Below, in pieces: positions 1 to 64,000 of a DNA stretch of 64,000 nucleotides. This DNA comes from a bacterium. GTDB lineage: Bacteria; UBA10199; 2-02-FULL-44-16; JAAZCA01. Below the pieces are notes generated by a model that was given only the letters and a program-made list of their open reading frames with translations, ran no database searches and was not told where the DNA came from. Location: assembly GCA_963674695.2 (NCBI GenBank), contig CAXXGI010000002.1:672001-736000 (forward strand), in the 5' to 3' direction. Positions within the stretch are counted from its first letter, which is position 1, and each line of letters starts with the position of its first letter. Both the position numbers and the translations under genes were made by a program.

Positions 1-3000
1 CCGCCGATCGATGAACCGCTCGACGAAAATGATGCGCGCCTCTTTGTTGCCATCTGTATCGCGCGCGGTCAGGAGGAACTGGTCATCTTCGAGCCGTCGC
101 GCGAGAAGGCCTATGCGGCGATCGTGCCGACCTTTCGCGAATTGGATCGCATCGCCCGTGCTCACGGCCATCGCCTCGATCCGGTCGAGTTCATCATGGC
201 CTTCTGCCCTGCGCTCCGTCGTCTCGCGAATGAGGCCGATGGAAACGAGCTGACGCTTCTGGCTCCCCCCTACATGGAGGGGGTGAGCTTCGGCGTGTGG
301 GGCTATCCCACCTTCGCGGCAATCTTCTCGGGGCTCGCAAAATCCGGGCGCATTCAGTCCGAGGTGAACTATGGCACGCGCCGCAACCATGTGGTGGGCA
401 AGAGCTTCCATCCGACCTACCCGATTCTGCAACAATACAGTCGTTCGATCGCCGATGCCGTCGGCGGTGATCTCGACAAGAAACGCGCCTACTATCATTT
501 CGCGGCGTCGTTTCTGCGCTGGGATTTCGTCTTCGATGCGCTGGTTCCCGATCTCGTCGACGAGGCGGGCGGGCGTATCAGTCTCGCCGATACGCGGATC
601 CCCAGTCGCTGGCGTGTTCGGATGGAGGTCGATTCCGATTCGATCACCGGATCGGTCGAGCCGCGCATCAGCGGTGCGCGCAGTCGCCTGTTGTTCGCCG
701 TGAAGTCGGGCACCTACACACGCATGTTGGCGCTGCTCTCGGGTCATCTCCAAAATCTCGATGCGTTTCCCGTGTCGATCGAATTGACCGATCTGCAGGG
801 GCGTGCGGTGGATCTTCATCAGCTGCGTGCGCGTGTGGAAGGGATGATGCAAGGTGACGCCTGGTATCGCGACGATCTGAGCGGCGAGAAGTTTTTCTCC
901 ACCAGTTCCCGCCGCCCGGCGGATCTGTCGCAGATGCAGGCATTCTATAAGGGGGTGCGTGCATTTGCAGAGGAGGTGCTCTTCTTTACCCACGCGCGCG
1001 GGAGCTGGCCTCTGCGCGACGGGGGGGTCGCGTTTGAAATCGCGCCGCGCCTGGCTGGACGAAATCTGGAGACAGCGATCGCTGGACGCGTTTCGCTTGT
1101 AATCGACGATATCTTTGAAGAGGCTCGGCGCGAATCATGGGATGATCTGCGGTTCAATGCGGCGATCGCCGCGCGCGCGACGCTTCAGCGCCTGCGCCTT
1201 GAGGGAACGATCGATGCGGATGCCGCGATCGATTCCGATGAGGTGCGCGAGGCGGCGCGCGCCCGATGGGCGATGAGCGAGGCATATCTGGATCAAGCGC
1301 TCATCGATCTGGCCATGCTGGCCGAGCATCTGCCGCAGGTTCGTGTGACCGATACGGCCGGACGGGTCTTCTCGCGCGCGCATCGTGAGCGCAGCGCTGG
1401 GTTTGCCGAGCCGGCCCTTCCCCTGCGTCGATCGCTTCCGCCCTGGCGCGAGCGCTTCGCGGACACTGCCGCTGTTTATGAGCTGCAGGTCGATGAGCAG
1501 GAGGCGGCTGTCGAGGCGATGGCTGAATACATCGAGACCTTTCGCGGCCTCTATGCGCGCTATTGGGGCGAGGGTTTGCGTGAGATGGTTTGGCGAAGGC
1601 TGCCCGAGACCGATGGGGATCGCATCGACCGCGTGCTCGAAGCGATCGTCGATTTCTTCGCCGCCATTGGTATCGCCTCCGATGCGTCGCGTTCGCGCCC
1701 CTCGAAGCGATCTGACAACGACCGTCTGACGTCAGAGGCGCTGGCGCAGGAGGTCTGTGCCCTCTATGTCGATCGCTTTCCCCAGGAGCGCGATGTCGAT
1801 TCCGGCGTGCCGCTCTTCGAGGGACTTCTCGGGACGATTGTTTCGGCGGTCTTCGCCCAGCATCGCGGTCGGATGCAGCATATGTCGCGTCCCCCTCGGT
1901 CGCTGCGCGTCTTCGAAATGGCGCGCGCGATGGTGCGCGATCACAATCGCCTCTGCGCCAGCACGCCGCCCTTTATCATGCGACATCCGCCGTCGATTGC
2001 GTCAGGTGGGTTGGCCGATCGTCGCCTGACGGCCTTCGTGCGGGAATGGGAGCGGGGGCATCCCGAGGTGCCGGTGAGCGAGCCTGATCTGCTTCGCCGC
2101 GTGGTCGATGCGCGCGCGGGAGGAACGGCTGAAGCGGAAACGATCGTCTCCTCTTTTCTGCGGCGCGAGCGCGAGGATCTGCAACGATGGGAGGGGATGA
2201 TCACCGATTCCCGCGATGGCGTCGCTGCCTTTGTGAAACGTACCTATCGCGCGCCGCTGGTGGAGGGGCGAAGGCTCGAGACGATCGCGCGAATCTATGT
2301 GCGATCCCGCATGCTCTCGGGCGATGCCACGGATCTGATGGAGATCACCCGTGAAGTGGTTGCGCCGGATTTTGCACCGTTTACCGAGATGATCGAGCAG
2401 ATGGCGATCGTGCATGCCAACTTGATTGATCTCTGGTTGCAGGCCGTCAAAGGCAATCTCGAAGAGAGCTTGAGTGATGCGCACGAGGCGCTCAGCCTCA
2501 AGGAGGAGGAGCTCAGGGAGATTGCGCTCAGAAAAGAAGAGGTCGTTGCCCTGCCGGATGATGGAAGGGCGCTGCTGGAGGAAGCGGCGGTGCTCGCCGA
2601 CACCTCGAGCGAAGCCCTGCTGGAAGTGCAGCGCCGCGTTTTTCTGGTTGGCGCGATTCTGGGTGAGAGTCCGATGCGTGCCGATCTGCGCACGCGAGCG
2701 GGGCGCATTTTCGAGGAGCATATCGGTTCGGCACGAAAGAGTCAGGGAAAACAGGTCGAGCGCGAACAGGAGACATTCGACGATATCTCTCGTCGGGTTC
2801 GGGAGATGGTGGTGCAAGCGCACCTTCTCAATTGGCGGTCTGCGCGCATGGTCGCCGATGCAGATATGAAGCTGCAGGGGGATGACGCGACCCTCGTTCG
2901 GGTGCAGCGTTTGGTCCGTGATTTTAGCGACCAGGCGCTGCAATCGAGTACGGTGACCGATCAGGTGAACGCGACCGTCGCGCGTCTCGTCAGCGCTGGA

Positions 3001-6000
3001 GTTGCTGTCGATTCCAAACTCATCAATAGCATTCGTGCTGATCTGGATATGGTTCTCGACATGGTCGACGAGATGGCCGCGGTGGTTGAGGTGGCGCGCA
3101 GCGATCACAAAAAGCGCAAGAATACATTCCTGCGCGAGCGTACGCGTCTCGCAGGGGAGAATGCGGCACGCTTTCTCATCGCTCAGGCCGGTGCCTGGAA
3201 CGATGCCCTCAATGCACTCCAACGGCGTGCGGGCGAGCATCTTGCCAAGCGCATCGACGCGCATGCAACGGCGAGCGAGCAGACTGTTGCACGGTTTTCG
3301 GATTCACCAACGATGGATGTCTCCTCGGAGATGCAGGCGTTCGAAACAGAGGCGACCGCGATCCGACAGGAGATCGCTGCGATCGAAGCGGCAAAGCAGG
3401 AACTTCATCGGGAAGGGCACATTCACGCTCTTCTGGACGATGAAGGAGCGGTGGTGCTTCTGCCTCGCCCTGAGATCGAACGACGCGTGCGAGCGTTGAT
3501 GGGGGATCATGCGCTTTCCGCTGAGCAGCGTCAGGAGATTGAAGCGGCGATCTCCCTCCTGCGCCAGAGCACCGCTGTCATTGAGGCGTTGGACGGTCGG
3601 CTCAAAGAGGAGGGTGATCGCCTCAATCGTGTGGAGCGCGGCCGACGTGAAGGGCTCGAACAGGTCGAGGCGGTGCTGCCGTTTGGAGCGGCCAAGGGCC
3701 TGCCTCCTCCGGGAGCCCTCGAGAAGAAAACGGCTGATTCCCTCTTTCGGGTGAGAGTGAGCAATAATCGTCGCTACGATCTGCAGGCGCAGAACATCCT
3801 GAATCGGCTGGTCTCGGCGCGGGTGCTCGCTGTTGGTGGTTCCAGCCGGCTTCTCGATATGAAGGATGCCGGGATGGTGCGGACGTGGAAGAAGGAGGGG
3901 CGGAAGAAACGCTGTAAGCTCCAGGATGTTTTTGGAAATGCGTTTCACCTCTCGCCAGGGGAGTTCGGTGTTCGCCTCGGAACCTATGATGATCTTCCCG
4001 ATGGTCATGGTTTTCGCCGATTGCGTTCTGCGCTCACCATCCTCACCGACGAGAGTACGAACGGCGCAGAGCTGCTGCTGCGGCTCGAGCGAAAGGCGTC
4101 GAAATGCAAGGGGCGTGCGCGTGATCTACGAAACGGTCTCTTCGCGTTGTTGGCACAGGAGAGTGATCGGAACCCGAGCGAACGATTGGCGCGATGGGCG
4201 GATGCCAATCGCGCGGCGCTTGTGAGCCTCATCGGCATGGCGGCCAAGGGATGGTTCCCCATGCAGAAAGTGAAGCCATCGAAACCGACGGACATCCTCG
4301 TTCAAAAACGAAACGAGATCGCCGGCATGCTGCGTTACCCTGGATTCTGTATGATTCAGAACAAAGGAGGAGGGAAGCTCTTCACCGATCATGCGCGCGC
4401 GCAGAAGGCGCTGGACGACTATGCGGGGGGATCGTTTGAGATCCCCATCCTCGATGAACGCGAAAAGAGCGGCTGGCGCAGGGCTGATCTCGGCGTTGCC
4501 TTCCAGGAGGAGCTGCGTTCCAGCAAGATTTGGGTCGATCCGCCGCTGGTGCGGGACATCGAGCGATTGGCGACGCTGCGGATGCGCTGGATGCTCGTTT
4601 CCGATCCGCGCTATGCGGAATTGGGGCGCATCAGCTTCGGGCAGGGGGACAACCATATCCGGTCGTTTTTGGAGAATCTCCTCCTGCCGCTGGGTTTTGT
4701 TCTTCCCGATCGACCGCTGGTGAATCGATTGTTGCAGGATCCAATTCAACTGACGCGGCTTGCTTGTAGCCTCGTTGAGAATGATTCGATTCTCCTGTCG
4801 ATCGAGCGCTCGCGCCTTTCGCCGGAGCGCATCCTCCAGTCGTTGGATCAGTCGAGCGATGCGGAGATGCCGCGGGTGCGACCGGAGAAGCGTTCGCAGC
4901 TGATCGATGCGCTGCACGAGGACGAGAACTATCGACGAAATATCTCCGCCCTCGTCTTTCTGAGTCGGTTGGTCTCTCCCTCGGTCGTCACAGCGTATGA
5001 GCCGCAGATTCAAAAAAATGCGAACGACGTCGGTCGGTCCGCCCGTGAGGCGGTCAAGAGGTGGGTGCTCGCGGTCAATCAGGGCGTCAATGCGCAGCAG
5101 GTCTTGAGCGGTCTGATGAAGAATGTGCAGATGGAGGCGGCATATCAGACCTGGCGCCATATTCTCATCGATACCGGTGTGATCGCCGATCTTTTGCCCG
5201 AATACGCTCGGCCGGAGATGAGCGTTGAGTACGCTGAGTTTGATCCGCTTCTTGCGGAGAAATTTCCAGAGCTCAAGCAGGTCAGCATGGCGGCGATCAT
5301 CGAGAAGGCCTCGCTCTTTGAAGGGCGGGATGGGGCCAAGCCCTGGACTCCGGTGATCGGCCGCCTCTTCGATCGCTATCCGCATCTGCGCGACCTGCTC
5401 ACGGTCATCGCGCACCTCGATCACAAGGGCATGTCGGGTGCGTTCCGCAAGGACTGGGCGGCGATCGATAGATTGGTGCGCATGGAGCAGAGTGTTTCAG
5501 ATGTGGATCAGGGTGGGGATGTTGTCAAGCACACGACACAACAAATCGAAGAGCGATTGCGCACCTGCGATGGGCTTCTCCCCCTCTATGCGGTTCATCG
5601 CGATGAGATTCTAGAGGAACTCTTTCGAAAGCGCGCGTCAGGATTCACGGGTTGGCGCGAGTTGACCGGATTCGACCGACCCTGGCTCGAAGGCGAGAAA
5701 CTCTGGCAGAACTTTACGCCGATGGAGCGCCTGGCCTTTCGTGCACCGGAGTATGTCGTCAACACGCCGGAACAGGCCCGCCAATTCATCGATGTCTTCG
5801 GCGAGATGGAAGTTCAGCAGTTTGCGGGGATGACGGACGGGGAGTGGGTTGCATCCTTCGTCTCCGATGTACTCATTATCGGTGACATTTATCCGGAGTT
5901 GAACCCGGCCATGGCGCTGCTTTTTTCAGCCTGCACCGACTCCCTGAAGGCAGCTGAGTGTATCGCCGTGATGAAGCGATTCTTTTCCGGGAGGATCGAT

Positions 6001-6492
6001 CCCAAGGCGCCGGATTTTCTCGATCGCTTCGTTGAATTCGTGACCGAACCGGAGCTGCTCGGACTGGTGCGGGAGGCGCTTTCGGGACCGTCGCTCGATG
6101 AGGACAGCGACCGCACGCTCGCCATGGAGGTGACGCACTCCGACGCTCCTTGGCTGCCTTCCGTCGAGGGGGAAACATTCAAGGCGCCGTACAAGGCGAA
6201 AAAGGGTTCGGGCGGAAACGAAAACGGCGGTGGTGCCGCTCCGAGTGCTGCGGGCGGGGGAACGCCTCCCGCGCCGACGACGCCAGGCGGCACGTCGTTC
6301 AGCTCTGCCGCTGCGTTTGCCGCACATGAAGCGCAGGCGCTCGTCGTCGAGTCGGGCATGGAGATGATCGAGACGGGCGGCCTCGAAGGGCTCATCGATC
6401 CCTTCGATCCCACGATGATGGGGGCGGAGACCTTCGTCGAGTCGATGCCGACGATGATGATGCCGATCGTTTCGATGGCGGGGGTGTTGTAG
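1..6492 (+). CDS. Very large hypothetical protein (>2160 aa, 5'-truncated by the window edge)
   Basis: The frame of ORF 124..6492 is open back to base 1. Helical/coiled-coil-like middle; Gly/Pro/Thr linker and Met-rich C-terminal tail; no recognisable family. Confidence 0.8.
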   Translation, partial: PPIDEPLDENDARLFVAICIARGQEELVIFEPSREKAYAAIVPTFRELDRIARAHGHRLDPVEFIMAFCPALRRLANEADGNELTLLAPPYMEGVSFGVWGYPTFAAIFSGLAKSGRIQSEVNYGTRRNHVVGKSFHPTYPILQQYSRSIADAVGGDLDKKRAYYHFAASFLRWDFVFDALVPDLVDEAGGRISLADTRIPSRWRVRMEVDSDSITGSVEPRISGARSRLLFAVKSGTYTRMLALLSGHLQNLDAFPVSIELTDLQGRAVDLHQLRARVEGMMQGDAWYRDDLSGEKFFSTSSRRPADLSQMQAFYKGVRAFAEEVLFFTHARGSWPLRDGGVAFEIAPRLAGRNLETAIAGRVSLVIDDIFEEARRESWDDLRFNAAIAARATLQRLRLEGTIDADAAIDSDEVREAARARWAMSEAYLDQALIDLAMLAEHLPQVRVTDTAGRVFSRAHRERSAGFAEPALPLRRSLPPWRERFADTAAVYELQVDEQEAAVEAMAEYIETFRGLYARYWGEGLREMVWRRLPETDGDRIDRVLEAIVDFFAAIGIASDASRSRPSKRSDNDRLTSEALAQEVCALYVDRFPQERDVDSGVPLFEGLLGTIVSAVFAQHRGRMQHMSRPPRSLRVFEMARAMVRDHNRLCASTPPFIMRHPPSIASGGLADRRLTAFVREWERGHPEVPVSEPDLLRRVVDARAGGTAEAETIVSSFLRREREDLQRWEGMITDSRDGVAAFVKRTYRAPLVEGRRLETIARIYVRSRMLSGDATDLMEITREVVAPDFAPFTEMIEQMAIVHANLIDLWLQAVKGNLEESLSDAHEALSLKEEELREIALRKEEVVALPDDGRALLEEAAVLADTSSEALLEVQRRVFLVGAILGESPMRADLRTRAGRIFEEHIGSARKSQGKQVEREQETFDDISRRVREMVVQAHLLNWRSARMVADADMKLQGDDATLVRVQRLVRDFSDQALQSSTVTDQVNATVARLVSAGVAVDSKLINSIRADLDMVLDMVDEMAAVVEVARSDHKKRKNTFLRERTRLAGENAARFLIAQAGAWNDALNALQRRAGEHLAKRIDAHATASEQTVARFSDSPTMDVSSEMQAFETEATAIRQEIAAIEAAKQELHREGHIHALLDDEGAVVLLPRPEIERRVRALMGDHALSAEQRQEIEAAISLLRQSTAVIEALDGRLKEEGDRLNRVERGRREGLEQVEAVLPFGAAKGLPPPGALEKKTADSLFRVRVSNNRRYDLQAQNILNRLVSARVLAVGGSSRLLDMKDAGMVRTWKKEGRKKRCKLQDVFGNAFHLSPGEFGVRLGTYDDLPDGHGFRRLRSALTILTDESTNGAELLLRLERKASKCKGRARDLRNGLFALLAQESDRNPSERLARWADANRAALVSLIGMAAKGWFPMQKVKPSKPTDILVQKRNEIAGMLRYPGFCMIQNKGGGKLFTDHARAQKALDDYAGGSFEIPILDEREKSGWRRADLGVAFQEELRSSKIWVDPPLVRDIERLATLRMRWMLVSDPRYAELGRISFGQGDNHIRSFLENLLLPLGFVLPDRPLVNRLLQDPIQLTRLACSLVENDSILLSIERSRLSPERILQSLDQSSDAEMPRVRPEKRSQLIDALHEDENYRRNISALVFLSRLVSPSVVTAYEPQIQKNANDVGRSAREAVKRWVLAVNQGVNAQQVLSGLMKNVQMEAAYQTWRHILIDTGVIADLLPEYARPEMSVEYAEFDPLLAEKFPELKQVSMAAIIEKASLFEGRDGAKPWTPVIGRLFDRYPHLRDLLTVIAHLDHKGMSGAFRKDWAAIDRLVRMEQSVSDVDQGGDVVKHTTQQIEERLRTCDGLLPLYAVHRDEILEELFRKRASGFTGWRELTGFDRPWLEGEKLWQNFTPMERLAFRAPEYVVNTPEQARQFIDVFGEMEVQQFAGMTDGEWVASFVSDVLIIGDIYPELNPAMALLFSACTDSLKAAECIAVMKRFFSGRIDPKAPDFLDRFVEFVTEPELLGLVREALSGPSLDEDSDRTLAMEVTHSDAPWLPSVEGETFKAPYKAKKGSGGNENGGGAAPSAAGGGTPPAPTTPGGTSFSSAAAFAAHEAQALVVESGMEMIETGGLEGLIDPFDPTMMGAETFVESMPTMMMPIVSMAGVL

Positions 6493-6495
6493 CGG

Positions 6496-7176
6496 TCAGA
6501 ATGTTTTGAAGAGAAACGCATCGATGGCGTCGTCCAGATGGAGTGCAAAGTCTCGAAGTGTCTCGCCGATGGTCTCCCGATAGAGAAAGCAGCGGCTCGC
6601 CTCCGGCGAGAGCGTGCAGCCCTGCTCGAAGATCGTCTCCATGGTCGTGAAGGAGAAGTGGATATTGTCCGCACCTGGCGTGCCGTCGCGCAGGCGATCG
6701 CGGTTGTCGAGAAAGAGTTCGACGCCGGTGACGGCCGGGAAGACCTCTTCGAGCAGCTCCATCGGATCCTGCAGACAGATTCCGCTCGCCATCGCAATCT
6801 GAACGCTGTCGGCCATATAGCCGCAGCCGTCGTCTTCGATCTCCTCCATCGCCATCACGAACGCCTCGCCGCGAAAGAACCCCTGGATGAGGACGCGATG
6901 CGAGCCGCTGCAATGTTCGCTGGGCATCATGCAGGCGGTGGTTCCGGTGACGATGGTGCCGCGCGAGTCGGTCGCTTCGGGGACGAATCGATCCGCCGCG
7001 CCTTCCATCAACGGATGCACCTGCGGGATCGCATACTCCGGGGTGAGGCTCTTCACAAACGAGATGACGTGCACCAGATCCGTCTGGTGCTCATTATATT
7101 GGACGTACCCCTCATAGGGGGCGCCGTGGGCTTGAAAGGTGGGCGGCAGGATACCGAAGTTGTGGACATTGGCCAT
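6496..7176 (-). CDS. Hypothetical protein (226 aa)
   Basis: ORF with GGAGG RBS and an upstream sigma28-like motif; convergent with the giant gene. Confidence 0.7.
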   Translation of the reverse strand: MANVHNFGILPPTFQAHGAPYEGYVQYNEHQTDLVHVISFVKSLTPEYAIPQVHPLMEGAADRFVPEATDSRGTIVTGTTACMMPSEHCSGSHRVLIQGFFRGEAFVMAMEEIEDDGCGYMADSVQIAMASGICLQDPMELLEEVFPAVTGVELFLDNRDRLRDGTPGADNIHFSFTTMETIFEQGCTLSPEASRCFLYRETIGETLRDFALHLDDAIDAFLFKTF

Positions 7177-7193
7177 GAAGTGCCTCCATCCTC

Positions 7194-7221
7194 ATTATCG
7201 GCCGAATGGAGGAAAAGTTGT
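7194..7221 (-). promoter_or_regulatory. Putative sigma28-like promoter ACAACTT-N12-GCCGATAAT
   Basis: GCCGATAA is the FliA -10 consensus; the same bipartite motif occurs 5 times in the window. Confidence 0.55.
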
Positions 7222-7250
7222 GTCGAGATTGATGACGAACCCGTTTCTTT

Positions 7251-7274
7251 GTCATCCCCGTGAAAACGGGGATC
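7251..7274. repeat. REP-like palindrome GTCATCCCCGTGAAAACGGGGATC
   Basis: Identical copy at 19528-19551; related copies at 10983-11052 and 50915-51010. Confidence 0.7.
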
Positions 7275-7370
7275 ACGGTGTTCAGTGATTATCGGTATCA
7301 CCTGCGGGCGGAGTGAAAAAACACAATAAAATCATAGAGTTTTCTTGTTACCACAATATGGACCTGACAC

Positions 7371-7400
7371 GCAACTTTAGGGGCCGGGCCTGCCGATAAT
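7371..7400 (+). promoter_or_regulatory. Putative sigma28-like promoter GCAACTT-N14-GCCGATAAT
   Basis: Both boxes and the spacing are identical to 44449-44478; lies about 40 nt upstream of ATG 7439. Confidence 0.6.
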
Positions 7401-7438
7401 AGAGATGAGGACGATATCCCCTCAGCAGGAGGATTGCT

Positions 7439-8014
7439 ATGACCGCGACCGCAGAGATCAAACCGGCCCCCGTGATGAACGATTTCGGATTGGGAGATCC
7501 GACGACCCTCAGTATCACTCCGACCTCTAAGGATGAGGATGGGAAGAAGAAATCGGTGCCAGTATCACTGGCGATGATGCAGGGCTTCGCTTTGAATGCC
7601 AATAGGAATGCAACAGCGCGCTATTCGATCGGAAATACGGGGTTGGCCGCGCCTACACTTGGAAGTGGCCCGAAAAATCAGACCGCGGCCGCGGCCAAAT
7701 CTGGCTCGAAGACGAGTGCGAAGGCCAGCAGTGGGAAGGAGACCAAGGTCGATTCACTGCGTTCCCAGCTCAAGAGCCTGGGCGTCGATGTCGAGGACTA
7801 CGACTTCAAGGAACTCTCCGAGGCCGAAGCCAGTCGCCTCCTCAAGGAGTTCAAGGGAGTCGAGGGCAAGGACGCCAAGAAGCAGATTGCGGCGAGGATC
7901 GAAGGGGACCTGCCCGAGAAGAAGGCGAAGAAGAAGGAAGGGGAGACGAAGACTGCTGAGGCGAAGGCCTCGAAAGAGCCCGACCCAGAAAAAGAGAAGA
8001 CCGACGAAACATAA
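7439..8014 (+). CDS. Hypothetical Lys/Glu-rich protein (191 aa)
   Basis: AGGAGG RBS, clean ORF, terminator downstream. Confidence 0.8.
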   Translation: MTATAEIKPAPVMNDFGLGDPTTLSITPTSKDEDGKKKSVPVSLAMMQGFALNANRNATARYSIGNTGLAAPTLGSGPKNQTAAAAKSGSKTSAKASSGKETKVDSLRSQLKSLGVDVEDYDFKELSEAEASRLLKEFKGVEGKDAKKQIAARIEGDLPEKKAKKKEGETKTAEAKASKEPDPEKEKTDET

Positions 8015-8041
8015 ACAAGCACACCTCACATATCAATGAAG

Positions 8042-8067
8042 GCGCTGCTCTTTGCAGCGCTTTTTTT
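8042..8067 (+). terminator. Rho-independent terminator
   Basis: GCGCTGC-TCTTT-GCAGCGC followed by T7. Confidence 0.8.
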
Positions 8068-8087
8068 GTGAACAGCGTTCCAATGAT

Positions 8088-8186
8088 GTCATTCCGACTA
8101 AGCGAATGAAATAAGCGCATGGAGGAATCTGCTGTATATCGTGAGATCCCTCCACGCGTTCGCGTTGCTCGCTTGGTCGGGATGAC
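8088..8186. repeat. REP-like inverted repeat element (GTCATTCCGAC...GTCGGGATGAC)
   Basis: Terminal inverted repeats plus internal complementarity, intergenic. Confidence 0.6.
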
Positions 8187-8228
8187 AACGGCAGGATTTC
8201 TCATCAGCTTAAGGTCCTGTCACCACAC

Positions 8229-8265
8229 AAAAAAAACGGGGACCGCCGAGAGGCAGTCCCCGTTT
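8229..8265 (-). terminator. Rho-independent terminator of 8287-8736
   Basis: AAACGGGGAC...GTCCCCGTTT stem with an A8 run (U-tract on the minus strand). Confidence 0.75.
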
Positions 8266-8286
8266 CCATCATGTTGTCTCGTCTTC

Positions 8287-8736
8287 TTACTTCGTTAGCC
8301 AGATTCTCAGGTTGTTCGGCGTGGCGTTGCTGGTCTTGTAGCTTCCGAAGTAATCCCAATAGGTCACGCCCTTGCTCGTGATCTCTGCCTTGAGGGCGTT
8401 GTAGCGATCGCGGGCCAGGTTATACTTTTTTTCCGGGGCATACGTTTCGAAATGGATGTCCACATCGTTGGCCAAGTTGCTCGTCTCGAGTGCGGTGCGC
8501 GCGGCCTGAAGGGCGGAGGTGATGTCGCCGATCTTACATCCCGTGATCGTCGTCGTATTCGGTTTGAATGTGCACTTGCTCGTCTTCTTCGCGATGTCCT
8601 TGTTCACGGCCGAGATCGCCGCGCTGCTGCCGACATCCTTGGTGGCCTTCTTGAGGTCTCCAACGCCGAACGCCATGGCGCTTACGGCAAATGCGATGAC
8701 GGCTACTCCCACGACTGCTGCACTGAGCTTTCTCAT
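8287..8736 (-). CDS. Secreted hypothetical protein (weak OmpA-C-like resemblance)
   Basis: Start MRKLSAAVVG after AGGAGGGG RBS; signal peptide ending AMA. Confidence 0.75.
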   Translation of the reverse strand: MRKLSAAVVGVAVIAFAVSAMAFGVGDLKKATKDVGSSAAISAVNKDIAKKTSKCTFKPNTTTITGCKIGDITSALQAARTALETSNLANDVDIHFETYAPEKKYNLARDRYNALKAEITSKGVTYWDYFGSYKTSNATPNNLRIWLTK

Positions 8737-8880
8737 GGTTCCCCTCCTTGAGTTGGGTATTGGTTGCCTGAACGATTGTCCCTTCCTAGCACGGTTTGAT
8801 GGAACGTTCAATCATCCCGTGTTCGGCGATCGCTGTGGCGTATAAGGTGATCGGAGTGGTGATGAGATTTCCCCGTTGCA

Positions 8881-10428
8881 TCAGCCTTTTCCGGTGATCT
8901 CTTTCCCCCGCAGGCTGTGCAGATTGCAGAGGACATCGCTGTCGATCGATTCTGCACCGGAGAGGATGTGGAAGCGGTCGATGCGGTTGCGGGCGGTGTT
9001 AAAGCCCAGTTCCACGATGCATTGGTTTTCATCCGGCAGCATGCCGTCGAGGGTTGCGCCGAAGGCGAGGAACCTTCCGGAGTCGCGCTGCATCAGCATG
9101 TAGCACTTTTTCCCCGTGCGCACGCTTCCAGAGCGATAGAAGATGCCGAATTCAGGTGAGGTGATAAGGCCGAGATTTTCCCGATGCGATCTCTGAATCT
9201 CAGTCCATAGTGCCGTTTCCGAGATGTACGGCCTTGTCGCGTCTTGTTTTCGCCGCATCTTTCCGGTGAGCCAGGGGGGGCGTTTTTTGGTTATGAAGTG
9301 GTGCGAGAAAATCGTCAGGTTCGCGGGGTTGGAACCGATCGCCTGTGCCGACATCCGTTCGAGGATGATCGCCTTCAGGCGTTCCATAAAGGTAGGCATG
9401 GCGGCGTGGTCTTGTTGTCTGTGATGGCGGACCGCGCCGACGGTTTGTCCAAAGAGCGTCATCAGATCGCGGCGGTTGATGTTGTTCCACAGGCCGCTGG
9501 ATCCGGAGATGATCAGGTCACCCTCCTGAAGCGGGATTTCGGGAGAGAGCTCCGGGTGCAGATCAGTGCCCTGCATGAGCGAACGCGTGAGCCGGGCGCG
9601 ATCGGGATGCATGCGCGCCTGAAGGGTCGAGCGAATGTCGCCGGCCATTTGCAGTTGGGCCACGCGGGTGTGGTCCGTCGTCTGGTGTGCGATCGCGATG
9701 CGACCATCTTCGTTCGTGCGCAAGATCATAGCGCGCATATGGCCGATGTGGGCGAAGCGTACCGTTCGTGCGGTGGGATCGATCTGGCTGATCAGGGCGA
9801 CAGCATCCGGCATTTTCCCGATATGCGGCAGCGAGCGCAAATCGGCGACGCTCTTGCGCCCCTCGGTAAAGATGCGGTTCAGATCGCTGTCATGTCGAAG
9901 GAAGTCGAAGGCGGTGGCGGTGAAGGCCTGTGCCGCCTTGTCGCCGGCAAGAAGCCCGCCGGTGCCATCGCTGATGATTAGGTTGAGCCGCGGCGCCGAT
10001 TGCTTCGGGTGGGATGTGACCAGCGCCAGTGCGGTCTCATTGACGCTCTGATGTCCCGTTCCGCGCAGGGTGAAGCCACAGCTCTCGCCGCAATCGACTT
10101 GGTGGAGCAGCATGCCTTCCTGACCGCCGACGATCATGCGCGCAAGCGGCGTGATGGCGACCGGTCGAGATTTTCCGCCCCACAGGGGCAGGCTGATGAA
10201 GCCGCGTTGGCCGGTGTGACGCTGTTTGATCGCGGCCGCATCCGGTTTCTTTGCAACAAATTGGCTTTCCTGCGCGACGGCTTTCGGATTGTGGTCATAG
10301 AATTCCGCCTGCTCATCCGGGGTAAAGGTCTGCCAGAGCGGTGCTCCAAAGTCATGGATATCGCCGGGCAGGGGCATCATCCCCGGCACGCCAACTCCCT
10401 TCGGCATGAAAAATGTTCCACTGGACAT
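8881..10428 (-). CDS. PP2C/PPM-fold protein, probably catalytically inactive
   Basis: SDGTGG..AGDKAA, AHIGHMRA, QTTDHT, R..LTRSL and LQEGDLII motifs of PPM phosphatases, but most metal-binding Asp residues are substituted. Confidence 0.8.
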   Translation of the reverse strand: MSSGTFFMPKGVGVPGMMPLPGDIHDFGAPLWQTFTPDEQAEFYDHNPKAVAQESQFVAKKPDAAAIKQRHTGQRGFISLPLWGGKSRPVAITPLARMIVGGQEGMLLHQVDCGESCGFTLRGTGHQSVNETALALVTSHPKQSAPRLNLIISDGTGGLLAGDKAAQAFTATAFDFLRHDSDLNRIFTEGRKSVADLRSLPHIGKMPDAVALISQIDPTARTVRFAHIGHMRAMILRTNEDGRIAIAHQTTDHTRVAQLQMAGDIRSTLQARMHPDRARLTRSLMQGTDLHPELSPEIPLQEGDLIISGSSGLWNNINRRDLMTLFGQTVGAVRHHRQQDHAAMPTFMERLKAIILERMSAQAIGSNPANLTIFSHHFITKKRPPWLTGKMRRKQDATRPYISETALWTEIQRSHRENLGLITSPEFGIFYRSGSVRTGKKCYMLMQRDSGRFLAFGATLDGMLPDENQCIVELGFNTARNRIDRFHILSGAESIDSDVLCNLHSLRGKEITGKG

Positions 10429-10446
10429 GGTTGATCTCCGAATGCG

Positions 10447-10472
10447 CTTCGGCGCTCTGCCATAAAAGTTGC
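10447..10472 (-). promoter_or_regulatory. Putative sigma28-like promoter GCAACTT-N12-GCCGAAG
   Basis: Same motif family, just upstream of the PP2C-like gene. Confidence 0.45.
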
Positions 10473-10621
10473 GCGAAAAAAAGACGCATTTCTAAGTTGT
10501 ACTCAGGGGAGTGTTCCGTGTCGCCGACCCTCTGATGGGGGAGTGCCCCCACTGCCGAAAAACGCTGCAGCAGGAGGTCGGGCAATGCGTCTAACACCTT
10601 GATTCAAAAGGAATGCCACTG

Positions 10622-10637
10622 TGGCATGCATCCTGCA
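10622..10637 (+). promoter_or_regulatory. sigma54 -24/-12 promoter of flp
   Basis: TGGCATGCATCCTGCA: GG-N10-GC. Confidence 0.65.
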
Positions 10638-10692
10638 AACGCATGTAGCACATCGATTTGCCGTTGTCATGATGCATTTCACGGGAGGGGAT

Positions 10693-10893
10693 ATGCGTAG
10701 ACAGAGAGGGAAAAAACTCAACCGCAAGGGGCAGTCGGCCACCGAGTACATGCTCATCATCGCCGTCGTGGTCTTGGGGCTTGTCTCCGCGGCGAGCCAC
10801 TTCATCCCGACGTTCAACCAGGCGGTGGAGGGGCTCGCGCAGAATGTCTCGGGCTGGCTGACGACGAATCAGGAGATGGCGAATCCGCAGTAG
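10693..10893 (+). CDS. flp: Flp family (type IVc/Tad) pilin
   Basis: RKGQSATEYMLII prepilin/Flp motif (G|xxxxEY) plus hydrophobic helix; 66 aa; GGAGGGG RBS. Confidence 0.9.
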   Translation: MRRQRGKKLNRKGQSATEYMLIIAVVVLGLVSAASHFIPTFNQAVEGLAQNVSGWLTTNQEMANPQ

Positions 10894-10982
10894 AGCCGAA
10901 GGGCGATCGCGAGCAAGGCTCGCTAGGGCGAGGGACGATCGCCGCCTTTGGTGGCTGAGATTGCGGACAAACCTGTGTTTTT

Positions 10983-11052
10983 GTCATCCCCGCGAACGCG
11001 GGGATCTCGATTTGCCCGTTATAAGCGAGATTCCCGCTTTCGCGGGAATGAC
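10983..11052. repeat. REP doublet
   Basis: GTCATCCCCGCGAACGCGGGGATC ... GATTCCCGCTTTCGCGGGAATGAC inverted pair. Confidence 0.7.
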
Positions 11053-11089
11053 ACCGTACCAAATGAGGACTCACCTTCGAGAGGTGTCC

Positions 11090-11610
11090 ATGCGCTCTTC
11101 AAAGAAAACGTTCATCGGTTCACGGTTCACCGTTTACGGTTCACGGTCTTCACAGAAGGGCCAATCGGTTGTTGCGTTCGCGCTGGTCCTGCCGCTTGTG
11201 GTGCTGCTCATCCTCGTGGTGGTCGGCATCGCGTTCATGAGTATGCGCGGGATCGTTGCACAGGCAGCGGCGGAAAAAGGCGCGCGGCAGGTCTCGACCT
11301 TTGCGACAGCTGGCTTGGCGGGGTGAGCGCTTTGCGCTCAATCTTCCGGCCTTCTTTCGTGGTGGCATCGCCGAGGTCGCGCTGCCCGGTGATGATGGCC
11401 GCGCTCGGCGATCGAATGCCGAGGAGGGTCGCATTCAGCTCGATGCCCTGGCGGACACGATCCTGAACGTGCGCGCCCTTCGTGCGGGGCGCGTCGTGCG
11501 CCGCGCATCCCCGGTGATCCCCGCGATGGAGCGGGGGGCTTTCCGACGCCCATCTGCAGGAGGGGGACACGCCGTCGGCCTATTGCCGCGAGGGGGGAGG
11601 GATATCGCCG
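11090..11610 (+). pseudogene. TadE-like pseudopilin, frameshifted (stop at 11326, probably continues in another frame)
   Basis: QKGQSVVAFALVLPLVVLL...AAAEKGAR motif; premature stop. The 3' end is approximate. Confidence 0.6.
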
Positions 11611-12435
11611 ATGCCGACGCCTGCGCTAAAACGACGGGATGGATCCGTGCTCATCCTGACACTCATCGTCATTCCGATCTTCGTGGTGTTGCTCGCGCTC
11701 GTCGTGACGATCGGTCAGTTGGCGGTAACCCCGGGCGCGGCTGCAGACCGCGGCCGATCGTGCGGCCTACGCGGGCGCGGCGAGCCTCGCCCATTCGCTC
11801 AACCGGATGGCGCGCTCCAACTGGGAGCTGCACCACGCCTTTCGGGATCTCGAAGCGGATTTCTCCACCGACAACCAGCAGACCCAGAGTGCCGCCGAGC
11901 AGCGCCTGCAGCGCTATGAGGCTGCACGCGAGATGGCGCTCGCCGAGCTCGATGCGCTTCGTTCCGAAATGGGTGCGCGCGCCGAGGCGGTGGCACGAGG
12001 TTTGATTCTACGCAATGCGCCGGGAAGCCTGGTCGACGTGCGCGTTCCCTTTGATATCCAGCTCTCGATCGCCTCGACCCGGAGCAGTGGGCGCGCATCG
12101 AATATGCCTATAATGAAGAGATGAGTCTGCCCGAGCCCGAGCGCGTGGAATCCGGTTCGGTTGAGGCGCTGCGTTTCATCGCCAAGGTGCCTGTGGCCGA
12201 TGCGTTCATCGCGGTGCGCGCCAAAAAAACGGTGCGCCCGCTCCTGCTCGCGCGCACCTTCGGCGACGAGCTGCGCATCGAGGTACAGGCATCCGCCCAC
12301 GCCTTCGGCGGATCGCTCTCGGACTTTGCCCAAAAAACGACGGATTCGATCGAGGCGGCGGAAGCGCTCCTCGACGCACATCAGGCTGACCGCCTCTACC
12401 GCGCTGCCCTGCTGCCCGAGGGAGATGTTGAGTAA
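11611..12435 (+). pseudogene. TadG-like pseudopilin split over three ORFs
   Basis: RRDGSVLILTLIVIP N-terminus, then fragments 11807-12124 and 12121-12435. Confidence 0.6.
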
Positions 12436-12487
12436 CCTATTGATAATAGGAGGAAAGTTTTGTGCCCCTTGAATCGCACCGAGAGGA

Positions 12488-12507
12488 TGTATACAATTAT
12501 GTATACA
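12488..12507. promoter_or_regulatory. Tandem TGTATACA palindromes, likely TA autoregulation operator
   Basis: TGTATACA at 12488-12495 and 12500-12507, upstream of the antitoxin. Confidence 0.6.
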
Positions 12508-12543
12508 ATAACGCATACATTTTTTCCCTCAAGGGGGTTGGAC

Positions 12544-12792
12544 ATGAACGGAGCGACGGTGCGCATTTCCCCTGGAACGCGTGATCTTCTGCGTGAACTC
12601 GCACGCGAGGAGCAGTCATCGATGCAGGCGGTTTTAGAACAGGCCGTCGAACACTATCGGCGCGAACGATTTCTCCATCGGGCGAACATGGCCTTCGCGG
12701 CCTTGCGCGAGGATCCTGCCGCGTGGCGTGAAGAGATGCGAGAGCGCGAAGAGTGGGATGCCACACTCGCCGATGGTGAGGAGGAGAACTGA
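12544..12792 (+). CDS. Ribbon-helix-helix antitoxin
   Basis: TVRISPGTRDLLRELA RHH signature, acidic C-terminus, TGATG overlap with the toxin. Confidence 0.85.
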   Translation: MNGATVRISPGTRDLLRELAREEQSSMQAVLEQAVEHYRRERFLHRANMAFAALREDPAAWREEMREREEWDATLADGEEEN

Positions 12793-13136
12793 TGCCGGAA
12801 AAAATTCGCCGAGCAGATATTTGGTTTGCGCGTTTGACCAAGGGGGTTGGTCACGAGACGCACGGCGCTCGCCCCGTGGTCGTCCTCTCCGTCGATGCCT
12901 TCAACAATGGGCCGTCTGGCCTCGTCGTGGTGGCGCCGCTGACGACTCGAGAAAAGGGAATCCCCTTTCATGTGGCACTCGCGGCGCCCGATGGCGGCGT
13001 GGTGCAGAACAGTTACATCAAGTGCGAAGAGGTGCGTTCCATTTCACGGGATCGCCTCTTTCAACGCTTGGGTTCGATTTCATCGCAGGCGCTCTCCGAT
13101 ATCGAGGATCGTCTTCGCATCCTCCTGCTGCTGTGA
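12792..13136 (+). CDS. PemK/MazF family endoribonuclease toxin
   Basis: RRADIW...GHETHGARPVVVLS..FN...VVAPLTT...EEVRSISRDRL. Confidence 0.92.
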   Translation: MPEKIRRADIWFARLTKGVGHETHGARPVVVLSVDAFNNGPSGLVVVAPLTTREKGIPFHVALAAPDGGVVQNSYIKCEEVRSISRDRLFQRLGSISSQALSDIEDRLRILLLL

Positions 13137-13209
13137 TGTGCTGCATCGCTGCCGCCGCCGCGGCGGCGGCAGTAGTGCGCTAACTCCCTGATTTATCAAC
13201 CCCAGATTT

Positions 13210-13225
13210 CGGCACGATTCCTGCA
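13210..13225 (+). promoter_or_regulatory. sigma54 -24/-12 promoter for the tadE-rcpC operon
   Basis: CGGCACGATTCCTGCA: GG-N10-GC. Confidence 0.6.
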
Positions 13226-13238
13226 GTACCCCTTCGAT

Positions 13239-13595
13239 ATGAAACGTGCATCCGCACACCATCGTGATCGGGGCCACGCCTGCATCGAACTCGTGGTCGT
13301 CGTTCCCCTCATCGCGGCGTGGATCCTCCTCATCGTGCAGGTCGGCCTCGTCTTCGAACGCCAGATGCGCGCGATCGATCAGGCCGGCGCCGAGGCATCG
13401 CGTCGCCTTCGCGCGTGGGAGGAAGCGCATCGCGCGCAGGGGTTTTCGCGCCCCTGTCTGCGGCAGATGCCGGAGCCGGAGCAGCGCGTCGTGGTGCGCG
13501 GGGCCGCCACCCGCATCGGTTGGGGGGTGTTTCGCATCGAGCATCAACCGGAAGGGGAGGTCGCTCTTGTCGACGAACCGATCTGCATCGATTGA
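13239..13595 (+). CDS. TadE-like pseudopilin
   Basis: RGHACIELVVVVPL (G|xxxxE) plus TM helix. Confidence 0.75.
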   Translation: MKRASAHHRDRGHACIELVVVVPLIAAWILLIVQVGLVFERQMRAIDQAGAEASRRLRAWEEAHRAQGFSRPCLRQMPEPEQRVVVRGAATRIGWGVFRIEHQPEGEVALVDEPICID

Positions 13596-14409
13596 ACAGC
13601 ACATCCGCCGCCGGCCGTGGCTCGTCGCCGCCATCGCTGCCCTCATCGGCGTGCTCCTGGCCGCGGGCTATCTCGATCGACGCGAGGATGAATTGCTGCA
13701 CATCGCCGAGCCGCAGGCCGTTGTCGTTGCGCGCGCGGCACTCGCGCCGGGCGCCATGATCGATGCGGATGATCTGGCAAGCGCCCGCCTGCCGCGGCGG
13801 TTCGTTCCCCCGGGCGCGATCACCGATGCCGATGACGCCGTCGGGCGCATCGCCGCGGTGGCGATGCCGAAGGGAACGGTGCTCACCGCCGCGATGGCGC
13901 GCACGCCCGGTGCCGCCGGGGCACTCGCCGCGGCTATTCCCGCGGGTGCGCGCGCCGTGGCCCTGCCGGTGGAGGGGGCGGCGGGACTCTTGCGCCTGAT
14001 CCATCCGGGCGATCGCGTCGATCTCATGGCCACCTTCGACCTGGATGCTGGCGGTGCGGAGCGGCGCACGACGATGACGATCCTGGAGAACGTCCCGGTG
14101 CTCGCCTGCGATGGTCATCTGCTCGACGCGATAGCCGCCGCCGCACCCGCCGGTCGCGTCGGCCTCTTCAACACGCGCGCGCCCGTCAGCACCAGAGAGA
14201 TCTCAACGCTCGTCGTCGCGGTTTCGCCCGAAGCGGCACAGCGCGTTGCGTTCGCGCAGCAGACGGGTGTCCTTGCCGTGAGCGTGCGCGCCTTCGGCGA
14301 CGAGGAGGGGGAGGGCGAGACGCTCCCCACGACCATCGCGTCGATGACCGGAAAATTCGAGCGCGTCCTGCCGATGCAGAAACGATTTCGTGAATACCGA
14401 GGGCGGTAG
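13567..14409 (+). CDS. cpaB: Flp pilus assembly protein CpaB/RcpC
   Basis: TM, SAF domain, G.RAV..V...PGDRVDL and VLA motifs; TTG start after GGGGAGG. Confidence 0.9.
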   Translation: MSTNRSASIEQHIRRRPWLVAAIAALIGVLLAAGYLDRREDELLHIAEPQAVVVARAALAPGAMIDADDLASARLPRRFVPPGAITDADDAVGRIAAVAMPKGTVLTAAMARTPGAAGALAAAIPAGARAVALPVEGAAGLLRLIHPGDRVDLMATFDLDAGGAERRTTMTILENVPVLACDGHLLDAIAAAAPAGRVGLFNTRAPVSTREISTLVVAVSPEAAQRVAFAQQTGVLAVSVRAFGDEEGEGETLPTTIASMTGKFERVLPMQKRFREYRGR

Positions 14410-14425
14410 CGCCCCTCCCTCTATT

Positions 14426-14513
14426 CCCTCCCCTTTGTAAGGGGAGGGTTAGGGTGGGGTAGATCTGGAAACCCCGATCTACCTCCCCTAGCCCCTCCTT
14501 ACAAAGGAGGGGG
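14426..14513. repeat. REP doublet (CCCTCCCCTTTGTAAGGGGAGGG family)
   Basis: Inverted pair; near-identical copy in the opposite orientation at 38814-38896. Confidence 0.75.
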
Positions 14514-14564
14514 ATGTAAGAGCGCATATGCGCGGAGCAAACCGTGAAATCGCTGTCGCCGCGA

Positions 14565-14621
14565 GGAGGAAATGAAGACCTTTTTTACAGGGTTATCGGA
14601 AAAAAGGTCTTCATTTCCTCC
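14565..14621. repeat. Perfect 22-bp inverted repeat with 13-nt loop
   Basis: GGAGGAAATGAAGACCTTTTTT / AAAAAAGGTCTTCATTTCCTCC. Confidence 0.85.
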
Positions 14622-14652
14622 GGGAGGCGACCTTGTGATCTGAAAGGTGGGG

Positions 14653-16182
14653 ATGAGGATGAGATGTCAATGGAAGATCATCGGTGTGCTGCTGGTACTG
14701 TCGATCGCCTCGCGCGCAAACGCCCAATCTCCGTCGACGCAGATTCTGATGAAGGGGCAGTCGACGACGCTGACGTTCGCCTATGAGATCGGTGACGTCG
14801 CCGTGGCCGATCGGCAGGTCTGCGACTATCTGGTGGGTCAGGAGCGGCGCTCGCTCTACCTCAATGCGCGCGCCGCGGGCGAGACGAGCGTTACCCTCTG
14901 GGATCGCGATGGCGCGCAGCGCGACGAGTATGTCGTGCGCGTGGTCACCACCACGCTCAAGGAAGCGCTCGCGCGCGCGACCGGAGCGTTCGGCGACATC
15001 GCCGGAGTGACGGTGCAGATCCGCGACGGGCGCGTCGAGATCGATGGCGCCATCGCCGATCCGGAAGAGTTTCGCCGCATCGAGGCGATGGCGCGCAAGG
15101 ATCCGCGCCTGCGCAGTCGCGTGCGCATCACGAGTGATGTCGTCGACGAGATCGCCCATGCCGTTCGGCGCGAGGTGGCCGTGCCCGGCGTCACGGTGCG
15201 CGCCGTGCGCGACCGCGTTCTGCTCGAAGGGGTCGCCTACAGCGCGGCAGATGCCAAACGCGCGGTCGAGATCGCGCGCATCTATCATCCGGAAATCCTC
15301 GACCTGATCGAAGTGCGCGAAACCGGTCGCCGCGTCGGGCAGGGCAGGATGATCGCGCTCGAATTTCACCTGATGGAGGTCAAACGCACCGCCCTCAAGG
15401 GGCTGGGCGTGAACTGGGCGCCCGGCGCTTTTCCCGGGGGTGGGGGGAATGCCTCCGTCGGTGGCGGCGGCGGTGCCGGGATGCTCGGCGCCATCGGTGG
15501 TCTTGGGCGCGAGCTGATCGGCTTTGTCTTTCAGCTGGCTCCGCGGCTGAATTTCATTCGACAGCGCGGGCAGGGGCGCGTCCTCGAAAATCCGCGCATG
15601 ATCGTCAAGAGCGGCGAGACGGCCAAGATCTTCTCCGGTTCTGAAGTCCCCTACTATCGCGGCGACGAGGTCCAGTTCAAAAAGGTGGGGGTCGAGATCG
15701 AGGCTGCTCCCATCGAGGCGGCCGACGGTGTCGATGTGAACCTCACGCTCAAACTCTCGGCGCCCTCGGCCGATATCCGCGGAGCCGTCGATACGCACAC
15801 GGTTGCCACCAGCGCCCTGTGTCGCTTCGGCCAGAGCCTGGTGCTGGGCAACATCATCCGCAGCGGGAGCGTGCGGATGAAAAATCGCGTCCCCTCCGGC
15901 GTGGACGCGAGCTCCGCGCTCTTCACGCTCTTTCTCTCGAAGGATTTTCAGGAGAACCGCTCCGAGTTCATCGTCTTCGTCACCCCGCGCGTGCTCGAGA
16001 TGCCCGATGCAGACGAGGCGCGCCTGCGCGATCTGCTCGCCACCGAGGGGGACATGGTGCGCAACCGGGCGAAGACCGAATATGAAACCTACCTCGATCG
16101 TCTCGAAGGAGGTGACGAAGCGAACGAGGCGAAACGCTCACGCGCGAAGGGGCGCACATCGCGGAGGCACCATTGGGAATAA
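14653..16182 (+). CDS. cpaC: Tad secretin RcpA/CpaC with BON-like domains
   Basis: Signal peptide; VAVAD...G.TSVTLWD N-domain; VLENPRMIVKSGETAKIFSGSEVPY; SEFIVFVTP. Confidence 0.9.
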   Translation: MRMRCQWKIIGVLLVLSIASRANAQSPSTQILMKGQSTTLTFAYEIGDVAVADRQVCDYLVGQERRSLYLNARAAGETSVTLWDRDGAQRDEYVVRVVTTTLKEALARATGAFGDIAGVTVQIRDGRVEIDGAIADPEEFRRIEAMARKDPRLRSRVRITSDVVDEIAHAVRREVAVPGVTVRAVRDRVLLEGVAYSAADAKRAVEIARIYHPEILDLIEVRETGRRVGQGRMIALEFHLMEVKRTALKGLGVNWAPGAFPGGGGNASVGGGGGAGMLGAIGGLGRELIGFVFQLAPRLNFIRQRGQGRVLENPRMIVKSGETAKIFSGSEVPYYRGDEVQFKKVGVEIEAAPIEAADGVDVNLTLKLSAPSADIRGAVDTHTVATSALCRFGQSLVLGNIIRSGSVRMKNRVPSGVDASSALFTLFLSKDFQENRSEFIVFVTPRVLEMPDADEARLRDLLATEGDMVRNRAKTEYETYLDRLEGGDEANEAKRSRAKGRTSRRHHWE

Positions 16183-16184
16183 TC

Positions 16185-18080
16185 ATGCATTCAAAGTGGG
16201 GATCGCTCCATGGCATCGCCCTCATCGATGGCACCGGCGGGCTCGACTCCCTCCATGCGGGCGAGTGTTTGGCGCGTTGGCTCGCTGCCGCCGGCGTGCG
16301 CACGCTCCTGTTGGAGACGCGCGCGATCGCATCGGATGAGGCGCGCACGCTCGAAGAGTGCGAGCGAAACCTGGTTCATCTGCAGCATGAAGCGCTGGCG
16401 GGTTTTCTCGCCTGGGACGACACGCGCCTCGGGCGCCTGGCCGGACTCGATCGTCCGATGGGGGAGGAGCTCCTGCGGCGATTGGCCGCCATCTACGATC
16501 TGCTGCTCTGGGTCGGCGCTGCCGATGATCGGTCAGCGTGCGACATCTCCGTGCCTGCGCTGCTCACCGTCGCTGCGGATACCGATGAAGGCGTGCGCGC
16601 CGCGGCGCGCGTGCTCGAAGGGATCGAGCGGGGAGGAGGCGCAACCGTCGTGTCGGGGTTTATCTTCTCCCTCTCGGATGGCGCGCTCGCAGCGCGTCTG
16701 GCTCGTCGCTGGCACCTTCCCTTCTGCGGCGCGCTCGACGATGTGGGACACGTCGCGCAGCGCCTCATCGATCGTGCCGTTGCGGTGGCGCCCGACCCAG
16801 TGCCATCGGCACCCATCGATGCCGGAATGATGATGGAGGCAGAGGCGCACCTCGCCCAGCGCGTGCTCGCCGCGCTTCGCGAGGATCCGGCGTTTCGGAA
16901 TGGGCGCATGCCGACGCATGATGCGGGCGCGATCACGGCGTTGCGCGAGCGCGTCGCGGGTGCGGCGCGCCGCATCCTGCACACGATGATGCCCTCCCTT
17001 CCCGCATCGGTCGATGCCGATGCGATTGTCTCCCGCGCCGTGAGCGATGCGGTCGGCTTCGGTCCGATCGACGCCTTTTTGCAGGATGCGGGTGTGACCG
17101 AGGTGATGGTCTGCGGCGATGGACCGATCTTCATCGAGCGCGCCGGAAAGGTCGAGGTGACCTCAGCGCGCTTTTGCGATCACGAACATCTGCTCACCGT
17201 CATCGAGCGCATGGTCGCGCCCGTCGGCAGGCGGATCGACGAATCCTCAGCGATGGTCGACGCGCGCCTGCCCGACGGGTCGCGTGTGAACGCCGTCATT
17301 CCCCCGCTGGCCGTCGATGGACCGCAGGTGACCATTCGTAAACGTGCGCAGCATCGATTCGATCTCAAAACGCTCGCGACAAACACAACGCTCACCGAGG
17401 AGGCCGCCCGTTTTTTCGGCGCCTGCGTGCGCCATCGACTGAGCATCCTGGTCTCGGGCGGGACCGGTTCGGGCAAGACCACCTTGCTCGGCGCGCTGGC
17501 CGCCGAGATCGATCAGGCCGAACGGATCATCACCATCGAGGATGCGGTCGAACTCGATCTGGGTGCACCGCACGTCGTGCGCCTGGAGGCACGCCCGCCC
17601 AACCTCGAGGGAGCGGGTGGGGTGAGCATTCGCGATCTCGTGCGCAACGCCCTGCGCATGCGCCCCGACCGGATCATCGTCGGCGAGTGTCGCGGCGCGG
17701 AGGCGCTCGACATGCTGCAGGCCATGAACACGGGGCATGAGGGATCGCTGACCACGGTGCACGCCAACGGCGTGCGCGAGGCGCTCTCGCGTCTGGAGAC
17801 GATGGTGCTCATGGCCGGCTGTGCGTTGCCGCTGACTGCCGTGCGCGAACAGATTGCGCGTGCGATCGACCTGATCGTGCAGATTGCGCGCGATGCCGAC
17901 GGCGCGCGCCGTGTGATCGAGATCGCCGAGATCACCGGCATGGAGGGGCCGACCCTGCTCATGCAGGCGATCTTCACCCGTGAGCGGCACGGAATCCTCC
18001 ATCGCACGGGACTGATGCCCCGTTTTCTCGAACGCCTGCCGCGCGCGGAATTTTTCGACGATGAGGAGGGCCGGGCATGA
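16185..18080 (+). CDS. tadA: TadA/CpaF pilus ATPase with degenerate N-terminal TadZ/MinD-like extension
   Basis: Walker [45 protein letters not shown]. Confidence 0.95.
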
Positions 18081-18856
18081 TCGCGTTTCTCCTCAAGTGG
18101 GCCTCCTGTCTGTCGTTCGCCGTCGCGGGAATCGTTGGTGGGTATATGCTTCGCGCGCACGGCCTGTATCGCCTGCGCTCGGGCTTGCGCCGACAACAGG
18201 AGCGGCTCGAGCGCGAGGCCGACCGCAGCGGCCTGGAGGGTCTCTTCGCCTCCCCCGTCTGGGGAGCTGTGGCGATGCTGGTGCGGCCGGCCGTGGCCCT
18301 TCGCCGTCGACGGCGTCTCAAGCGCATCGATGCGCAGCTCGGCGATGCGCTCGTGCTCTTGGGGAACGCGCTTCGTGCGGGGCTCTCGTTTGCGCAGGCG
18401 ATCACGCTCGCCGCACATGAAGTGCCTGCTCCGCTCGGGCAGGAGTTCGAGCGCGTCGCCGGGGCCCTGCGCCTCGGACGTCGCACCGAGGAGGCGCTCG
18501 AGGCGCTGCGCGAGCGCGCCCCGACCGAAGACGTCACGCTCTTCGTGCAGACGGTGACGATCCTGCGCCGCAGCGGCGGCAACCTGATCGAGACCTTCGA
18601 GCGCCTGGCCGCAACGATCGAGGCGCGCCGACGCGTCGGGCAGCGCCTGCAAACCCTCATGGCCAACAATGCGGTGCAGGGTGCGGTGCTTCTGCTCATG
18701 CCCTGGCTCCTGGCGGGCGCGCTCGCGATGGTCGCACCGGAGTATCTGCTGCCGCTGATCTCGACGCGGCTGGGAAATCTGTTCATGGCTGTGGCCGTCA
18801 TGCTCGAGCTGATCGGCGGCCTCTGGCTGCGCCGGATCGTTTCCATCCGCGTCTGA
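18077..18856 (+). CDS. tadB: TadB (T2SS F family)
   Basis: [28 protein letters not shown]; TM helices. Confidence 0.9.
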
Positions 18857-18881
18857 TCGCGCGGAAGAGAAGGGACGTGAC

Positions 18882-19481
18882 ATGGGTCAGAAGGGAATAA
18901 GCGGAATCGCATTGCTGACGATGATCGGCATCCTCCTCTTCAGGGTAGATGTCGATGCGAACGAGCGCCTTCCCTATCGCATCGTCGCCGATGTCGTGCA
19001 GGGGGATGCAACGATTCGACAACATCGAATTGCGCGCGTCCATGCGCCTGTGGGCGACGACGAGGAGATGCGCATTCTCTGGCAGCGCGCTGCCGACGGC
19101 GCGTGGCTGGCCCGTGCGCGCGGAGGTCCCGATCGCGTCGGTGCGCAGGAGGCGTTCGCCTTTCGACTGGAGGATGAGCAGGGGCTTCCCGCCGTCGCTA
19201 TGCGCGGCGTGCTCGTCGCGCGCGAGGAGATTGCGATCGCCGGGGAGACTGGTGTTCTCTGTGATGTTACCGTTCAGGGCGATGCGGATGGAGCGGATGT
19301 CTCCGATGTGCGTGCGGTGCATGCGTCAGGAACGGGGCGCGTCCTCATCGATACAGAAACCCGGCGATGGCGTTCGGGAACGCTTGCGATGGAGCGCCGC
19401 ATCGAGCTTCCGGCCTGGCACTTCGATCGTGCGCCGATGCGCGAGGAGACCCAGGCGATCGCCTGGTCGGAGATGCCGTGA
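18882..19481 (+). CDS. Hypothetical exported protein
   Basis: ORF between tadB and tadC with an N-terminal hydrophobic segment. Confidence 0.6.
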
Positions 19482-19527
19482 GAAACAGAGACCGTTTGCA
19501 TGAGGTTGTCTTCGCGGGACTGGGTTT

Positions 19528-19551
19528 GTCATCCCCGTGAAAACGGGGATC
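19528..19551. repeat. REP-like palindrome
   Basis: Identical to 7251-7274. Confidence 0.7.
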
Positions 19552-19580
19552 TCGATGTTTCTTGAATATCCGGAGGGGAG

Positions 19581-20453
19581 ATGGCTTTCGATGCGGTCAT
19601 CGGCGTGATGTTCGTGGGAATGGCGATCGTTGTCGCCGCGCATGCTTGGATCTCGCGCAGGCGTCGCGTGCGGGATGAGGGCGAGCGGGCGCGGGATCGC
19701 GCGCTCGCCACGGCCGAGCGCGTGGTGGCGTGGCTGCGCCGATATCATACCTTTGGGCGCGTGGCGAATGCGTTGGGGATGCGCGCCTCCCTTGCCGCGG
19801 CGGGCGTTCGCGCGGGGCTCCCTGAGCGCTTCGATGCGGATCTTCTCCTCCTCCTCTGTGCGGCGTTCGCTGCAGCGGGGGCAATCTGGGGGGCGCTCGT
19901 CATCGGTTCGGGTGCGGGCATCTGTGTCTGCGCATGCGCGGGCGCTTCGATGGTGCCGCTGCTGCTCTCCGCACGAGCACGACGGCGACAGGAGGCAATC
20001 GAGCGCGCGCTGCCGTTCGTGCTCGACGGCATCGTCCTGGCCGTCGAGGCGGGCCTGGATTTCAACGCCGCGCTCGCGCGCGTCGTCGCGGGGGCGCAGC
20101 CCGGGCCGCTGCGCGATGAACTCGGAATTGCGCAGCGCGATCTGCGCATGGGCGCGACCCGGCGCGAGGCCCTGACCGCGCTGGCTCGACGCGTGCCGAT
20201 GCCGGCGATGGCCTCCGTCGTGGCGCTCGTGACGCAGGCCGACCGCCTCGGTGCGCGCCTGGGTCCCGTCTTGCGCGTGGCGGCCGATCGTCAGCGGGAG
20301 GCACGACTGGCGCGCGCCGAGCGTCGGGGCGCGGCGGCGAGCACCATGGCCCTCATCCCGCTCGTCTTCTGCATCATGCCGGCAACCTTTATCGTCGTCT
20401 TCGGGCCGCTCGTCGTGCGCTTCGTCACGGGCGGCATCGAGGCCTTCTTTTGA
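19581..20453 (+). CDS. tadC: TadC (T2SS F family)
   Basis: LPFVLD...AVEAGL.F.AAL, R.EAL, PLVFCIMPA.FIV..GP. Confidence 0.9.
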   Translation: MAFDAVIGVMFVGMAIVVAAHAWISRRRRVRDEGERARDRALATAERVVAWLRRYHTFGRVANALGMRASLAAAGVRAGLPERFDADLLLLLCAAFAAAGAIWGALVIGSGAGICVCACAGASMVPLLLSARARRRQEAIERALPFVLDGIVLAVEAGLDFNAALARVVAGAQPGPLRDELGIAQRDLRMGATRREALTALARRVPMPAMASVVALVTQADRLGARLGPVLRVAADRQREARLARAERRGAAASTMALIPLVFCIMPATFIVVFGPLVVRFVTGGIEAFF

Positions 20454-20460
20454 GGAGTTT

Positions 20461-20901
20461 ATGTCGCTGACGAGCATCCTCGGATGGATTCTTTTGACGG
20501 TGGCCGTCGCCGGGGCATTCGTTCTGCGCCGTCGCGCTGCGGCGCCGGATGATGTGCCTTCGACACCGGTTTCGCAATCGAACGAGATCGCGGATGCAGC
20601 GCGATGGTGCGATGTCCTGGAATCCATCGCTGGCGGCGAGGTCTTTCTCGTCGATGCGAGCCTTCGGATCTGCGCCGCAGGGATGCGTGGCGAGGTTCGA
20701 GGAATGACGCGCGGACGGCACCTGATCGATCTGGTCGTCGGCGATGCGGCTTCTCCCGCCATCGCCTGCGTTCGGCGGGCCCAGCGCGATGGCTCGGCAT
20801 CGTGGACGGGCGCCGTCGAAGGGGGCACTGTTCAGGTCCGTGCCGCGGCGCTCGATGGAGGGGTGGTCTTCGTGCGGTGGTGTCGGGAGGGAAGGCCATG
20901 A
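20461..20901 (+). CDS. Hypothetical membrane-anchored protein (possible degenerate PAS)
   Basis: GAGGAG RBS, N-terminal TM, coupled to neighbours. Confidence 0.6.
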   Translation: MSLTSILGWILLTVAVAGAFVLRRRAAAPDDVPSTPVSQSNEIADAARWCDVLESIAGGEVFLVDASLRICAAGMRGEVRGMTRGRHLIDLVVGDAASPAIACVRRAQRDGSASWTGAVEGGTVQVRAAALDGGVVFVRWCREGRP

Positions 20902-21320
20902 CGTTCTCGCGTCGATCGATGATGATGGTGATCCTGACGGTCATCGCCCTGGCGGGTCTCTTTCTCGTGCATCGGAAGACGGAACGACCGACGCCGATCG
21001 CGGAGTATTCGTCGATGGATGTGGCCCCATCTGTGACGCCCGCCGATGCGCTCGGCGCCTGGCTGCTGCGCGAGGGTCGATGCGCCCTTCACACGCGTCG
21101 ATATCGTTCGGCGCGCCGGGCCGCAGCGCTCTCCCGCGCGCTTATCCCATCGGAACGCAGCCAGACCCTTGCGCGCGCGATCGATCGCGTGCAGCAGCGC
21201 GCATTCGTGCGCTGGCAGGATCAGGCGCGCGATGCCCAGCGCGCGGGCGATTATGATCGCGCCCGTCGCGCCCGCGCGCGCGCCAAAGCGTTTGCCCCGA
21301 ATGTCGAGGAGGACGGATGA
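20898..21320 (+). CDS. Hypothetical membrane-anchored TPR-like protein
   Basis: ATGA overlaps on both sides; TM plus helical repeats. Confidence 0.6.
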   Translation: MTFSRRSMMMVILTVIALAGLFLVHRKTERPTPIAEYSSMDVAPSVTPADALGAWLLREGRCALHTRRYRSARRAAALSRALIPSERSQTLARAIDRVQQRAFVRWQDQARDAQRAGDYDRARRARARAKAFAPNVEEDG

Positions 21321-22474
21321 AGGTATTTCTGCAATCGATCGAGGACGACCGGGGTGTGATGGCCATCATCGCGCGCGGCGGTTCGATCCTGCTCGTCGCA
21401 CGCGGCGGAGGGCTTGCTGTTTCCGATCCCGCCGGGGGCGCGGACGGGGCGCTGGCCCTCATCGAACGTCGCGGCGCTCGCCTCTTTGCTACGCCGCTGT
21501 GCAGCGCCTTCGATCATGGCGCGGGTGCGGGGCGCGCGCGCCTGCGCAGCGGAGATCTGGTGCGCATCGGCGTGACTCCCTTTCGGTGTGAGATCTCCTC
21601 GCGGCGGGCGCAAAGATGGAGGCGCTGCGCGCTGCTGGCCCTCGCGCTCGTCGCTCTGGCAGTCCTGTCCGTGCATCTCTTTTTCCCGAAGGGATCCGCG
21701 ATGCGCGTCTCTTTGCCCCCTTCGATTACAACGGCCGATGCTCGAGGAATCGATGCGGCATCGCCGCTCTCCGTCGACGACCTCCTCGCCGAGGGGGCCT
21801 CGCATCTCAAGGCTGGACGCGAGGCACAGGCGCGGCTCACGCTCTTCGAGGCCGCGATGCGGGCCCCGGACGATCGGCGCATCGAGCGGATGCGCGCGAG
21901 CATGGATGGAGCGTCGCGTTCATCCCGGCGCGATGCCGAGCCCGCGCTGGAGCGTGCGGCCGAATGCTATGCCCGGGGGCGCGCGCAGATGGAGGCGGGC
22001 GAGCTGGTTGCGGCGCGCACATCCTTTGAACGGGCGCAGGCGGAAGAGGAAACCGCGGGGGTTGCATCGGCCTTCTCATCGGAGCTGCGCCGGGCGCGCG
22101 AGAAGGTCGAGGAGGCGCTGCGCGAGCGCGTGCAACGCCTCCTCGCTTCCATCGAGGATCGGATGACCCGTGCCGACGGCCGGGATGCCGTCGAGGCGTT
22201 GTCGATGCTGGTGCAGGCCGAGCATGAAACGCGCGTCGCGGTGAAGATGCTCCCCGAGGATGAATCGGTGCGCGCGCTGTTCCAGCGCGTTCGCCGGGCG
22301 GTCGATGCAAACGCGCAGCGCGCCCTTTCGGCGGCGGCGATGGCCGAGCGGATGTCAGCGCGCGCGCGTTGTCGCGTGATCGCGCATGCCATCGTCGCGG
22401 CACTCGAGGTGACGCGTCCGCACGTTGCCGAACGCGCACGCCGTCAGGAGGCACGATGCGCACCCGGTTCCTGA
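21317..22474 (+). CDS. FHA-like domain + TM + TPR-like protein
   Basis: RLRSGDLVRIGVTPF resembles the FHA C-terminal strand; TM; helical repeats. Confidence 0.6.
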   Translation: MKVFLQSIEDDRGVMAIIARGGSILLVARGGGLAVSDPAGGADGALALIERRGARLFATPLCSAFDHGAGAGRARLRSGDLVRIGVTPFRCEISSRRAQRWRRCALLALALVALAVLSVHLFFPKGSAMRVSLPPSITTADARGIDAASPLSVDDLLAEGASHLKAGREAQARLTLFEAAMRAPDDRRIERMRASMDGASRSSRRDAEPALERAAECYARGRAQMEAGELVAARTSFERAQAEEETAGVASAFSSELRRAREKVEEALRERVQRLLASIEDRMTRADGRDAVEALSMLVQAEHETRVAVKMLPEDESVRALFQRVRRAVDANAQRALSAAAMAERMSARARCRVIAHAIVAALEVTRPHVAERARRQEARCAPGS

Positions 22475-23682
22475 TCGGAATACGTGGCATCGCTGCATTT
22501 CTGCTGAGCGTGGTCGTCTGCGCGTCGGTCCGGGCGGAGCAGATGAACGATCGCTTCAGCGATCCCCTGCGCGGCATCGAGATGCGCCTGCCGCGCGGCG
22601 CCAGGGTCGTCTATGGGCTCGGACGAACGCTCGCATACGTGACGCTTCCCGACGGCGTCGTCGTGCACGTCCGTGCGGATGATTCGGATCGGGCAAACAC
22701 AATGGGAATCTCGCTCCTCTGCGACGGTGGTGTCGAGCGTCGCATGGAGGCCTATCTCGCCTGCCGCGATCTACGCACGCGCGTTCGGAAACATGAGGTC
22801 CGTTGGGAGCGCGATGGTGATGCGAACCAGGTGTTGCCGTTGCAGGCACCGTCGCCGGCGGGCCTCGCCGATTCGCGACGAAGGACAGTGCGGACGCTCT
22901 CCCTGGCCCTGGAGCGCGCCCAGCAGCGTGCGCTCTTCGCCCTCCTCGATGGTCGCGCCGGATGTCCGGGAGTGGCCGATGAGGTGAGGCTGGCCATGGT
23001 CCTTGCCGATCGCCACGGCTTGGCACCGTGGAGGGATCGCTTCGCCGCGCTCGCTGATGTGTTGGAGCGAAGGCCCGCACCGGATGCATTCGGCCTCCTC
23101 GACGATCGATCGGCGCCGCCGTCGGCCCAGGCGTTGGATCGGGGGCTCGCCCTCATGGACGCCGAACTCGGACGCCTCGTGCGCGCGCGACTCCTCGAGC
23201 GTGCCGAGCGTCCGGAAGCGGCGCGTCGGCTCTATGAACGAGCGGCGCGAGCGCGCGCGGGCTTCTTCGCTCGCGTGGCGCTCATGCGTATGGATCAGGA
23301 TGCGGGGCGTCTCGATGAAGCCCGGCATCGTCTGGATGAGTTGCGCCAGGAGTGCGCGCGCGCGGGTATCGCCTCGGCGATGGTCGATGCCCTGGGAGGG
23401 GGCGATCTCCCCGAGCGGTGCGGCGCCGCGGGTGCCATGGCCGATCTTCGGGAGGGTGTGGCCCTCATTGGGGCTGATCCGCATCAGGCCGTCGTTCTGT
23501 TGCGGCGCGCCGTTTCCGTCGATCCGGCCTTCCTGCTCGCATATCGTGCGCTGGGTCAGGCCCTGTTGGAGGCGGGTGGCGAAGTGGATGCCGTCTGTCG
23601 AGAGCTGCGCACGCTTTTGCAGCATGCGCCGAAAACGGATGCAGTGCAGCGCTTGCGCGCCGAGATCGATCGCCTCGGTTAG
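22456..23682 (+). CDS. Exported TPR protein (C-terminus clipped by IS256)
   Basis: Signal peptide; AVSVDPAFLLAYRALGQAL TPR; stop codon lies in the IS end. Confidence 0.7.
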   Translation: MRTRFLIGIRGIAAFLLSVVVCASVRAEQMNDRFSDPLRGIEMRLPRGARVVYGLGRTLAYVTLPDGVVVHVRADDSDRANTMGISLLCDGGVERRMEAYLACRDLRTRVRKHEVRWERDGDANQVLPLQAPSPAGLADSRRRTVRTLSLALERAQQRALFALLDGRAGCPGVADEVRLAMVLADRHGLAPWRDRFAALADVLERRPAPDAFGLLDDRSAPPSAQALDRGLALMDAELGRLVRARLLERAERPEAARRLYERAARARAGFFARVALMRMDQDAGRLDEARHRLDELRQECARAGIASAMVDALGGGDLPERCGAAGAMADLREGVALIGADPHQAVVLLRRAVSVDPAFLLAYRALGQALLEAGGEVDAVCRELRTLLQHAPKTDAVQRLRAEIDRLG

Positions 23683-24997
23683 TGCAACAAGTTCTGTGTA
23701 CTTTTGGATAAGGGGTATTCTTTGAGTTTTTCGTTACGGATCATGGTCAAGGCATAGAGCATCCTGTCGGCAGCCCCTTGATTGGGGATGATCTCCATAG
23801 GGCGCATTCTGCGGCGATATTCCCTGAATTGTCGTTCGATATGGTTCGAAGTCCTGACAGCCCGGTGGTGCTTTGGATCGCAGGCAAGATACAGCAAGAG
23901 ATGATCCAGATCCCGCTCCAGACATCGCACCGCTTGGGGATATTCAGCCTTCCATCGCCGTGACCATTTTCTGATGAGTCCCATTGCTCGTTTTTCCGTC
24001 CATGTTCCTTCAAAGAGAGGAGACAGTCCTTCTTTGATGGCCGCCTGGTCCGACTTTCGCACTTGCTTCAAGACGTTGCGCATCTTATGGGCCCAACAGA
24101 GTTGATGGGGGGTTTCCGGAAAGACGATCGCGATGGCATTGGCAAGTCCCCGGCAACCATCCGTTGTTATCAGCTGAAGGTGCTTTCCCTCCAATCCTCG
24201 GTGAGCCAAATTCGTCAGAAATTTAAGCCAGGTCTCCTCCCGTTCGCTCCGGGCGAAACAGTAGTCGATGATCTCCCGGGTTCCGTCTCGTCGGATCCCA
24301 TAGGCCACCAGAATCAGTCGCCGCTTCCTCCCCAGTCCCCGGTTCTTGATCCAGACTCCGTCAAACATCAGATACACATATTCGTCTCTGATCTCCCGCT
24401 GATGCCACCGCTTCGCTTCAGTGGACCAGCCGGCCGTCAACCGGCTTACCGTGGACGATGACACCCGCGCAGCCCCAAGCGCCGCCAGCACCTTCTCTAC
24501 ATCCCGTGTCGATATGCCGCGCCAATAACACTCTGTCACTAACCGCGTGATTGCTTCCTGTCGCCGTCCATGTCGATCGACTCCCATGCACCGTGGAAGA
24601 AAGCCTCCTACACGAGGCCGAGGGATGCGGATCCCTTCGATCCACCCCCATACTGTTTCCAGGCTCCGCTGATAAAACCCGTTCCGATGATTCCGCCGAC
24701 GGTTGCTCCGACCATAGGGCTGAACCCCGATCACCCGCTCCTCGAACTCAATCAGGCTCACATCCTCAAAAACCTGCTTCATCAACCCCTTGAAATCCAA
24801 CTCGAATACCCGCTCCTCAAGCTTCCCCATCATCTCGTTGTAGATTCCTGCCGCGTGATTCGGTAAAAGGGCCACTGCTGTCTGCATGGTATCCTCCTTT
24901 CTCTTGTGAGAGAGAGATTTGGAGAATACCCCGAAGACCCCGGAATTCCACCGGGGTCTTCACTTTTCCAATTTTACACACACTTCGTTACACCAAC
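23678..24997 (-). mobile_element. IS256-family insertion sequence
   Basis: Imperfect TIRs GTTAGTGCAACAAGTTCTGTGTA / (rc) GTTGGTGTAACGAAGTGTGTGTA; flanking ATCGCCTCG / ATCGCCCTCG target duplication. Confidence 0.9.
23679..24887 (-). CDS. IS256 (Mutator-type DDE) transposase
   Basis: RNGFYQR.L.T..G, GISTR, YLMFDG, TTDG..GL, QLCWAH..RN, RTSN.IER. Confidence 0.95.
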   Translation of the reverse strand: MQTAVALLPNHAAGIYNEMMGKLEERVFELDFKGLMKQVFEDVSLIEFEERVIGVQPYGRSNRRRNHRNGFYQRSLETVWGWIEGIRIPRPRVGGFLPRCMGVDRHGRRQEAITRLVTECYWRGISTRDVEKVLAALGAARVSSSTVSRLTAGWSTEAKRWHQREIRDEYVYLMFDGVWIKNRGLGRKRRLILVAYGIRRDGTREIIDYCFARSEREETWLKFLTNLAHRGLEGKHLQLITTDGCRGLANAIAIVFPETPHQLCWAHKMRNVLKQVRKSDQAAIKEGLSPLFEGTWTEKRAMGLIRKWSRRWKAEYPQAVRCLERDLDHLLLYLACDPKHHRAVRTSNHIERQFREYRRRMRPMEIIPNQGAADRMLYALTMIRNEKLKEYPLSKSTQNLLH

Positions 24998-25050
24998 ATC
25001 GCCCTCGTTCGCGGTTGAATCCTCACCGCGTTCGTGTCACTATCGCTGCC

Positions 25051-25743
25051 ATGCCCACACCAAAGACGAAGTCCAAGCGTGCACAGCCAAAGGTCGCCAA
25101 GAAGAGCGCGAAAAAAGTGCCGAAGAAAGTCGCTGCAAAGCCAAAGCGGAAATCGGCGGCTCGACCAAAGCTTGCAGGGCCGCGACCGAAGCGACCGAAG
25201 AAGATCGATCTTCCGGATCTCAATGCCCTCAACATCCAGCAGGTGGCGGCGGTGCTCTCCGCCTATTTTGCTTCATATGGATACGAGCCGGTGCTTACGG
25301 GACGAGCCGTGGCGGCCATCTATGCCGGCGCGGGGGTCAAACCACGCACGCTCGATTTTGCTGCGCCCGAATACGAGGTCGATGAGGTGGGAAAGGCCAT
25401 GAAGCGCATCGGCTTCAAGGAGGGTGCCTTTCGGACCTTTCGCAGCGACATCTGTCCGTATGAGATCGTCTTCACCCCTTTTCCCGTTACGATCGGCGAG
25501 AACATCGTTGAAGACTTTCACATCATGCGCACGGCCGAAGGGCCCTTGAAGATGCTCACCCCCACCGATTGCGTGCGCCAGATGCTCGCGCGTTACTACC
25601 GCTGGGGCGATCGCGACGGCATGCACGAGGCCAGGCTCGTCGCCCGCAAGCACACCATCGATTACGAGATGGTCAAGCGCTGGTCCGAGTGGGAGTGGGC
25701 CGGCGACCGCTACGATGAATTCCTCGAAGGGATTGAAGCGTAG
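25051..25743 (+). CDS. Nucleotidyltransferase-fold protein (degenerate) with Lys/Arg-rich N-terminal tail
   Basis: VLTGRAVAAIY...TLDF and LTPTDCV...LA.YY.WGD resemble DUF6036/AbiEii-like NTases; first ~50 aa are KKVAAK-rich. Confidence 0.6.
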   Translation: MPTPKTKSKRAQPKVAKKSAKKVPKKVAAKPKRKSAARPKLAGPRPKRPKKIDLPDLNALNIQQVAAVLSAYFASYGYEPVLTGRAVAAIYAGAGVKPRTLDFAAPEYEVDEVGKAMKRIGFKEGAFRTFRSDICPYEIVFTPFPVTIGENIVEDFHIMRTAEGPLKMLTPTDCVRQMLARYYRWGDRDGMHEARLVARKHTIDYEMVKRWSEWEWAGDRYDEFLEGIEA

Positions 25744-25824
25744 ACCGCAGATCACGGACCATAGACCATAGACTTCTTGTCTTAAAGTTGAGGTCTAGAG
25801 TCCATAGTCAATGGTCTTTGGTCT
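25742..25824. repeat. Heptamer tandem repeats in inverted arrangement
   Basis: (AGACCAT)-like units facing (ATGGTCT)-like units between convergent genes. Confidence 0.5.
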
Positions 25825-25838
25825 CCCTTGCCGATGGC

Positions 25839-26825
25839 TCACCGAAAGCGGAGACAGCCCGGAAGTTTTCCCATCAGTTTCGATTCACGACAGATCTGAT
25901 CGATGCGATAGGCGGAATAGGTTCCGGTATAGGCGCATGTCGGCGAGCCGAACATGGCGCTCACCGGGATGATGCCGACGAGCGCTCCTTCCGGAGTAAA
26001 TATACCTCCGCCGCTGCTGCCGTAGGAATAGTCGGCCGTGTGATAGAGGAGCACGTCCGCTTGTTGGAAGAGATTCAATGTCCGATAGATCTTTCCAGGC
26101 GTGCCCTCGTCTTTTTCCAGCGCATCCCATTCCCGAGGCAGGTTGAAATCCACGCGCGGTGCCTGTTTCACGAAGATCGGATCGTCATACTGGTGGTCGC
26201 GTATTGCCAACAGGATGCGTTTCTGAAAGGCGTCGTGCGACTGGATTTCACCCGGAGCGATAAAGATCCCTTCGCCATCATGTCCCGGACGGGGCAGCAT
26301 GCGCACCATGCTCGTCGGAAACGTGATTGAAAAGACTGGTGCGCCGCGGCGGGTCCTTTCGAAGTCGGCCTGCTCTTTGAGGAGTATGGCCAGCGCGTTC
26401 GGTGTGATGATCGGTGCGACACCGATCGTGTCGGGCATTTCTTCGGGCTTGTCGATGCGCAGGAGCGCCCAGTCCTGGACATGCTTCTTTTGGTGGCTGA
26501 AATCTCCCTGTTCGACGAGGGTCAGCGTGAATGTGTTTTTATCCGTTTTGAAGCTGAAGGGAAGGCTGTCCTTGGCAGGGATGTCGCCGTTGATTCCCGT
26601 GAGGCAATGCGCCGCCGTCAGAATGAGATCCGGAGCGACACGCACCGCACTGCAGGATCGCCTCTCCTTCGCCATGAGAAGAATGACGGCAGTCGAGGCT
26701 TTCTCGATGCCTGCCGGGATCCGAACCGTCTTCCGCCCTGTCCCCGCACAGGAAGAGAGGAGGCTGAGAGTAATGACCACATGAAATACACAGTGGTATG
26801 GCCATTTTCGTAAACGCAGATTCAT
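25839..26825 (-). CDS. Trypsin-like serine protease, probable lipoprotein
   Basis: LSSC lipobox; LTAAHC, DWALL and GSSGG catalytic triad motifs. Confidence 0.85.
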   Translation of the reverse strand: MNLRLRKWPYHCVFHVVITLSLLSSCAGTGRKTVRIPAGIEKASTAVILLMAKERRSCSAVRVAPDLILTAAHCLTGINGDIPAKDSLPFSFKTDKNTFTLTLVEQGDFSHQKKHVQDWALLRIDKPEEMPDTIGVAPIITPNALAILLKEQADFERTRRGAPVFSITFPTSMVRMLPRPGHDGEGIFIAPGEIQSHDAFQKRILLAIRDHQYDDPIFVKQAPRVDFNLPREWDALEKDEGTPGKIYRTLNLFQQADVLLYHTADYSYGSSGGGIFTPEGALVGIIPVSAMFGSPTCAYTGTYSAYRIDQICRESKLMGKLPGCLRFR

Positions 26826-26913
26826 ATGGTTGCCCCGAATAATCCGCTAAACAACTACAACATAATGAATCGGGTTGCCAACATAACGTGCCAAGATGAA
26901 GGTTGATCTATTG

Positions 26914-27138
26914 TTAGGGCCTTCTGGGTACAGTAGGATCCCAATCAGGTCCGTCACAGGGGAGGTCGCACGGCATGCAGTCCTCCCCGATGAAATTAGA
27001 TAAATTTTCAGCAGGTCTGATATAGATATCCATTGTTTCGAACTGATCATCCATTCGGTGCAATGTTGGTTGATATTTGTCCAGCTCCGGTTTTGTTGGT
27101 TGTGATGGTGGAATATTTCTTCCGGTCAATATTTTCAT
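26914..27138 (-). CDS. Putative RiPP precursor peptide (74 aa; C-terminal CMPCDLPCDGPDWDP)
   Basis: Strong AAGGAG RBS 7 nt before ATG; directly downstream of (overlapping) the rSAM/SPASM gene. Confidence 0.6.
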   Translation of the reverse strand: MKILTGRNIPPSQPTKPELDKYQPTLHRMDDQFETMDIYIRPAENLSNFIGEDCMPCDLPCDGPDWDPTVPRRP

Positions 27139-28522
27139 CGCATTCTCCTTTCACATCGTTATGTGGCAACCCGTTTATATGATGTAAACCTTCATCGTTT
27201 TGAATGGCGTGCAGATATCTTTGTGTAAGTGCGCGAAACATGCCCCGGGCAATCTGGCATCCATCGCTCTTGGACATGATGGTGCCGTTGTTCTTGTAGG
27301 CATTGAGCGCGCAACCTCCTGCGCAGAGCCCCTCGATGTCACAGCCAGCACACCCGGGGATGTCGGGCGCTGAACGTCGTGCCAACCGTTGAAAGGTTCC
27401 CGAGCGCAGGGCCGCATCTATGTCGAAGATGGTGCCATAATGTTCGTCGAATCCAGGACACGGTTTGAGGGAGCCATCGGTGCTGACGCACAGCTCCCGT
27501 CCACAGGCAGCGCAGTTCGAGGGGGTGTTGGGCTGGCGAAACAGGCGTTGGAATGGCCATTGCCAGCTACCTCCGACGTGAACGTTCCGTGTGTTGGCAT
27601 AGTCGACTGCTTGAAGGAATCGATCGATGATTGCCTTCGTCGGAATGTGGAGTGATTTGTCCCGAATTTCTGCGTACGCATTTTGAAAGGTGAGTCGAAG
27701 CGAACGCTCTGCAGCGATATCGATAATGGCCTGAAGCTCATCACAGTTGTGATCGCCGACGGTACAGATGAGACAGAGTTTGTCGACTTTCGCACCCTGA
27801 AGGTGATCGAGTGCGCGAATGATCTGGTCGAAGGAACCGCTTCCGTTGCGCATGGTTCGGGTGCTGTCGTTTTGGGTGCGATTGCCGTCTAGGCTGACGG
27901 CGACATGGATGTTATGTTCCTTTAAGAAGATTGCCTTGTCTCGATCGATTAGAGTGCCGTTTGTGGCGATGCGGATGGATGTGATGCAGGATGTCCGCGC
28001 GATGCGTTCTTCGATGATTGGGATGGTATCGACGATACAGGGCCAGTTGAGCAGCGGTTCTCCTCCGAAGTATGAAATTGAGCCCGTGTGTTTGTGCTGA
28101 TCGAGGATGTCGCAAAAGAGGTGTATCGCTCTTTGTGCAACAGGGCGATTCATGAGCGTGGCATCTGTGTGGCAATTTACATAGCAATAGCTGCAGCGCA
28201 TATTACAGCTTTCGGCGACACACAACTTCATGTAATGAATGGAGGCTGTGGGGTCGGTGCCTGAAGGTGATTTTTTGGCTGGCACCGGTGTTGTTTCGAT
28301 GAATCCCTTTTGGATGAGTGTATCGATGAGGTCTAATGGAACCCGATGATCTCCGCATTGGAGACGATCACTATCCTGGGCCAGATGGGCGAGTTCCCAG
28401 ATCAGTTTTTCGCTCGCGAGACAACCATTGCCTCGAAGGGCGTGATAGATGAGACCATCCTGGCCGGGTTTTCCGAGGATGAAGCGGAAATATGGCGATA
28501 TGCGATGTCCGATTTGAACCAT
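27047..28522 (-). CDS. Radical SAM/SPASM domain peptide maturase
   Basis: CNMRCSYC, YFGGEPLL, TNGTL, VSLDG; SPASM C..C....C...DG.LKPC and CAGC.....CAGGC; ~95-aa N-terminal extension. Confidence 0.92.
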   Translation of the reverse strand: MVQIGHRISPYFRFILGKPGQDGLIYHALRGNGCLASEKLIWELAHLAQDSDRLQCGDHRVPLDLIDTLIQKGFIETTPVPAKKSPSGTDPTASIHYMKLCVAESCNMRCSYCYVNCHTDATLMNRPVAQRAIHLFCDILDQHKHTGSISYFGGEPLLNWPCIVDTIPIIEERIARTSCITSIRIATNGTLIDRDKAIFLKEHNIHVAVSLDGNRTQNDSTRTMRNGSGSFDQIIRALDHLQGAKVDKLCLICTVGDHNCDELQAIIDIAAERSLRLTFQNAYAEIRDKSLHIPTKAIIDRFLQAVDYANTRNVHVGGSWQWPFQRLFRQPNTPSNCAACGRELCVSTDGSLKPCPGFDEHYGTIFDIDAALRSGTFQRLARRSAPDIPGCAGCDIEGLCAGGCALNAYKNNGTIMSKSDGCQIARGMFRALTQRYLHAIQNDEGLHHINGLPHNDVKGECDENIDRKKYSTITTNKTGAGQISTNIAPNG

Positions 28523-28560
28523 GCTTGCTCCCTTCCTTTCGCATGAACATGCTGCTTGAT

Positions 28561-28576
28561 AGCAAGGGCCGTGCCA
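28561..28576 (-). promoter_or_regulatory. sigma54 promoter of the rSAM operon
   Basis: TGGCACGGCCCTTGCT on the minus strand (near-perfect consensus); IHF-like AAGTTCTTGATA at ~28606. Confidence 0.8.
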
Positions 28577-28732
28577 GTGAGAGTGGTTTAAGAGGACGCT
28601 CTGGAAGTTCTTGATATATTTAAGGTTGTTGAATGGTCGGTTGTTGCATCGTTTGTGCAAAAGAGCAGGTAGTGCACTAACTCGCGAACACGGTTGTTCG
28701 CTGAAATGAACAGGCATGGAATTGGCTTTGGG

Positions 28733-28765
28733 AAAAGAAAACCCCGCGGCATGACCGCGGGGTTT
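28733..28765 (-). terminator. Rho-independent terminator after aminopeptidase
   Basis: AAACCCCGCGG-CATGA-CCGCGGGGTTT plus U-tract on the minus strand. Confidence 0.8.
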
Positions 28766-28787
28766 GTCAGGCAATGAGTGGTCTTTT

Positions 28788-29867
28788 CTACACCAATACC
28801 TCTCCATCCTTCACGAGCTGCTTGCGTTTGCCGTCGGGGAAGATCAATTCAAATGACGTGCAGGTGATGGGGCTGTCCTTGGCGTAGACGATGTCCTGGT
28901 GGATGACGTTCTCCGGCGAGTTGAAATCCTTGACGCCCACCGTTCCGCCGATGTGATCGCTGCGGCCGTAGGCCCAGTGAAAACCCGCCTTTTCATCCTG
29001 CAGGACGCTTCCGATGATCGTGGCCTTGTCGTTGCAGCCCACGGCGACCTCGGCGATGTTGCACATCGCTTTGTCCGCGAGAATCTTTTCACGCGCGGCC
29101 TTCGTCTTCGGGCCGTCGCCCTGGATGTCGACGATGCGGTTCTGCTTGATCACGAAGACGGCGCGTTCGTCGCCGTAGGCGACCGGGAGTTCCCCCTCCG
29201 TCTTGCTGTCGGCAGCTTCGTTCGGCGTCATGAAGGTCTCGCCCGCGGGGAGATTGTGCAGGGCGTTGAGCGTGCCGGCGACCTTCGGTGGGAGCAGGCC
29301 GTCGTCCAAGTAGATGGCGTTATCGACGTTGATATCGAAGGTGCAGCGGTGCCCTGTCTCGAAGGTCGCTTCCGCGCTCACCGCCTCTTTGAACATCGGC
29401 GCCATGATGCGACATTTCTCGGCGACGTTGTTGTAGTCGGCGGCGAGCCCCGTCTCCTCCATCACGCGCGTCATGCCGGGCATGCTGCCGACGCGTAGCT
29501 TCGTGTTCGACTTGGTGTATCCCATGAGCGGCGCGGTGGCGGAAAACTGCGGCATCGCGATGCAGATGGTCGTCTTTTCCAGCACGTCGCCGATCGCGAC
29601 GGTGTCCTCGCCCATGGTGCCCTTCTCGGGAAAGTCGGCGTTGTTGGCACCCGTGGCCTCATAGTGCAGGAGCGGGTTCACGGTGATGCCCCACTCGTTT
29701 GCCTTGGCCGCGATCTGTTCCTGCCAATTCGTGGCGATGGCGCGACGATCCTTCCAGTCGGCCGTGTCGGCGATGTTCCCGTGCGGCGTGTCGTAGAGGA
29801 TCGTGAGCACGTCCCCCTTTTCAGGGGCGAAGATGTTCTGAAAGAATGTAACGACGTCGAATGCCAT
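28788..29867 (-). CDS. Aminopeptidase (M29/thermophilic metalloprotease-like)
   Basis: NLPAGETF, NIAEVAVG.N, DEK...H.AYG, HQDIV. Confidence 0.8.
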   Translation of the reverse strand: MAFDVVTFFQNIFAPEKGDVLTILYDTPHGNIADTADWKDRRAIATNWQEQIAAKANEWGITVNPLLHYEATGANNADFPEKGTMGEDTVAIGDVLEKTTICIAMPQFSATAPLMGYTKSNTKLRVGSMPGMTRVMEETGLAADYNNVAEKCRIMAPMFKEAVSAEATFETGHRCTFDINVDNAIYLDDGLLPPKVAGTLNALHNLPAGETFMTPNEAADSKTEGELPVAYGDERAVFVIKQNRIVDIQGDGPKTKAAREKILADKAMCNIAEVAVGCNDKATIIGSVLQDEKAGFHWAYGRSDHIGGTVGVKDFNSPENVIHQDIVYAKDSPITCTSFELIFPDGKRKQLVKDGEVLV

Positions 29868-29882
29868 GATGACCTCCTGAGT

Positions 29883-31118
29883 TTAGTCGATGTAGGCGTA
29901 GGCCCAGATCTTGGTGTCGTTGACGAGATTGTCGATGATGCAATATTCGTTCGGGCCGTGCAGCGTCTGATCGATGCGCGAATAGACGACACACGGAAAG
30001 CCCGCCTGACGGAAGAACTGTGCGACGGTGTTTCCGCCGGATCCGGCCGGTTTCGCGTCGACGCCATAGATCTGTTTGGCCGCGCGCGCAATGCTCTGCA
30101 CGATCGGCTCGTTCATCGATGTGGGCGGCGCGGCCTTCATGAGGTTTTCCACCGTTACTTGGGCGCTGCCGCCGAAGCGTTTGGCGATATCCTGCGCGCG
30201 TTCGGTGAAGGCCTTTTGGAAGACCGCCGGATCGACTTCCGGGAGCAGCCGGCAGTCGAAGAAGACGACGTCTTCGCCGGGGATCGTGTTGACGTTGCCG
30301 ACGTTCTGTACCTTCATCGTCGGCTCGAAGGTGCAGCTGGGCTCCGGGGTGAAGAGCGGATCCTTCTGCGGGAACTGCTCGCGCAGCGCCTCCATGCCGG
30401 TGATGATGTTGGCCGTGATGCGATGGGCGTTGATGCCGCTGGAAGGGTAGGCGCCGTGGGCCTGTTTGCCCTTGGCGGTCACCTTGAGCCAGAGTGTTGT
30501 CTTCTCGGCCACCTCGATCTCATCGCCCGCGCTGTTGCCGGCATCGGGGACGATGACGACGTCGTTCTTGCCGAAGAGATCACGGTGATTCTTGAGCACG
30601 TATTCGGCGCCGAAGCTGTTGCCGCATTCCTCATCCGCCACGAGGAGCAACCCCACGTTGCAGGTCGGGGTGATGCCCGCCTCTTTGAGCGCCTTGGCGG
30701 CGAAGATACCGGTGACGGAGGCCTGGTTGTTGTCCTCCGAGCCGCGTCCGTAGATGCGGCCGTCTTTCACGACCGCTTCAAAGGGGGGCGTGTTCCAGAG
30801 CTTGACGTCGCCTTCAGGGACGACGTCGATATGCGCCATCAGCCAGATCGTGCGGCTGGTGTCCGTTCCTTTGAGGACTGCGGCGTAGTTCGGGCGTACG
30901 CCGCCCTCAGCGCGCTCGTCCTTGGCCGGGAGCGCGGTGACGGTATCGAAGATCTCCTTCAAAATCGGTTCGAAATACTGCCCCTTCTCGTATTCCCCTT
31001 TGCCACCGCTGTCGGGCGAGACGGGCTTCATCGGGATGATCGCCTTCTGCATCGCGATCATCTCGTCCCGATACCCATCGATGGTGGCGCAGAGTTTTTC
31101 GAATGCCTGCTGATCCAT
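29883..31118 (-). CDS. M20 family metallo-hydrolase (DapE/ArgE-like)
   Basis: AHIDVVP.G...W..PPF, YGRGSEDN, DEE.G, HGPNEY. Confidence 0.92.
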   Translation of the reverse strand: MDQQAFEKLCATIDGYRDEMIAMQKAIIPMKPVSPDSGGKGEYEKGQYFEPILKEIFDTVTALPAKDERAEGGVRPNYAAVLKGTDTSRTIWLMAHIDVVPEGDVKLWNTPPFEAVVKDGRIYGRGSEDNNQASVTGIFAAKALKEAGITPTCNVGLLLVADEECGNSFGAEYVLKNHRDLFGKNDVVIVPDAGNSAGDEIEVAEKTTLWLKVTAKGKQAHGAYPSSGINAHRITANIITGMEALREQFPQKDPLFTPEPSCTFEPTMKVQNVGNVNTIPGEDVVFFDCRLLPEVDPAVFQKAFTERAQDIAKRFGGSAQVTVENLMKAAPPTSMNEPIVQSIARAAKQIYGVDAKPAGSGGNTVAQFFRQAGFPCVVYSRIDQTLHGPNEYCIIDNLVNDTKIWAYAYID

Positions 31119-31208
31119 AACCCCTCCTTGTTGAAGTCCGGCCACCCTAAAACCCCCGCCAGGGGAAGTCAACCGATGCCAAAGTGCAAGCACCGCAAAC
31201 CATGCGAT

Positions 31209-31627
31209 TGCCTGCCACGGCCCCATTCCCTTCGTCGCTCAGGCCACGCGCCAGCGTCACCGCGCTGCGCATCCTTCCCTTCATCGTGGGGCGCGCTTCG
31301 CTCGCTACCCCTCGCACAAAATCCGTTGGCTAACTAAGGAGTTCATATCCCACTGCACATCTGACTTCGGCTTATGGCCTGCGACTGCGTCAGATTTCGA
31401 CAAATATCCGTCAACGTAGCTACGGCTACGCCTCCGGATGTTTCTCTCATCTTCCTTGTCTCGGCTCATAATCCTGTGTCATCTGTGCAGTGGGATATGA
31501 ACTCCTTAGTAATCGACATTGAGGATCCTCCTTCGTCGGCTCTCAATACCGTGAAGCCAATCGGATTTTGTGTTTCGGGATACGCTCGTCTCGCAAACGC
31601 GCCTTTATACTCCTCCGGGAAGGATGC
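31209..31627 (-). repeat. Degenerate copy of a ~200-bp structured repeat (interrupted by a MITE), inverted relative to 36620-36827
   Basis: Shared blocks, e.g. GTCTCGCAAACGCGC, CTCCTCCGGGAAG, TCCTTCGTC, CCTTCCCTTC, TGCCTGCCACG. Confidence 0.7.
31333..31510. mobile_element. 178-bp MITE-like element
   Basis: 27-bp perfect TIR ACTAAGGAGTTCATATCCCACTGCACA; internal CGTAGCTACGGCTACG palindrome; no credible ORF. Confidence 0.8.
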
Positions 31628-31765
31628 ACAGCGCGGTGTGCCAAGAGAACCCATCTAAACGCACTGCTGGACGATGGCCTCAAGAGATCTATGTCACATT
31701 GTCGAGATTGCGGTATGCGTTACAACCTATTGTAATCACTGTATTATCAGAAAAATGAGGGGGCA

Positions 31766-33700
31766 CCCCCCATCCGACAGGAAGAAAGTTGTTTGTGCGC
31801 GGAAATGCTGGCGTAGATTGAGAAGGCGAAGAATCGAAGATGATTCGATCTTCACCCTGAGGGTGAAGATCGGGACCGATAGTGCGGGTTGTCCCTCTTG
31901 TCCACATCCGGCGGTGGGTATCCCCTTCATTACTATGGTCGGAGTTTAGTCTGGAGGGAGACTGCAAAAAAAAAAGGGAAGCCCCTCTTTTCCTCTCGGA
32001 AAAGCTCGTGTAGAAAGGGTTTGAGACTCCATCCTACACAAAGGAAAGGAACTTCCCTATGATCAGACCTCTACGCCAAAGCCTCCTTCCGTTCAAGTGT
32101 GAAATGATGGATCGCGACGATACGCTCACCGGATTCGGTGGTCTGCCCCTACTGCACGAGATGATGCTCGCCCTGGAGCTGCCTCGATTCGTACGCCGTA
32201 CGCTCAAGCTGAAGGGGAAGGGCTGGGAGGAGTGGCGACTCCTCGAAGCGCTTATCGTCATGACCGTTGCAGGTGGGGAGCATATGGGCGATATAGCGAT
32301 GCTGAAAAGCGACGGGGCCTATCATCGTTTGATCGGTAACGAGGGGATGCCCGGCCCCAAGGCCGTCGAGCGGTTCTTGAAGCGCTTTCACGATCAAGCG
32401 CTCGTCGATGAGCGCCCTTTGTTTCCTCGCTCGTGGGTGCCAAAGGAGACGAAAGCGCTTCAATCGTTGGGGAAGATCGATCGCCATATTGCCCGCAAGC
32501 TCATCGAGCGGAGCGGACTGGCCACCGTAACGATCGAAAACGATGCCACCGTCGTTACAAGTCACAAGGATGGTGCGCTGGCAACGTACAAGGGCGGCGT
32601 TGGCTACCTCCCCGTCATCGGCACGATCGCAGAGCTGGGGATCGTCATCGCCGACGAGTTTCGAGACGGAAACGTTGCCCCTGCACACGATGTCCTGGGC
32701 TTCTTCAAGCGCTGTTTCTCGGTGATTCCCAAGGGCATGCACCATATCCGCACACGGCTGGACGGAGCATATTACGATCACGACCTCATCGATTTCCTTG
32801 GGCGCGAGAAGATCTCATTCACGATCACCGGGGAGAAGCGCGCCGGGATCCTGGACTGGATCGAGAGGATACCTGATCAGGAATGGAAGCCGCTCACGAA
32901 GATTACTGAGCAAGGCTCCGTCCCCACTGGGCGCGAGTGGACCGAGATCGACTGGGTGAGTGCAAACGGATCGCAGGAGCAGATGCGGGATAGGACGTAT
33001 CGCTATCTCGTCACCAGAAAGACAGCGGATCAGTGGGAGCTGTTTCAGGAGGAGGCCGCAGGAGAGGTCGTACGCAAGGAACGCTATGAGCTCATAGTCA
33101 CCAACATGAAGTGGGAGGGCGATCGCCTCATCCGGTGGCACCACGAACGGGGTGGGACGATCGAACACGTCAACAAGCAGATCAAGAGCGATCTCGCCGG
33201 TGGAACGCTTCCCTGTGCCGAATTCGGCGCCAACGCCGCATGGTGGAGGATCCAGTGCATCGCTCAGAATCTTGTGCAGGCACTCCAACTGCACGCCCTG
33301 CCCGAGGAGCTCTCAACCTGCCGACTCAAGAAGCTGCGGCTCTGGCTCTTCTGCATCGCCGGACGCGTCATCAAGACTGGACGGCAGATCATCATCAAAC
33401 TCCGTCACGGACATCCGTCGTTTGAGATCTATCGAGATGCCAGGCGACTCATCGCGAATATGGCTGGGACGTGAGGGCACAGGAAGAACGCGAGAGAAGG
33501 GAAAAAGAGAAGAACAGAAACCGTCGATGGGGTGCGTTCGTAATGTGGCATGAGATATCCTCAGACGGCGGTGAAGACGACAAGACGGAGAAAACATCTC
33601 CGCGCGGCGCTGTTTTCGACGAGATCCAGCCGCCATTTTAAAAAAACAGGCCGGATAATGGTGTGAAGTTAATGCCAATTTTGATGTGTCGGATTTGGGG
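31766..33700 (+). mobile_element. IS1380-family insertion sequence
   Basis: TIR-like ends CCCCCCATCCGACA / TGTCGGATTTGGGG around the transposase; no clear TSD seen. Confidence 0.75.
32059..33474 (+). CDS. IS1380 DDE transposase
   Basis: LTGFGGL, NDATV, GYLP, FRDGN, RLDGAYY, ERGGTIE, FGANAAW, LRLWLFCIAGRV. Confidence 0.93.
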   Translation: MIRPLRQSLLPFKCEMMDRDDTLTGFGGLPLLHEMMLALELPRFVRRTLKLKGKGWEEWRLLEALIVMTVAGGEHMGDIAMLKSDGAYHRLIGNEGMPGPKAVERFLKRFHDQALVDERPLFPRSWVPKETKALQSLGKIDRHIARKLIERSGLATVTIENDATVVTSHKDGALATYKGGVGYLPVIGTIAELGIVIADEFRDGNVAPAHDVLGFFKRCFSVIPKGMHHIRTRLDGAYYDHDLIDFLGREKISFTITGEKRAGILDWIERIPDQEWKPLTKITEQGSVPTGREWTEIDWVSANGSQEQMRDRTYRYLVTRKTADQWELFQEEAAGEVVRKERYELIVTNMKWEGDRLIRWHHERGGTIEHVNKQIKSDLAGGTLPCAEFGANAAWWRIQCIAQNLVQALQLHALPEELSTCRLKKLRLWLFCIAGRVIKTGRQIIIKLRHGHPSFEIYRDARRLIANMAGT

Positions 33701-33713
33701 GATCATGAACCAC

Positions 33714-33741
33714 GCAACTTTTCCGGTGTTGAACCGACAAT
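33714..33741 (+). promoter_or_regulatory. Putative sigma28-like promoter of the DGR target (GCAACTT-N12-ACCGACAAT)
   Basis: Same bipartite motif family; 48 nt upstream of the ATG. Confidence 0.5.
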
Positions 33742-33788
33742 GGAGATGTGTGAGCGTATAAATCAAAATTTCAAACAGGAGGTGTGCG

Positions 33789-34691
33789 ATGGCAGGTCCA
33801 GTCAAGTGTCCGAACGATATGTGCCCGATCCCGGCGGGGACGTTCAAAATGGGATCGACGAACGGCGATCCGGACGAACAGCCGGTTCGCGAGATCGAGC
33901 TCTCGGCATATAAGATGATGAAGCACCCCGTGACCGTGCGCGAGTACAGGGCCTATCTGGCCGAGAAGGGCGAGGGCGATCGCTTCAAAGCCCTCATCAA
34001 GGGTTGTGGGGCGGATGCCAAGTGGCGGACCGTCGAAAATAAAAAGGGACAAGGGAAGGTGAAGACCCGAAAGGATGCCGCCGGGCTTTTGCGAGGAAAA
34101 ATCGATGGGAAGAAGGTGTGCGAGGCCAAGATCGAAACCATCACCCCCGCCTCCATGCTCAAATTGGACGAGGGGTTCGACGGCGACGATCAGCCGATGG
34201 TCGAGGTGAGTTGGCCTGAGGCCGATGCCTACTGCAAATTCTACGGCATGGAGCTCCCCTCGGAGGCACAGTGGGAACGGGGTGCAAGAGACCTTGCCGG
34301 TGACAAGGAGTATGGGACATCGAGCGGGACGAGGGCGCGTTTGAGCAAGGAGGCGCATGTCAGTGCGAGGGAGACTGCGCCGGTCTGCTCCTATGCGGAA
34401 AACGAAATTGGCCTCTGTGACATGGCCGGCCAGGTGTGGGAATGGACGCGAGATGTGTACCAGGATAGTTATGAGGGGTTGAGTTCAAAAGATCCTTGTA
34501 ACAATCCGCCCCTTCCTGAATCTCAAAAGGATAAGCCCGACAAACGCAATAGGGTCCTCCGCGGCGGTTCCTGGTACTTCCTCAATCCGAGGTTCTTGCG
34601 TGCGGCGTATCGTTACGACTTCCTCCCCGCCGTTGGCTACTGCAATGTTGGGTTTCGGTGTGTGGCGGCCCCGCAGGACTCCAAAAAGTGA
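33789..34691 (+). CDS. DGR target protein, FGE-sulfatase/CLec fold
   Basis: IPAGTFKMGS, HPVTVREY, PMVEVSW.EA..YC, LPSEAQWE, GLCDMAGQVWEW, RVLRGGSW...GFRCV; VR at the 3' end. Confidence 0.95.
   Translation: MAGPVKCPNDMCPIPAGTFKMGSTNGDPDEQPVREIELSAYKMMKHPVTVREYRAYLAEKGEGDRFKALIKGCGADAKWRTVENKKGQGKVKTRKDAAGLLRGKIDGKKVCEAKIETITPASMLKLDEGFDGDDQPMVEVSWPEADAYCKFYGMELPSEAQWERGARDLAGDKEYGTSSGTRARLSKEAHVSARETAPVCSYAENEIGLCDMAGQVWEWTRDVYQDSYEGLSSKDPCNNPPLPESQKDKPDKRNRVLRGGSWYFLNPRFLRAAYRYDFLPAVGYCNVGFRCVAAPQDSKK
34552..34682 (+). repeat. DGR variable repeat (VR) incl. IMH
   Basis: 131-bp ungapped match to TR 36161-36291; 20 mismatches at TR adenines plus one C/G near the 3' end. Confidence 0.97.
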
Positions 34692-34720
34692 TGTAGACTT
34701 TTATTCTTTTGTTTTTTACC

Positions 34721-34755
34721 CTCGCCCCGTCCTTTCGTAGAAAGGACGGGGCGAG
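34721..34755. promoter_or_regulatory. DGR target-recognition hairpin/cruciform
   Basis: Perfect 16-bp stem CTCGCCCCGTCCTTTC, 3-nt GTA loop, just downstream of VR/IMH. Confidence 0.85.
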
Positions 34756-34759
34756 TTTT

Positions 34760-34843
34760 ATGATGACAGCCAACCCTCAAATCATCGCCAGGATGTATGA
34801 TCTACTGCTCTACCTCATTCCGCAGGTCTCCAAATTTCCACGA
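34760..34843 (+). pseudogene. avd: Avd (DGR accessory variability determinant) 5' remnant
   Basis: MMTANPQIIARMYDLLLYLIPQVSKFPR matches the Avd N-terminal YDL..Y..P...KFPR pattern, then runs into REP sequence. Confidence 0.8.
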
Positions 34844-34864
34844 ACTGAACTGGAAGCAGTTTTT

Positions 34865-35275
34865 CCCTCCCCCTTGATGGGGGAGGGTCAGGGTGGGGGT
34901 GGCCTTTGAAGAAACTCGTATCCCTCTCAAGAAACTTGAGGACGAACGCTACGGATACGGAGAAATTCCTATGGCAGCGCCTCAAGGGGAAGCAATTGAC
35001 CGGTTTTAAGTTCCGGAGGCAGGCACCCATCGGAAGGTACGTCGTGGACTTTGTTTGCTTTGAGAAGCGCGTTATCATCGAATGCGACGGCGGCCAGCAC
35101 GCCGATCAAGTCGAAAAAGACCAGCGGCGGGATTCCTGGTTTGCCCAACAGGGATACCGCGTTCTGAGATTCTGGGATAACGACGTTCTCAAAAATGTTG
35201 AGGGAGTTCTGGAGACGATTCTCGACGCCTGTCAGGGTCACCCTCCCTCCGACTCCCTCCCATCAAGGGAGGGAG
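34865..35275. mobile_element. REP-flanked DUF559 cassette inserted in the DGR
   Basis: CCCTCCCCCTTGATGGGGGAGGG..GGGTG and CACCC..CTCCCTCCCATCAAGGGAGGGAG inverted REP-like ends around the nuclease gene. Confidence 0.7.
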
Positions 35276-35286
35276 AAAAGAGTTAG
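34906..35286 (+). CDS. DUF559 / Vsr-like endonuclease
   Basis: [44 protein letters not shown]....GYRVLRFW. Confidence 0.92.
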
Positions 35287-35288
35287 AC

Positions 35289-36148
35289 AGCGCTGCCCCG
35301 TATCGCGACCGTGTGGTCCACCACGCTATACACAACATTCTCGAGCCGATCTTCGATCCGACGTTCATCCACGATTCCTATGCCACACGAAAGGAAAAGG
35401 GAACGCATGCAGCCATCGACCGCTTTCAGGAGTTCGCGCGAAAGAATCGTTACGCGTTGAAATGCGATGTGAAGCAGTATTTCCCGAGTATCCGGCACGA
35501 CATTCTGCTCGACTTGATCAAGCGAAAGGTCGGATGTTGCGCAACGATTCGGCTGATCGAAAAGATCTTGAATTCGCACGACGCCATGGCCAGTTTCTTG
35601 CATCCATCCATCCATCCATCCATCCATCCATCCATCCATCCATCCATCCATCCATCCATCCAGTAGGAATCCCTATTGGAAATCTGACTTCACAGTTCTT
35701 CGCAAATGTCTATCTCAACGGGTTGGATCATTTCGTCAAAGAACAGTTGAAGTGCCGATGTTATCTTCGGTATATGGATGATTTTGTCCTCTTCCACCGG
35801 GACAAACAGTTCTTGTGGACAGCCAGGGGGGCGATTCAGGAATATCTTGAGGGTCTGCATCTCTCCATGCATGAGGGGAAGTGTCGGGTTTTCAAGACGG
35901 CAACGGGCGTCCCTTTTCTCGGTATGGTCGTTTTCCCTCACTGTCGTCGATTGAAGAGGGGGAATGTCATCCGATTTAAGAGGAGGTTGAAGCGTTTTCA
36001 GCAATCGTATGGGAAGGGAACCATCGAATGGTTGCATATCAGGCAATCCATTCGATCTTGGATCGGTCATGCCTCTCATGCCGATACGGCAAGATTGAGA
36101 GAATATTTATTGGAGGATGTGGTCTTCCAGCGAAAGGAGGGTGATTGA
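35289..36148 (+). pseudogene. DGR reverse transcriptase, N-terminally truncated and frameshifted at a (CATC)15 tract
   Basis: Frame A: [13 protein letters not shown]...[12 protein letters not shown]...[11 protein letters not shown]. Frame B: [17 protein letters not shown]...RYMDDFV...PFLG...SWIGHA. The SQ motif is DGR-type. Confidence 0.93.
35601..35662. repeat. Tetranucleotide microsatellite (CATC)15CA
   Basis: Counted directly from the sequence. Confidence 0.97.
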
Positions 36149-36160
36149 TCGAAACGGAGT

Positions 36161-36291
36161 GGGTCCTCCGCGGCGGTTCCTGGAACAACAACAATCCGAG
36201 GAACTTGCGTGCGGCGAATCGTAACAACAACCACCCCGCCAATAGCAACAACAATATTGGGTTTCGGTGTGTGGCGGCCCCGCAGCACTCC
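36161..36291 (+). ncRNA. DGR template repeat (TR)
   Basis: AAC/AAT-rich (13 AAY codons in the VR frame) copy of the VR, immediately after the RT stop. Confidence 0.95.
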
Positions 36292-36619
36292 CTGATTCGG
36301 AGTCAAAGGTTTCAAATCGGAGTCCCGGATTTTACGAAATCCGGGGGCGAGTTTGAAGGGAGTCCAGATCGATCGCCCTGGTTTGCTGTGTGATGCGGCG
36401 AACCGAAGATCGCATGGCCCCACCCGGCCCTCGTACCGGTGCATTGCCGTTGACGCGGCGCTTGTCCGCCAACGCCTTGTGGCGGGAGCGGGACGGGTGG
36501 GGATTTTTATTGTGCTTTGGCGACCATTACTCTTTTCATTCCCGTCTTCACGCGTTTTGGCGTCATCGGTGTCTGTGAAGAGCCGCCGGTTCCTGGTTTG
36601 TCATATATGGACTGCCCTC

Positions 36620-36827
36620 CTGCCTGCCACGGCCTTCTTCCCGGAGGAGCCTAAAAGCGCGTTTGCGAGACCGACCGTATGAGTCGTGAAAATGCCGACT
36701 GGTTTCGTGCGTTCGGGGCTGACGAAGGAAGACACGAACGCACGGTGTTGAAACCAGCGGCATTTTCGCGGCGAGTAGGGAGGCGAGCGCGCTCGAGCGG
36801 CGAAGGGAAGGAGGTCGTGGCAGGCAG
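36620..36827 (+). repeat. ~208-bp highly structured repeat/MITE-like element
   Basis: Terminal IR CTGCCTGCCACG(G/A)CC; nested IRs GAAAATGCCG/CGGCATTTTC and CGTGCGTTCG/CGAACGCACG. Confidence 0.7.
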
Positions 36828-36909
36828 TCTCGCTTGACTCGTGCTCTCGCCGTTGACTTCGGATCGGCTTCTGGTAGTTTCGGTGTCTCACTGCCACCGG
36901 GAGGGACGC

Positions 36910-38280
36910 ATGGACACGGCATTGAAATACTTGGAAGAGAATCGCAAGCGACATCAGGAGCTGATGTTCGAGTGTCTGCGCATGGAGACGGTTTCGGCCA
37001 AGAGTGAAAAGGAGGGCGAGATTCGTCGGTGCGGTGATTGGTTGGTCAAACTCGTCGCGGATATGGGGTTTGAAAACGCTGCCCTGCAGGAGACCGGCGG
37101 ATTGCCCGCCGTGTATGCCGATTGGTTGCATGCGGGCGCGGATAAACCCACGATCCTGGTCTATGGACACTTCGACGTGCAGCCGCCCGAGCCGCTCGAT
37201 CTGTGGGAGACGCCGCCGTTTGAGCCGACCATTCGCGATGGCCGTGTCTTCGGTCGTGGGACGGCCGATGATAAGTGTCAGCTGCTCATCCATGTCTTTG
37301 CGCTCGAGGCGCTGCTCAAGATCGACGGGAAACTTCCGATCAACATCAAGCTCTTCTTTGAGAGTGAAGAGGAGGGGGGCACGGGGAGCACGCCGAAGTT
37401 TGTGGAGGAACATCGCGATCTGCTCGCCTGTGATGCGGTGATGCTCTCGGACACCGCGTGGATGGACGAGGAAAACCCGGTCATGATGTACGGCCTGCGC
37501 GGGATCAGCTATTTTCAGGCCGATTTTAAGGGCCCCAACCGCGACCTGCACTCCGGGCGCTTCGGCGGCGTGGTGCAAAACCCGATCGAGGCGATGGCGA
37601 CGGTGATCGCACGGCTGCACGATGAAAAGGGCCGTATCGCCGTTCCGACCATCTATAATGATGTGGTCCCCATCTCGCCCGAAGAACGCGCGGAGTTGGC
37701 CAAACTCGGCGACAACACGGAGGAGACGAAACGCTACCTCGCGGTCGATGCGCTCGCCGGCGAGGAGGGCTATTCCCCCTTCGAGCGCAACTGGGCGCGG
37801 CCGGCGCTCGATGTGCACGGCATCTGGGGCGGTTATCAGGACGAGGGCTCCAAGACCGTGATCGCGAGCAAATGCGGATTCAAGGCGAGCATGCGGCTGG
37901 TGCCGAATCAGGAGCCGAAGAAGGTCTTCGAGGCGTGCAAGACGTTCATCGAAGAGGTCTGCCCGAAGGGGGTCCAGGTGAACGTCGAATTCTATCACGG
38001 CGGCGAGCCGCTGATGGTGCCGATCGACAATCCCTATCTGCGCTGTGCACAGAAGAGTTTGGAGAAGGCCTTCGATAAGCCTGCGCTCCTCATCCGCGAG
38101 GGGGCATCGGTGCCGATCACCGCGACCTTCAAGGACGCGCTCGGCGCGCTCCCCATCCTCATGGGCTTCGACGTCCCCACCGGCAACATCCACGCCCCGA
38201 ACGAAAACTTCATCCTCGAACACTTCTTCAAGGGCATGGAGGCGGCGCTACACTTCTATCGGGATGCGGCGACGGTGTGA
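36910..38280 (+). CDS. M20 family dipeptidase
   Basis: YGHFDVQP, GRGTADDK, EEEGG, DLHSG.FGG, NIHAPNENF. Confidence 0.93.
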   Translation: MDTALKYLEENRKRHQELMFECLRMETVSAKSEKEGEIRRCGDWLVKLVADMGFENAALQETGGLPAVYADWLHAGADKPTILVYGHFDVQPPEPLDLWETPPFEPTIRDGRVFGRGTADDKCQLLIHVFALEALLKIDGKLPINIKLFFESEEEGGTGSTPKFVEEHRDLLACDAVMLSDTAWMDEENPVMMYGLRGISYFQADFKGPNRDLHSGRFGGVVQNPIEAMATVIARLHDEKGRIAVPTIYNDVVPISPEERAELAKLGDNTEETKRYLAVDALAGEEGYSPFERNWARPALDVHGIWGGYQDEGSKTVIASKCGFKASMRLVPNQEPKKVFEACKTFIEEVCPKGVQVNVEFYHGGEPLMVPIDNPYLRCAQKSLEKAFDKPALLIREGASVPITATFKDALGALPILMGFDVPTGNIHAPNENFILEHFFKGMEAALHFYRDAATV

Positions 38281-38340
38281 GGGGAATGCGTTTGCCTGAC
38301 AGCTTCATATTCTGTACAATCACGTTCCAAAGGGGGGGAT

Positions 38341-38757
38341 ATGCATACATTCAAAGTTGCTCTTGCTGTGGTCGTAGCGATCGCCTTTGTCTCCGTGTCG
38401 TGGATCGGTACGGCCAACGCCGAAACCTGTGAGGTGGGGACGAAGACGCAGGTGAAATGGAAGGGGTCGTGGTATAAGGCGAAGGTCCTCAAGCGAAAAC
38501 CCAATAAAGCGCTGATTACCTATGATGGCTATGGCAGCAATTGGGATGAGTGGGTGGGCCCCGAGCGCATCAAGTGTAGCTTTGCTGCAGCTTCGGCCAA
38601 CCCCTATCCGGAAGGATCGGCCGTGAAGGTGAAGTGGAAGAAGAAATGGTGGCCCGCCAAGGTCATCGGGGTTAAAGAAAACACGTGGAAGATTCATTAC
38701 AACGGCTACGACAAGTCCTGGGATGAATGGGTGGGTCCAAATCGCATCAAGAAGTAG
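38341..38757 (+). CDS. Secreted protein with two Tudor/Agenet-like domains
   Basis: Signal peptide; duplicated V.W...W..AKV......I.Y.GY...WDEWVGP.RI. Confidence 0.85.
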   Translation: MHTFKVALAVVVAIAFVSVSWIGTANAETCEVGTKTQVKWKGSWYKAKVLKRKPNKALITYDGYGSNWDEWVGPERIKCSFAAASANPYPEGSAVKVKWKKKWWPAKVIGVKENTWKIHYNGYDKSWDEWVGPNRIKK

Positions 38758-38776
38758 AACGGCATACGCTTCATAA

Positions 38777-38954
38777 GGCGCTCCAAAGGAGCGCCCCAGA
38801 GTGATGACAAACTCCCCCCTCCTTTGTAAGGAGGGGATGGGGGAGGTAGATCACGGATCTACCCCACCCTAACCCTCCCCTTACAAAGGGGAGGGAACGA
38901 AAAGATCATCACATTGGATTTTGTCAGCAGTCTGAGGCGCTCCTTTGGAGTGCC
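38777..38954. repeat. Nested repeat: REP doublet inside an outer 24-bp inverted repeat
   Basis: Outer GGCGCTCCAAAGGAGCGCCCCAGA / TCTGAGGCGCTCCTTTGGAGTGCC; inner part matches 14426-14513. Confidence 0.75.
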
Positions 38955-38986
38955 ATTTTTTTAAAGAAGGAAGGGATTCAATACGG

Positions 38987-39901
38987 CTATGGTTTTCGCG
39001 TCGCCTTCCAGGCGTTTCGGAACCAGGGCATTCTGTTGTCCCCGTATCCACCCCGAAAATCGACCGTAAATGACATGCCGTCCGGTGCCATCTTATAGAT
39101 GGCCTCGCCCGCATCCATCGGTGGCTTGTAGGTGGGAGCGTCGCTCCACTTTCCCACAAGCGTGTTGCCCGCGATGTGTCCGCTGATCTTTCCGCTCTGC
39201 AGCGTGTAGTGCCCGGAGACGTGATTGCCGGTCTGGGTCAGGGTGATCGTTCCCGGGTGCGTGTACCAGACGCCACCCCAGACACCAGGGCCAGCCATCA
39301 GCTCCGTCTTTGCGGCGGGCGTTCCCCCGTGTCCGTGGGGCTTGTGCGGTTTCTCCACCATGCCGGCAGCCGCGGGCGCTGTGGCGACCGGCGCCGCGGC
39401 TGCTGGCTTTGCCCCATCGGGGGTGTATGGTTCGAGCCAATAGGCGAGCGACAGGGAGCTCTTCCGGTATCCGCGCAACTCGACCGTATAGTTTCCGGGC
39501 CCGAGCCAGATCGAGCCGAGTTTTCCATGTGTCGCCGATCGGACGCGATGTTGGTGAAACTCGCGAAAGAAATACCCGCCCGTTACCCGACTCTTGATCC
39601 CCCATCCATATGGCGGGGGGGTGCGAGCATCCCATTTCTTCCGCCACTCCTCGGCTTCATTGAAGAGTTGGGTGCTGGGATCATCTTCCACGACTTCGAA
39701 CCCGCACTCCTCGCCGGCGACATAGCCGGAGCCGAACAGGTGAAACCTCGTCGCCTTTTTTCCCTCCGGAACGACAATAGTTCTGTAGCTGGACTGCGTA
39801 TGACAGTCGGTCTTGAGGTTGATCTTAACGGCTCCCGCCGCTTGCGCGGTCGATGGAAGGATGAGGACGATCACGGCCGCAGCGAGAAGGAATGTTTTCA
39901 T
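38987..39901 (-). CDS. Secreted two-domain hypothetical protein
   Basis: MKTFLLAAAV signal peptide, Ala/Pro linker, beta-rich C-domain (WGGVWYT..G.ITL.Q.G..VSG.Y). Confidence 0.75.
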   Translation of the reverse strand: MKTFLLAAAVIVLILPSTAQAAGAVKINLKTDCHTQSSYRTIVVPEGKKATRFHLFGSGYVAGEECGFEVVEDDPSTQLFNEAEEWRKKWDARTPPPYGWGIKSRVTGGYFFREFHQHRVRSATHGKLGSIWLGPGNYTVELRGYRKSSLSLAYWLEPYTPDGAKPAAAAPVATAPAAAGMVEKPHKPHGHGGTPAAKTELMAGPGVWGGVWYTHPGTITLTQTGNHVSGHYTLQSGKISGHIAGNTLVGKWSDAPTYKPPMDAGEAIYKMAPDGMSFTVDFRGGYGDNRMPWFRNAWKATRKP

Positions 39902-40019
39902 AGAGGACACCGCCTTTCGGGAGGGGAGGAATAACGCTCCTAGGAAATTCGCAGATATCTCGTTCAGGATCAATAAAATAAGGGCGTATTCGTGCTGTCA
40001 GCGCATTGCGCGCCCTTTC

Positions 40020-43000
40020 CTATGAAGAGGGCCGCCCCCGCGCGATGGCGGCGTGGAGCGCTTCATGGTGTTTCTGGGGGAGGTTGTTGAAGAGACGCTC
40101 GGTTGTTTTCTCCGCGATGGATTGTTCCACCTTCTGGATGTAGCCTTCGATCTTTCTCCGCACGCGGGCCTGAGCGGCGCTCGATGATCGTTCTCCCGCG
40201 AGCACCGCAACCGCCGCATCGATATTGCCATCGACGAGCGAGAGGACCTTGAACACGATTCCGCGCAGGTGATTGGTGAGTGTCTTCGCCCCCGGTGCGT
40301 ATCCCATCGCCGCTTCGCTCGGCCCCATCCGAAACTCGTTCTGGCGCAACGCTTCTATTTCTCGCCGCTCCTCGTCGTCGAAGGTGCGCTCTGAGGCGAC
40401 GAGCTTCTTTCCCTGCCGCATGATCGCCGCGATCTCGTCTTCGAAGTGTTCCGGCTGGATGATCGCACGCTCCTGGAAGAGGGCGTTGTCGGAGGCCACC
40501 TTGATGGCGCTTGAGAGCTCCGCGACGTTGAAGTGGTGGTAGTCGAAGTGTGTCAGCGCCGTCAGGGCGTCGTCGGAGAGTTCCAGCGCGATCTTCTTGT
40601 CCCGGCATATGCGTTCGAGAAAGTGTCGCGCCAGGAGGTTCACATCTTCGAGCCGATCGCGCAGTGGCGGAATGCGGATGAGTCCACGTGCCTTGATGCG
40701 ACGGAGCAGATCGTTGCGAAAACGCCCGGCGGCGACCTCCGCTTCGAGCGGGACGTTCGAGGCGAAGATAAAGCGCACGTCGGCGGATTTCGGAGCGCCT
40801 TTGCCCGCTGCCGGATTGAAGGGGCGTCCCTCCAGCGGCAGCAGGAGCATCCCCTGGGCCTGCGGTGGGAGCAGCGCGATCTCGTCGAGGAAGAGCGTGG
40901 CCCCATCGCACTGGTCGAGCAGCCCGGGCTGGCCCTCCTTGGGGACATGGGCGATGCCGGAGTTGGCCCCATAGCCGAAGAGTTTTCCCAGGACGATGAT
41001 CGGATCGGCGGCGGCAAATTCGGCGCAGTTGTATTCGACGAAAGGTTTTTCGCCGCGCTGCGAGAGCTCATGGATGGCGCGTGCCACACCGGTTTTTCCC
41101 GATCCCGATTCGCCGAAGAGCAGGACCGGCTCGGCGTCGCGCGAGCGGATGATGATGTCGCGAATGACGGGGAGAAAGGCGGGCGCTGTCCCCAGAATCG
41201 AGGTGCGGCGCAGTTCGCCGAGTTTGGGCAGCTCGCGTTCGATCTCGTCGATCTTCTGCCGCAGCGCTGTTTCCCCCTGCGCATCGCGTGCGCCGACTTC
41301 GGCGATGCCTTCGAGCTGGTTGCGAATTGCCTCCAAGCGTTCGGTGGCGACACTGCCGATCTCCTCTTCGATCCCCTGGATGGTCTCCTCGAGTCGCTCC
41401 TCCTCTTCGGAGAAGTGCGCGAGCCGCTCGGTCGCGGCATCCAGCGCGCTCGCTTTCAGTTCAAGCATCTCCGCTTTCTGCGTCAGCTCGGAGCGCATGG
41501 TGATAAAGGCCGATGCGAGTTGGCCGAGCTGATCGGGACCGGCAAGCTCCGCCAACGAAGGCGAGCGCCCCTCACGCATCGCGTTCACCGCATCGGCGAG
41601 CCTGACGATCCGTCGTGTCAGCGAGTGTGACCAGTAGAGGGCCAGGGCAAACCCGAGGCCGATGAGGACGGCGACGGCGATGAGGTTTCCGACGGCGACG
41701 TTGCGCGCGATGGCTTCCAGCCGATCGCGATCGAGTCCGACCTGGACCATCCCCCAGCGCTGGCCGCCGACGTCGATGGCTTCATGGATGCGGATCGTCC
41801 GTTCGTCATCGCGCGCGGCGGGGGGATAGGTTCCGGCCAGGATCTTCTGAACGATGGAGTGGCCGCGATCGCCGCCCTCGGAGTCGGCGATGTAGATCCC
41901 GTTGCGCAGGACCTTCACGGAACGGATGCCGCGCTGTGCGGCGAGCCCTGCCGCAAACGGATCGATGAGCTGGGCTTGTCCTTCGGCGACGGCGCGCGCG
42001 GATTGCGTCGTGAAGCTGTCGATGCTGTGCAGCCATTCCAGCGAAGTGCTGTGGAGGCGGCGGTTGAGATGGGCGATGGAGAGCCCGCTCACGACGATGC
42101 CGACCGCGACCATCGTGCCGACGAGGGTCACGCGCAGGCGCAGATTCACATCGCGGCTGATGCGTCCCGCAAAGGCGATCGCGAGGATGAGGAGAATGAG
42201 CAGCGCCAGGGCGGGTACGGACGCGATGGCACCGATGCCCCAGAGGCGCGCGCGAACGAGGGCCTGCATGAGCGGCGCCGGCGCGCGCACATAGTCGATG
42301 GCATAGGCGAGCTTCGGGAGCGTGGCCAGAACCGCTGCCGCCTCACGGATCGCATCGTAGTCGGCGTCGGTCACCGCGACAAAGCGTGCAACGTTCAGGC
42401 GATGCATCACGTCGGGCGGGACGTGCTCGTGCATCGACAGGAGCGCGGTCTTGATCTCCGCACGAAGATTTTCGTCAAGGTCAGGGCGTGCGAAGATCGG
42501 CTCCGGCGGAAGCGGCGAGGTCATGAAGATCGAACGCAGTTGCCCCTGCTGTTCGGGCGAAAGTTCCTCGATGAAATAGGTTGCCATCGCCGCGGCGTCG
42601 ATGCGCCCGGCCAGGAGCGCATCGCGCGATGCCGTGTGATGCCCGGAGAGGATCACCTCGGAGAGGGCATCGGCCGGTTGCGAAAATCCGTGTTGGGCCA
42701 GTGCCACGCGCGGCAGGAGATAGCCGGTGGTCGAATAGGTGTCGGTGAAGGCAAGCGATCGACCTTCGAGCCCCTCGATCGACTCGATCCCCGAATCGCG
42801 TCGCACAACGATCGCGCCCATGAGCGGCCCGCCCTCGCGCTGTGCCCCGGCGATGAGTTCGGCTCCTGCATCCCGCTGCATCTTGACGTAGGTGAACGGC
42901 CCGGCGACGAGCAGGTCGATCTCACCCCTTCGATAGCTCTCGAGCATCTCCGCATAGGATTCGCGCAGGACGATCTCGATGGGACGCCCCGTCTCCTGCG

Positions 43001-43157
43001 TGAGGGAGGCGAACATCGGGAGCCACTGCTCGATGACGGCTTCGGGTTTCACCCCCACGACGAAGCAGACGCGCAGCGTCGCATCGTTGGCAGCGTGCGC
43101 CAGGGATGATGAGGCCAGGGCCATGAGGGCGAACAGGAGAAGGGCGAGTTTTTTCAT
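40020..43157 (-). CDS. PhnD-like binding domain + TM + HAMP + sigma54-activator AAA+ fusion
   Basis: LAFTDTYSTTGYLLP and GHH.S..ALLAG.IDAA (PhnD); HAMP; GESGSGKT, LFLDEI, FRNDLLRRI. Confidence 0.88.
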   Translation of the reverse strand: MKKLALLLFALMALASSSLAHAANDATLRVCFVVGVKPEAVIEQWLPMFASLTQETGRPIEIVLRESYAEMLESYRRGEIDLLVAGPFTYVKMQRDAGAELIAGAQREGGPLMGAIVVRRDSGIESIEGLEGRSLAFTDTYSTTGYLLPRVALAQHGFSQPADALSEVILSGHHTASRDALLAGRIDAAAMATYFIEELSPEQQGQLRSIFMTSPLPPEPIFARPDLDENLRAEIKTALLSMHEHVPPDVMHRLNVARFVAVTDADYDAIREAAAVLATLPKLAYAIDYVRAPAPLMQALVRARLWGIGAIASVPALALLILLILAIAFAGRISRDVNLRLRVTLVGTMVAVGIVVSGLSIAHLNRRLHSTSLEWLHSIDSFTTQSARAVAEGQAQLIDPFAAGLAAQRGIRSVKVLRNGIYIADSEGGDRGHSIVQKILAGTYPPAARDDERTIRIHEAIDVGGQRWGMVQVGLDRDRLEAIARNVAVGNLIAVAVLIGLGFALALYWSHSLTRRIVRLADAVNAMREGRSPSLAELAGPDQLGQLASAFITMRSELTQKAEMLELKASALDAATERLAHFSEEEERLEETIQGIEEEIGSVATERLEAIRNQLEGIAEVGARDAQGETALRQKIDEIERELPKLGELRRTSILGTAPAFLPVIRDIIIRSRDAEPVLLFGESGSGKTGVARAIHELSQRGEKPFVEYNCAEFAAADPIIVLGKLFGYGANSGIAHVPKEGQPGLLDQCDGATLFLDEIALLPPQAQGMLLLPLEGRPFNPAAGKGAPKSADVRFIFASNVPLEAEVAAGRFRNDLLRRIKARGLIRIPPLRDRLEDVNLLARHFLERICRDKKIALELSDDALTALTHFDYHHFNVAELSSAIKVASDNALFQERAIIQPEHFEDEIAAIMRQGKKLVASERTFDDEERREIEALRQNEFRMGPSEAAMGYAPGAKTLTNHLRGIVFKVLSLVDGNIDAAVAVLAGERSSSAAQARVRRKIEGYIQKVEQSIAEKTTERLFNNLPQKHHEALHAAIARGRPSS

Positions 43158-43333
43158 GCGGATCTTATAGGGCCAAGCGATGGGCGATGACAACAGCGGA
43201 AACGGGGAAACCCACGGGTGACCGCCCGGCAGCATCCACGAAGAACACACGAAACACACGAAACCGATTCCGAGCATCGCTTGAAATGACAATATTTCAA
43301 GGGGTTGAAAAATCGACGCCCCCTCGCGTTCGC

Positions 43334-43349
43334 TGGCATGCCTCTTGCT
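43334..43349 (+). promoter_or_regulatory. sigma54 promoter divergent from the bEBP gene
   Basis: TGGCATGCCTCTTGCT; palindrome TTGAAAT-N6-ATTTCAA at 43281-43300. Confidence 0.7.
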
Positions 43350-43387
43350 TTGTACCCGAGACATCGGGGGATGAAAGGAGCGCAGGA

Positions 43388-44182
43388 ATGGAGATCAGAA
43401 AGACGAGCATACCGTATGATGTGGATCGATTCTGGGATGGCGGGTGCATGGGGAGCGATGAATGGGAGGATGACTACGGCACGTCGGTGCAGCTGCTCAC
43501 GAACGGCTCCGGTTCGGCCTATATCTGTCCGGAAAAGGCGCAGGGTCCGTGGCGCCTCTTCGTCGACCATAACGCGCAGGGCTGGCGGCTCTCGGTCTGG
43601 CCGGGGCATCCGGTCGAGGACTACGATCTGCCGTGGGAGGCTTCAGGAAAGCTCGGCGCGGTGATCGCCTGCGGCATCGAGCAAGGGACGATCGGGAGCG
43701 AGGATATCGCGGATCTCTTCACCGCGCCGCGCATGATGGTGCCGACCACCTTTCCGACCTTTGCCGATGGCGTCACTATTCGGAATACATTCGATTGGAA
43801 GGTCTCCTTTCACGATGAGGGGATCTCGATGCACAATTTAAGGATCAGGGATTACCTCTTCGATTTCGAGGGCCGAAGTCGCCAGTATGTTTCGGTCGGA
43901 ACGTTTCCCTCCGCTGTGCGGTATCGCGAGGGGACCACCTGCGAGCTCTGCCCCGACGACTGGGGTATCGGCATGTGCTGCGATGATTTCTCTTATGCCC
44001 GGATGATGTTCGGTCGAAAAGATTATATCTCATACGGGATGTCCTGGGCGGATCACAGCGCTCGCGTCGGGCGCATGGAGCGCTCTGCCGCGATCGTCGG
44101 CAACCGTCTCATCAAGGCCGCGCAAACCGTGACGCTCGAGATCGAGGCGTATGAACGCGCCTGTCAGGGCAAGGAGGAGTGA
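43388..44182 (+). CDS. Hypothetical acidic, Cys-containing protein
   Basis: AAGGAG RBS upstream; follows the sigma54 promoter. Confidence 0.7.
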   Translation: MEIRKTSIPYDVDRFWDGGCMGSDEWEDDYGTSVQLLTNGSGSAYICPEKAQGPWRLFVDHNAQGWRLSVWPGHPVEDYDLPWEASGKLGAVIACGIEQGTIGSEDIADLFTAPRMMVPTTFPTFADGVTIRNTFDWKVSFHDEGISMHNLRIRDYLFDFEGRSRQYVSVGTFPSAVRYREGTTCELCPDDWGIGMCCDDFSYARMMFGRKDYISYGMSWADHSARVGRMERSAAIVGNRLIKAAQTVTLEIEAYERACQGKEE

Positions 44183-44367
44183 TGCATCAAACGGGGGATG
44201 AACCAGAGATGACCACCATCTGGAACGAATCGTCGTTTCTGCGCCTGCTGCGGCTGGCGCGCCTCACGCTCGACACGGCCATCGGCCTGATCGAGGGCGC
44301 GATAAAGAGGCGGGAGAAAGACACGACCGATGCGTCAATAAAGCTTCAGGGATTGGATGGGCCGTGA
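44182..44367 (+). CDS. Small hypothetical protein
   Basis: TGATG overlap and AGGAGG RBS. Confidence 0.45.
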   Translation: MHQTGDEPEMTTIWNESSFLRLLRLARLTLDTAIGLIEGAIKRREKDTTDASIKLQGLDGP

Positions 44368-44448
44368 TTTCGTCCAGGCTCCCGATATCGCAACAGGGGA
44401 ATGGGATGATTTTATTGGATTTTTTTAGCAAGACATTCCTTCATTGCC

Positions 44449-44478
44449 GCAACTTCTGGGGGTGTAAGTGCCGATAAT
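44449..44478 (+). promoter_or_regulatory. Putative sigma28-like promoter GCAACTT-N14-GCCGATAAT
   Basis: Boxes identical to 7371-7400. Confidence 0.6.
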
Positions 44479-44513
44479 ACGGGTAGCTGCAGGATATTCA
44501 GTTTGGGAGACGT

Positions 44514-47198
44514 ATGCCCTATTCGGCATTGCGATTACAGGACTATCATGCGCGCGTGGCGAGCCAGCTCGCGCAGTTGCGCCAGAACGATCAGCGCTTC
44601 AGCGACGAGACCAATAGCGTCGTGCGGTGGACGGCCGACTTCGTCTCCGGCGCGGGCGAGACGTGGGAGCATCACGAGGCCGCGCTCGAACGCAGTCAGA
44701 AGATGCTCGATGAAGCGAAGGCCTCGATCGAGGCCGGTCGTTTTGATGAGGCCGTCGCCCTTCTCCGACAGGCCGAGGGAGATGCGAGTCAGGCGAGCCG
44801 GTTCGCGCGCCGCTATTTTGGCCAGACCGAACGCGGGGCGCTCTCCGTCGGCAAAGGGCTCGCGGTGACCTCGGTTGCCTGTCTTGCGGGCAGCGGCCTC
44901 GGCGGGGGCGCGCTCGCCCTGGGTGTTACGTCCAGCATGGCCGGAGCCCTCCTGTTTTCAACGCTCATCAATGTGCCCGGTTGGGCGATCGCGGATGAAC
45001 TGCTCCGCACCTCCATGGCGAACGGCTCGACGGATGAGACGACCTCCGTGGAGTTTCGCAAACCCCGTGTTTCCGAGACGGAGGTGCTCGTCGATCCCGC
45101 GGCCAACGATCCGCTGGCTCAGCCCCCCAGCCGCGAGCAGGTCATCGCGCATGCACAGGATGCGCTGCGTGCCTGGAAAGAGGATCCATCTCGACCTCTC
45201 GATCCGTTCTTCGGTTCCTTCCTGATCGATTCGGAATTTGCGGGAGAGGTGGGCGGAGAGGGGACGCACGAATATGCCGCTTTGCAGGAGGGGTGGGAGC
45301 GACATGTAAACCGTTATCGGGAGACTCTCTGCGAGCAGCCGGCTGAGGGGATGGCCGCATTCGAAGGGATCATGCCCGAGCTCTACCGCGATTACCTCTT
45401 CTCCTATGTGAAGAAGCATGCGCAGCTGCGAGATTTTCTCTCGCGCGAGGGGGGCAACTGTGAGGCACAGACCAAGCTCATTCTCTCCACGCTTGCGGCG
45501 ATCGAGGTGGAACTGTCACCGCCGTTGACCGTGGGTGTTCAGCTCTTCGGCGAGCATATTCAGCCGGTCGTCTATGACTCTGAGCGCGATCGGGTCTGGA
45601 GCGCGATGAGCAATCAGTGGGATGATCGGATCCGTGCGCCCATCTATGATCCGCATGTTCTCTATCACGCCTATCTCAAGGGGGAGGCGGTTCGATCGTC
45701 GGGTGAGATGCCGATTGATCTCGTCGTCGATGCCGACGACATGTTGCTCCGGCCGATCGATGCGGAATTCGCCGGTCAGAAAAGCGCGCCTGCGCCGGGT
45801 ACGGGAGGGACCAATACGAAATCCGTCTTCCCCAAGGGGGAGGGCGTCTTTTCCGATGGGCCGATTCCAGAGGTCGCCTTCCTGCCCAGCCCCTATGGTC
45901 ACGAGGCGGTCGATGTCATCGAAGAGACGATCTACAGTCGGATCAACCAGGGGTATCCCCCCCGTACGGTTTCGGATCAGCCGCCGGAACATCGCTTGAG
46001 CTCTCAACAGTTCATGGATGAATACCAGATGGATATGGGCGTTATCGGAGTGGCCGGAGCCCCGAATGCGGCGATCCTCTTTCGTTCCCCCGAAGTCCTG
46101 GCGGCGTTCACAAAGATCCCCACGCGTGAGGGGAAATATCGGTTTATGACGCAGATCATCGTTCAGAATATCGGACGGGTCCTCTCCTCCCCCGGGGGGA
46201 TGCGGACGATGGATCTCCTCGCCGATCCCCAAAAGGCCAAGGGACTGAGCGATCGTGAGGTGATCCTGGCGCTGCGCGTCCGGTCCTCACTCGACGTCAT
46301 CCTGCAACGGGGTGTCGAAGCGATCGGCAATTTTTTTTCGGCGATGGACGGGGGTGGATGGGCATTTGATGGTTTGATGGAGCATCTCCAGAAGAAGTTC
46401 GAATCGCTCATGCCGCTCTATGCACGGTATCGCCATTTTGAGAAGGCCTTCCAGGATCGGGTGCAGGCCCATCCGACCGAGACGATCGTCTTGATGGATC
46501 GCCTCGAAATGATGCCGCGCGAGGCCCTGCTCGGTTCGATGGATGACGCGACGCTCCTGAGCGTTGCCGGCGAGCTTCTGGATCAGCAGCGCATCGAAAT
46601 CCTGCACCAGCGGGCGCCGAGCGAGCTCCTCTTTGTCGATCTCCTGAAGTCGAAGACATCGATCAACAAAGCGATGGATTCCCCTGAACCGGCGGGCGAG
46701 GATGAGAACATCTCTGTGGAAAAGCCACGGCAAGTGAAGCGCGTCGTGCGGGCGGAGACCTTCGCGCACTTAAGCCTCTTTTGTCTGAATCATATTCGTC
46801 AATTGGACGATGAGCATCATATCGACGTGGTCCGCAATGTGACCGTGCTCGAGCCGCTCAAGGCGCGCTGGAACGCTCCCCTCATCGCATCGCTGCGCAT
46901 GGCGACCAGGGACGGGCGCTACGATCCCATCATTGCGTGGGCGCAGCTCTCCTCCCGCCTTGGTGGCGTTGACCAGTCGGAGCAGGAGCGCGAAGCGCTC
47001 GAGGAGGAGCTGGCAAAGCTTGAGGAGGACATGAAGGGGAGGCGGGGTGCCCATTGGTGCTACTACAATACCGCAAATAGATCCACGCAGTGTTCGGGTT
47101 TCAACACGATTCCCGGCGGATGGGATGCGTATTTGAAAAACTCGGTGCTCGACCCAACGCGCTATACCCCGATTCTTCGATTTGAATCAGAGGAATGA
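44514..47198 (+). CDS. Large hypothetical protein with possible transglutaminase-like Cys/His core
   Basis: 894 aa; N-terminal helices plus Gly-rich hydrophobic hairpin; GGNCEAQTKL...QLFGEHIQPVVYD. Confidence 0.7.
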   Translation: MPYSALRLQDYHARVASQLAQLRQNDQRFSDETNSVVRWTADFVSGAGETWEHHEAALERSQKMLDEAKASIEAGRFDEAVALLRQAEGDASQASRFARRYFGQTERGALSVGKGLAVTSVACLAGSGLGGGALALGVTSSMAGALLFSTLINVPGWAIADELLRTSMANGSTDETTSVEFRKPRVSETEVLVDPAANDPLAQPPSREQVIAHAQDALRAWKEDPSRPLDPFFGSFLIDSEFAGEVGGEGTHEYAALQEGWERHVNRYRETLCEQPAEGMAAFEGIMPELYRDYLFSYVKKHAQLRDFLSREGGNCEAQTKLILSTLAAIEVELSPPLTVGVQLFGEHIQPVVYDSERDRVWSAMSNQWDDRIRAPIYDPHVLYHAYLKGEAVRSSGEMPIDLVVDADDMLLRPIDAEFAGQKSAPAPGTGGTNTKSVFPKGEGVFSDGPIPEVAFLPSPYGHEAVDVIEETIYSRINQGYPPRTVSDQPPEHRLSSQQFMDEYQMDMGVIGVAGAPNAAILFRSPEVLAAFTKIPTREGKYRFMTQIIVQNIGRVLSSPGGMRTMDLLADPQKAKGLSDREVILALRVRSSLDVILQRGVEAIGNFFSAMDGGGWAFDGLMEHLQKKFESLMPLYARYRHFEKAFQDRVQAHPTETIVLMDRLEMMPREALLGSMDDATLLSVAGELLDQQRIEILHQRAPSELLFVDLLKSKTSINKAMDSPEPAGEDENISVEKPRQVKRVVRAETFAHLSLFCLNHIRQLDDEHHIDVVRNVTVLEPLKARWNAPLIASLRMATRDGRYDPIIAWAQLSSRLGGVDQSEQEREALEEELAKLEEDMKGRRGAHWCYYNTANRSTQCSGFNTIPGGWDAYLKNSVLDPTRYTPILRFESEE

Positions 47199-47214
47199 AA
47201 GCCCCGATCTCTCG

Positions 47215-47766
47215 TTATCGTATCGCCTTCATGTAGAGATGTGCATCCTCAGGGCGCCCAAACCGACGGCGCTCGAATCCCTTTTCGGTGAAGTGCTCGA
47301 CCCCTTCTGAGATCGTTTGAAATCCCGCATCCGTGAGCGCGTCCGTGATGCTCTCGCGCGTCCAGCCGCTCTTGTGTTCGTCGCCGGGCCAACGCTGCCA
47401 GCCATAGATCGTGCTCCAGACGTGTTCGTCGGTGAAGGGGTTCTTCTCCGATGCGCCATGCGTGACGTTCATGAGGTACTCCGCCCAGACCTTCATGTCC
47501 GGGACGTCGAAGAGGAGCTCGCCCCCCTCTTTCAGCAGCCCGTGGAGGTGCGCGAGCGTTTCATGCACTTCGGCAAAGCGCAGGTGTTCCATCACGCCCA
47601 GGGCGATGATCTCCGTGAGCGATGCTTCCGGGAGCGCGATCTCGCAGGGGGTGCAGATGAAATCGAGTTCCACGCCCTCCTGTGCGGTGACGTCCTGGTG
47701 CAGATAGCCGGGGGTGGGGCGTGCACCGCAGCCGAGTTCGAGTCTGTCGCATGATGTCGGTGTCAT
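47215..47766 (-). CDS. Class I SAM methyltransferase-like protein
   Basis: LELGCG..P.PGY, VMEHL, LLKEGG.L...VPD. Confidence 0.85.
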   Translation of the reverse strand: MTPTSCDRLELGCGARPTPGYLHQDVTAQEGVELDFICTPCEIALPEASLTEIIALGVMEHLRFAEVHETLAHLHGLLKEGGELLFDVPDMKVWAEYLMNVTHGASEKNPFTDEHVWSTIYGWQRWPGDEHKSGWTRESITDALTDAGFQTISEGVEHFTEKGFERRRFGRPEDAHLYMKAIR

Positions 47767-48506
47767 GAGTTCCCCTTGAATGCTTCATGTTTGAGCTGCC
47801 GAAATGCGGCGAGCGTCTTCCAGATTACGCCCGGAATCTTCGCGACGGGCAATCCGCGCGAAGGTCCATTTTCGCGCGCAAAATGTGCGACGCTGATTTC
47901 GGAGACGCGATATCCCTTTCCGATCATGCGGATCGTCATCTCGAAGTTGTTGAGGCCTGAGAGCAGCCAGTCGTCCTCGGCTACCGCTTCGTAGGCTTCC
48001 TTGCGCATGAGACGCAGGGGGCAGTTCACATCGTGGAGGGTTACGCCGAAGTAGCTGCGCACCAGCGCGTTGAAGACGCGCGTCATGACGATGCGGTAGA
48101 GGGGATCGGCGCGCGCTTCTTTGAACCCGACGATCATGTCGTTGTCGCGCATGAGCGGCTGCATTCTCCAAAAGTCGGCCGGATCGTGTTTGCCGCTGGC
48201 ATCGCAGAAGAGGATGAAGTCGTTGCGCGCCGCCGCCATCGCTTCGCGCAGGGCGCGCAGATACCCGCGGCGTTCATCGCATTGCAGCAGACGCATGGCC
48301 GGGTGCTTTGCAGCCAGTTCGCGCAGACGCTCGCTCGTGCCGTCGGTCGAGCCGTCCTCGGCGACGATCAGTTCCGAGCCGGGGAGCTTGGTGACGACGT
48401 CCTGCAAAAACCCTTCGACGACGCGATCGATCACCTCGATCTCGTTGAAAGCGATGATGACCACCGAGACGGGCGCGTGTGCGTTGGCATTCGGTTCGTT
48501 GTTCAT
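47763..48506 (-). CDS. GT2 polyprenyl-phosphate glycosyltransferase (DPM1-like)
   Basis: SVVIIAFNE, EDGSTDGT, CDASGKHDP, DVNCPLRL. Confidence 0.9.
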   Translation of the reverse strand: MNNEPNANAHAPVSVVIIAFNEIEVIDRVVEGFLQDVVTKLPGSELIVAEDGSTDGTSERLRELAAKHPAMRLLQCDERRGYLRALREAMAAARNDFILFCDASGKHDPADFWRMQPLMRDNDMIVGFKEARADPLYRIVMTRVFNALVRSYFGVTLHDVNCPLRLMRKEAYEAVAEDDWLLSGLNNFEMTIRMIGKGYRVSEISVAHFARENGPSRGLPVAKIPGVIWKTLAAFRQLKHEAFKGNS

Positions 48507-49771
48507 CGCAAGGTCTCCGCGAGTGAGAGCGCATGGGCCGTGCAGGCATCCATGTTGAGGTATTCGAATTCGGCGAATCGTCCACAGATGTGGATGTTTT
48601 GTCTGGCGCAATAGTTTCCGATCACCTCCATGCGATGGCGGCGGTCGTGTGTGTCGATGACGTAGGCATGAGGGTGACGGCGCACTTCGGTCGTGATGAT
48701 TTCGCTTGGATGGGCGATACCCGTTTTTGCGAGGCCTGCAGAAACGCGTGCGACGATCTCTTCATCCGTGCATTCCAGCAGCGCATCGTCGGGGGAAACG
48801 GTGATCTCAGCAACAAGCGACCCCTTTCCTTCCGGTGCAGCGGCGGTGTCGAGATAGGTCGGGAAACAGACGCGATGAAAGATCACATCCTTCTGCGGGA
48901 CGTAGATGCCAAAGCGCGGGGGAGGTGTTGCGTTGTTTACGCCCACGAGAACGGTGATGAGCGCGTTGGCACGAAGGCCGGCGGCCGCGGCGAGGACCTC
49001 ATCGGGTGCTTCCGCCAGGGCGTGGATGAGGTCCGGCGCGGGGATGGTGGAGATGAGCCGATCAAACGTTTCCGTCCTGTCGCCATCGCTCACCGTCCAC
49101 TGGTTATGCGCGTGCTCAACACGTCGCACGGTGAAGTTGCATTGAACGCGAGTGGCCTTCTGTGCGAGTGCAGCAATCAACGAAGCGATGTTTCCTTGCT
49201 TGGGGTAGTGAAAGTAGAGTTGGTGGAGATATCCTTCGGTGCGCAGTCCTAGCGCACCTTTGATCAAATCCCGCAGCGGCGGGCTCGGCACGCGCTCGAC
49301 CCAGCCGGTCGAAATATCGGAGAGCTTTGTCTTCCAGATCTTCTCGTTGTAGGGCGTCAGGTACATGTCCGCGATCGCATGGCCGAAGCGAGCGACGATC
49401 CATTCACCAAAATTCGACGGTTGGATGCGCGGGCGAGTACAGTATCCCCAGAAACAGCGCCAGCGATCGCCAAAGGCCAGGTCCGGCAGACCGTTCTCGA
49501 ACGGATAGCGGACGAAGCGTTCGCGACAGAGAATTTCGTTGCGGCGATAGTGGCGCGAGCAATTGTCCCCCAGCGTGTCGAGCAGAAACCCAAGCGCCGT
49601 TTTGTCCTTCGAGAAGAGGACGTGTCCGCCGATGTCGTAGCCAAACCCATTCTTGACGAAGGAGCGGCACAGGCCTCCCGGAACGGCTTCCTTTTCCAGG
49701 ACGTGTGTCTCCGGAAGGAGGGATGCCAGGATAAGGCCGGTGAGTCCGCCGTCGAGGATGCCTGTCTTCAT
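48503..49771 (-). CDS. FAD-dependent oxidoreductase (HemY/UGM-like)
   Basis: EKE..PGGLCRS, YDIGGH.LF, PYNEKIWK, GRFAEFEYLNMD. Confidence 0.88.
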   Translation of the reverse strand: MKTGILDGGLTGLILASLLPETHVLEKEAVPGGLCRSFVKNGFGYDIGGHVLFSKDKTALGFLLDTLGDNCSRHYRRNEILCRERFVRYPFENGLPDLAFGDRWRCFWGYCTRPRIQPSNFGEWIVARFGHAIADMYLTPYNEKIWKTKLSDISTGWVERVPSPPLRDLIKGALGLRTEGYLHQLYFHYPKQGNIASLIAALAQKATRVQCNFTVRRVEHAHNQWTVSDGDRTETFDRLISTIPAPDLIHALAEAPDEVLAAAAGLRANALITVLVGVNNATPPPRFGIYVPQKDVIFHRVCFPTYLDTAAAPEGKGSLVAEITVSPDDALLECTDEEIVARVSAGLAKTGIAHPSEIITTEVRRHPHAYVIDTHDRRHRMEVIGNYCARQNIHICGRFAEFEYLNMDACTAHALSLAETLR

Positions 49772-50784
49772 AGGGATTCCTTTGCTGTCTTCGCGCGCGC
49801 GGTGTGCGCGAGTTTTCGAAACCCGCCCTGATCGATCGCGGCGAAGATGAGCCCCGATCCTACGAGCAGGGCCCCGAGCAGGGCGTGGAGGACGAGGGCA
49901 AAACCAAACGCCGCATCCCGATCAATCCCGAAGAGGCCCAGCGAGAGGATGCAGGCGAATTCAAACGTTCCCACCGCGCCCGGGGCTGCGGGCAGGATGA
50001 GGCCGAAGTTGACGACGATGAGGCAGAGCAGTACCGCGTTCGGTGCGAGCGCGAGGTCGAGCGCCCGGCCCACGCCCCAGAGGGTGAGCGCCTCCGATCC
50101 CCAGATGAGAAACGAGATCGCGATCGCCGGCAGGATGAGTGCGGGTTGTCCCATCGCCTTGAGCCCGTGGCTCAGTTGGTCGAGGATCGTCGCGATGCGT
50201 TCGGTCTTCTTCGATTGTCGGCGTCGGCACCATCGCTCGATGGCGCCCATCAGGCGATGGCGAAAGCCGGAAGCGAGGGCGAGCACGATCGCGGCGCCGA
50301 TGAAGAGGGCGGCTCCCGCCTGCAGTATGGCGGTGACCCATTCGGGAAAGTCGGTCGCGGTCATCAAGAGGGCGAGGATCGCCAGGAGCGTGAGTCCATC
50401 GAGGACGCGTTCGAGGACGATGGAGGATAGTGCTGTGGCGACATTCGTTCCCCCGCGACGGCGGAGCGCTGCGACGCGGACGATCTCTCCCGCGCGGAAG
50501 GGGAGCACACTGTTGCCCGCCGCGCCGATGAGCGTGGCGGAGAAGAGTTCCCGAAAGGTTGGCATCGGCGCGGTGCCGTGCAGCAGGAAGGTCCATCGTG
50601 CCGCGCGCAGGAGATAGGCGACGGCCACCGGAACGGCGGCGAGCGCCAAGACGGCCAGATCGATCTGCGCAAGCGCCTCCCATACCAGGGGGAAGCGCAC
50701 GCCGCGCAGGGCCAGCGCCAGAAAGACGAGGCTGATCAGGATGCCTGCACCGATGCGCAGGCTCTTGGATACGGCAGGGCGCAT
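49768..50784 (-). CDS. Lysylphosphatidylglycerol-synthase-TM / flippase-like membrane protein
   Basis: LRAARW, N.VLPFRAGE, ERVLDG, PAAPGAVGTFE. Confidence 0.88.
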   Translation of the reverse strand: MRPAVSKSLRIGAGILISLVFLALALRGVRFPLVWEALAQIDLAVLALAAVPVAVAYLLRAARWTFLLHGTAPMPTFRELFSATLIGAAGNSVLPFRAGEIVRVAALRRRGGTNVATALSSIVLERVLDGLTLLAILALLMTATDFPEWVTAILQAGAALFIGAAIVLALASGFRHRLMGAIERWCRRRQSKKTERIATILDQLSHGLKAMGQPALILPAIAISFLIWGSEALTLWGVGRALDLALAPNAVLLCLIVVNFGLILPAAPGAVGTFEFACILSLGLFGIDRDAAFGFALVLHALLGALLVGSGLIFAAIDQGGFRKLAHTARAKTAKESL

Positions 50785-50794
50785 GCGGAAAACC

Positions 50795-50872
50795 TCACTT
50801 CGATTCGCTGATGCGCTGGGCGTCGATCAGGAACTGCTGGCCGACGTCGCTGGAGTCGATGAAGAGGGTCAT
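50795..50872 (-). pseudogene. Possible transaldolase N-terminal remnant
   Basis: Strong AAGGAG RBS then MTLFIDSSD (cf. transaldolase M.xFxD(T/S)AD), truncated at 25 aa. Confidence 0.4.
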
Positions 50873-50914
50873 GTGTATTTCTCCTTTGAAGAAAGTGTGT
50901 TCATGCTTGAGGAT

Positions 50915-51010
50915 GTCATTCCCGCGAAAGCGGGAATCTCGATTGTGAGATTCCATCGAGATCCCCGATGGAGCCTGCCCCCGAATGATTGAATCGGGGG
51001 CGAGGATGAC
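50915..51010. repeat. REP doublet
   Basis: GTCATTCCCGCGAAAGCGGGAATC ... GAGGATGAC. Confidence 0.65.
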
Positions 51011-51020
51011 AAAGCCAAGT

Positions 51021-51623
51021 TCATGCCGGTACAATCGATTCCCATTTCATCTCAGCGGCCCGCATCTCCGGGTGCGAGGCGATCAGGTGCCAGATGACCG
51101 CTTGAAAGGCCTCGGTGTGCGGCGTGACCGTGTCGGCTGAGACCGTCGGGACGACGACGCAGGCATCGGCGACCTTTGCGGTATAGCCACCGTCGCGGCC
51201 GACGATTCCCATCACCTTCGCGCCCACGCCCTGGGCATATGTGAGCGCCTCGACGAGATTCGCGCTGACGTTGCGCTGTGCGTCCCCTCCGCCGACGGAG
51301 AAGACGAAGACGGCGTCCTTGCCGCTCAGACGGCTGCCTTCGAGCCAGGCGGCGAAGACGGTCGCCCACCCCTCGTCGTTGGTGCGCGCGGTCAGCTCCG
51401 CGACGTTGTCGCACGGTGTGTACGCTTCGATGTGCGCGATCTTGCGAAAGTCGCCGACCGCGTGTGAGGCGTGCGCTGCCCCTCCGCCGACGCCGATGCA
51501 GAAGAGGCGTCCATCGCGTGCGCGCAGGTCGATGAGCGCGGCGACCATTCGGCTGATGGCATCGGCGTCGATCGTCTTGGCGATGGTCGCGGTTTCATCC
51601 AGATAGCGTTTGACGTAGTCCAT
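51021..51623 (-). CDS. SIS-domain phosphoheptose isomerase (GmhA-like)
   Basis: GVGGGAAHASHAV.DFRK, LTARTND.G, FSVGGG. Confidence 0.88.
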   Translation of the reverse strand: MDYVKRYLDETATIAKTIDADAISRMVAALIDLRARDGRLFCIGVGGGAAHASHAVGDFRKIAHIEAYTPCDNVAELTARTNDEGWATVFAAWLEGSRLSGKDAVFVFSVGGGDAQRNVSANLVEALTYAQGVGAKVMGIVGRDGGYTAKVADACVVVPTVSADTVTPHTEAFQAVIWHLIASHPEMRAAEMKWESIVPA

Positions 51624-51699
51624 GGCTTATCCTTTTTCGAGTTGGTCGATGAGGGCGAGCGCTTCAGTAAGCGTCGCAGCACGATGGTCCGGTTTGAGC

Positions 51700-51815
51700 T
51701 CACGAATGTACCATGTTTTTCCTCAACGTAAAAAACAAAAAAGCTCGCGTCCCCTGCGCCGGAGATCTTGCCGTCGAGCGCCCCAGCGCGTTTGGCCTCT
51801 TCGTAGATCTCGGGG
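51700..51815 (-). pseudogene. C-terminal remnant of an HddA-like GHMP kinase
   Basis: IYEEAKRAGALDGKISGAGDASFFVFY resembles LY..A..AGAFGGKVLGAGGGGFLL of the intact hddA at 54297. Boundaries approximate. Confidence 0.55.
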
Positions 51816-52054
51816 GGTGTTATCTTGGTTGACCAGCATGAAATCATGGCGGTCGAGATCAGGAACTTCAAATGCATTGACCTCATCTATGACCTTAAGA
51901 ATTAGTGAAACGCCGATTGTGTCTTGCAGTTTCTGCACAAACGCGGCATCCACTGTTGTGGGTATTTCGCGGAATTCGAAGGCCAGAACATGGACGCGCC
52001 GGGCTATTGTAGTGGCGGCCTGGCAGAGGAGCTCATCGTAAGTCAGGAAATTAT

Positions 52055-53008
52055 ATGAATATTCTCGTTACCGGCGGCGCTGGTTTCGTGGGCAGCAATC
52101 TCATCGATCGCCTCCTTGCGGAGGGGCACGATGTCGTCTGTGTCGACGATCTGAGCCTGGGGCGCTTGTTCAACATCGAACGGCACCTCTGCGATGAGCG
52201 TTTCACATTCGTCCAATCCAATATTGCAGACTACGGCGCGATTCGGCACATTTTCACGGAATACGCCATCGAGACTATCTTCCACCTGGCGGCGAACTCC
52301 GACATCCGTCGCTCTGCTGAATCTCCTGGGGAGGATCTTTCGCGCACGCTTCTCACGACCTTCTCTGTACTCGAAGGGATGCGCGAAAGCAAAGCGCGAC
52401 AGATCATCTTTTCCTCGAGCAGCGCCATCTATGGCGAACACGATGGCGCGCTCCGCGAAGAGAGCGGTCCTCTCTTTCCTCTTTCGCATTACGGGGCTGC
52501 AAAACTCGGCTCTGAGGGCTTCATCAGTTCCTATGGTGAAAACTATGGGATCAGGAGCTGGATCGTGCGTTTCCCGAACGTGGTTGGGCCGCGGATGACG
52601 CACGGCGTCCTCTACGATTTTCTGCACAGACTTCAGGAGAATCCGGAGTGCCTCGCGATTCTTGGCGATGGCTCGCAGACAAAGCCTTATCTCCATGTTG
52701 CGGACCTCATCGAAGCGATGCTCTTCGTCTGGAAGCACGCGGATGGAAAGCGTAGCTGTTTCAACGTGGGAACCGAGAGCGCCACCAGCGTTACGCAGAT
52801 CGCACAAATTGCGTGCGAGGAACGGGGGTTGAAGAATACGATCTTCAACTACTCTGGCGGCAAGCGCGGCTGGACGGGGGATGTTCCGTGCTTTCGATAC
52901 GACCTCTCCCATATCCACGCTTTGGGATGGCGCGCATCGATGAACTCCGACGATGCCGTCCGCAGGGCAGCGCGTGAACTCCTGGCAGAGGAGGCGGCCG
53001 AACGATGA
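52055..53008 (+). CDS. NAD-dependent epimerase/dehydratase
   Basis: [20 protein letters not shown]. Confidence 0.92.
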
Positions 53009-54300
53009 AAGCAGTCATCATCGCAGGCGGCAAGGGTCGGCGCATGGGCAAACTCTCCGGGGAAATCCCGAAGTCGATGATTTTCTTTGCGGGTAAACCG
53101 ATTATCCAACATCAGATCGAGCTGCTCGCGCGTTACGGCATCATCGATGCCACTGTTATCACTTGTCACCTTTCGAAGGCGATCGAGGACTTTCTCGGTG
53201 ACGGTAGCCGCTTCGGTGTGAAGATCAGTTATTATAGAGAAGAACGGTCGCTCGGAACGACGGGAGGCTTGAAGGAGATTGAGGGCCAGCTCACCGAAGA
53301 ATTCCTCGTGATCTACGGCGATGTGATGCTCGACATGGACTTCTCGCGTCTCATTGCGTTTCATCGTGGCCACGGAGGGGCAGCGACGCTCGTAGTGCAT
53401 CCCAACGACCATCCACTTGACAGCGACCTCGTTGAGATAGTTGGCGACGGCCGCATCGTCGTCTTTCACCCCAAGCCGCACGAGGAAAATCACTTCTACC
53501 ATAATATGGTTAGTGCCGGCGTCTATGTCCTCTCGCCGCAGATCCTTGCACACATCCCACGCGGCGTGAAGTCCGATTTTGGGCGGAGGATCTTTCCATC
53601 GATTGTTACGCAGGAAGAGCTCTACGGCTACAACACGCCGGAGTATGTGAAGGACATCGGCACGCCTGAGCGCACCAAAGAGGTGCGCTCAGATGTCGAG
53701 AACGGAAAGGTGGCGCGCCTGAACCTCGTCAACGAGCGGCCAGCGATCTTTCTCGACCGCGATGGTGTGATTAACCGTTCCACGGGGCTCTTAAAGCGCG
53801 CCGAGGACTTCGAGCTGCTTCCCGGCGTGGCCGAGGCGGTTTGCGCCATCAATCGATCGGAGTACCTTGCCGTTGTCATCACGAATCAGCCGGTTATCGC
53901 GCGCAATCTCTGTACGCTTGAGGGGCTGGACGAGATCCACAAGAAGATGGAGACGTTGCTCGGCCGCGCGGGCGCTAAGTTCGATGCGATTAAATTCTGC
54001 CCGCATCATCCTGATCGCGGCTATCCTGGTGAGAACCCCGTCTACAAGATCGATTGCGACTGCCGCAAACCAAAGCCGGGCATGGTATTCGAGGCGGCGG
54101 AGGAATTTCACATCGATCTGACGCGTTCCTTTTTGATCGGCGATGCAGAGCGCGATATTATCTGTGGGAAGAACGCCGGTGTGAGGACGGTAGTACTCAC
54201 GAGTGGTGCGGAATACGATACCGTTGTCACCGAACCCGATTATCGCTGCCGTGATCTGGGGGAGGCGGTCGCCTTTATCCTCGAGGAGAGCCAAAGATGA
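53005..54300 (+). CDS. Sugar-1-P nucleotidyltransferase (HddC-like) fused to GmhB-type HAD phosphatase
   Basis: AGGKGRRM...PKSM; FLDRDGVIN, TNQPVIARN, CPHHP, CDCRKPKPGM, IGD..RD. Confidence 0.92.
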   Translation: MKAVIIAGGKGRRMGKLSGEIPKSMIFFAGKPIIQHQIELLARYGIIDATVITCHLSKAIEDFLGDGSRFGVKISYYREERSLGTTGGLKEIEGQLTEEFLVIYGDVMLDMDFSRLIAFHRGHGGAATLVVHPNDHPLDSDLVEIVGDGRIVVFHPKPHEENHFYHNMVSAGVYVLSPQILAHIPRGVKSDFGRRIFPSIVTQEELYGYNTPEYVKDIGTPERTKEVRSDVENGKVARLNLVNERPAIFLDRDGVINRSTGLLKRAEDFELLPGVAEAVCAINRSEYLAVVITNQPVIARNLCTLEGLDEIHKKMETLLGRAGAKFDAIKFCPHHPDRGYPGENPVYKIDCDCRKPKPGMVFEAAEEFHIDLTRSFLIGDAERDIICGKNAGVRTVVLTSGAEYDTVVTEPDYRCRDLGEAVAFILEESQR

Positions 54301-55286
54301 TTATCACCAAAACCCCCTTCCGCATCAGCTTCGTCGGTGGTGGATCCGACCTCGAGGCCTTCTCGATGCAGCATACAGGCGCTGTGTTATCTACGACGAT
54401 CGACAAGTACATGTACCTCTCATCGCACAATTTTTTCAACAGCGACAAGGTGCGTCTCAAGTACGCCAAGACGGAGACAGTTTCGGATATCGCTGCCATC
54501 GAGCATCCGATCGTGCGCGAAGTCCTGCAACAATTTCACGTCGAGGGCGCGCTGGAAATCAGCTCGAACGCCGATGTCCCCGCTGGAACGGGGCTCGGTT
54601 CCTCTTCGGCATTCACCGTGGGACTTCTCCACAACATGTACGCGCGCACCAGCGAGTTTGTGACGAAGCAGCGTCTCGCCGAGGAGGCCTGTGAGATCGA
54701 GATCAACCGTCTCGGGGAACCGATTGGAAAACAGGATCAGTATGCCGCTGCCTTTGGAGGGCTGAATATCATCACCTTTGCCACCACGGGGGAGGTCACG
54801 GTAGAACCGATCCACCTGAAGCGCGAGACCTATCGCCGTCTGCGCAAAAGCCTCGTCCTCCTCTACCTTGGCTCGGAGCGCGCCACCGCCGATATTCTCA
54901 ATGATCAACGTCGGAACATGGCCGACGAGGAAAAGGTGGCGCGACTCTGCGAAATGGTGAAGTTTGTCTGGCGCGCGCGCGATGCGCTCTACCGCGACGA
55001 CATCGAGGGATTCGGCAAACTGCTGCATGAGAACTGGGTGCTCAAGCGCGAGCTTGCATCGAACATCGCCAACGAGCAGATCGACACGCTCTACCGTACA
55101 GCGCTCAATGCTGGCGCGTTCGGCGGCAAGGTCCTGGGGGCGGGCGGCGGGGGTTTCCTGCTGCTCTGCTGCCCCCCCGGACGACGCGACGCGCTTTGTT
55201 CGGCGATGGGCGGCCTGCGGGAACTGGGGTTCAAATTTGAAAATGAGGGTTCGAAGGTCATCTATGCGGGAGGTGAATATGACTGA
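54297..55286 (+). CDS. hddA: D-glycero-alpha-D-manno-heptose-7-phosphate kinase
   Basis: TPFRISFVGGGSD, PAGTGLGSSS, GKQDQY, GAGGGGF. Confidence 0.9.
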   Translation: MIITKTPFRISFVGGGSDLEAFSMQHTGAVLSTTIDKYMYLSSHNFFNSDKVRLKYAKTETVSDIAAIEHPIVREVLQQFHVEGALEISSNADVPAGTGLGSSSAFTVGLLHNMYARTSEFVTKQRLAEEACEIEINRLGEPIGKQDQYAAAFGGLNIITFATTGEVTVEPIHLKRETYRRLRKSLVLLYLGSERATADILNDQRRNMADEEKVARLCEMVKFVWRARDALYRDDIEGFGKLLHENWVLKRELASNIANEQIDTLYRTALNAGAFGGKVLGAGGGGFLLLCCPPGRRDALCSAMGGLRELGFKFENEGSKVIYAGGEYD

Positions 55287-55851
55287 GACGGCGAAGAAAA
55301 TCGACGATTATTTCGGGCAGGTCGGCTATGCGCTGGGCAAAATCGATCGAGCGAGTATGGAGCACTTCCTCAATCTGCTTGCCGAGACCAACGCAAAGGG
55401 ATCGATGATCTATCTCTTCGGTAACGGAGGAAGCGGCTCCACCGCGTCGCACTTTGCCTCGGATCTCACGAAGGACATTTCGCTGCATGTGCCGAAGCGC
55501 TTTAAGGCTGTTTGCTTCAATGACAATATTCCATCACTCTTGGCGATTGCCAACGACATCTCTTACGATGACGTTTTTGTCGAGCCGCTCAAGAATTTTT
55601 TGACGAAAGAAGATCTCGTCATCGGCATCTCAGGCAGTGGCAACTCGACGAACGTTGTGCGCGCCTTCGCCTATGCCACCAATGTGGGTGCGAAGACCGT
55701 GGCGATCTGCGGCATGAACGGCGGGGAGATTAAGGGAATGGCTTCGTTGGCGATCCACGTCCCGATCGATGACATGGAGATATCGGAGGATGCCCACCTC
55801 TCACTCTTCCATTGCGCGAAGCGCATTCTCATCGAACGGTTGAATGCATAG
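55279..55851 (+). CDS. gmhA: Phosphoheptose isomerase
   Basis: GNGGSGSTASHF, AIAND.SY, ISGSGNS.NV, EDAH. Confidence 0.9.
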   Translation: MTETAKKIDDYFGQVGYALGKIDRASMEHFLNLLAETNAKGSMIYLFGNGGSGSTASHFASDLTKDISLHVPKRFKAVCFNDNIPSLLAIANDISYDDVFVEPLKNFLTKEDLVIGISGSGNSTNVVRAFAYATNVGAKTVAICGMNGGEIKGMASLAIHVPIDDMEISEDAHLSLFHCAKRILIERLNA

Positions 55852-55884
55852 AAAAGGGGGTATCTCTAAAAACCTCGTAAATTG

Positions 55885-55965
55885 CCCGTTCGTCCTGAAC
55901 TTGTCGAAGGACGGACCCTATGGAACAAGAGTTTTTTTCGTTCATGGTTCGACAAGCTCACCTAA
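55885..55965. repeat. REP doublet (CCTGAACTTGTCGAAGG / TTCGACAAGCTCA family)
   Basis: Inverted pair in the intergenic region. Confidence 0.65.
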
Positions 55966-56083
55966 CGGTTGGGATGCTCCATTACAAGTGATTTAGCGGT
56001 CGTGCTGGGGGGGTGATGCTTTCCGTGTCGGCCTTCGCGGCGATATATGCTATAGAGAGCATGATCGAAAGGATGGGGGCGCG

Positions 56084-57562
56084 ATGTCGTTGCGGATGAC
56101 ACGAGTGCAGGCTGCATGTTGGATCACCGGTGTTTCGGTCGTTGTCGCCGGGCTCGTCATCTGGTGCTGGCGCGGCATCTACAATCACGATGAGGTGCAG
56201 CATCTGCATGCCGCTTGGCTCATCTGGCAGGGGCTCCATCCCTTTGCCGATTTCGTAGAGCAGCATCACCCCACGCTCTGGTATCTGCTGGCACCGCTTG
56301 CCGGTTCGATATCCTCGCCGCACCGGATCATCTTCGCGGCGCGCCTCTTCGATCTGGCCATGATCTCCGTGCTGGCCATCAGCGTGTTGCGCATCGCCCG
56401 GCGGCTCTATCCCACAACGTGGGGCTTTTGGCCGGTGGTAGTTCTCATGGGTTCGTCGCTCTTTCTGCAAAAACAGCTCGAGGTGCGCCCCGATGCGCTG
56501 ATGAACGTGATCGGTTTTGCCGGCATCGCCCTCTGGCTCTCGGCGCTCGCGAAGGGCAGTCGCGTCCAGGCCTTCCTCGCCGGCCTGCTCTCGGGGTTGG
56601 CCATCGCGGTCCTGCAAAAGTGGATGCCGATCGTCGTCCTTTTGGTTCTGGGTTCACTTCTGTCGATATTGCTGCCGTGCGATGCGCGCGGTCGTCGACG
56701 AAATCTGATCGACCTGACGCTCTTCATCCTGGGTGCGATCATTCCCGTTGGCACGCTCATAGCGGCCGCTTTCCTCGCCGGATGGGGAGAGGAATTTTTG
56801 TTTTGGAATTACACCTTCAACCGCTTCCTCTTCCTTCGGGAGAGCGCCATGGAGCGTATTCCGCTCTGGATTCCGTTTCTCAACTTGGCCCGCGATTCCG
56901 GCGGACTTGTCCTGCTGGGTCTGGCCGGGCTGGGGGTGATGGCGAGGGGATGGGGTCGTCGCCATGACGCGGACGATGCGATTGTTCGCGCGCGTCTGGT
57001 GGTGATCGTCCTCACGGTCGGCAGCGTTTTCTTCCTGCTGGGCAACCGCAATCTCTACTCGCAGTACTTTCTGCCGTGGCTCGTGTTGCTGGCGATCTGT
57101 TCGCAGGCTCTGTTCGCGCGTTTTTCCGGCGGGCGCGAGGGGCGACTCCTGAGGGGAGGAGCGATTGCGCTGGTCGCCATCGCCGCTGTCCTGCTCTCCA
57201 TGCGCAATACCAATGAACACCAGATCGCGGCGCATCGCTTCATCTTGAACGGGACGCGAGCCGATCGACCCGTGGCCATCTCGCCGCCGATGCACCCCAT
57301 CGTGCGGTTCGATACCCCGTACTTTTGGTACAACGGCCAGATGCTCGCCGGTCTCTATGCCGAATACTGCCGCACCAACGCCTGTGCACACGATTTTCTT
57401 GCGATCGAGGATAAACGCTGGGAGGAGATGCCGCCCGACCTGCTCTATCTGGCGGTCTTCCCGACGCGTATGCGCTTCTGGCCCTATCGCTGGCAGGAGC
57501 GACTCGAGGCCTATCGCCCCCTGAATGCCCCCGGTTTCTTCGTGCCGAAAGCGGATGAGTGA
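56084..57562 (+). CDS. GT-C (ArnT/PMT-like) multi-TM glycosyltransferase
   Basis: HDEVQHLH after TM1, DFVEQHHP, EVRPD; paralog of 59236-60771. Confidence 0.8.
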   Translation: MSLRMTRVQAACWITGVSVVVAGLVIWCWRGIYNHDEVQHLHAAWLIWQGLHPFADFVEQHHPTLWYLLAPLAGSISSPHRIIFAARLFDLAMISVLAISVLRIARRLYPTTWGFWPVVVLMGSSLFLQKQLEVRPDALMNVIGFAGIALWLSALAKGSRVQAFLAGLLSGLAIAVLQKWMPIVVLLVLGSLLSILLPCDARGRRRNLIDLTLFILGAIIPVGTLIAAAFLAGWGEEFLFWNYTFNRFLFLRESAMERIPLWIPFLNLARDSGGLVLLGLAGLGVMARGWGRRHDADDAIVRARLVVIVLTVGSVFFLLGNRNLYSQYFLPWLVLLAICSQALFARFSGGREGRLLRGGAIALVAIAAVLLSMRNTNEHQIAAHRFILNGTRADRPVAISPPMHPIVRFDTPYFWYNGQMLAGLYAEYCRTNACAHDFLAIEDKRWEEMPPDLLYLAVFPTRMRFWPYRWQERLEAYRPLNAPGFFVPKADE

Positions 57563-57566
57563 GGGA

Positions 57567-59168
57567 TTACCGCTCGATGGCGCAGACGTCCTGCCCGTTT
57601 TCCCTGCGCACATGTCGCCGATGACAGGAGATGACGAACGGGCCCATGTGGCCGAAGAGCCTGTAGTCCTTCCGGAGCAGATCGCCCAGCGTGATGCGAA
57701 GCGCAGGGGGAATGAAACCGTTGAAGCTGTGCTTGGGCATGTCGATGAAGACGTCCGGCGGGTCGGTATACATCCCCGACAGAAAACGCTCGATGCGCTT
57801 TGCGCGCGCTTTCGGTTCTCCGAAGAGCAACGGATTAAAATAGAAGAATGGACTCGGACTGTTTCGTTTTGAATGATAGTAGAGCCCGGTCTCGTCGTTG
57901 AAGGCCAGGATCGTGAGCCCATCGCGCAGGTTCTCCCCGAGAAAGGTGCCGACCGCCTTGCTGATCGGAAAGAGGTTGTTGCCGTACTTCTGTCGCGAGA
58001 GCGTGTTCGGCGGGGTCGTGAGAAACGCGATGTTGCCGATGAGCAGCGGGACGCCGATGATGAGTGCGAGGAGGAGGGCAATGAATCGCGGACGCAAACG
58101 GAGTGCGCGCACGCCGCTTGCGCGCGTCACCATTTCGGTCAACGCCCAGGTGGCCGTCAGGATCAGGAACGGGACGAGGAGTTGATAATAGTGGGGGAAG
58201 AAACGCCAGGGCGCAGCCACCTCCATCGCGGCGGCCAGGAGGAGAATCACGAGGACGAGTTTTTTGCGTCGATGTTCGGGAAAGAGGAGCGTGAGGAGGA
58301 AGACGCCGGTGAGCCATATCAGCGGCCGCTCCCAGGCCATCTCCGGCGGGAGGAGGGCTTGCCCGATGGGGACGGTGCTGACGGGGTTATTGAAGGCATA
58401 CATTCGGTTGAAGATGAAGACCGCTTCCCAGAAGGGAACGAGGGCGCCGGCATGCCAGAGGCCGATCAGGAGCACGCCCCAGGTGGCGGCGGCGGCCAGG
58501 CCGAAGAGGCCCACGCCCCCGATGCGCTCGCGAATGCTTCGGATCGATGGCGTGGGCAGGGTCAGTAGGATGAAGGCCAGTCCCATCCACGTGAAGATCG
58601 TCATCATCTTGATGGTCGAGCTCACACCGATGAGGAGTCCGGCCAGCACCAGGAGTTCCCACCGTCGCCGCCCGATGCCTTCGCGCGCGCGCAGCAGCGC
58701 GAAGATCCCCATCAGCTTGAAGGCGTTGATGAGCAGTTCGCCGTCGGGTTGGTTCATCTGGAGCATCGCATCCTGAGCGATGAGCCCATAGAGCGCCATA
58801 GCGACGAGCGCGGGCACGCCTCCGATGAGCTCTCGCGCGATCAGCCCGATGCCGATCAGGACGATCCCGTTGAAGACGACGCCCAGCATGAAGATGGCCC
58901 AATCGGTATAGCCGAAGAGAAGCTGAAAGGCGCCGAAGATCGCGGGCGTGGTCGGCGGCTTATGGTCCCAGACATCGATGTAGGCGCGTTTCCCCTCGAT
59001 GAGTTGGTGGGCCATGTAGGAGAAGCCGGTGATGTCGCGTTCGAAGGGTTCGTGGAGCGTGTGTAGACGCGCGAGCGCCATGCCGGCCAGGATTACGAGG
59101 GCGACGATCACAAACGTCGTGCGAGAGGTGAGGGTGAGTGTCTTTGTCGGCATTTCCCCTTGTAGCAT
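57567..59168 (-). CDS. GT-C (ArnT/GT39-like) glycosyltransferase
   Basis: ERDITGF...Y.DVWDHKPP, FPHYY; multi-TM. Confidence 0.82.
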   Translation of the reverse strand: MLQGEMPTKTLTLTSRTTFVIVALVILAGMALARLHTLHEPFERDITGFSYMAHQLIEGKRAYIDVWDHKPPTTPAIFGAFQLLFGYTDWAIFMLGVVFNGIVLIGIGLIARELIGGVPALVAMALYGLIAQDAMLQMNQPDGELLINAFKLMGIFALLRAREGIGRRRWELLVLAGLLIGVSSTIKMMTIFTWMGLAFILLTLPTPSIRSIRERIGGVGLFGLAAAATWGVLLIGLWHAGALVPFWEAVFIFNRMYAFNNPVSTVPIGQALLPPEMAWERPLIWLTGVFLLTLLFPEHRRKKLVLVILLLAAAMEVAAPWRFFPHYYQLLVPFLILTATWALTEMVTRASGVRALRLRPRFIALLLALIIGVPLLIGNIAFLTTPPNTLSRQKYGNNLFPISKAVGTFLGENLRDGLTILAFNDETGLYYHSKRNSPSPFFYFNPLLFGEPKARAKRIERFLSGMYTDPPDVFIDMPKHSFNGFIPPALRITLGDLLRKDYRLFGHMGPFVISCHRRHVRRENGQDVCAIER

Positions 59169-59235
59169 CCTTGCAGCGGCGCGGCAAATGAGATGAGGGA
59201 TGATATGAGGGGGGAAAGTATGCTACATCTCGTGC

Positions 59236-60771
59236 ATGCGTGACCGGATGAGCCGATCATCGATGTTGTTCTTGGGTGGGTTTGCCGTGATGGCACTTAT
59301 CCTCGTGGCGTGGTGTTGGTTTGGCGCCTACGATCACGATGAGGTGCAGCATCTGCACGCGTCCTGGCTTGTTGCGCAGGGCTCCCTTCCGTTCGTGGAT
59401 TTCCTGGAACAGCACCATCCGACATTTTGGTATCTCCTGGCCCCGATCGTACGTCTTGGCGGATCTCCACATGTGCTCATCGCCAGCGCGCGTTTTTTTG
59501 ATCTGGCGATGCTCGCCGTGCTCATCATCATCGTCGTGCGCATCGTGAGAAATGTTTTTCCTGGGGTCTCCGGGGCGTGGCCTGTGCTCCTGCTCGTTGG
59601 CTCATCGCTCTTTCTGCAGCGTCAGCTCGAGGTGCGCCCCGACGCGTTGATGAATGTCGTCGGGTGGGCGGGACTCTGGCAGTGGATCGTCTATCTCCAA
59701 CGAGGCGGGCGCGTGCGTGCCTTCGTGGCAGGGCTTTTGTCGGGCGTGGCCATCGCTCTCCTGCAGAAGTGGATTCCCTTCTTCGGACTGATGTTTCTTG
59801 GGTCGTTCGTGTTGCTCATCCGAAATCGACGGGATGTATGGTATCGCCGGATGCTGGGCGAGGGGATGGGACTGGTGTTGTTGGGTGCGCTCATCCCGGT
59901 TGCCCTGCTCTTTTTGGCGATTGGTCTGGCCGGGTATTGGCGTGAATTTTTCTTTTGGGCCTACACCTTCAACCGGTTCTTCTATCTGGAATCGATGAGC
60001 GGTGAACTCGGATATCGGTATAAGGCCTTTGCCGAACTCGTTCGAGGTGGGGGCGTGCTCATGCTGTGTGGGCTCGGCGGCGTCGGGATCCTCTGGTACG
60101 ATCTCCTCCGTCGCTGGCGTCCTTCTCCTGAGACAGGGGGCGCAGGCCTTGTCCTCGGCGTCATGGTCGTTGGCAGTATCCCCTATTTGGTCAGCATCCA
60201 CCTGCTCTTTCCGCAGTATTTTTTGCCCGTGCTGCCACTCATGGCGATTTGTTCGCAGGCGCTTTTCACGAGGATTCGGGGAAGATCGTATGAGCGGATC
60301 GTCCAGGCGGTGGTCATCGTCTCCGTGATCGTGGCGGGCAGTGCGTTGGCATTGGGGCGGACCAATCTCGTTCAACGCGCGACGCATCGGCTGATTCTTG
60401 AAAAGACCCGTGCGGAAGCTCCGCTCTTCTTCCCCCCGCCCGCACATCCGATCATCCGTCGGGATGGCGCGTATTTTTGGTACAACGGGATCATGATCGC
60501 CGAAACCTATGAGCGCTATTGTCAAAAATATTCCTGTGCGCACGATTTTCTGGCCCAGGAGGCGGAGCGCTGGCGTGTCGACCCGCCGCGCTATCTCTAT
60601 TTGTCCGAGCACAATCCAAAGGCCTGGCCCTATCGCTGGCGCGAGCATCTCCTCGACTATGAGCCCATGAATATGATTGGCCTCTTTCACCTGAAGGGGG
60701 ACGAGGATGAGTTGCAGGATCACACAGACTCCGTTTTCCCTGGAATGCTTCCTCCTGAAGGGAAAGAATGA
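59236..60771 (+). CDS. GT-C glycosyltransferase, paralog of 56084-57562
   Basis: Shared HDEVQHLH, QLEVRPDALMNV, YTFNRF, FWYNG, CAHDFLA, WPYRW. Confidence 0.8.
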   Translation: MRDRMSRSSMLFLGGFAVMALILVAWCWFGAYDHDEVQHLHASWLVAQGSLPFVDFLEQHHPTFWYLLAPIVRLGGSPHVLIASARFFDLAMLAVLIIIVVRIVRNVFPGVSGAWPVLLLVGSSLFLQRQLEVRPDALMNVVGWAGLWQWIVYLQRGGRVRAFVAGLLSGVAIALLQKWIPFFGLMFLGSFVLLIRNRRDVWYRRMLGEGMGLVLLGALIPVALLFLAIGLAGYWREFFFWAYTFNRFFYLESMSGELGYRYKAFAELVRGGGVLMLCGLGGVGILWYDLLRRWRPSPETGGAGLVLGVMVVGSIPYLVSIHLLFPQYFLPVLPLMAICSQALFTRIRGRSYERIVQAVVIVSVIVAGSALALGRTNLVQRATHRLILEKTRAEAPLFFPPPAHPIIRRDGAYFWYNGIMIAETYERYCQKYSCAHDFLAQEAERWRVDPPRYLYLSEHNPKAWPYRWREHLLDYEPMNMIGLFHLKGDEDELQDHTDSVFPGMLPPEGKE

Positions 60772-60795
60772 CGAAACAGTCCTTGCTCTGAGGGG

Positions 60796-62334
60796 GTGGC
60801 GATGACGAACACCGGACACGCACGCATCTGGAAGGATCGGGCGGTTATATTTTTCATTGCCCTCATGATCCGCATGATGTGCGGATATATCTTCTTTGGA
60901 AGCACCGATCTCATCAGCGAAGTGGAAAACAATCGGCTGATTCTTGCGCAAGACTGGACCATGGTTCCCTATTATCCTGCGATCGAAGCCCTGATCTGGT
61001 TCGGCGGTGTGCTCAATACCCAAACATCACTGCCGTTAGCGTTCTGCTATAAGGTGATCCCCATTGTATTCGATGCGCTGCTGGCGGTGCTCCTCTTCGA
61101 TATCGTGGCTTCGCGCGGGAGACGCTTTGCGTATGTGGTGGGGCTTCTCTATGCGCTCTGCCCCGTGCCGATCATTATCATCTGTTTTCACGTCCAGTGG
61201 GATTCCATTACTCTTTTTCTGCTTCTGTTGGCCTTTCATATTCGGGAGTGCTATCGCGAAGGGCCGTGCTCCTCTTTTTGCTTTGGGTTTCTCTTCGGAC
61301 TTTCGGCCTTGATCAAGCCGATGGTCCTGATATTTATTTTTATTTTTCCTCGGCGGGAAAAGCCAGGCGAACTCGTCCAGATTCGCAGACAGATCTTCGG
61401 CTTTGCCGGCCTTGGTGCTGTGCTGGGTATCGGCGTGCTGATGCTGTATGTGTTTGAGTATCCTCTCTATGATGTGATTCATGGGATCACGTCATACGTT
61501 TCGGATACCCTGCCGAAATTCGGGCTTCCGTTCGGCCCGTTTTCTGCGCCGACGAAGTTTTTGCTGTCCCAAAGGACCGTTTTGACGGTCGTCCTCGGGC
61601 TGTCGCTGTTGTATGTCGTTCGAAGGATCGACGTTTTTTCGGTCATGGCCGGGAGCTTCGCTTTTATCTATGTGGCATCGGGTTTGGCGCCGCAGTATCT
61701 TATGTGGATCGTGCCGTGTTTCCTGGCGGCAGCGCGTCTTCGGTTCGGTGCCGTCTATGTGGTCATGATTACCGCATTCCTGCTGCTGTATTATTTCAAC
61801 GGATATGATGAACGGAATCTGGGTACATTCGTGACGCTCAAGGACTTTTCGTGGTTGATGCCGTCTCAGTCAATGGCGCTTTCGACCTGGAGATCGGTGA
61901 CCGATGTGATCGGAAATATTGCGCTTCCCCTCCTGTCGGCCCTGTTCGTTATCTCAATCGTCATATCGGCATTTAGATCACGTCGAGAGAGTGATGCGGG
62001 CGCGTTGCTGCCGCGCTTTGTGCCATGGAAGAACGCTTATCTCTGGTCGATCGCGCTGATCGCGTCGATCATCTGGATTACGGTGATCAGCTTCTCCCGT
62101 GTGGACATGCTCGCGCGTTTCGATGGCCTGGTTGTGGAGAAGGTCTCTCGCTATGGGCTGTCTTTGGTGGACGGTGCTCCCTCGTATGGACCGGAATTGA
62201 TTGAGCTCTATCCGCTGACGTCGAATCTGAATATCGTGACGATACTCTTTGGTCTCGCCGTCTGCTGGGGGGTGTTTGCGCTGACGGTGAGACGCAGAGG
62301 CATAGAAAAGAATGTCATGTCGCCGGTGGAATAG
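60796..62334 (+). CDS. GT-C/GT87-like membrane glycosyltransferase
   Basis: PYYP, K...IVFD, HVQWDS, PQYLMW; multi-TM. Confidence 0.7.
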   Translation: MAMTNTGHARIWKDRAVIFFIALMIRMMCGYIFFGSTDLISEVENNRLILAQDWTMVPYYPAIEALIWFGGVLNTQTSLPLAFCYKVIPIVFDALLAVLLFDIVASRGRRFAYVVGLLYALCPVPIIIICFHVQWDSITLFLLLLAFHIRECYREGPCSSFCFGFLFGLSALIKPMVLIFIFIFPRREKPGELVQIRRQIFGFAGLGAVLGIGVLMLYVFEYPLYDVIHGITSYVSDTLPKFGLPFGPFSAPTKFLLSQRTVLTVVLGLSLLYVVRRIDVFSVMAGSFAFIYVASGLAPQYLMWIVPCFLAAARLRFGAVYVVMITAFLLLYYFNGYDERNLGTFVTLKDFSWLMPSQSMALSTWRSVTDVIGNIALPLLSALFVISIVISAFRSRRESDAGALLPRFVPWKNAYLWSIALIASIIWITVISFSRVDMLARFDGLVVEKVSRYGLSLVDGAPSYGPELIELYPLTSNLNIVTILFGLAVCWGVFALTVRRRGIEKNVMSPVE

Positions 62335-62464
62335 GGCTCCTTTGTAAAAATGGCCTTCGAATCTGCAAAAAGAGTGTGTCTCGCCCTTTTTCTTGCCTTT
62401 CCCCGTTCAAATCGCTACGGTGGCCCGCTTTTTCGGGGGAGGGAAGAGCGGCTGTCGTCGAGAG

Positions 62465-62546
62465 GCGAGGATGGCGGAACTGGCAGACGCGCTGGATTTA
62501 GGATCCAGTGGGGCAACCCATGGGGGTTCGAGTCCCCCTCCTCGCA
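62465..62546 (+). tRNA. tRNA-Leu (anticodon TAG)
   Basis: GCGAGGA/TCCTCGC acceptor stem, CTGGA-TTTAGGA-TCCAG anticodon arm, long variable arm, GGTTCGAGTCC; CCA not encoded. Confidence 0.95.
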
Positions 62547-62592
62547 CAGGATATGCCGCATGAGCGGCCAGAGATGAAAAAGGAGAACGTCC

Positions 62593-63900
62593 ATGAAGCA
62601 CTCCGTCGAAGAGGTCAGCTCCATCAAGCGCAAAATCACGGTCGAGGCCAGCCCCGAAGAGGTCGATGCGGCATGGGGCAAGGCGCTGGCCGAGGTTCGC
62701 CGTGAGGCGAAGGTCCCCGGTTTTCGCAAGGGGAAGGTCCCGGATCAGATGCTGCTGACGCGCTTCGGTGACGATATCGCGATGGAGGCGGCCAAGGCCG
62801 TCGTCTCCAAGACGCTTACCCCTGCGGTGCGCGAGGTCGGTATCTTTCCGCTTGGCGAGCCGCGCATCGAGCCGGAGGGCGTCCCGGAGAAGGGCAAGCC
62901 CTTCACCTATCACGCCCACTATGAGGTCTATCCGGAGGTGACCGCCAAGGGATATGAGAAGCTCAACCTCGAGCGCGAGAAGGCGACGGTCACCGATGAG
63001 GAGGTTGAGACGGAGCTGACCCGCATGCAGCAGCAGATGACGCAGCTCGAACCCGCAGCGGGTGAGGGGATCGGTCCGGGCATGGTGGCCATGATCGATT
63101 TCAAGGGGACCGCCGATGGAAAACCCTTTCCCGGCAGCGAGGCCGAGAACTATGTCGTCGATTTCGGCAGCGGTCGGCTCCTCAAGGAGTTCGAGAACGA
63201 GATCGTCGGCATGAAGGGGGGCGAAAAGGGTGAGATCAACTTCACCTACCCGACCGACTACTTCAAGAAAGAGGTCGCAGGCAAGGCGGGGTGCTTTCAG
63301 ATTTCGGTCAAGGAGGTACGCCGCAAGATCGTGCCGGAGCTCAACGACGATTTCGCCAAAGAGCTGGGGCAGTATAAGACGCTCGATGAGGTCCGCGCAG
63401 AGCTGAAAAAGCGGATCGTCGAATATAAAGATGCCGTCTGGCGCGGAAGGCTCAAGGATCAGGCCATTCGGCAGATCATCGAGGCGAACAAGGAACTCGA
63501 GGTGCCCATGGCGCTCGTCGACGGCGAGCTGGGAAACATGCTCGAGCAGCTCAAACAGCAGGTCGAATCGCGTGGGCAGACCTTCGATCAGAGCAAGATC
63601 GATCCGAAGCAGTTCGTCCAGACCAACCTCGAAGAGGCGACCAACCGCGCGCGCGGCTTCATGCTCGTGCGCGCCATCTCCGAGCAGGAGAAGGTGGCGC
63701 TCGAGGATGCCGAGCTCGACGAGCGCATCGAGGCGATCGCGGCCCAACAGAAGCAGCCGGTCGACCGGGTTCGCCAGCAGCTCGAGAAGAACAACCAGCT
63801 GGACAACCTGCGCGGGCAGATTTTATTCGATAAAACGCTTGATTTAGTCCTGACAAAGGCTAAAATTAAGGAAAAGAAGCCAGAAAAAACGAAAAAATAG
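62593..63900 (+). CDS. tig: Trigger factor
   Basis: VPGFRKGKVP signature, FKBP domain; tRNA-Leu-tig-clpP synteny. Confidence 0.97.
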   Translation: MKHSVEEVSSIKRKITVEASPEEVDAAWGKALAEVRREAKVPGFRKGKVPDQMLLTRFGDDIAMEAAKAVVSKTLTPAVREVGIFPLGEPRIEPEGVPEKGKPFTYHAHYEVYPEVTAKGYEKLNLEREKATVTDEEVETELTRMQQQMTQLEPAAGEGIGPGMVAMIDFKGTADGKPFPGSEAENYVVDFGSGRLLKEFENEIVGMKGGEKGEINFTYPTDYFKKEVAGKAGCFQISVKEVRRKIVPELNDDFAKELGQYKTLDEVRAELKKRIVEYKDAVWRGRLKDQAIRQIIEANKELEVPMALVDGELGNMLEQLKQQVESRGQTFDQSKIDPKQFVQTNLEEATNRARGFMLVRAISEQEKVALEDAELDERIEAIAAQQKQPVDRVRQQLEKNNQLDNLRGQILFDKTLDLVLTKAKIKEKKPEKTKK

Positions 63901-63937
63901 CTTTTTCTTGATAGAATTTACTCGAAAATGAGGCGTT

Positions 63938-64000
63938 ATGATCAAAAATGAACTCGTCCCGATGGTCATCGAGCAGACTCACCGCGGGGAACGCGCCTAT
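63938..64000 (+). CDS. clpP: ClpP protease, 5' fragment
   Basis: MIKNELVPMVIEQTHRGERAY following tig. Confidence 0.9.
   Translation, partial: MIKNELVPMVIEQTHRGERAY

Follow-up and report, generated by a model that had tools for sequence, protein, structure and literature searches.

A sigma-54 promoter, a radical SAM/SPASM maturase and a candidate precursor peptide on a low-GC island: a putative ranthipeptide-like RiPP system

Does the radical SAM/SPASM gene carried by this stretch of DNA (the window, i.e., the whole 64 kb analysed) belong to a system that makes a modified peptide and, if so, which peptide would be the substrate and which chemistry would be used? Much of the newly found chemistry for cross-linking peptides comes from radical SAM/SPASM maturases, and peptide stapling already makes use of PapB-type enzymes. 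On the minus strand of the window, a terminator, a sigma-54 promoter, a radical SAM/SPASM gene, a 74-aa ORF and a gene encoding a trypsin-fold lipoprotein follow each other in this order; all these elements had been listed in an earlier note made from the letters of the DNA, and all were recovered in their places on that strand. Our reading, held with somewhat more belief than doubt, is that the three genes form a sigma-54-dependent operon on a low-GC, IS-flanked island and would produce a ribosomally synthesised, post-translationally modified peptide (RiPP) according to the thioether ranthipeptide scheme. What the sequence itself establishes is the promoter, the structure of the genes, the enzyme's RRE/rSAM/SPASM architecture and the conserved synteny.

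The island and its promoter

The GC content is 0.485-0.558 across positions 26600-28999 as against 0.60-0.70 on both sides, in agreement with the earlier remark that the region is more AT-rich than its flanks. The far edge of this island is occupied by an IS256/Mutator-family transposase gene (23679..24887, minus strand; Pfam Transposase_mut, 268 bits), and a second transposase is found 3 kb beyond. The operon was probably acquired horizontally. The stretch is nearly unchanged in three sequencing runs of two samples (0.93-1.00 of sampled words).

Upstream of the operon, the M29-like peptidase gene ends with a strong intrinsic terminator (28739..28765, minus strand), made of a 12-pair stem including 8 G-C pairs and followed by a T-rich tail, with an 11-nt perfect inverted repeat. 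The stem agrees with the proposal that a terminator insulates the operon on this side. The sigma-54 promoter, TGGCACggcccTTGCT (28561..28576, minus strand), lies 38 nt 5' of the maturase ATG. It had been described as near-perfect; it actually displays the exact consensus TGGCAC-N5-TTGCT (-24/-12), is the only exact TGGCACN5TTGCW match in the 64-kb window and has a counterpart in front of the closest homologous operon (G013, see below). The core attributes of a sigma-54-dependent promoter are present: exactly spaced -24 GG and -12 GC elements, a gene downstream and rpoN in the genome, which holds one copy of it together with at least 10 strong sigma-54 activators. Furthermore, the motif TGGCA[CT]N5TTGC[AT] occurs 58 times genome-wide, whereas 10 simulations with a first-order Markov model gave 5.0 occurrences on average (range 3-9), i.e., about 11-fold over-representation, and its TGGCAC form 35 times versus 1.3 (about 27-fold).

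Farther upstream, at a distance of about 110 nt from the -24 element, a perfect 7-bp inverted repeat, GCGAACA-N4-TGTTCGC (28684..28701, no strand assigned), is, from its position, a candidate upstream activating sequence to which an enhancer-binding protein (EBP) could bind. No EBP gene was found within the island. The nearest one (40020-43364) encodes a protein of 1,114 aa and was rejected as a dedicated regulator because it is 12 kb distant and is served by a divergent promoter of its own. In the same way, two 16-mers, TGGCACGCTCCTTGCT (6 copies) and TGGCATGCCTCTTGCT (4 copies), were considered as a repeat element and discarded, their flanks being unrelated. A full-text literature search found no paper on sigma-54 control of radical SAM/SPASM clusters, and the conserved promoter gives an uncommon opportunity to study the induction of a cluster of this kind.

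The maturase and its probable chemistry

The first gene of the operon (27047..28522, minus strand) encodes a radical SAM/SPASM peptide maturase of 491 aa, as indicated by Pfam, alignment, profile and AF2 superposition. It comprises an RRE (residues 1-85), a rSAM barrel (about 97-330), a seven-Cys SPASM domain (337-422) and a disordered tail (446-491). Alignment with 13 homologues (A1) places its start at ATG 28522 (MVQ...). On this evidence, the 586-aa public gene model (P0001, ORF from 28807) is over-extended and was rejected; it would cross both the terminator and the promoter. Correcting the public annotation concerns not only this start but also the precursor, which had been missed.

The claim that this is a real rSAM/SPASM enzyme was borne out. 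It belongs to the radical SAM superfamily, with 65.5 bits for Pfam Radical_SAM (PF04055, threshold 29.5) and a CX3CX2C motif (C106/C110/C113) that is invariant across the 14 aligned sequences. SPASM enzymes, which bind two auxiliary clusters, are recognized by C-x(9-15)-G-x4-C, then C-x2-C-x5-C-x3-C, then a last C. The maturase has C337...G350-x4-C355, C391-x2-C394-x5-C400-x3-C404 and C422, all invariant in A1, and its model superposes on TigE, CteB and anSME (Z 28-35). The corresponding Pfam family, PF13186, was not reported for the maturase at E <= 0.01 in the Pfam scan and is precomputed for several homologues.

The N-terminal extension had been proposed as a possible RRE. Such domains consist of three beta strands plus three helices and show homology to established RREs; both a profile match and the superposition of the predicted structure bear the assignment out (28268..28522, minus strand). 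In the AF2 model (pLDDT 79), this domain displays beta strands within residues 6-36 and helices at 38-49 and 63-71. In a PDB profile search, A1 aligns from its position 4 to residue 3 of TigE, whose RRE spans residues 3-85 (PMC10878394). Furthermore, whole-chain superpositions cover residues 2-88 of the model only with the RRE-bearing TigE and CteB, those with RRE-less enzymes beginning at about residue 88.

The tail of about 45 aa (27050..27187, minus strand) is missing from all 13 aligned homologues and predicted to be disordered (pLDDT 23-27). It holds the ribosome-binding site of the 74-aa peptide and overlaps the first 30 codons of the latter. Since the tail is both absent from the homologues and predicted to be disordered, the overlap looks like the result of a lost stop codon rather than a coding constraint. 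The true frame carries an unconserved tail that overlaps the peptide ORF, a feature that had gone unreported. TigE's C-terminal tail occupies the groove of its own RRE (PMC10878394), which is an interesting parallel.

As for the chemistry, the clade to which the maturase belongs shares no more than 36-37 % identity with the relatives nearest to it, and the four closest homologues of the maturase (P0002-P0005) are present only in Logan assemblies. The best NCBIfam match is PapB (NF047865) with 161.9 bits for a cut-off of 340, and PapB is also the top match of 7/7 relatives (130-160 bits). The thioether-enzyme models QhpD (TIGR03906; 104.7 bits, up to 143.5 in relatives, cut-off 453) and SCIFF (TIGR03974; 107.7 bits, cut-off 425) are among the next matches. 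The maturase is below every NCBIfam equivalog cut-off and belongs to neither the PapB nor the SCIFF family, so that its chemistry is not assignable by family membership. The cyclophane models score lower (YhhB 93.8 bits for a cut-off of 445, FxsB 87.2 for 370, GrrM 74.3 for 310); over 35 bits separate PapB from whichever cyclophane or sactipeptide model comes next, and the maturase is not a member of the three-residue cyclophane maturases (XyeB, GrrM, FxsB, YhhB). Since PapB is best for the maturase and for all seven relatives and since Trp is found in the core of the window peptide and in none of the related cores, a thioether is favoured over a Trp cyclophane. The earlier note had considered that either chemistry would fit; its thioether half is thus preferred and its cyclophane half disfavoured.

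The structural comparison counts against the thioether reading, as the best structural relative, TigE (PDB 8VPO), makes cyclopropanes rather than thioethers. TigE, one of the TigE/TvgB cyclopropylglycine synthases, superposes on the AF2 model with Z 35.2 and rmsd 2.9 Å over 415 residues (TigE 3..469; profile E 6.8e-67), and both enzymes have an N-terminal RRE. However, TigE-type enzymes are defined by GYW, a motif in which the Tyr serves as a ligand of Aux I (PMC10878394). The t-G-Y-W-h of TigE aligns to g-G-S-W-q in the maturase and to G-P-W in its closest clade; the maturase was therefore rejected as a cyclopropyl synthase. The precursor has none of the TVGG/TIGSVS-type repeats. CteB, the maturase of CteA (SCIFF, thermocellin; PDB 5WGG), has the same RRE, rSAM and seven-Cys SPASM architecture; its superposition extends over 406 residues (CteB 1..450; Z 33.7) and includes the RRE (profile E 1.7e-53).

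The candidate precursor, the protease and their relatives

The unannotated 74-aa ORF (26914..27138, minus strand) takes up the space that separates the maturase and protease genes. Read directly from the sequence, it starts 6 nt after a strong Shine-Dalgarno site, AAGGAG (27145..27150, minus strand). A polar leader precedes the core G51-P74 (EDCMPCDLPCDGPDWDPTVPRRP, nt 26917-26988), which contains C54, C57, C61 and five Asp; the core had earlier been quoted as EDCMPCDLPCDGPDWDP. The description of a 74-aa peptide with its own ribosome-binding site and core was accurate, but it had overlooked that the maturase frame remains open to 27047 and hence has 92 nt in common with the peptide ORF.

This peptide matches no described family, and the earlier note had not recognised one either. 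A word-indexed search of 5.8 billion public proteins returned neither a homologue nor the peptide itself. In a phmmer search of 1.84 billion representatives, the only two matches were repeat proteins longer than 2,100 aa, aligned in 7-10 stretches, which are taken as compositional. There was no usable match in the ESM Atlas and none to NCBIfam models at E <= 0.01; in the same way, none of the related peptides scanned matches any NCBIfam model, and BLASTP gave no alignment between the window peptide and either of the G013 peptides. The six candidate precursors align poorly (A3; column identity 31 % on average), and a profile built from them brought back, among 95 candidates, only four of its own members. 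As these searches gave no sequence homologue, what ties the peptide to a family is its position, its composition and a six-residue motif. This precursor type is unannotated and invisible to homology searches.

The third gene (25839..26825, minus strand) encodes a 328-aa trypsin-fold serine protease, predicted to be a lipoprotein. The co-oriented trypsin-like lipoprotein that had been noticed downstream is indeed an S1 trypsin-fold peptidase, with Pfam scores above threshold (Trypsin_2 38.3 versus 27.6; Trypsin 30.8 versus 20.6) and a His/Asp/Ser triad. A lipobox (LSSC) and the triad motifs AAHC, DWAL and GSSGG were read by eye; the latter three are kept in the homologue from G013 and can be aligned with the trypsin of Streptomyces. 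An NCBIfam search with the protease matched no family. The protease is 34 % identical, over its full length, to the product of the gene that closes the G013 cluster (E 7e-52) and is a conserved companion of the cassette.

The proposal of a peptide substrate depended on homologous rSAMs having a similar peptide nearby, and it withstood this comparison. A small Cys-containing ORF is adjacent at 4/5 loci with rSAM homologues (G013, G002, L003 and L085), and no Cys/Asp-rich ORF was found at the fifth, the rSAM-clade locus G087. Furthermore, a small Cys/Asp-rich ORF is found at all three other loci with a protease homologue. Such ORFs beside rSAM or protease homologues thus occur in three other genomes of the phylum: directly after the rSAM in G013 (...GPGFCDCDCECPEA), upstream of two rSAMs (...LPCDDPCVNFCDQHC) and directly before the protease homologue (...SVPCDEICTGICNQICDAI) in G002, and before a rSAM/SPASM gene plus protease in G059 (...NCSGDCACDCTADCHEKCCDT), the copy in the latter having an in-frame stop and a split rSAM. 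Including that of the window, Cys plus Asp/Glu are found in 6/6 cores and a Cys-Asp dipeptide in 5/6. The window peptide carries [LMV]PCDxxC, like both G002 peptides, and a six-frame count over ORFs of 30 aa or longer in the 3-Mb genome gives just 21 instances of PCD..C. Of the core that had been presented as CxxCxxxC-DGPDWDP, the DGPDWDP half is conserved nowhere else; the two C-x3-D units of the precursor (C54-D58 and C61-D65) are not conserved in related peptides either.

The rSAM clade is found in 4 of the 93 genomes of the phylum, as is the protease family, with an overlap of three, a co-occurrence that overstates independence since genomes of one phylum are kin. In scans of genome and metagenome contigs, only L003 (E 8e-57) and L085 (E 1e-56), with neighbouring non-acidic PCPCG cores, came from the wider clade among the matches listed, which were dominated by the generic rSAM motifs FGGEPLLNW and CNxxCxYC; G013 itself was not among them, so that absence from these matches means nothing.

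The closest homologous operon, that of G013, has an exact sigma-54 promoter upstream (TGGCACgctgcTTGCT) and the same protease. Its cluster is larger and includes a pair of hybrid sensor kinases, one periplasmic binding protein, a B12-rSAM and a second rSAM, as well as four near-identical sigma-54 promoter cassettes.

A thioether scheme and its alternatives

The cassette appears to be a real and undescribed ranthipeptide-like RiPP system, for which we infer the pairing of enzyme and substrate, the thioether chemistry, the export route, what the protease does and which biological function is served. An enhancer-binding protein would activate sigma-54 RNA polymerase at 28576-28561, and one transcript would span the maturase, the precursor and the protease. 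The precursor would be translated from its own AAGGAG site inside the non-conserved tail of the maturase, and its polar leader would be bound by the N-terminal RRE. The most likely role of the maturase is to cross-link the Cys/Asp-rich peptide: its rSAM/SPASM core would join the thiols of C54, C57 and C61 to carbons of nearby Asp, as in ranthipeptides of the PapB/QhpD/CteB type, the canonical candidate pairs being C54-x3-D58 and C61-x3-D65. After export, the leader would be trimmed by the extracytoplasmic lipoprotein. Two observations count against this scheme: the peptide has no signal sequence although the protease is extracytoplasmic, and the genes scanned in the island include neither a transporter nor a dedicated activator.

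Known systems offer partial parallels. In the QhpD/QhpC/QhpE system, which matures quinohemoprotein amine dehydrogenase, the rSAM/SPASM enzyme forms Cys-Asp/Glu thioethers, a dedicated serine protease then removes the leader and action outside the cytoplasm follows. The protease of the window is trypsin-fold and not subtilisin-like, there is no exporter here and no dehydrogenase subunit gene was found among the neighbours scanned. PapB/PapA (freyrasin) resembles the cassette by its rSAM/SPASM maturase and by Cys plus Asp/Glu in a C-terminal core. PapA has six C-x3-D/E repeats, whereas only two C-x3-D units are present in the core of the window peptide, where the three Cys belong to a PCDxxC context. 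The accessible part of the PapB literature yielded no linked sigma-54 promoter or trypsin-fold protease. The accessible part of one study indicates that PapB accepts Cys-Xn-Asp with n = 0-6 (PMC9413430). The SCIFF precursor, whose NCBIfam model the window peptide does not match at E <= 0.01, differs by its six Cys in forty-five residues, compared with three Cys here. The G002 peptides are (C-x3)3-C arrays reminiscent of the CXXX-repeat family (TIGR04115), whereas the window core is C-x2-C-x3-C; this model gives 62.7 bits here and 105-107 in wider-clade relatives, all far under its cut-off of 350. To our knowledge, the chemistry of the CXXX-repeat/rSAM maturases is uncharacterised.

That the 74-aa peptide is the substrate of another reaction, such as a sactionine (Cys-S to C-alpha), a Trp66 cyclophane or other C-C crosslink, an epimerisation or a different radical reaction, seems rather unlikely to us. 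A maturase under all curated cut-offs leaves room for it, as do the first rank of TigE in both structural and profile matches, the 74-94 bits of YhhB, FxsB and GrrM and the W-D-P triad of the core; moreover, the non-acidic cores of L003 and L085 imply that the acceptor need not be Asp. These points are set against the G-S-W and G-P-W found in place of G-Y-W, the constant first rank and score lead of PapB, and the five related cores, which lack Trp while sharing with the window core Cys plus Asp/Glu. Alternatively, the cassette could be a stranded remnant, acquired horizontally and cut by IS activity down to three genes without regulator, exporter or accessory enzymes, and non-functional. The low GC of the island, the nearby transposases, the much larger G013 version, the apparently displaced stop codon of the maturase and the damaged G059 copy all fit such decay. 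We nevertheless hold it improbable, given three intact ORFs with conserved catalytic residues, a promoter of perfect consensus and a stretch that hardly varies between sequencing runs.

The ORF might also be no gene or no substrate, the maturase acting on another protein such as the adjacent protease or an unlinked target. There are precedents for protein modification, anSME acting on sulfatases and QhpD on a dehydrogenase subunit. Protein-modifying SPASM enzymes are also described in the accessible part of PMC13692751, and anSME matches the maturase by profile and by structure. The overlap with the maturase frame and the peptide's absence from public proteins, itself and any homologue alike, point in this direction too. 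However, the overlapped tail is found in 0/13 homologues and predicted to be disordered, the ORF has a canonical AAGGAG-N6-ATG start, similar Cys/Asp-rich ORFs lie by homologues (two with the otherwise rare PCDxxC) and the maturase has an RRE, a hallmark of leader-dependent peptide maturases. We consider this explanation unlikely.

The cassette is useful in three respects: its maturase belongs to a diverged clade below every curated family cut-off, its precursor type escapes homology searches and its conserved partner is a secreted trypsin-fold protease. In the searches made, no described RiPP class with such a partner was found. The compactness of the operon (three genes, 2.7 kb) makes a co-expression test easy. 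A wider proposal, which we regard as doubtful, is that the operon would be the minimal form of an undescribed 'PCD-box' RiPP family with a dedicated protease and sigma-54 control, whose product would be an extracellular signal and not an antibiotic. Considering the kinases, the binding protein and the four promoter cassettes of G013, the modified peptide would be the autoinducer of a sigma-54-gated circuit.

Two minor observations on G013 were made by eye: a 150-aa ORF without Pfam or NCBIfam match looks PqqD-like, and the leaders of the window and G013 peptides seem to share Y-[IV]-R, placed some 15 residues ahead of the first Cys, a resemblance to which no claim is attached.

The cassette and its sigma-54 promoter

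As judged from its genes, the minus-strand cassette most likely specifies a leader-dependent rSAM/SPASM maturation system forming Cys-to-Asp thioethers of the ranthipeptide type. RiPP cassettes with an RRE-bearing rSAM/SPASM maturase are a known kind. Many rSAM-RiPP families are still uncharacterised, and the cassette shows nothing contrary to expectation. In searches of NCBIfam, Pfam and full-text literature on ranthipeptides/PapB and on rSAM/SPASM/sigma-54, no description was found of the precursor type, of the conserved trypsin-fold partner or of the conserved sigma-54 promoter. Nor was a description found there of the enzyme clade, which falls below all curated cut-offs and which large RiPP compendia (e.g., PMC10288494 and its supplements) may already contain.

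The cassette follows an M29-like peptidase gene (3' end at 28788, minus strand) and the strong intrinsic terminator located after it (28765-28739, minus strand; 12-pair stem with 8 G-C pairs). A 160-nt AT-rich spacer 3' of the terminator includes a perfect 7-bp inverted repeat (28684-28701). The sigma-54 promoter, TGGCACggcccTTGCT, lies at 28576-28561 (-), and the maturase frame, preceded by the ribosome site GGGAG, extends from the ATG at 28522 to the TGA at 27047 (-). The 74-aa peptide ORF (27138-26914, -), introduced by AAGGAG-N6-ATG, is in another frame and starts inside the last 92 nt of the maturase frame; an 88-nt spacer separates it from the gene of the 328-aa trypsin-fold protein (26825-25839, -). 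Since no terminator-like site was found on the minus strand from 28522 to 25500, the three genes look like a single transcription unit.

The exact motif TGGCACN5TTGCW occurs once in the 64-kb window, as the cassette promoter. In the 3.03-Mb genome, TGGCA[CT]N5TTGC[AT] is present in 58 copies against a mean of 5.0 (range 3-9) in ten first-order Markov simulations, and its TGGCAC form in 35 copies against 1.3. This excess makes a chance origin of any single genomic match appear unlikely. Furthermore, all ten copies inspected lie, like the cassette promoter, some tens of bases 5' of an ORF. The sigma-54 promoters of this genome prefer one spacer (TGGCACGCTCCTTGCT, 6 copies; TGGCATGCCTCTTGCT, 4 copies; e.g., C1:26858, C1:314892 and C2:216168), and a repeat element as the source of this recurrence was rejected because the flanks are unrelated.

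The genome has one rpoN gene and ten strong plus three weaker sigma-54 activator domains, none of them inside the island. The activator nearest to the cassette, 12 kb away, is a 1,114-aa protein (40020-43364, -) facing its own promoter at 43334. This unusual protein combines AAA+ (Sigma54_activat, 115 bits) and HAMP domains with a periplasmic binding domain of the phosphonate type; the divergent promoter opposite it is TGGCATgcctcTTGCT (43334-43349, +). Two similar activators with weaker scores are encoded elsewhere in the genome (C2:419618 and C3:813780).

Maturase, candidate precursor and predicted chemistry

Alignment with 13 homologues fixes the maturase start at MVQ (28522). The public 586-aa model (P0001) starts at 28807, 285 nt too far upstream, and was rejected because a frame opened there would run across the terminator as well as the promoter. 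The cysteines of the CX3CX2C motif (C106, C110, C113) are invariant in the alignment, as are seven SPASM cysteines (C337, C355, C391, C394, C400, C404 and C422). The enzyme is isolated, its best matches (P0002-P0005, from Logan assemblies only) being 36 % identical. In NCBIfam, PapB, a ranthipeptide maturase, scores highest for it (161.9 bits, below the cut-off of 340), ahead of the Nif11-type maturase, the SCIFF maturase, CbpB and QhpD; PapB also ranks first for all seven relatives tested (130-160 bits).

Among solved structures, the family profile matches the cyclopropyl synthase TigE (8VPO) over its whole length (6.8e-67) and the thioether maturase CteB (5WGG; 1.7e-53). An AlphaFold2 model built from 14 sequences (mean pLDDT 79, pTM 0.79) superposes on TigE with a Z of 35.2 (rmsd 2.9 Å, 415 residues, model 2..452) and on CteB with a Z of 33.7. 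The earlier note had proposed that the N-terminal extension might be an RRE, and these superpositions bear this out: the TigE alignment covers the RRE assigned to residues 3-85 in the TigE report (PMC10878394), and the RRE-less ChlB and anSME superpose on the model from about residue 88 onward only.

In the TigE report, cyclopropyl synthases are defined by the motif GYW, in which the Tyr is a ligand of Aux I (PMC10878394). The corresponding residues are G-S-W in the window maturase and G-P-W in the closest clade; the Aux I Tyr being absent, cyclopropyl synthase chemistry is not expected. Cys-to-Asp thioether formation is the chemistry attributed to PapB, which is described as accepting Cys-Xn-Asp with n = 0-6 (PMC9413430). 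The window core offers the pairs C54-x3-D58 and C61-x3-D65 and the adjacent C57-D58 and C61-D62. The RRE-bearing maturase would modify the 74-aa peptide in a leader-dependent manner and could link core Cys to Asp at these candidate pairs, in a PapB-like way.

The candidate precursor, MKILTGRNIPPSQPTKPELDKYQPTLHRMDDQFETMDIYIRPAENLSNFIGEDCMPCDLPCDGPDWDPTVPRRP, matches no Pfam or NCBIfam model. It is absent from a collection of 5.8 billion proteins, hence unannotated, and against 1.84 billion representatives it matches two giant repeat proteins only. Among its possible starts (M1, M29 and M36), M1 alone has a ribosome-binding site; the ATG of M29 overlaps the TGA of the enzyme as ATGGATGA. A shift of the enzyme's stop codon is the best reading of the overlap between the two ORFs, since the homologues stop some 35-40 nt short of the position of the peptide's ribosome site, in agreement with the 21-nt spacer between the rSAM and the following peptide gene in G013, a genome of the same order and a different family. 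Residues 446-491 of the maturase have no counterpart in the 13 homologues, and residues 445-491 have a pLDDT of about 25 in the model. This 45-aa C-terminal tail (27050-27187, -), predicted to be disordered, may be either a neutral read-through or, by analogy with TigE, whose own C-terminal tail is reported to sit in the RRE groove of the crystal structure (PMC10878394), an autoinhibitory element.

As read by eye, the window protease bears a lipobox and its G013 homologue a Sec-type signal peptide, so the protease would act outside the cytoplasm. The peptide would therefore have to be exported by something encoded outside the island, which is a weak point of the model.

Related loci

Within the phylum (93 representative genomes, a single class), the rSAM clade was found in four genomes: the window's own, G013 (37 % identity), G002 and G087 (profile, E <= 1e-60). 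The protease family was also found in four (the window's genome, G013, G002 and G059; E <= 1e-8), three genomes having both. Given the kinship of these genomes and the small numbers, the co-occurrence is suggestive rather than statistical proof.

The G013 locus comprises, in order, TGGCACgctgcTTGCT, a 105-aa ORF ending in RFVDRIFCSTFPDACM, the rSAM, a 102-aa ORF ending in GPGFCDCDCECPEA, a 150-aa ORF that is PqqD-like by eye and lacks a Pfam or NCBIfam match, a B12-rSAM and a protease 34 % identical to that of the window over its full length (E 7e-52). Upstream lie a further rSAM, a family-5 binding protein and a hybrid kinase, and downstream a second hybrid kinase; the sigma-54 promoter and its 5' leader are found in four copies within 16 kb. 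For the biological role, this G013 context of kinases, binding protein and several sigma-54 cassettes hints at signalling. The four near-identical cassettes of promoter, 5' leader and AAAGGAGACATTATG lie at 832, 6141, 11153 and 14751 (+). Two of them drive paralogous 79-aa and 105-aa proteins sharing HLAYLGLISL...SIDNYPDETFP...NPNAPTI, the Cys-containing tail being found in the 105-aa paralogue only; after one cassette, no following ORF reaches 30 aa.

In G002, a 5.6-kb contig carries an 84-aa ORF ending in LPCDDPCVNFCDQHC, then two rSAMs and an MA-type peptidase, and another contig carries an 86-aa ORF ending in SVPCDEICTGICNQICDAI directly 5' of the protease homologue. In G059, an ORF ending in NCSGDCACDCTADCHEKCCDT precedes a more distant rSAM/SPASM, whose halves give BLASTP E values of 2e-14 and 0.005, and the protease. 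This candidate precursor (1810-2069, +) has a strong ribosome site, an ATG at 1810 and an in-frame TAG nine codons on, and the rSAM/SPASM (2126-3531, +) is split into two ORFs; either cluster decay or an assembly error may account for both, the genome being 89 % complete. The G087 rSAM is split at its N-terminus, and no Cys/Asp-rich ORF was seen at its locus.

Cys and Asp/Glu are both enriched in all six candidate cores, five of which have Cys-Asp dipeptides. The motif [LMV]-P-C-D-x-x-C is common to the window peptide and both G002 peptides. A count over every six-frame ORF of 30 aa or longer in the 3-Mb genome gives only 21 instances of PCD..C; among the ten listed matches near an ORF end, the window peptide is, by eye, the only one outside Arg-rich, spurious-looking frames. 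No NCBIfam model matches any scanned candidate peptide, and a search with the alignment of the six recovered only four of them.

In the wider clade, two members from other phyla (L003 and L085) are followed downstream by ORFs with a common K-x-LKL-x-I-x-EI leader and PCPCG motif. Unlike the close clade, with its trypsin-fold protease, the wider clade has an MA-type (HExxH) peptidase-like partner. In both loci this domain is fused to an rSAM/SPASM: in L003 (902-3046) it forms the N-terminal part of the homologue, and in L085 (680-3001) the C-terminal part of a second rSAM encoded upstream. In G002 it is free-standing (about 1339-2268, minus strand).

Origin and neighbouring mobile DNA

The GC content of the cassette (0.485-0.558) is below that of its flanks (0.60-0.70) and of the genome (0.58-0.59), and GC3 is 0.56 in the enzyme gene, compared with 0.86 in the adjoining peptidase gene. 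The island is bounded by an IS256-type transposase, with a second transposase 3 kb beyond. Furthermore, among the family's 12 other genomes only one has a member of the rSAM clade, and the relatives' loci are AT-rich (33 % and 43 % GC). Taken together, these features fit acquisition by horizontal transfer from a donor of lower GC content.

Between the transposase and the protease, the low-GC island also holds, on the opposite strand, a 274-aa ORF (24919-25743, +) whose N-terminus is Lys/Ala/Pro-rich and histone-H1-like and whose C-terminal domain has no Pfam or NCBIfam match. A second mobile-element patch (31400-36200), where GC is lower again (0.50-0.59), contains a DDE group-1 transposase (32059-33474), an FGE-sulfatase-domain protein (33789-34691) and a fragment with a reverse-transcriptase domain (35195-36148). 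Further on, a 138-aa ORF (38341-38757, +) matches PF11717 (53.4 bits, in two stretches), a Tudor-knot/chromodomain family of eukaryotic type, an unusual match in a bacterium.
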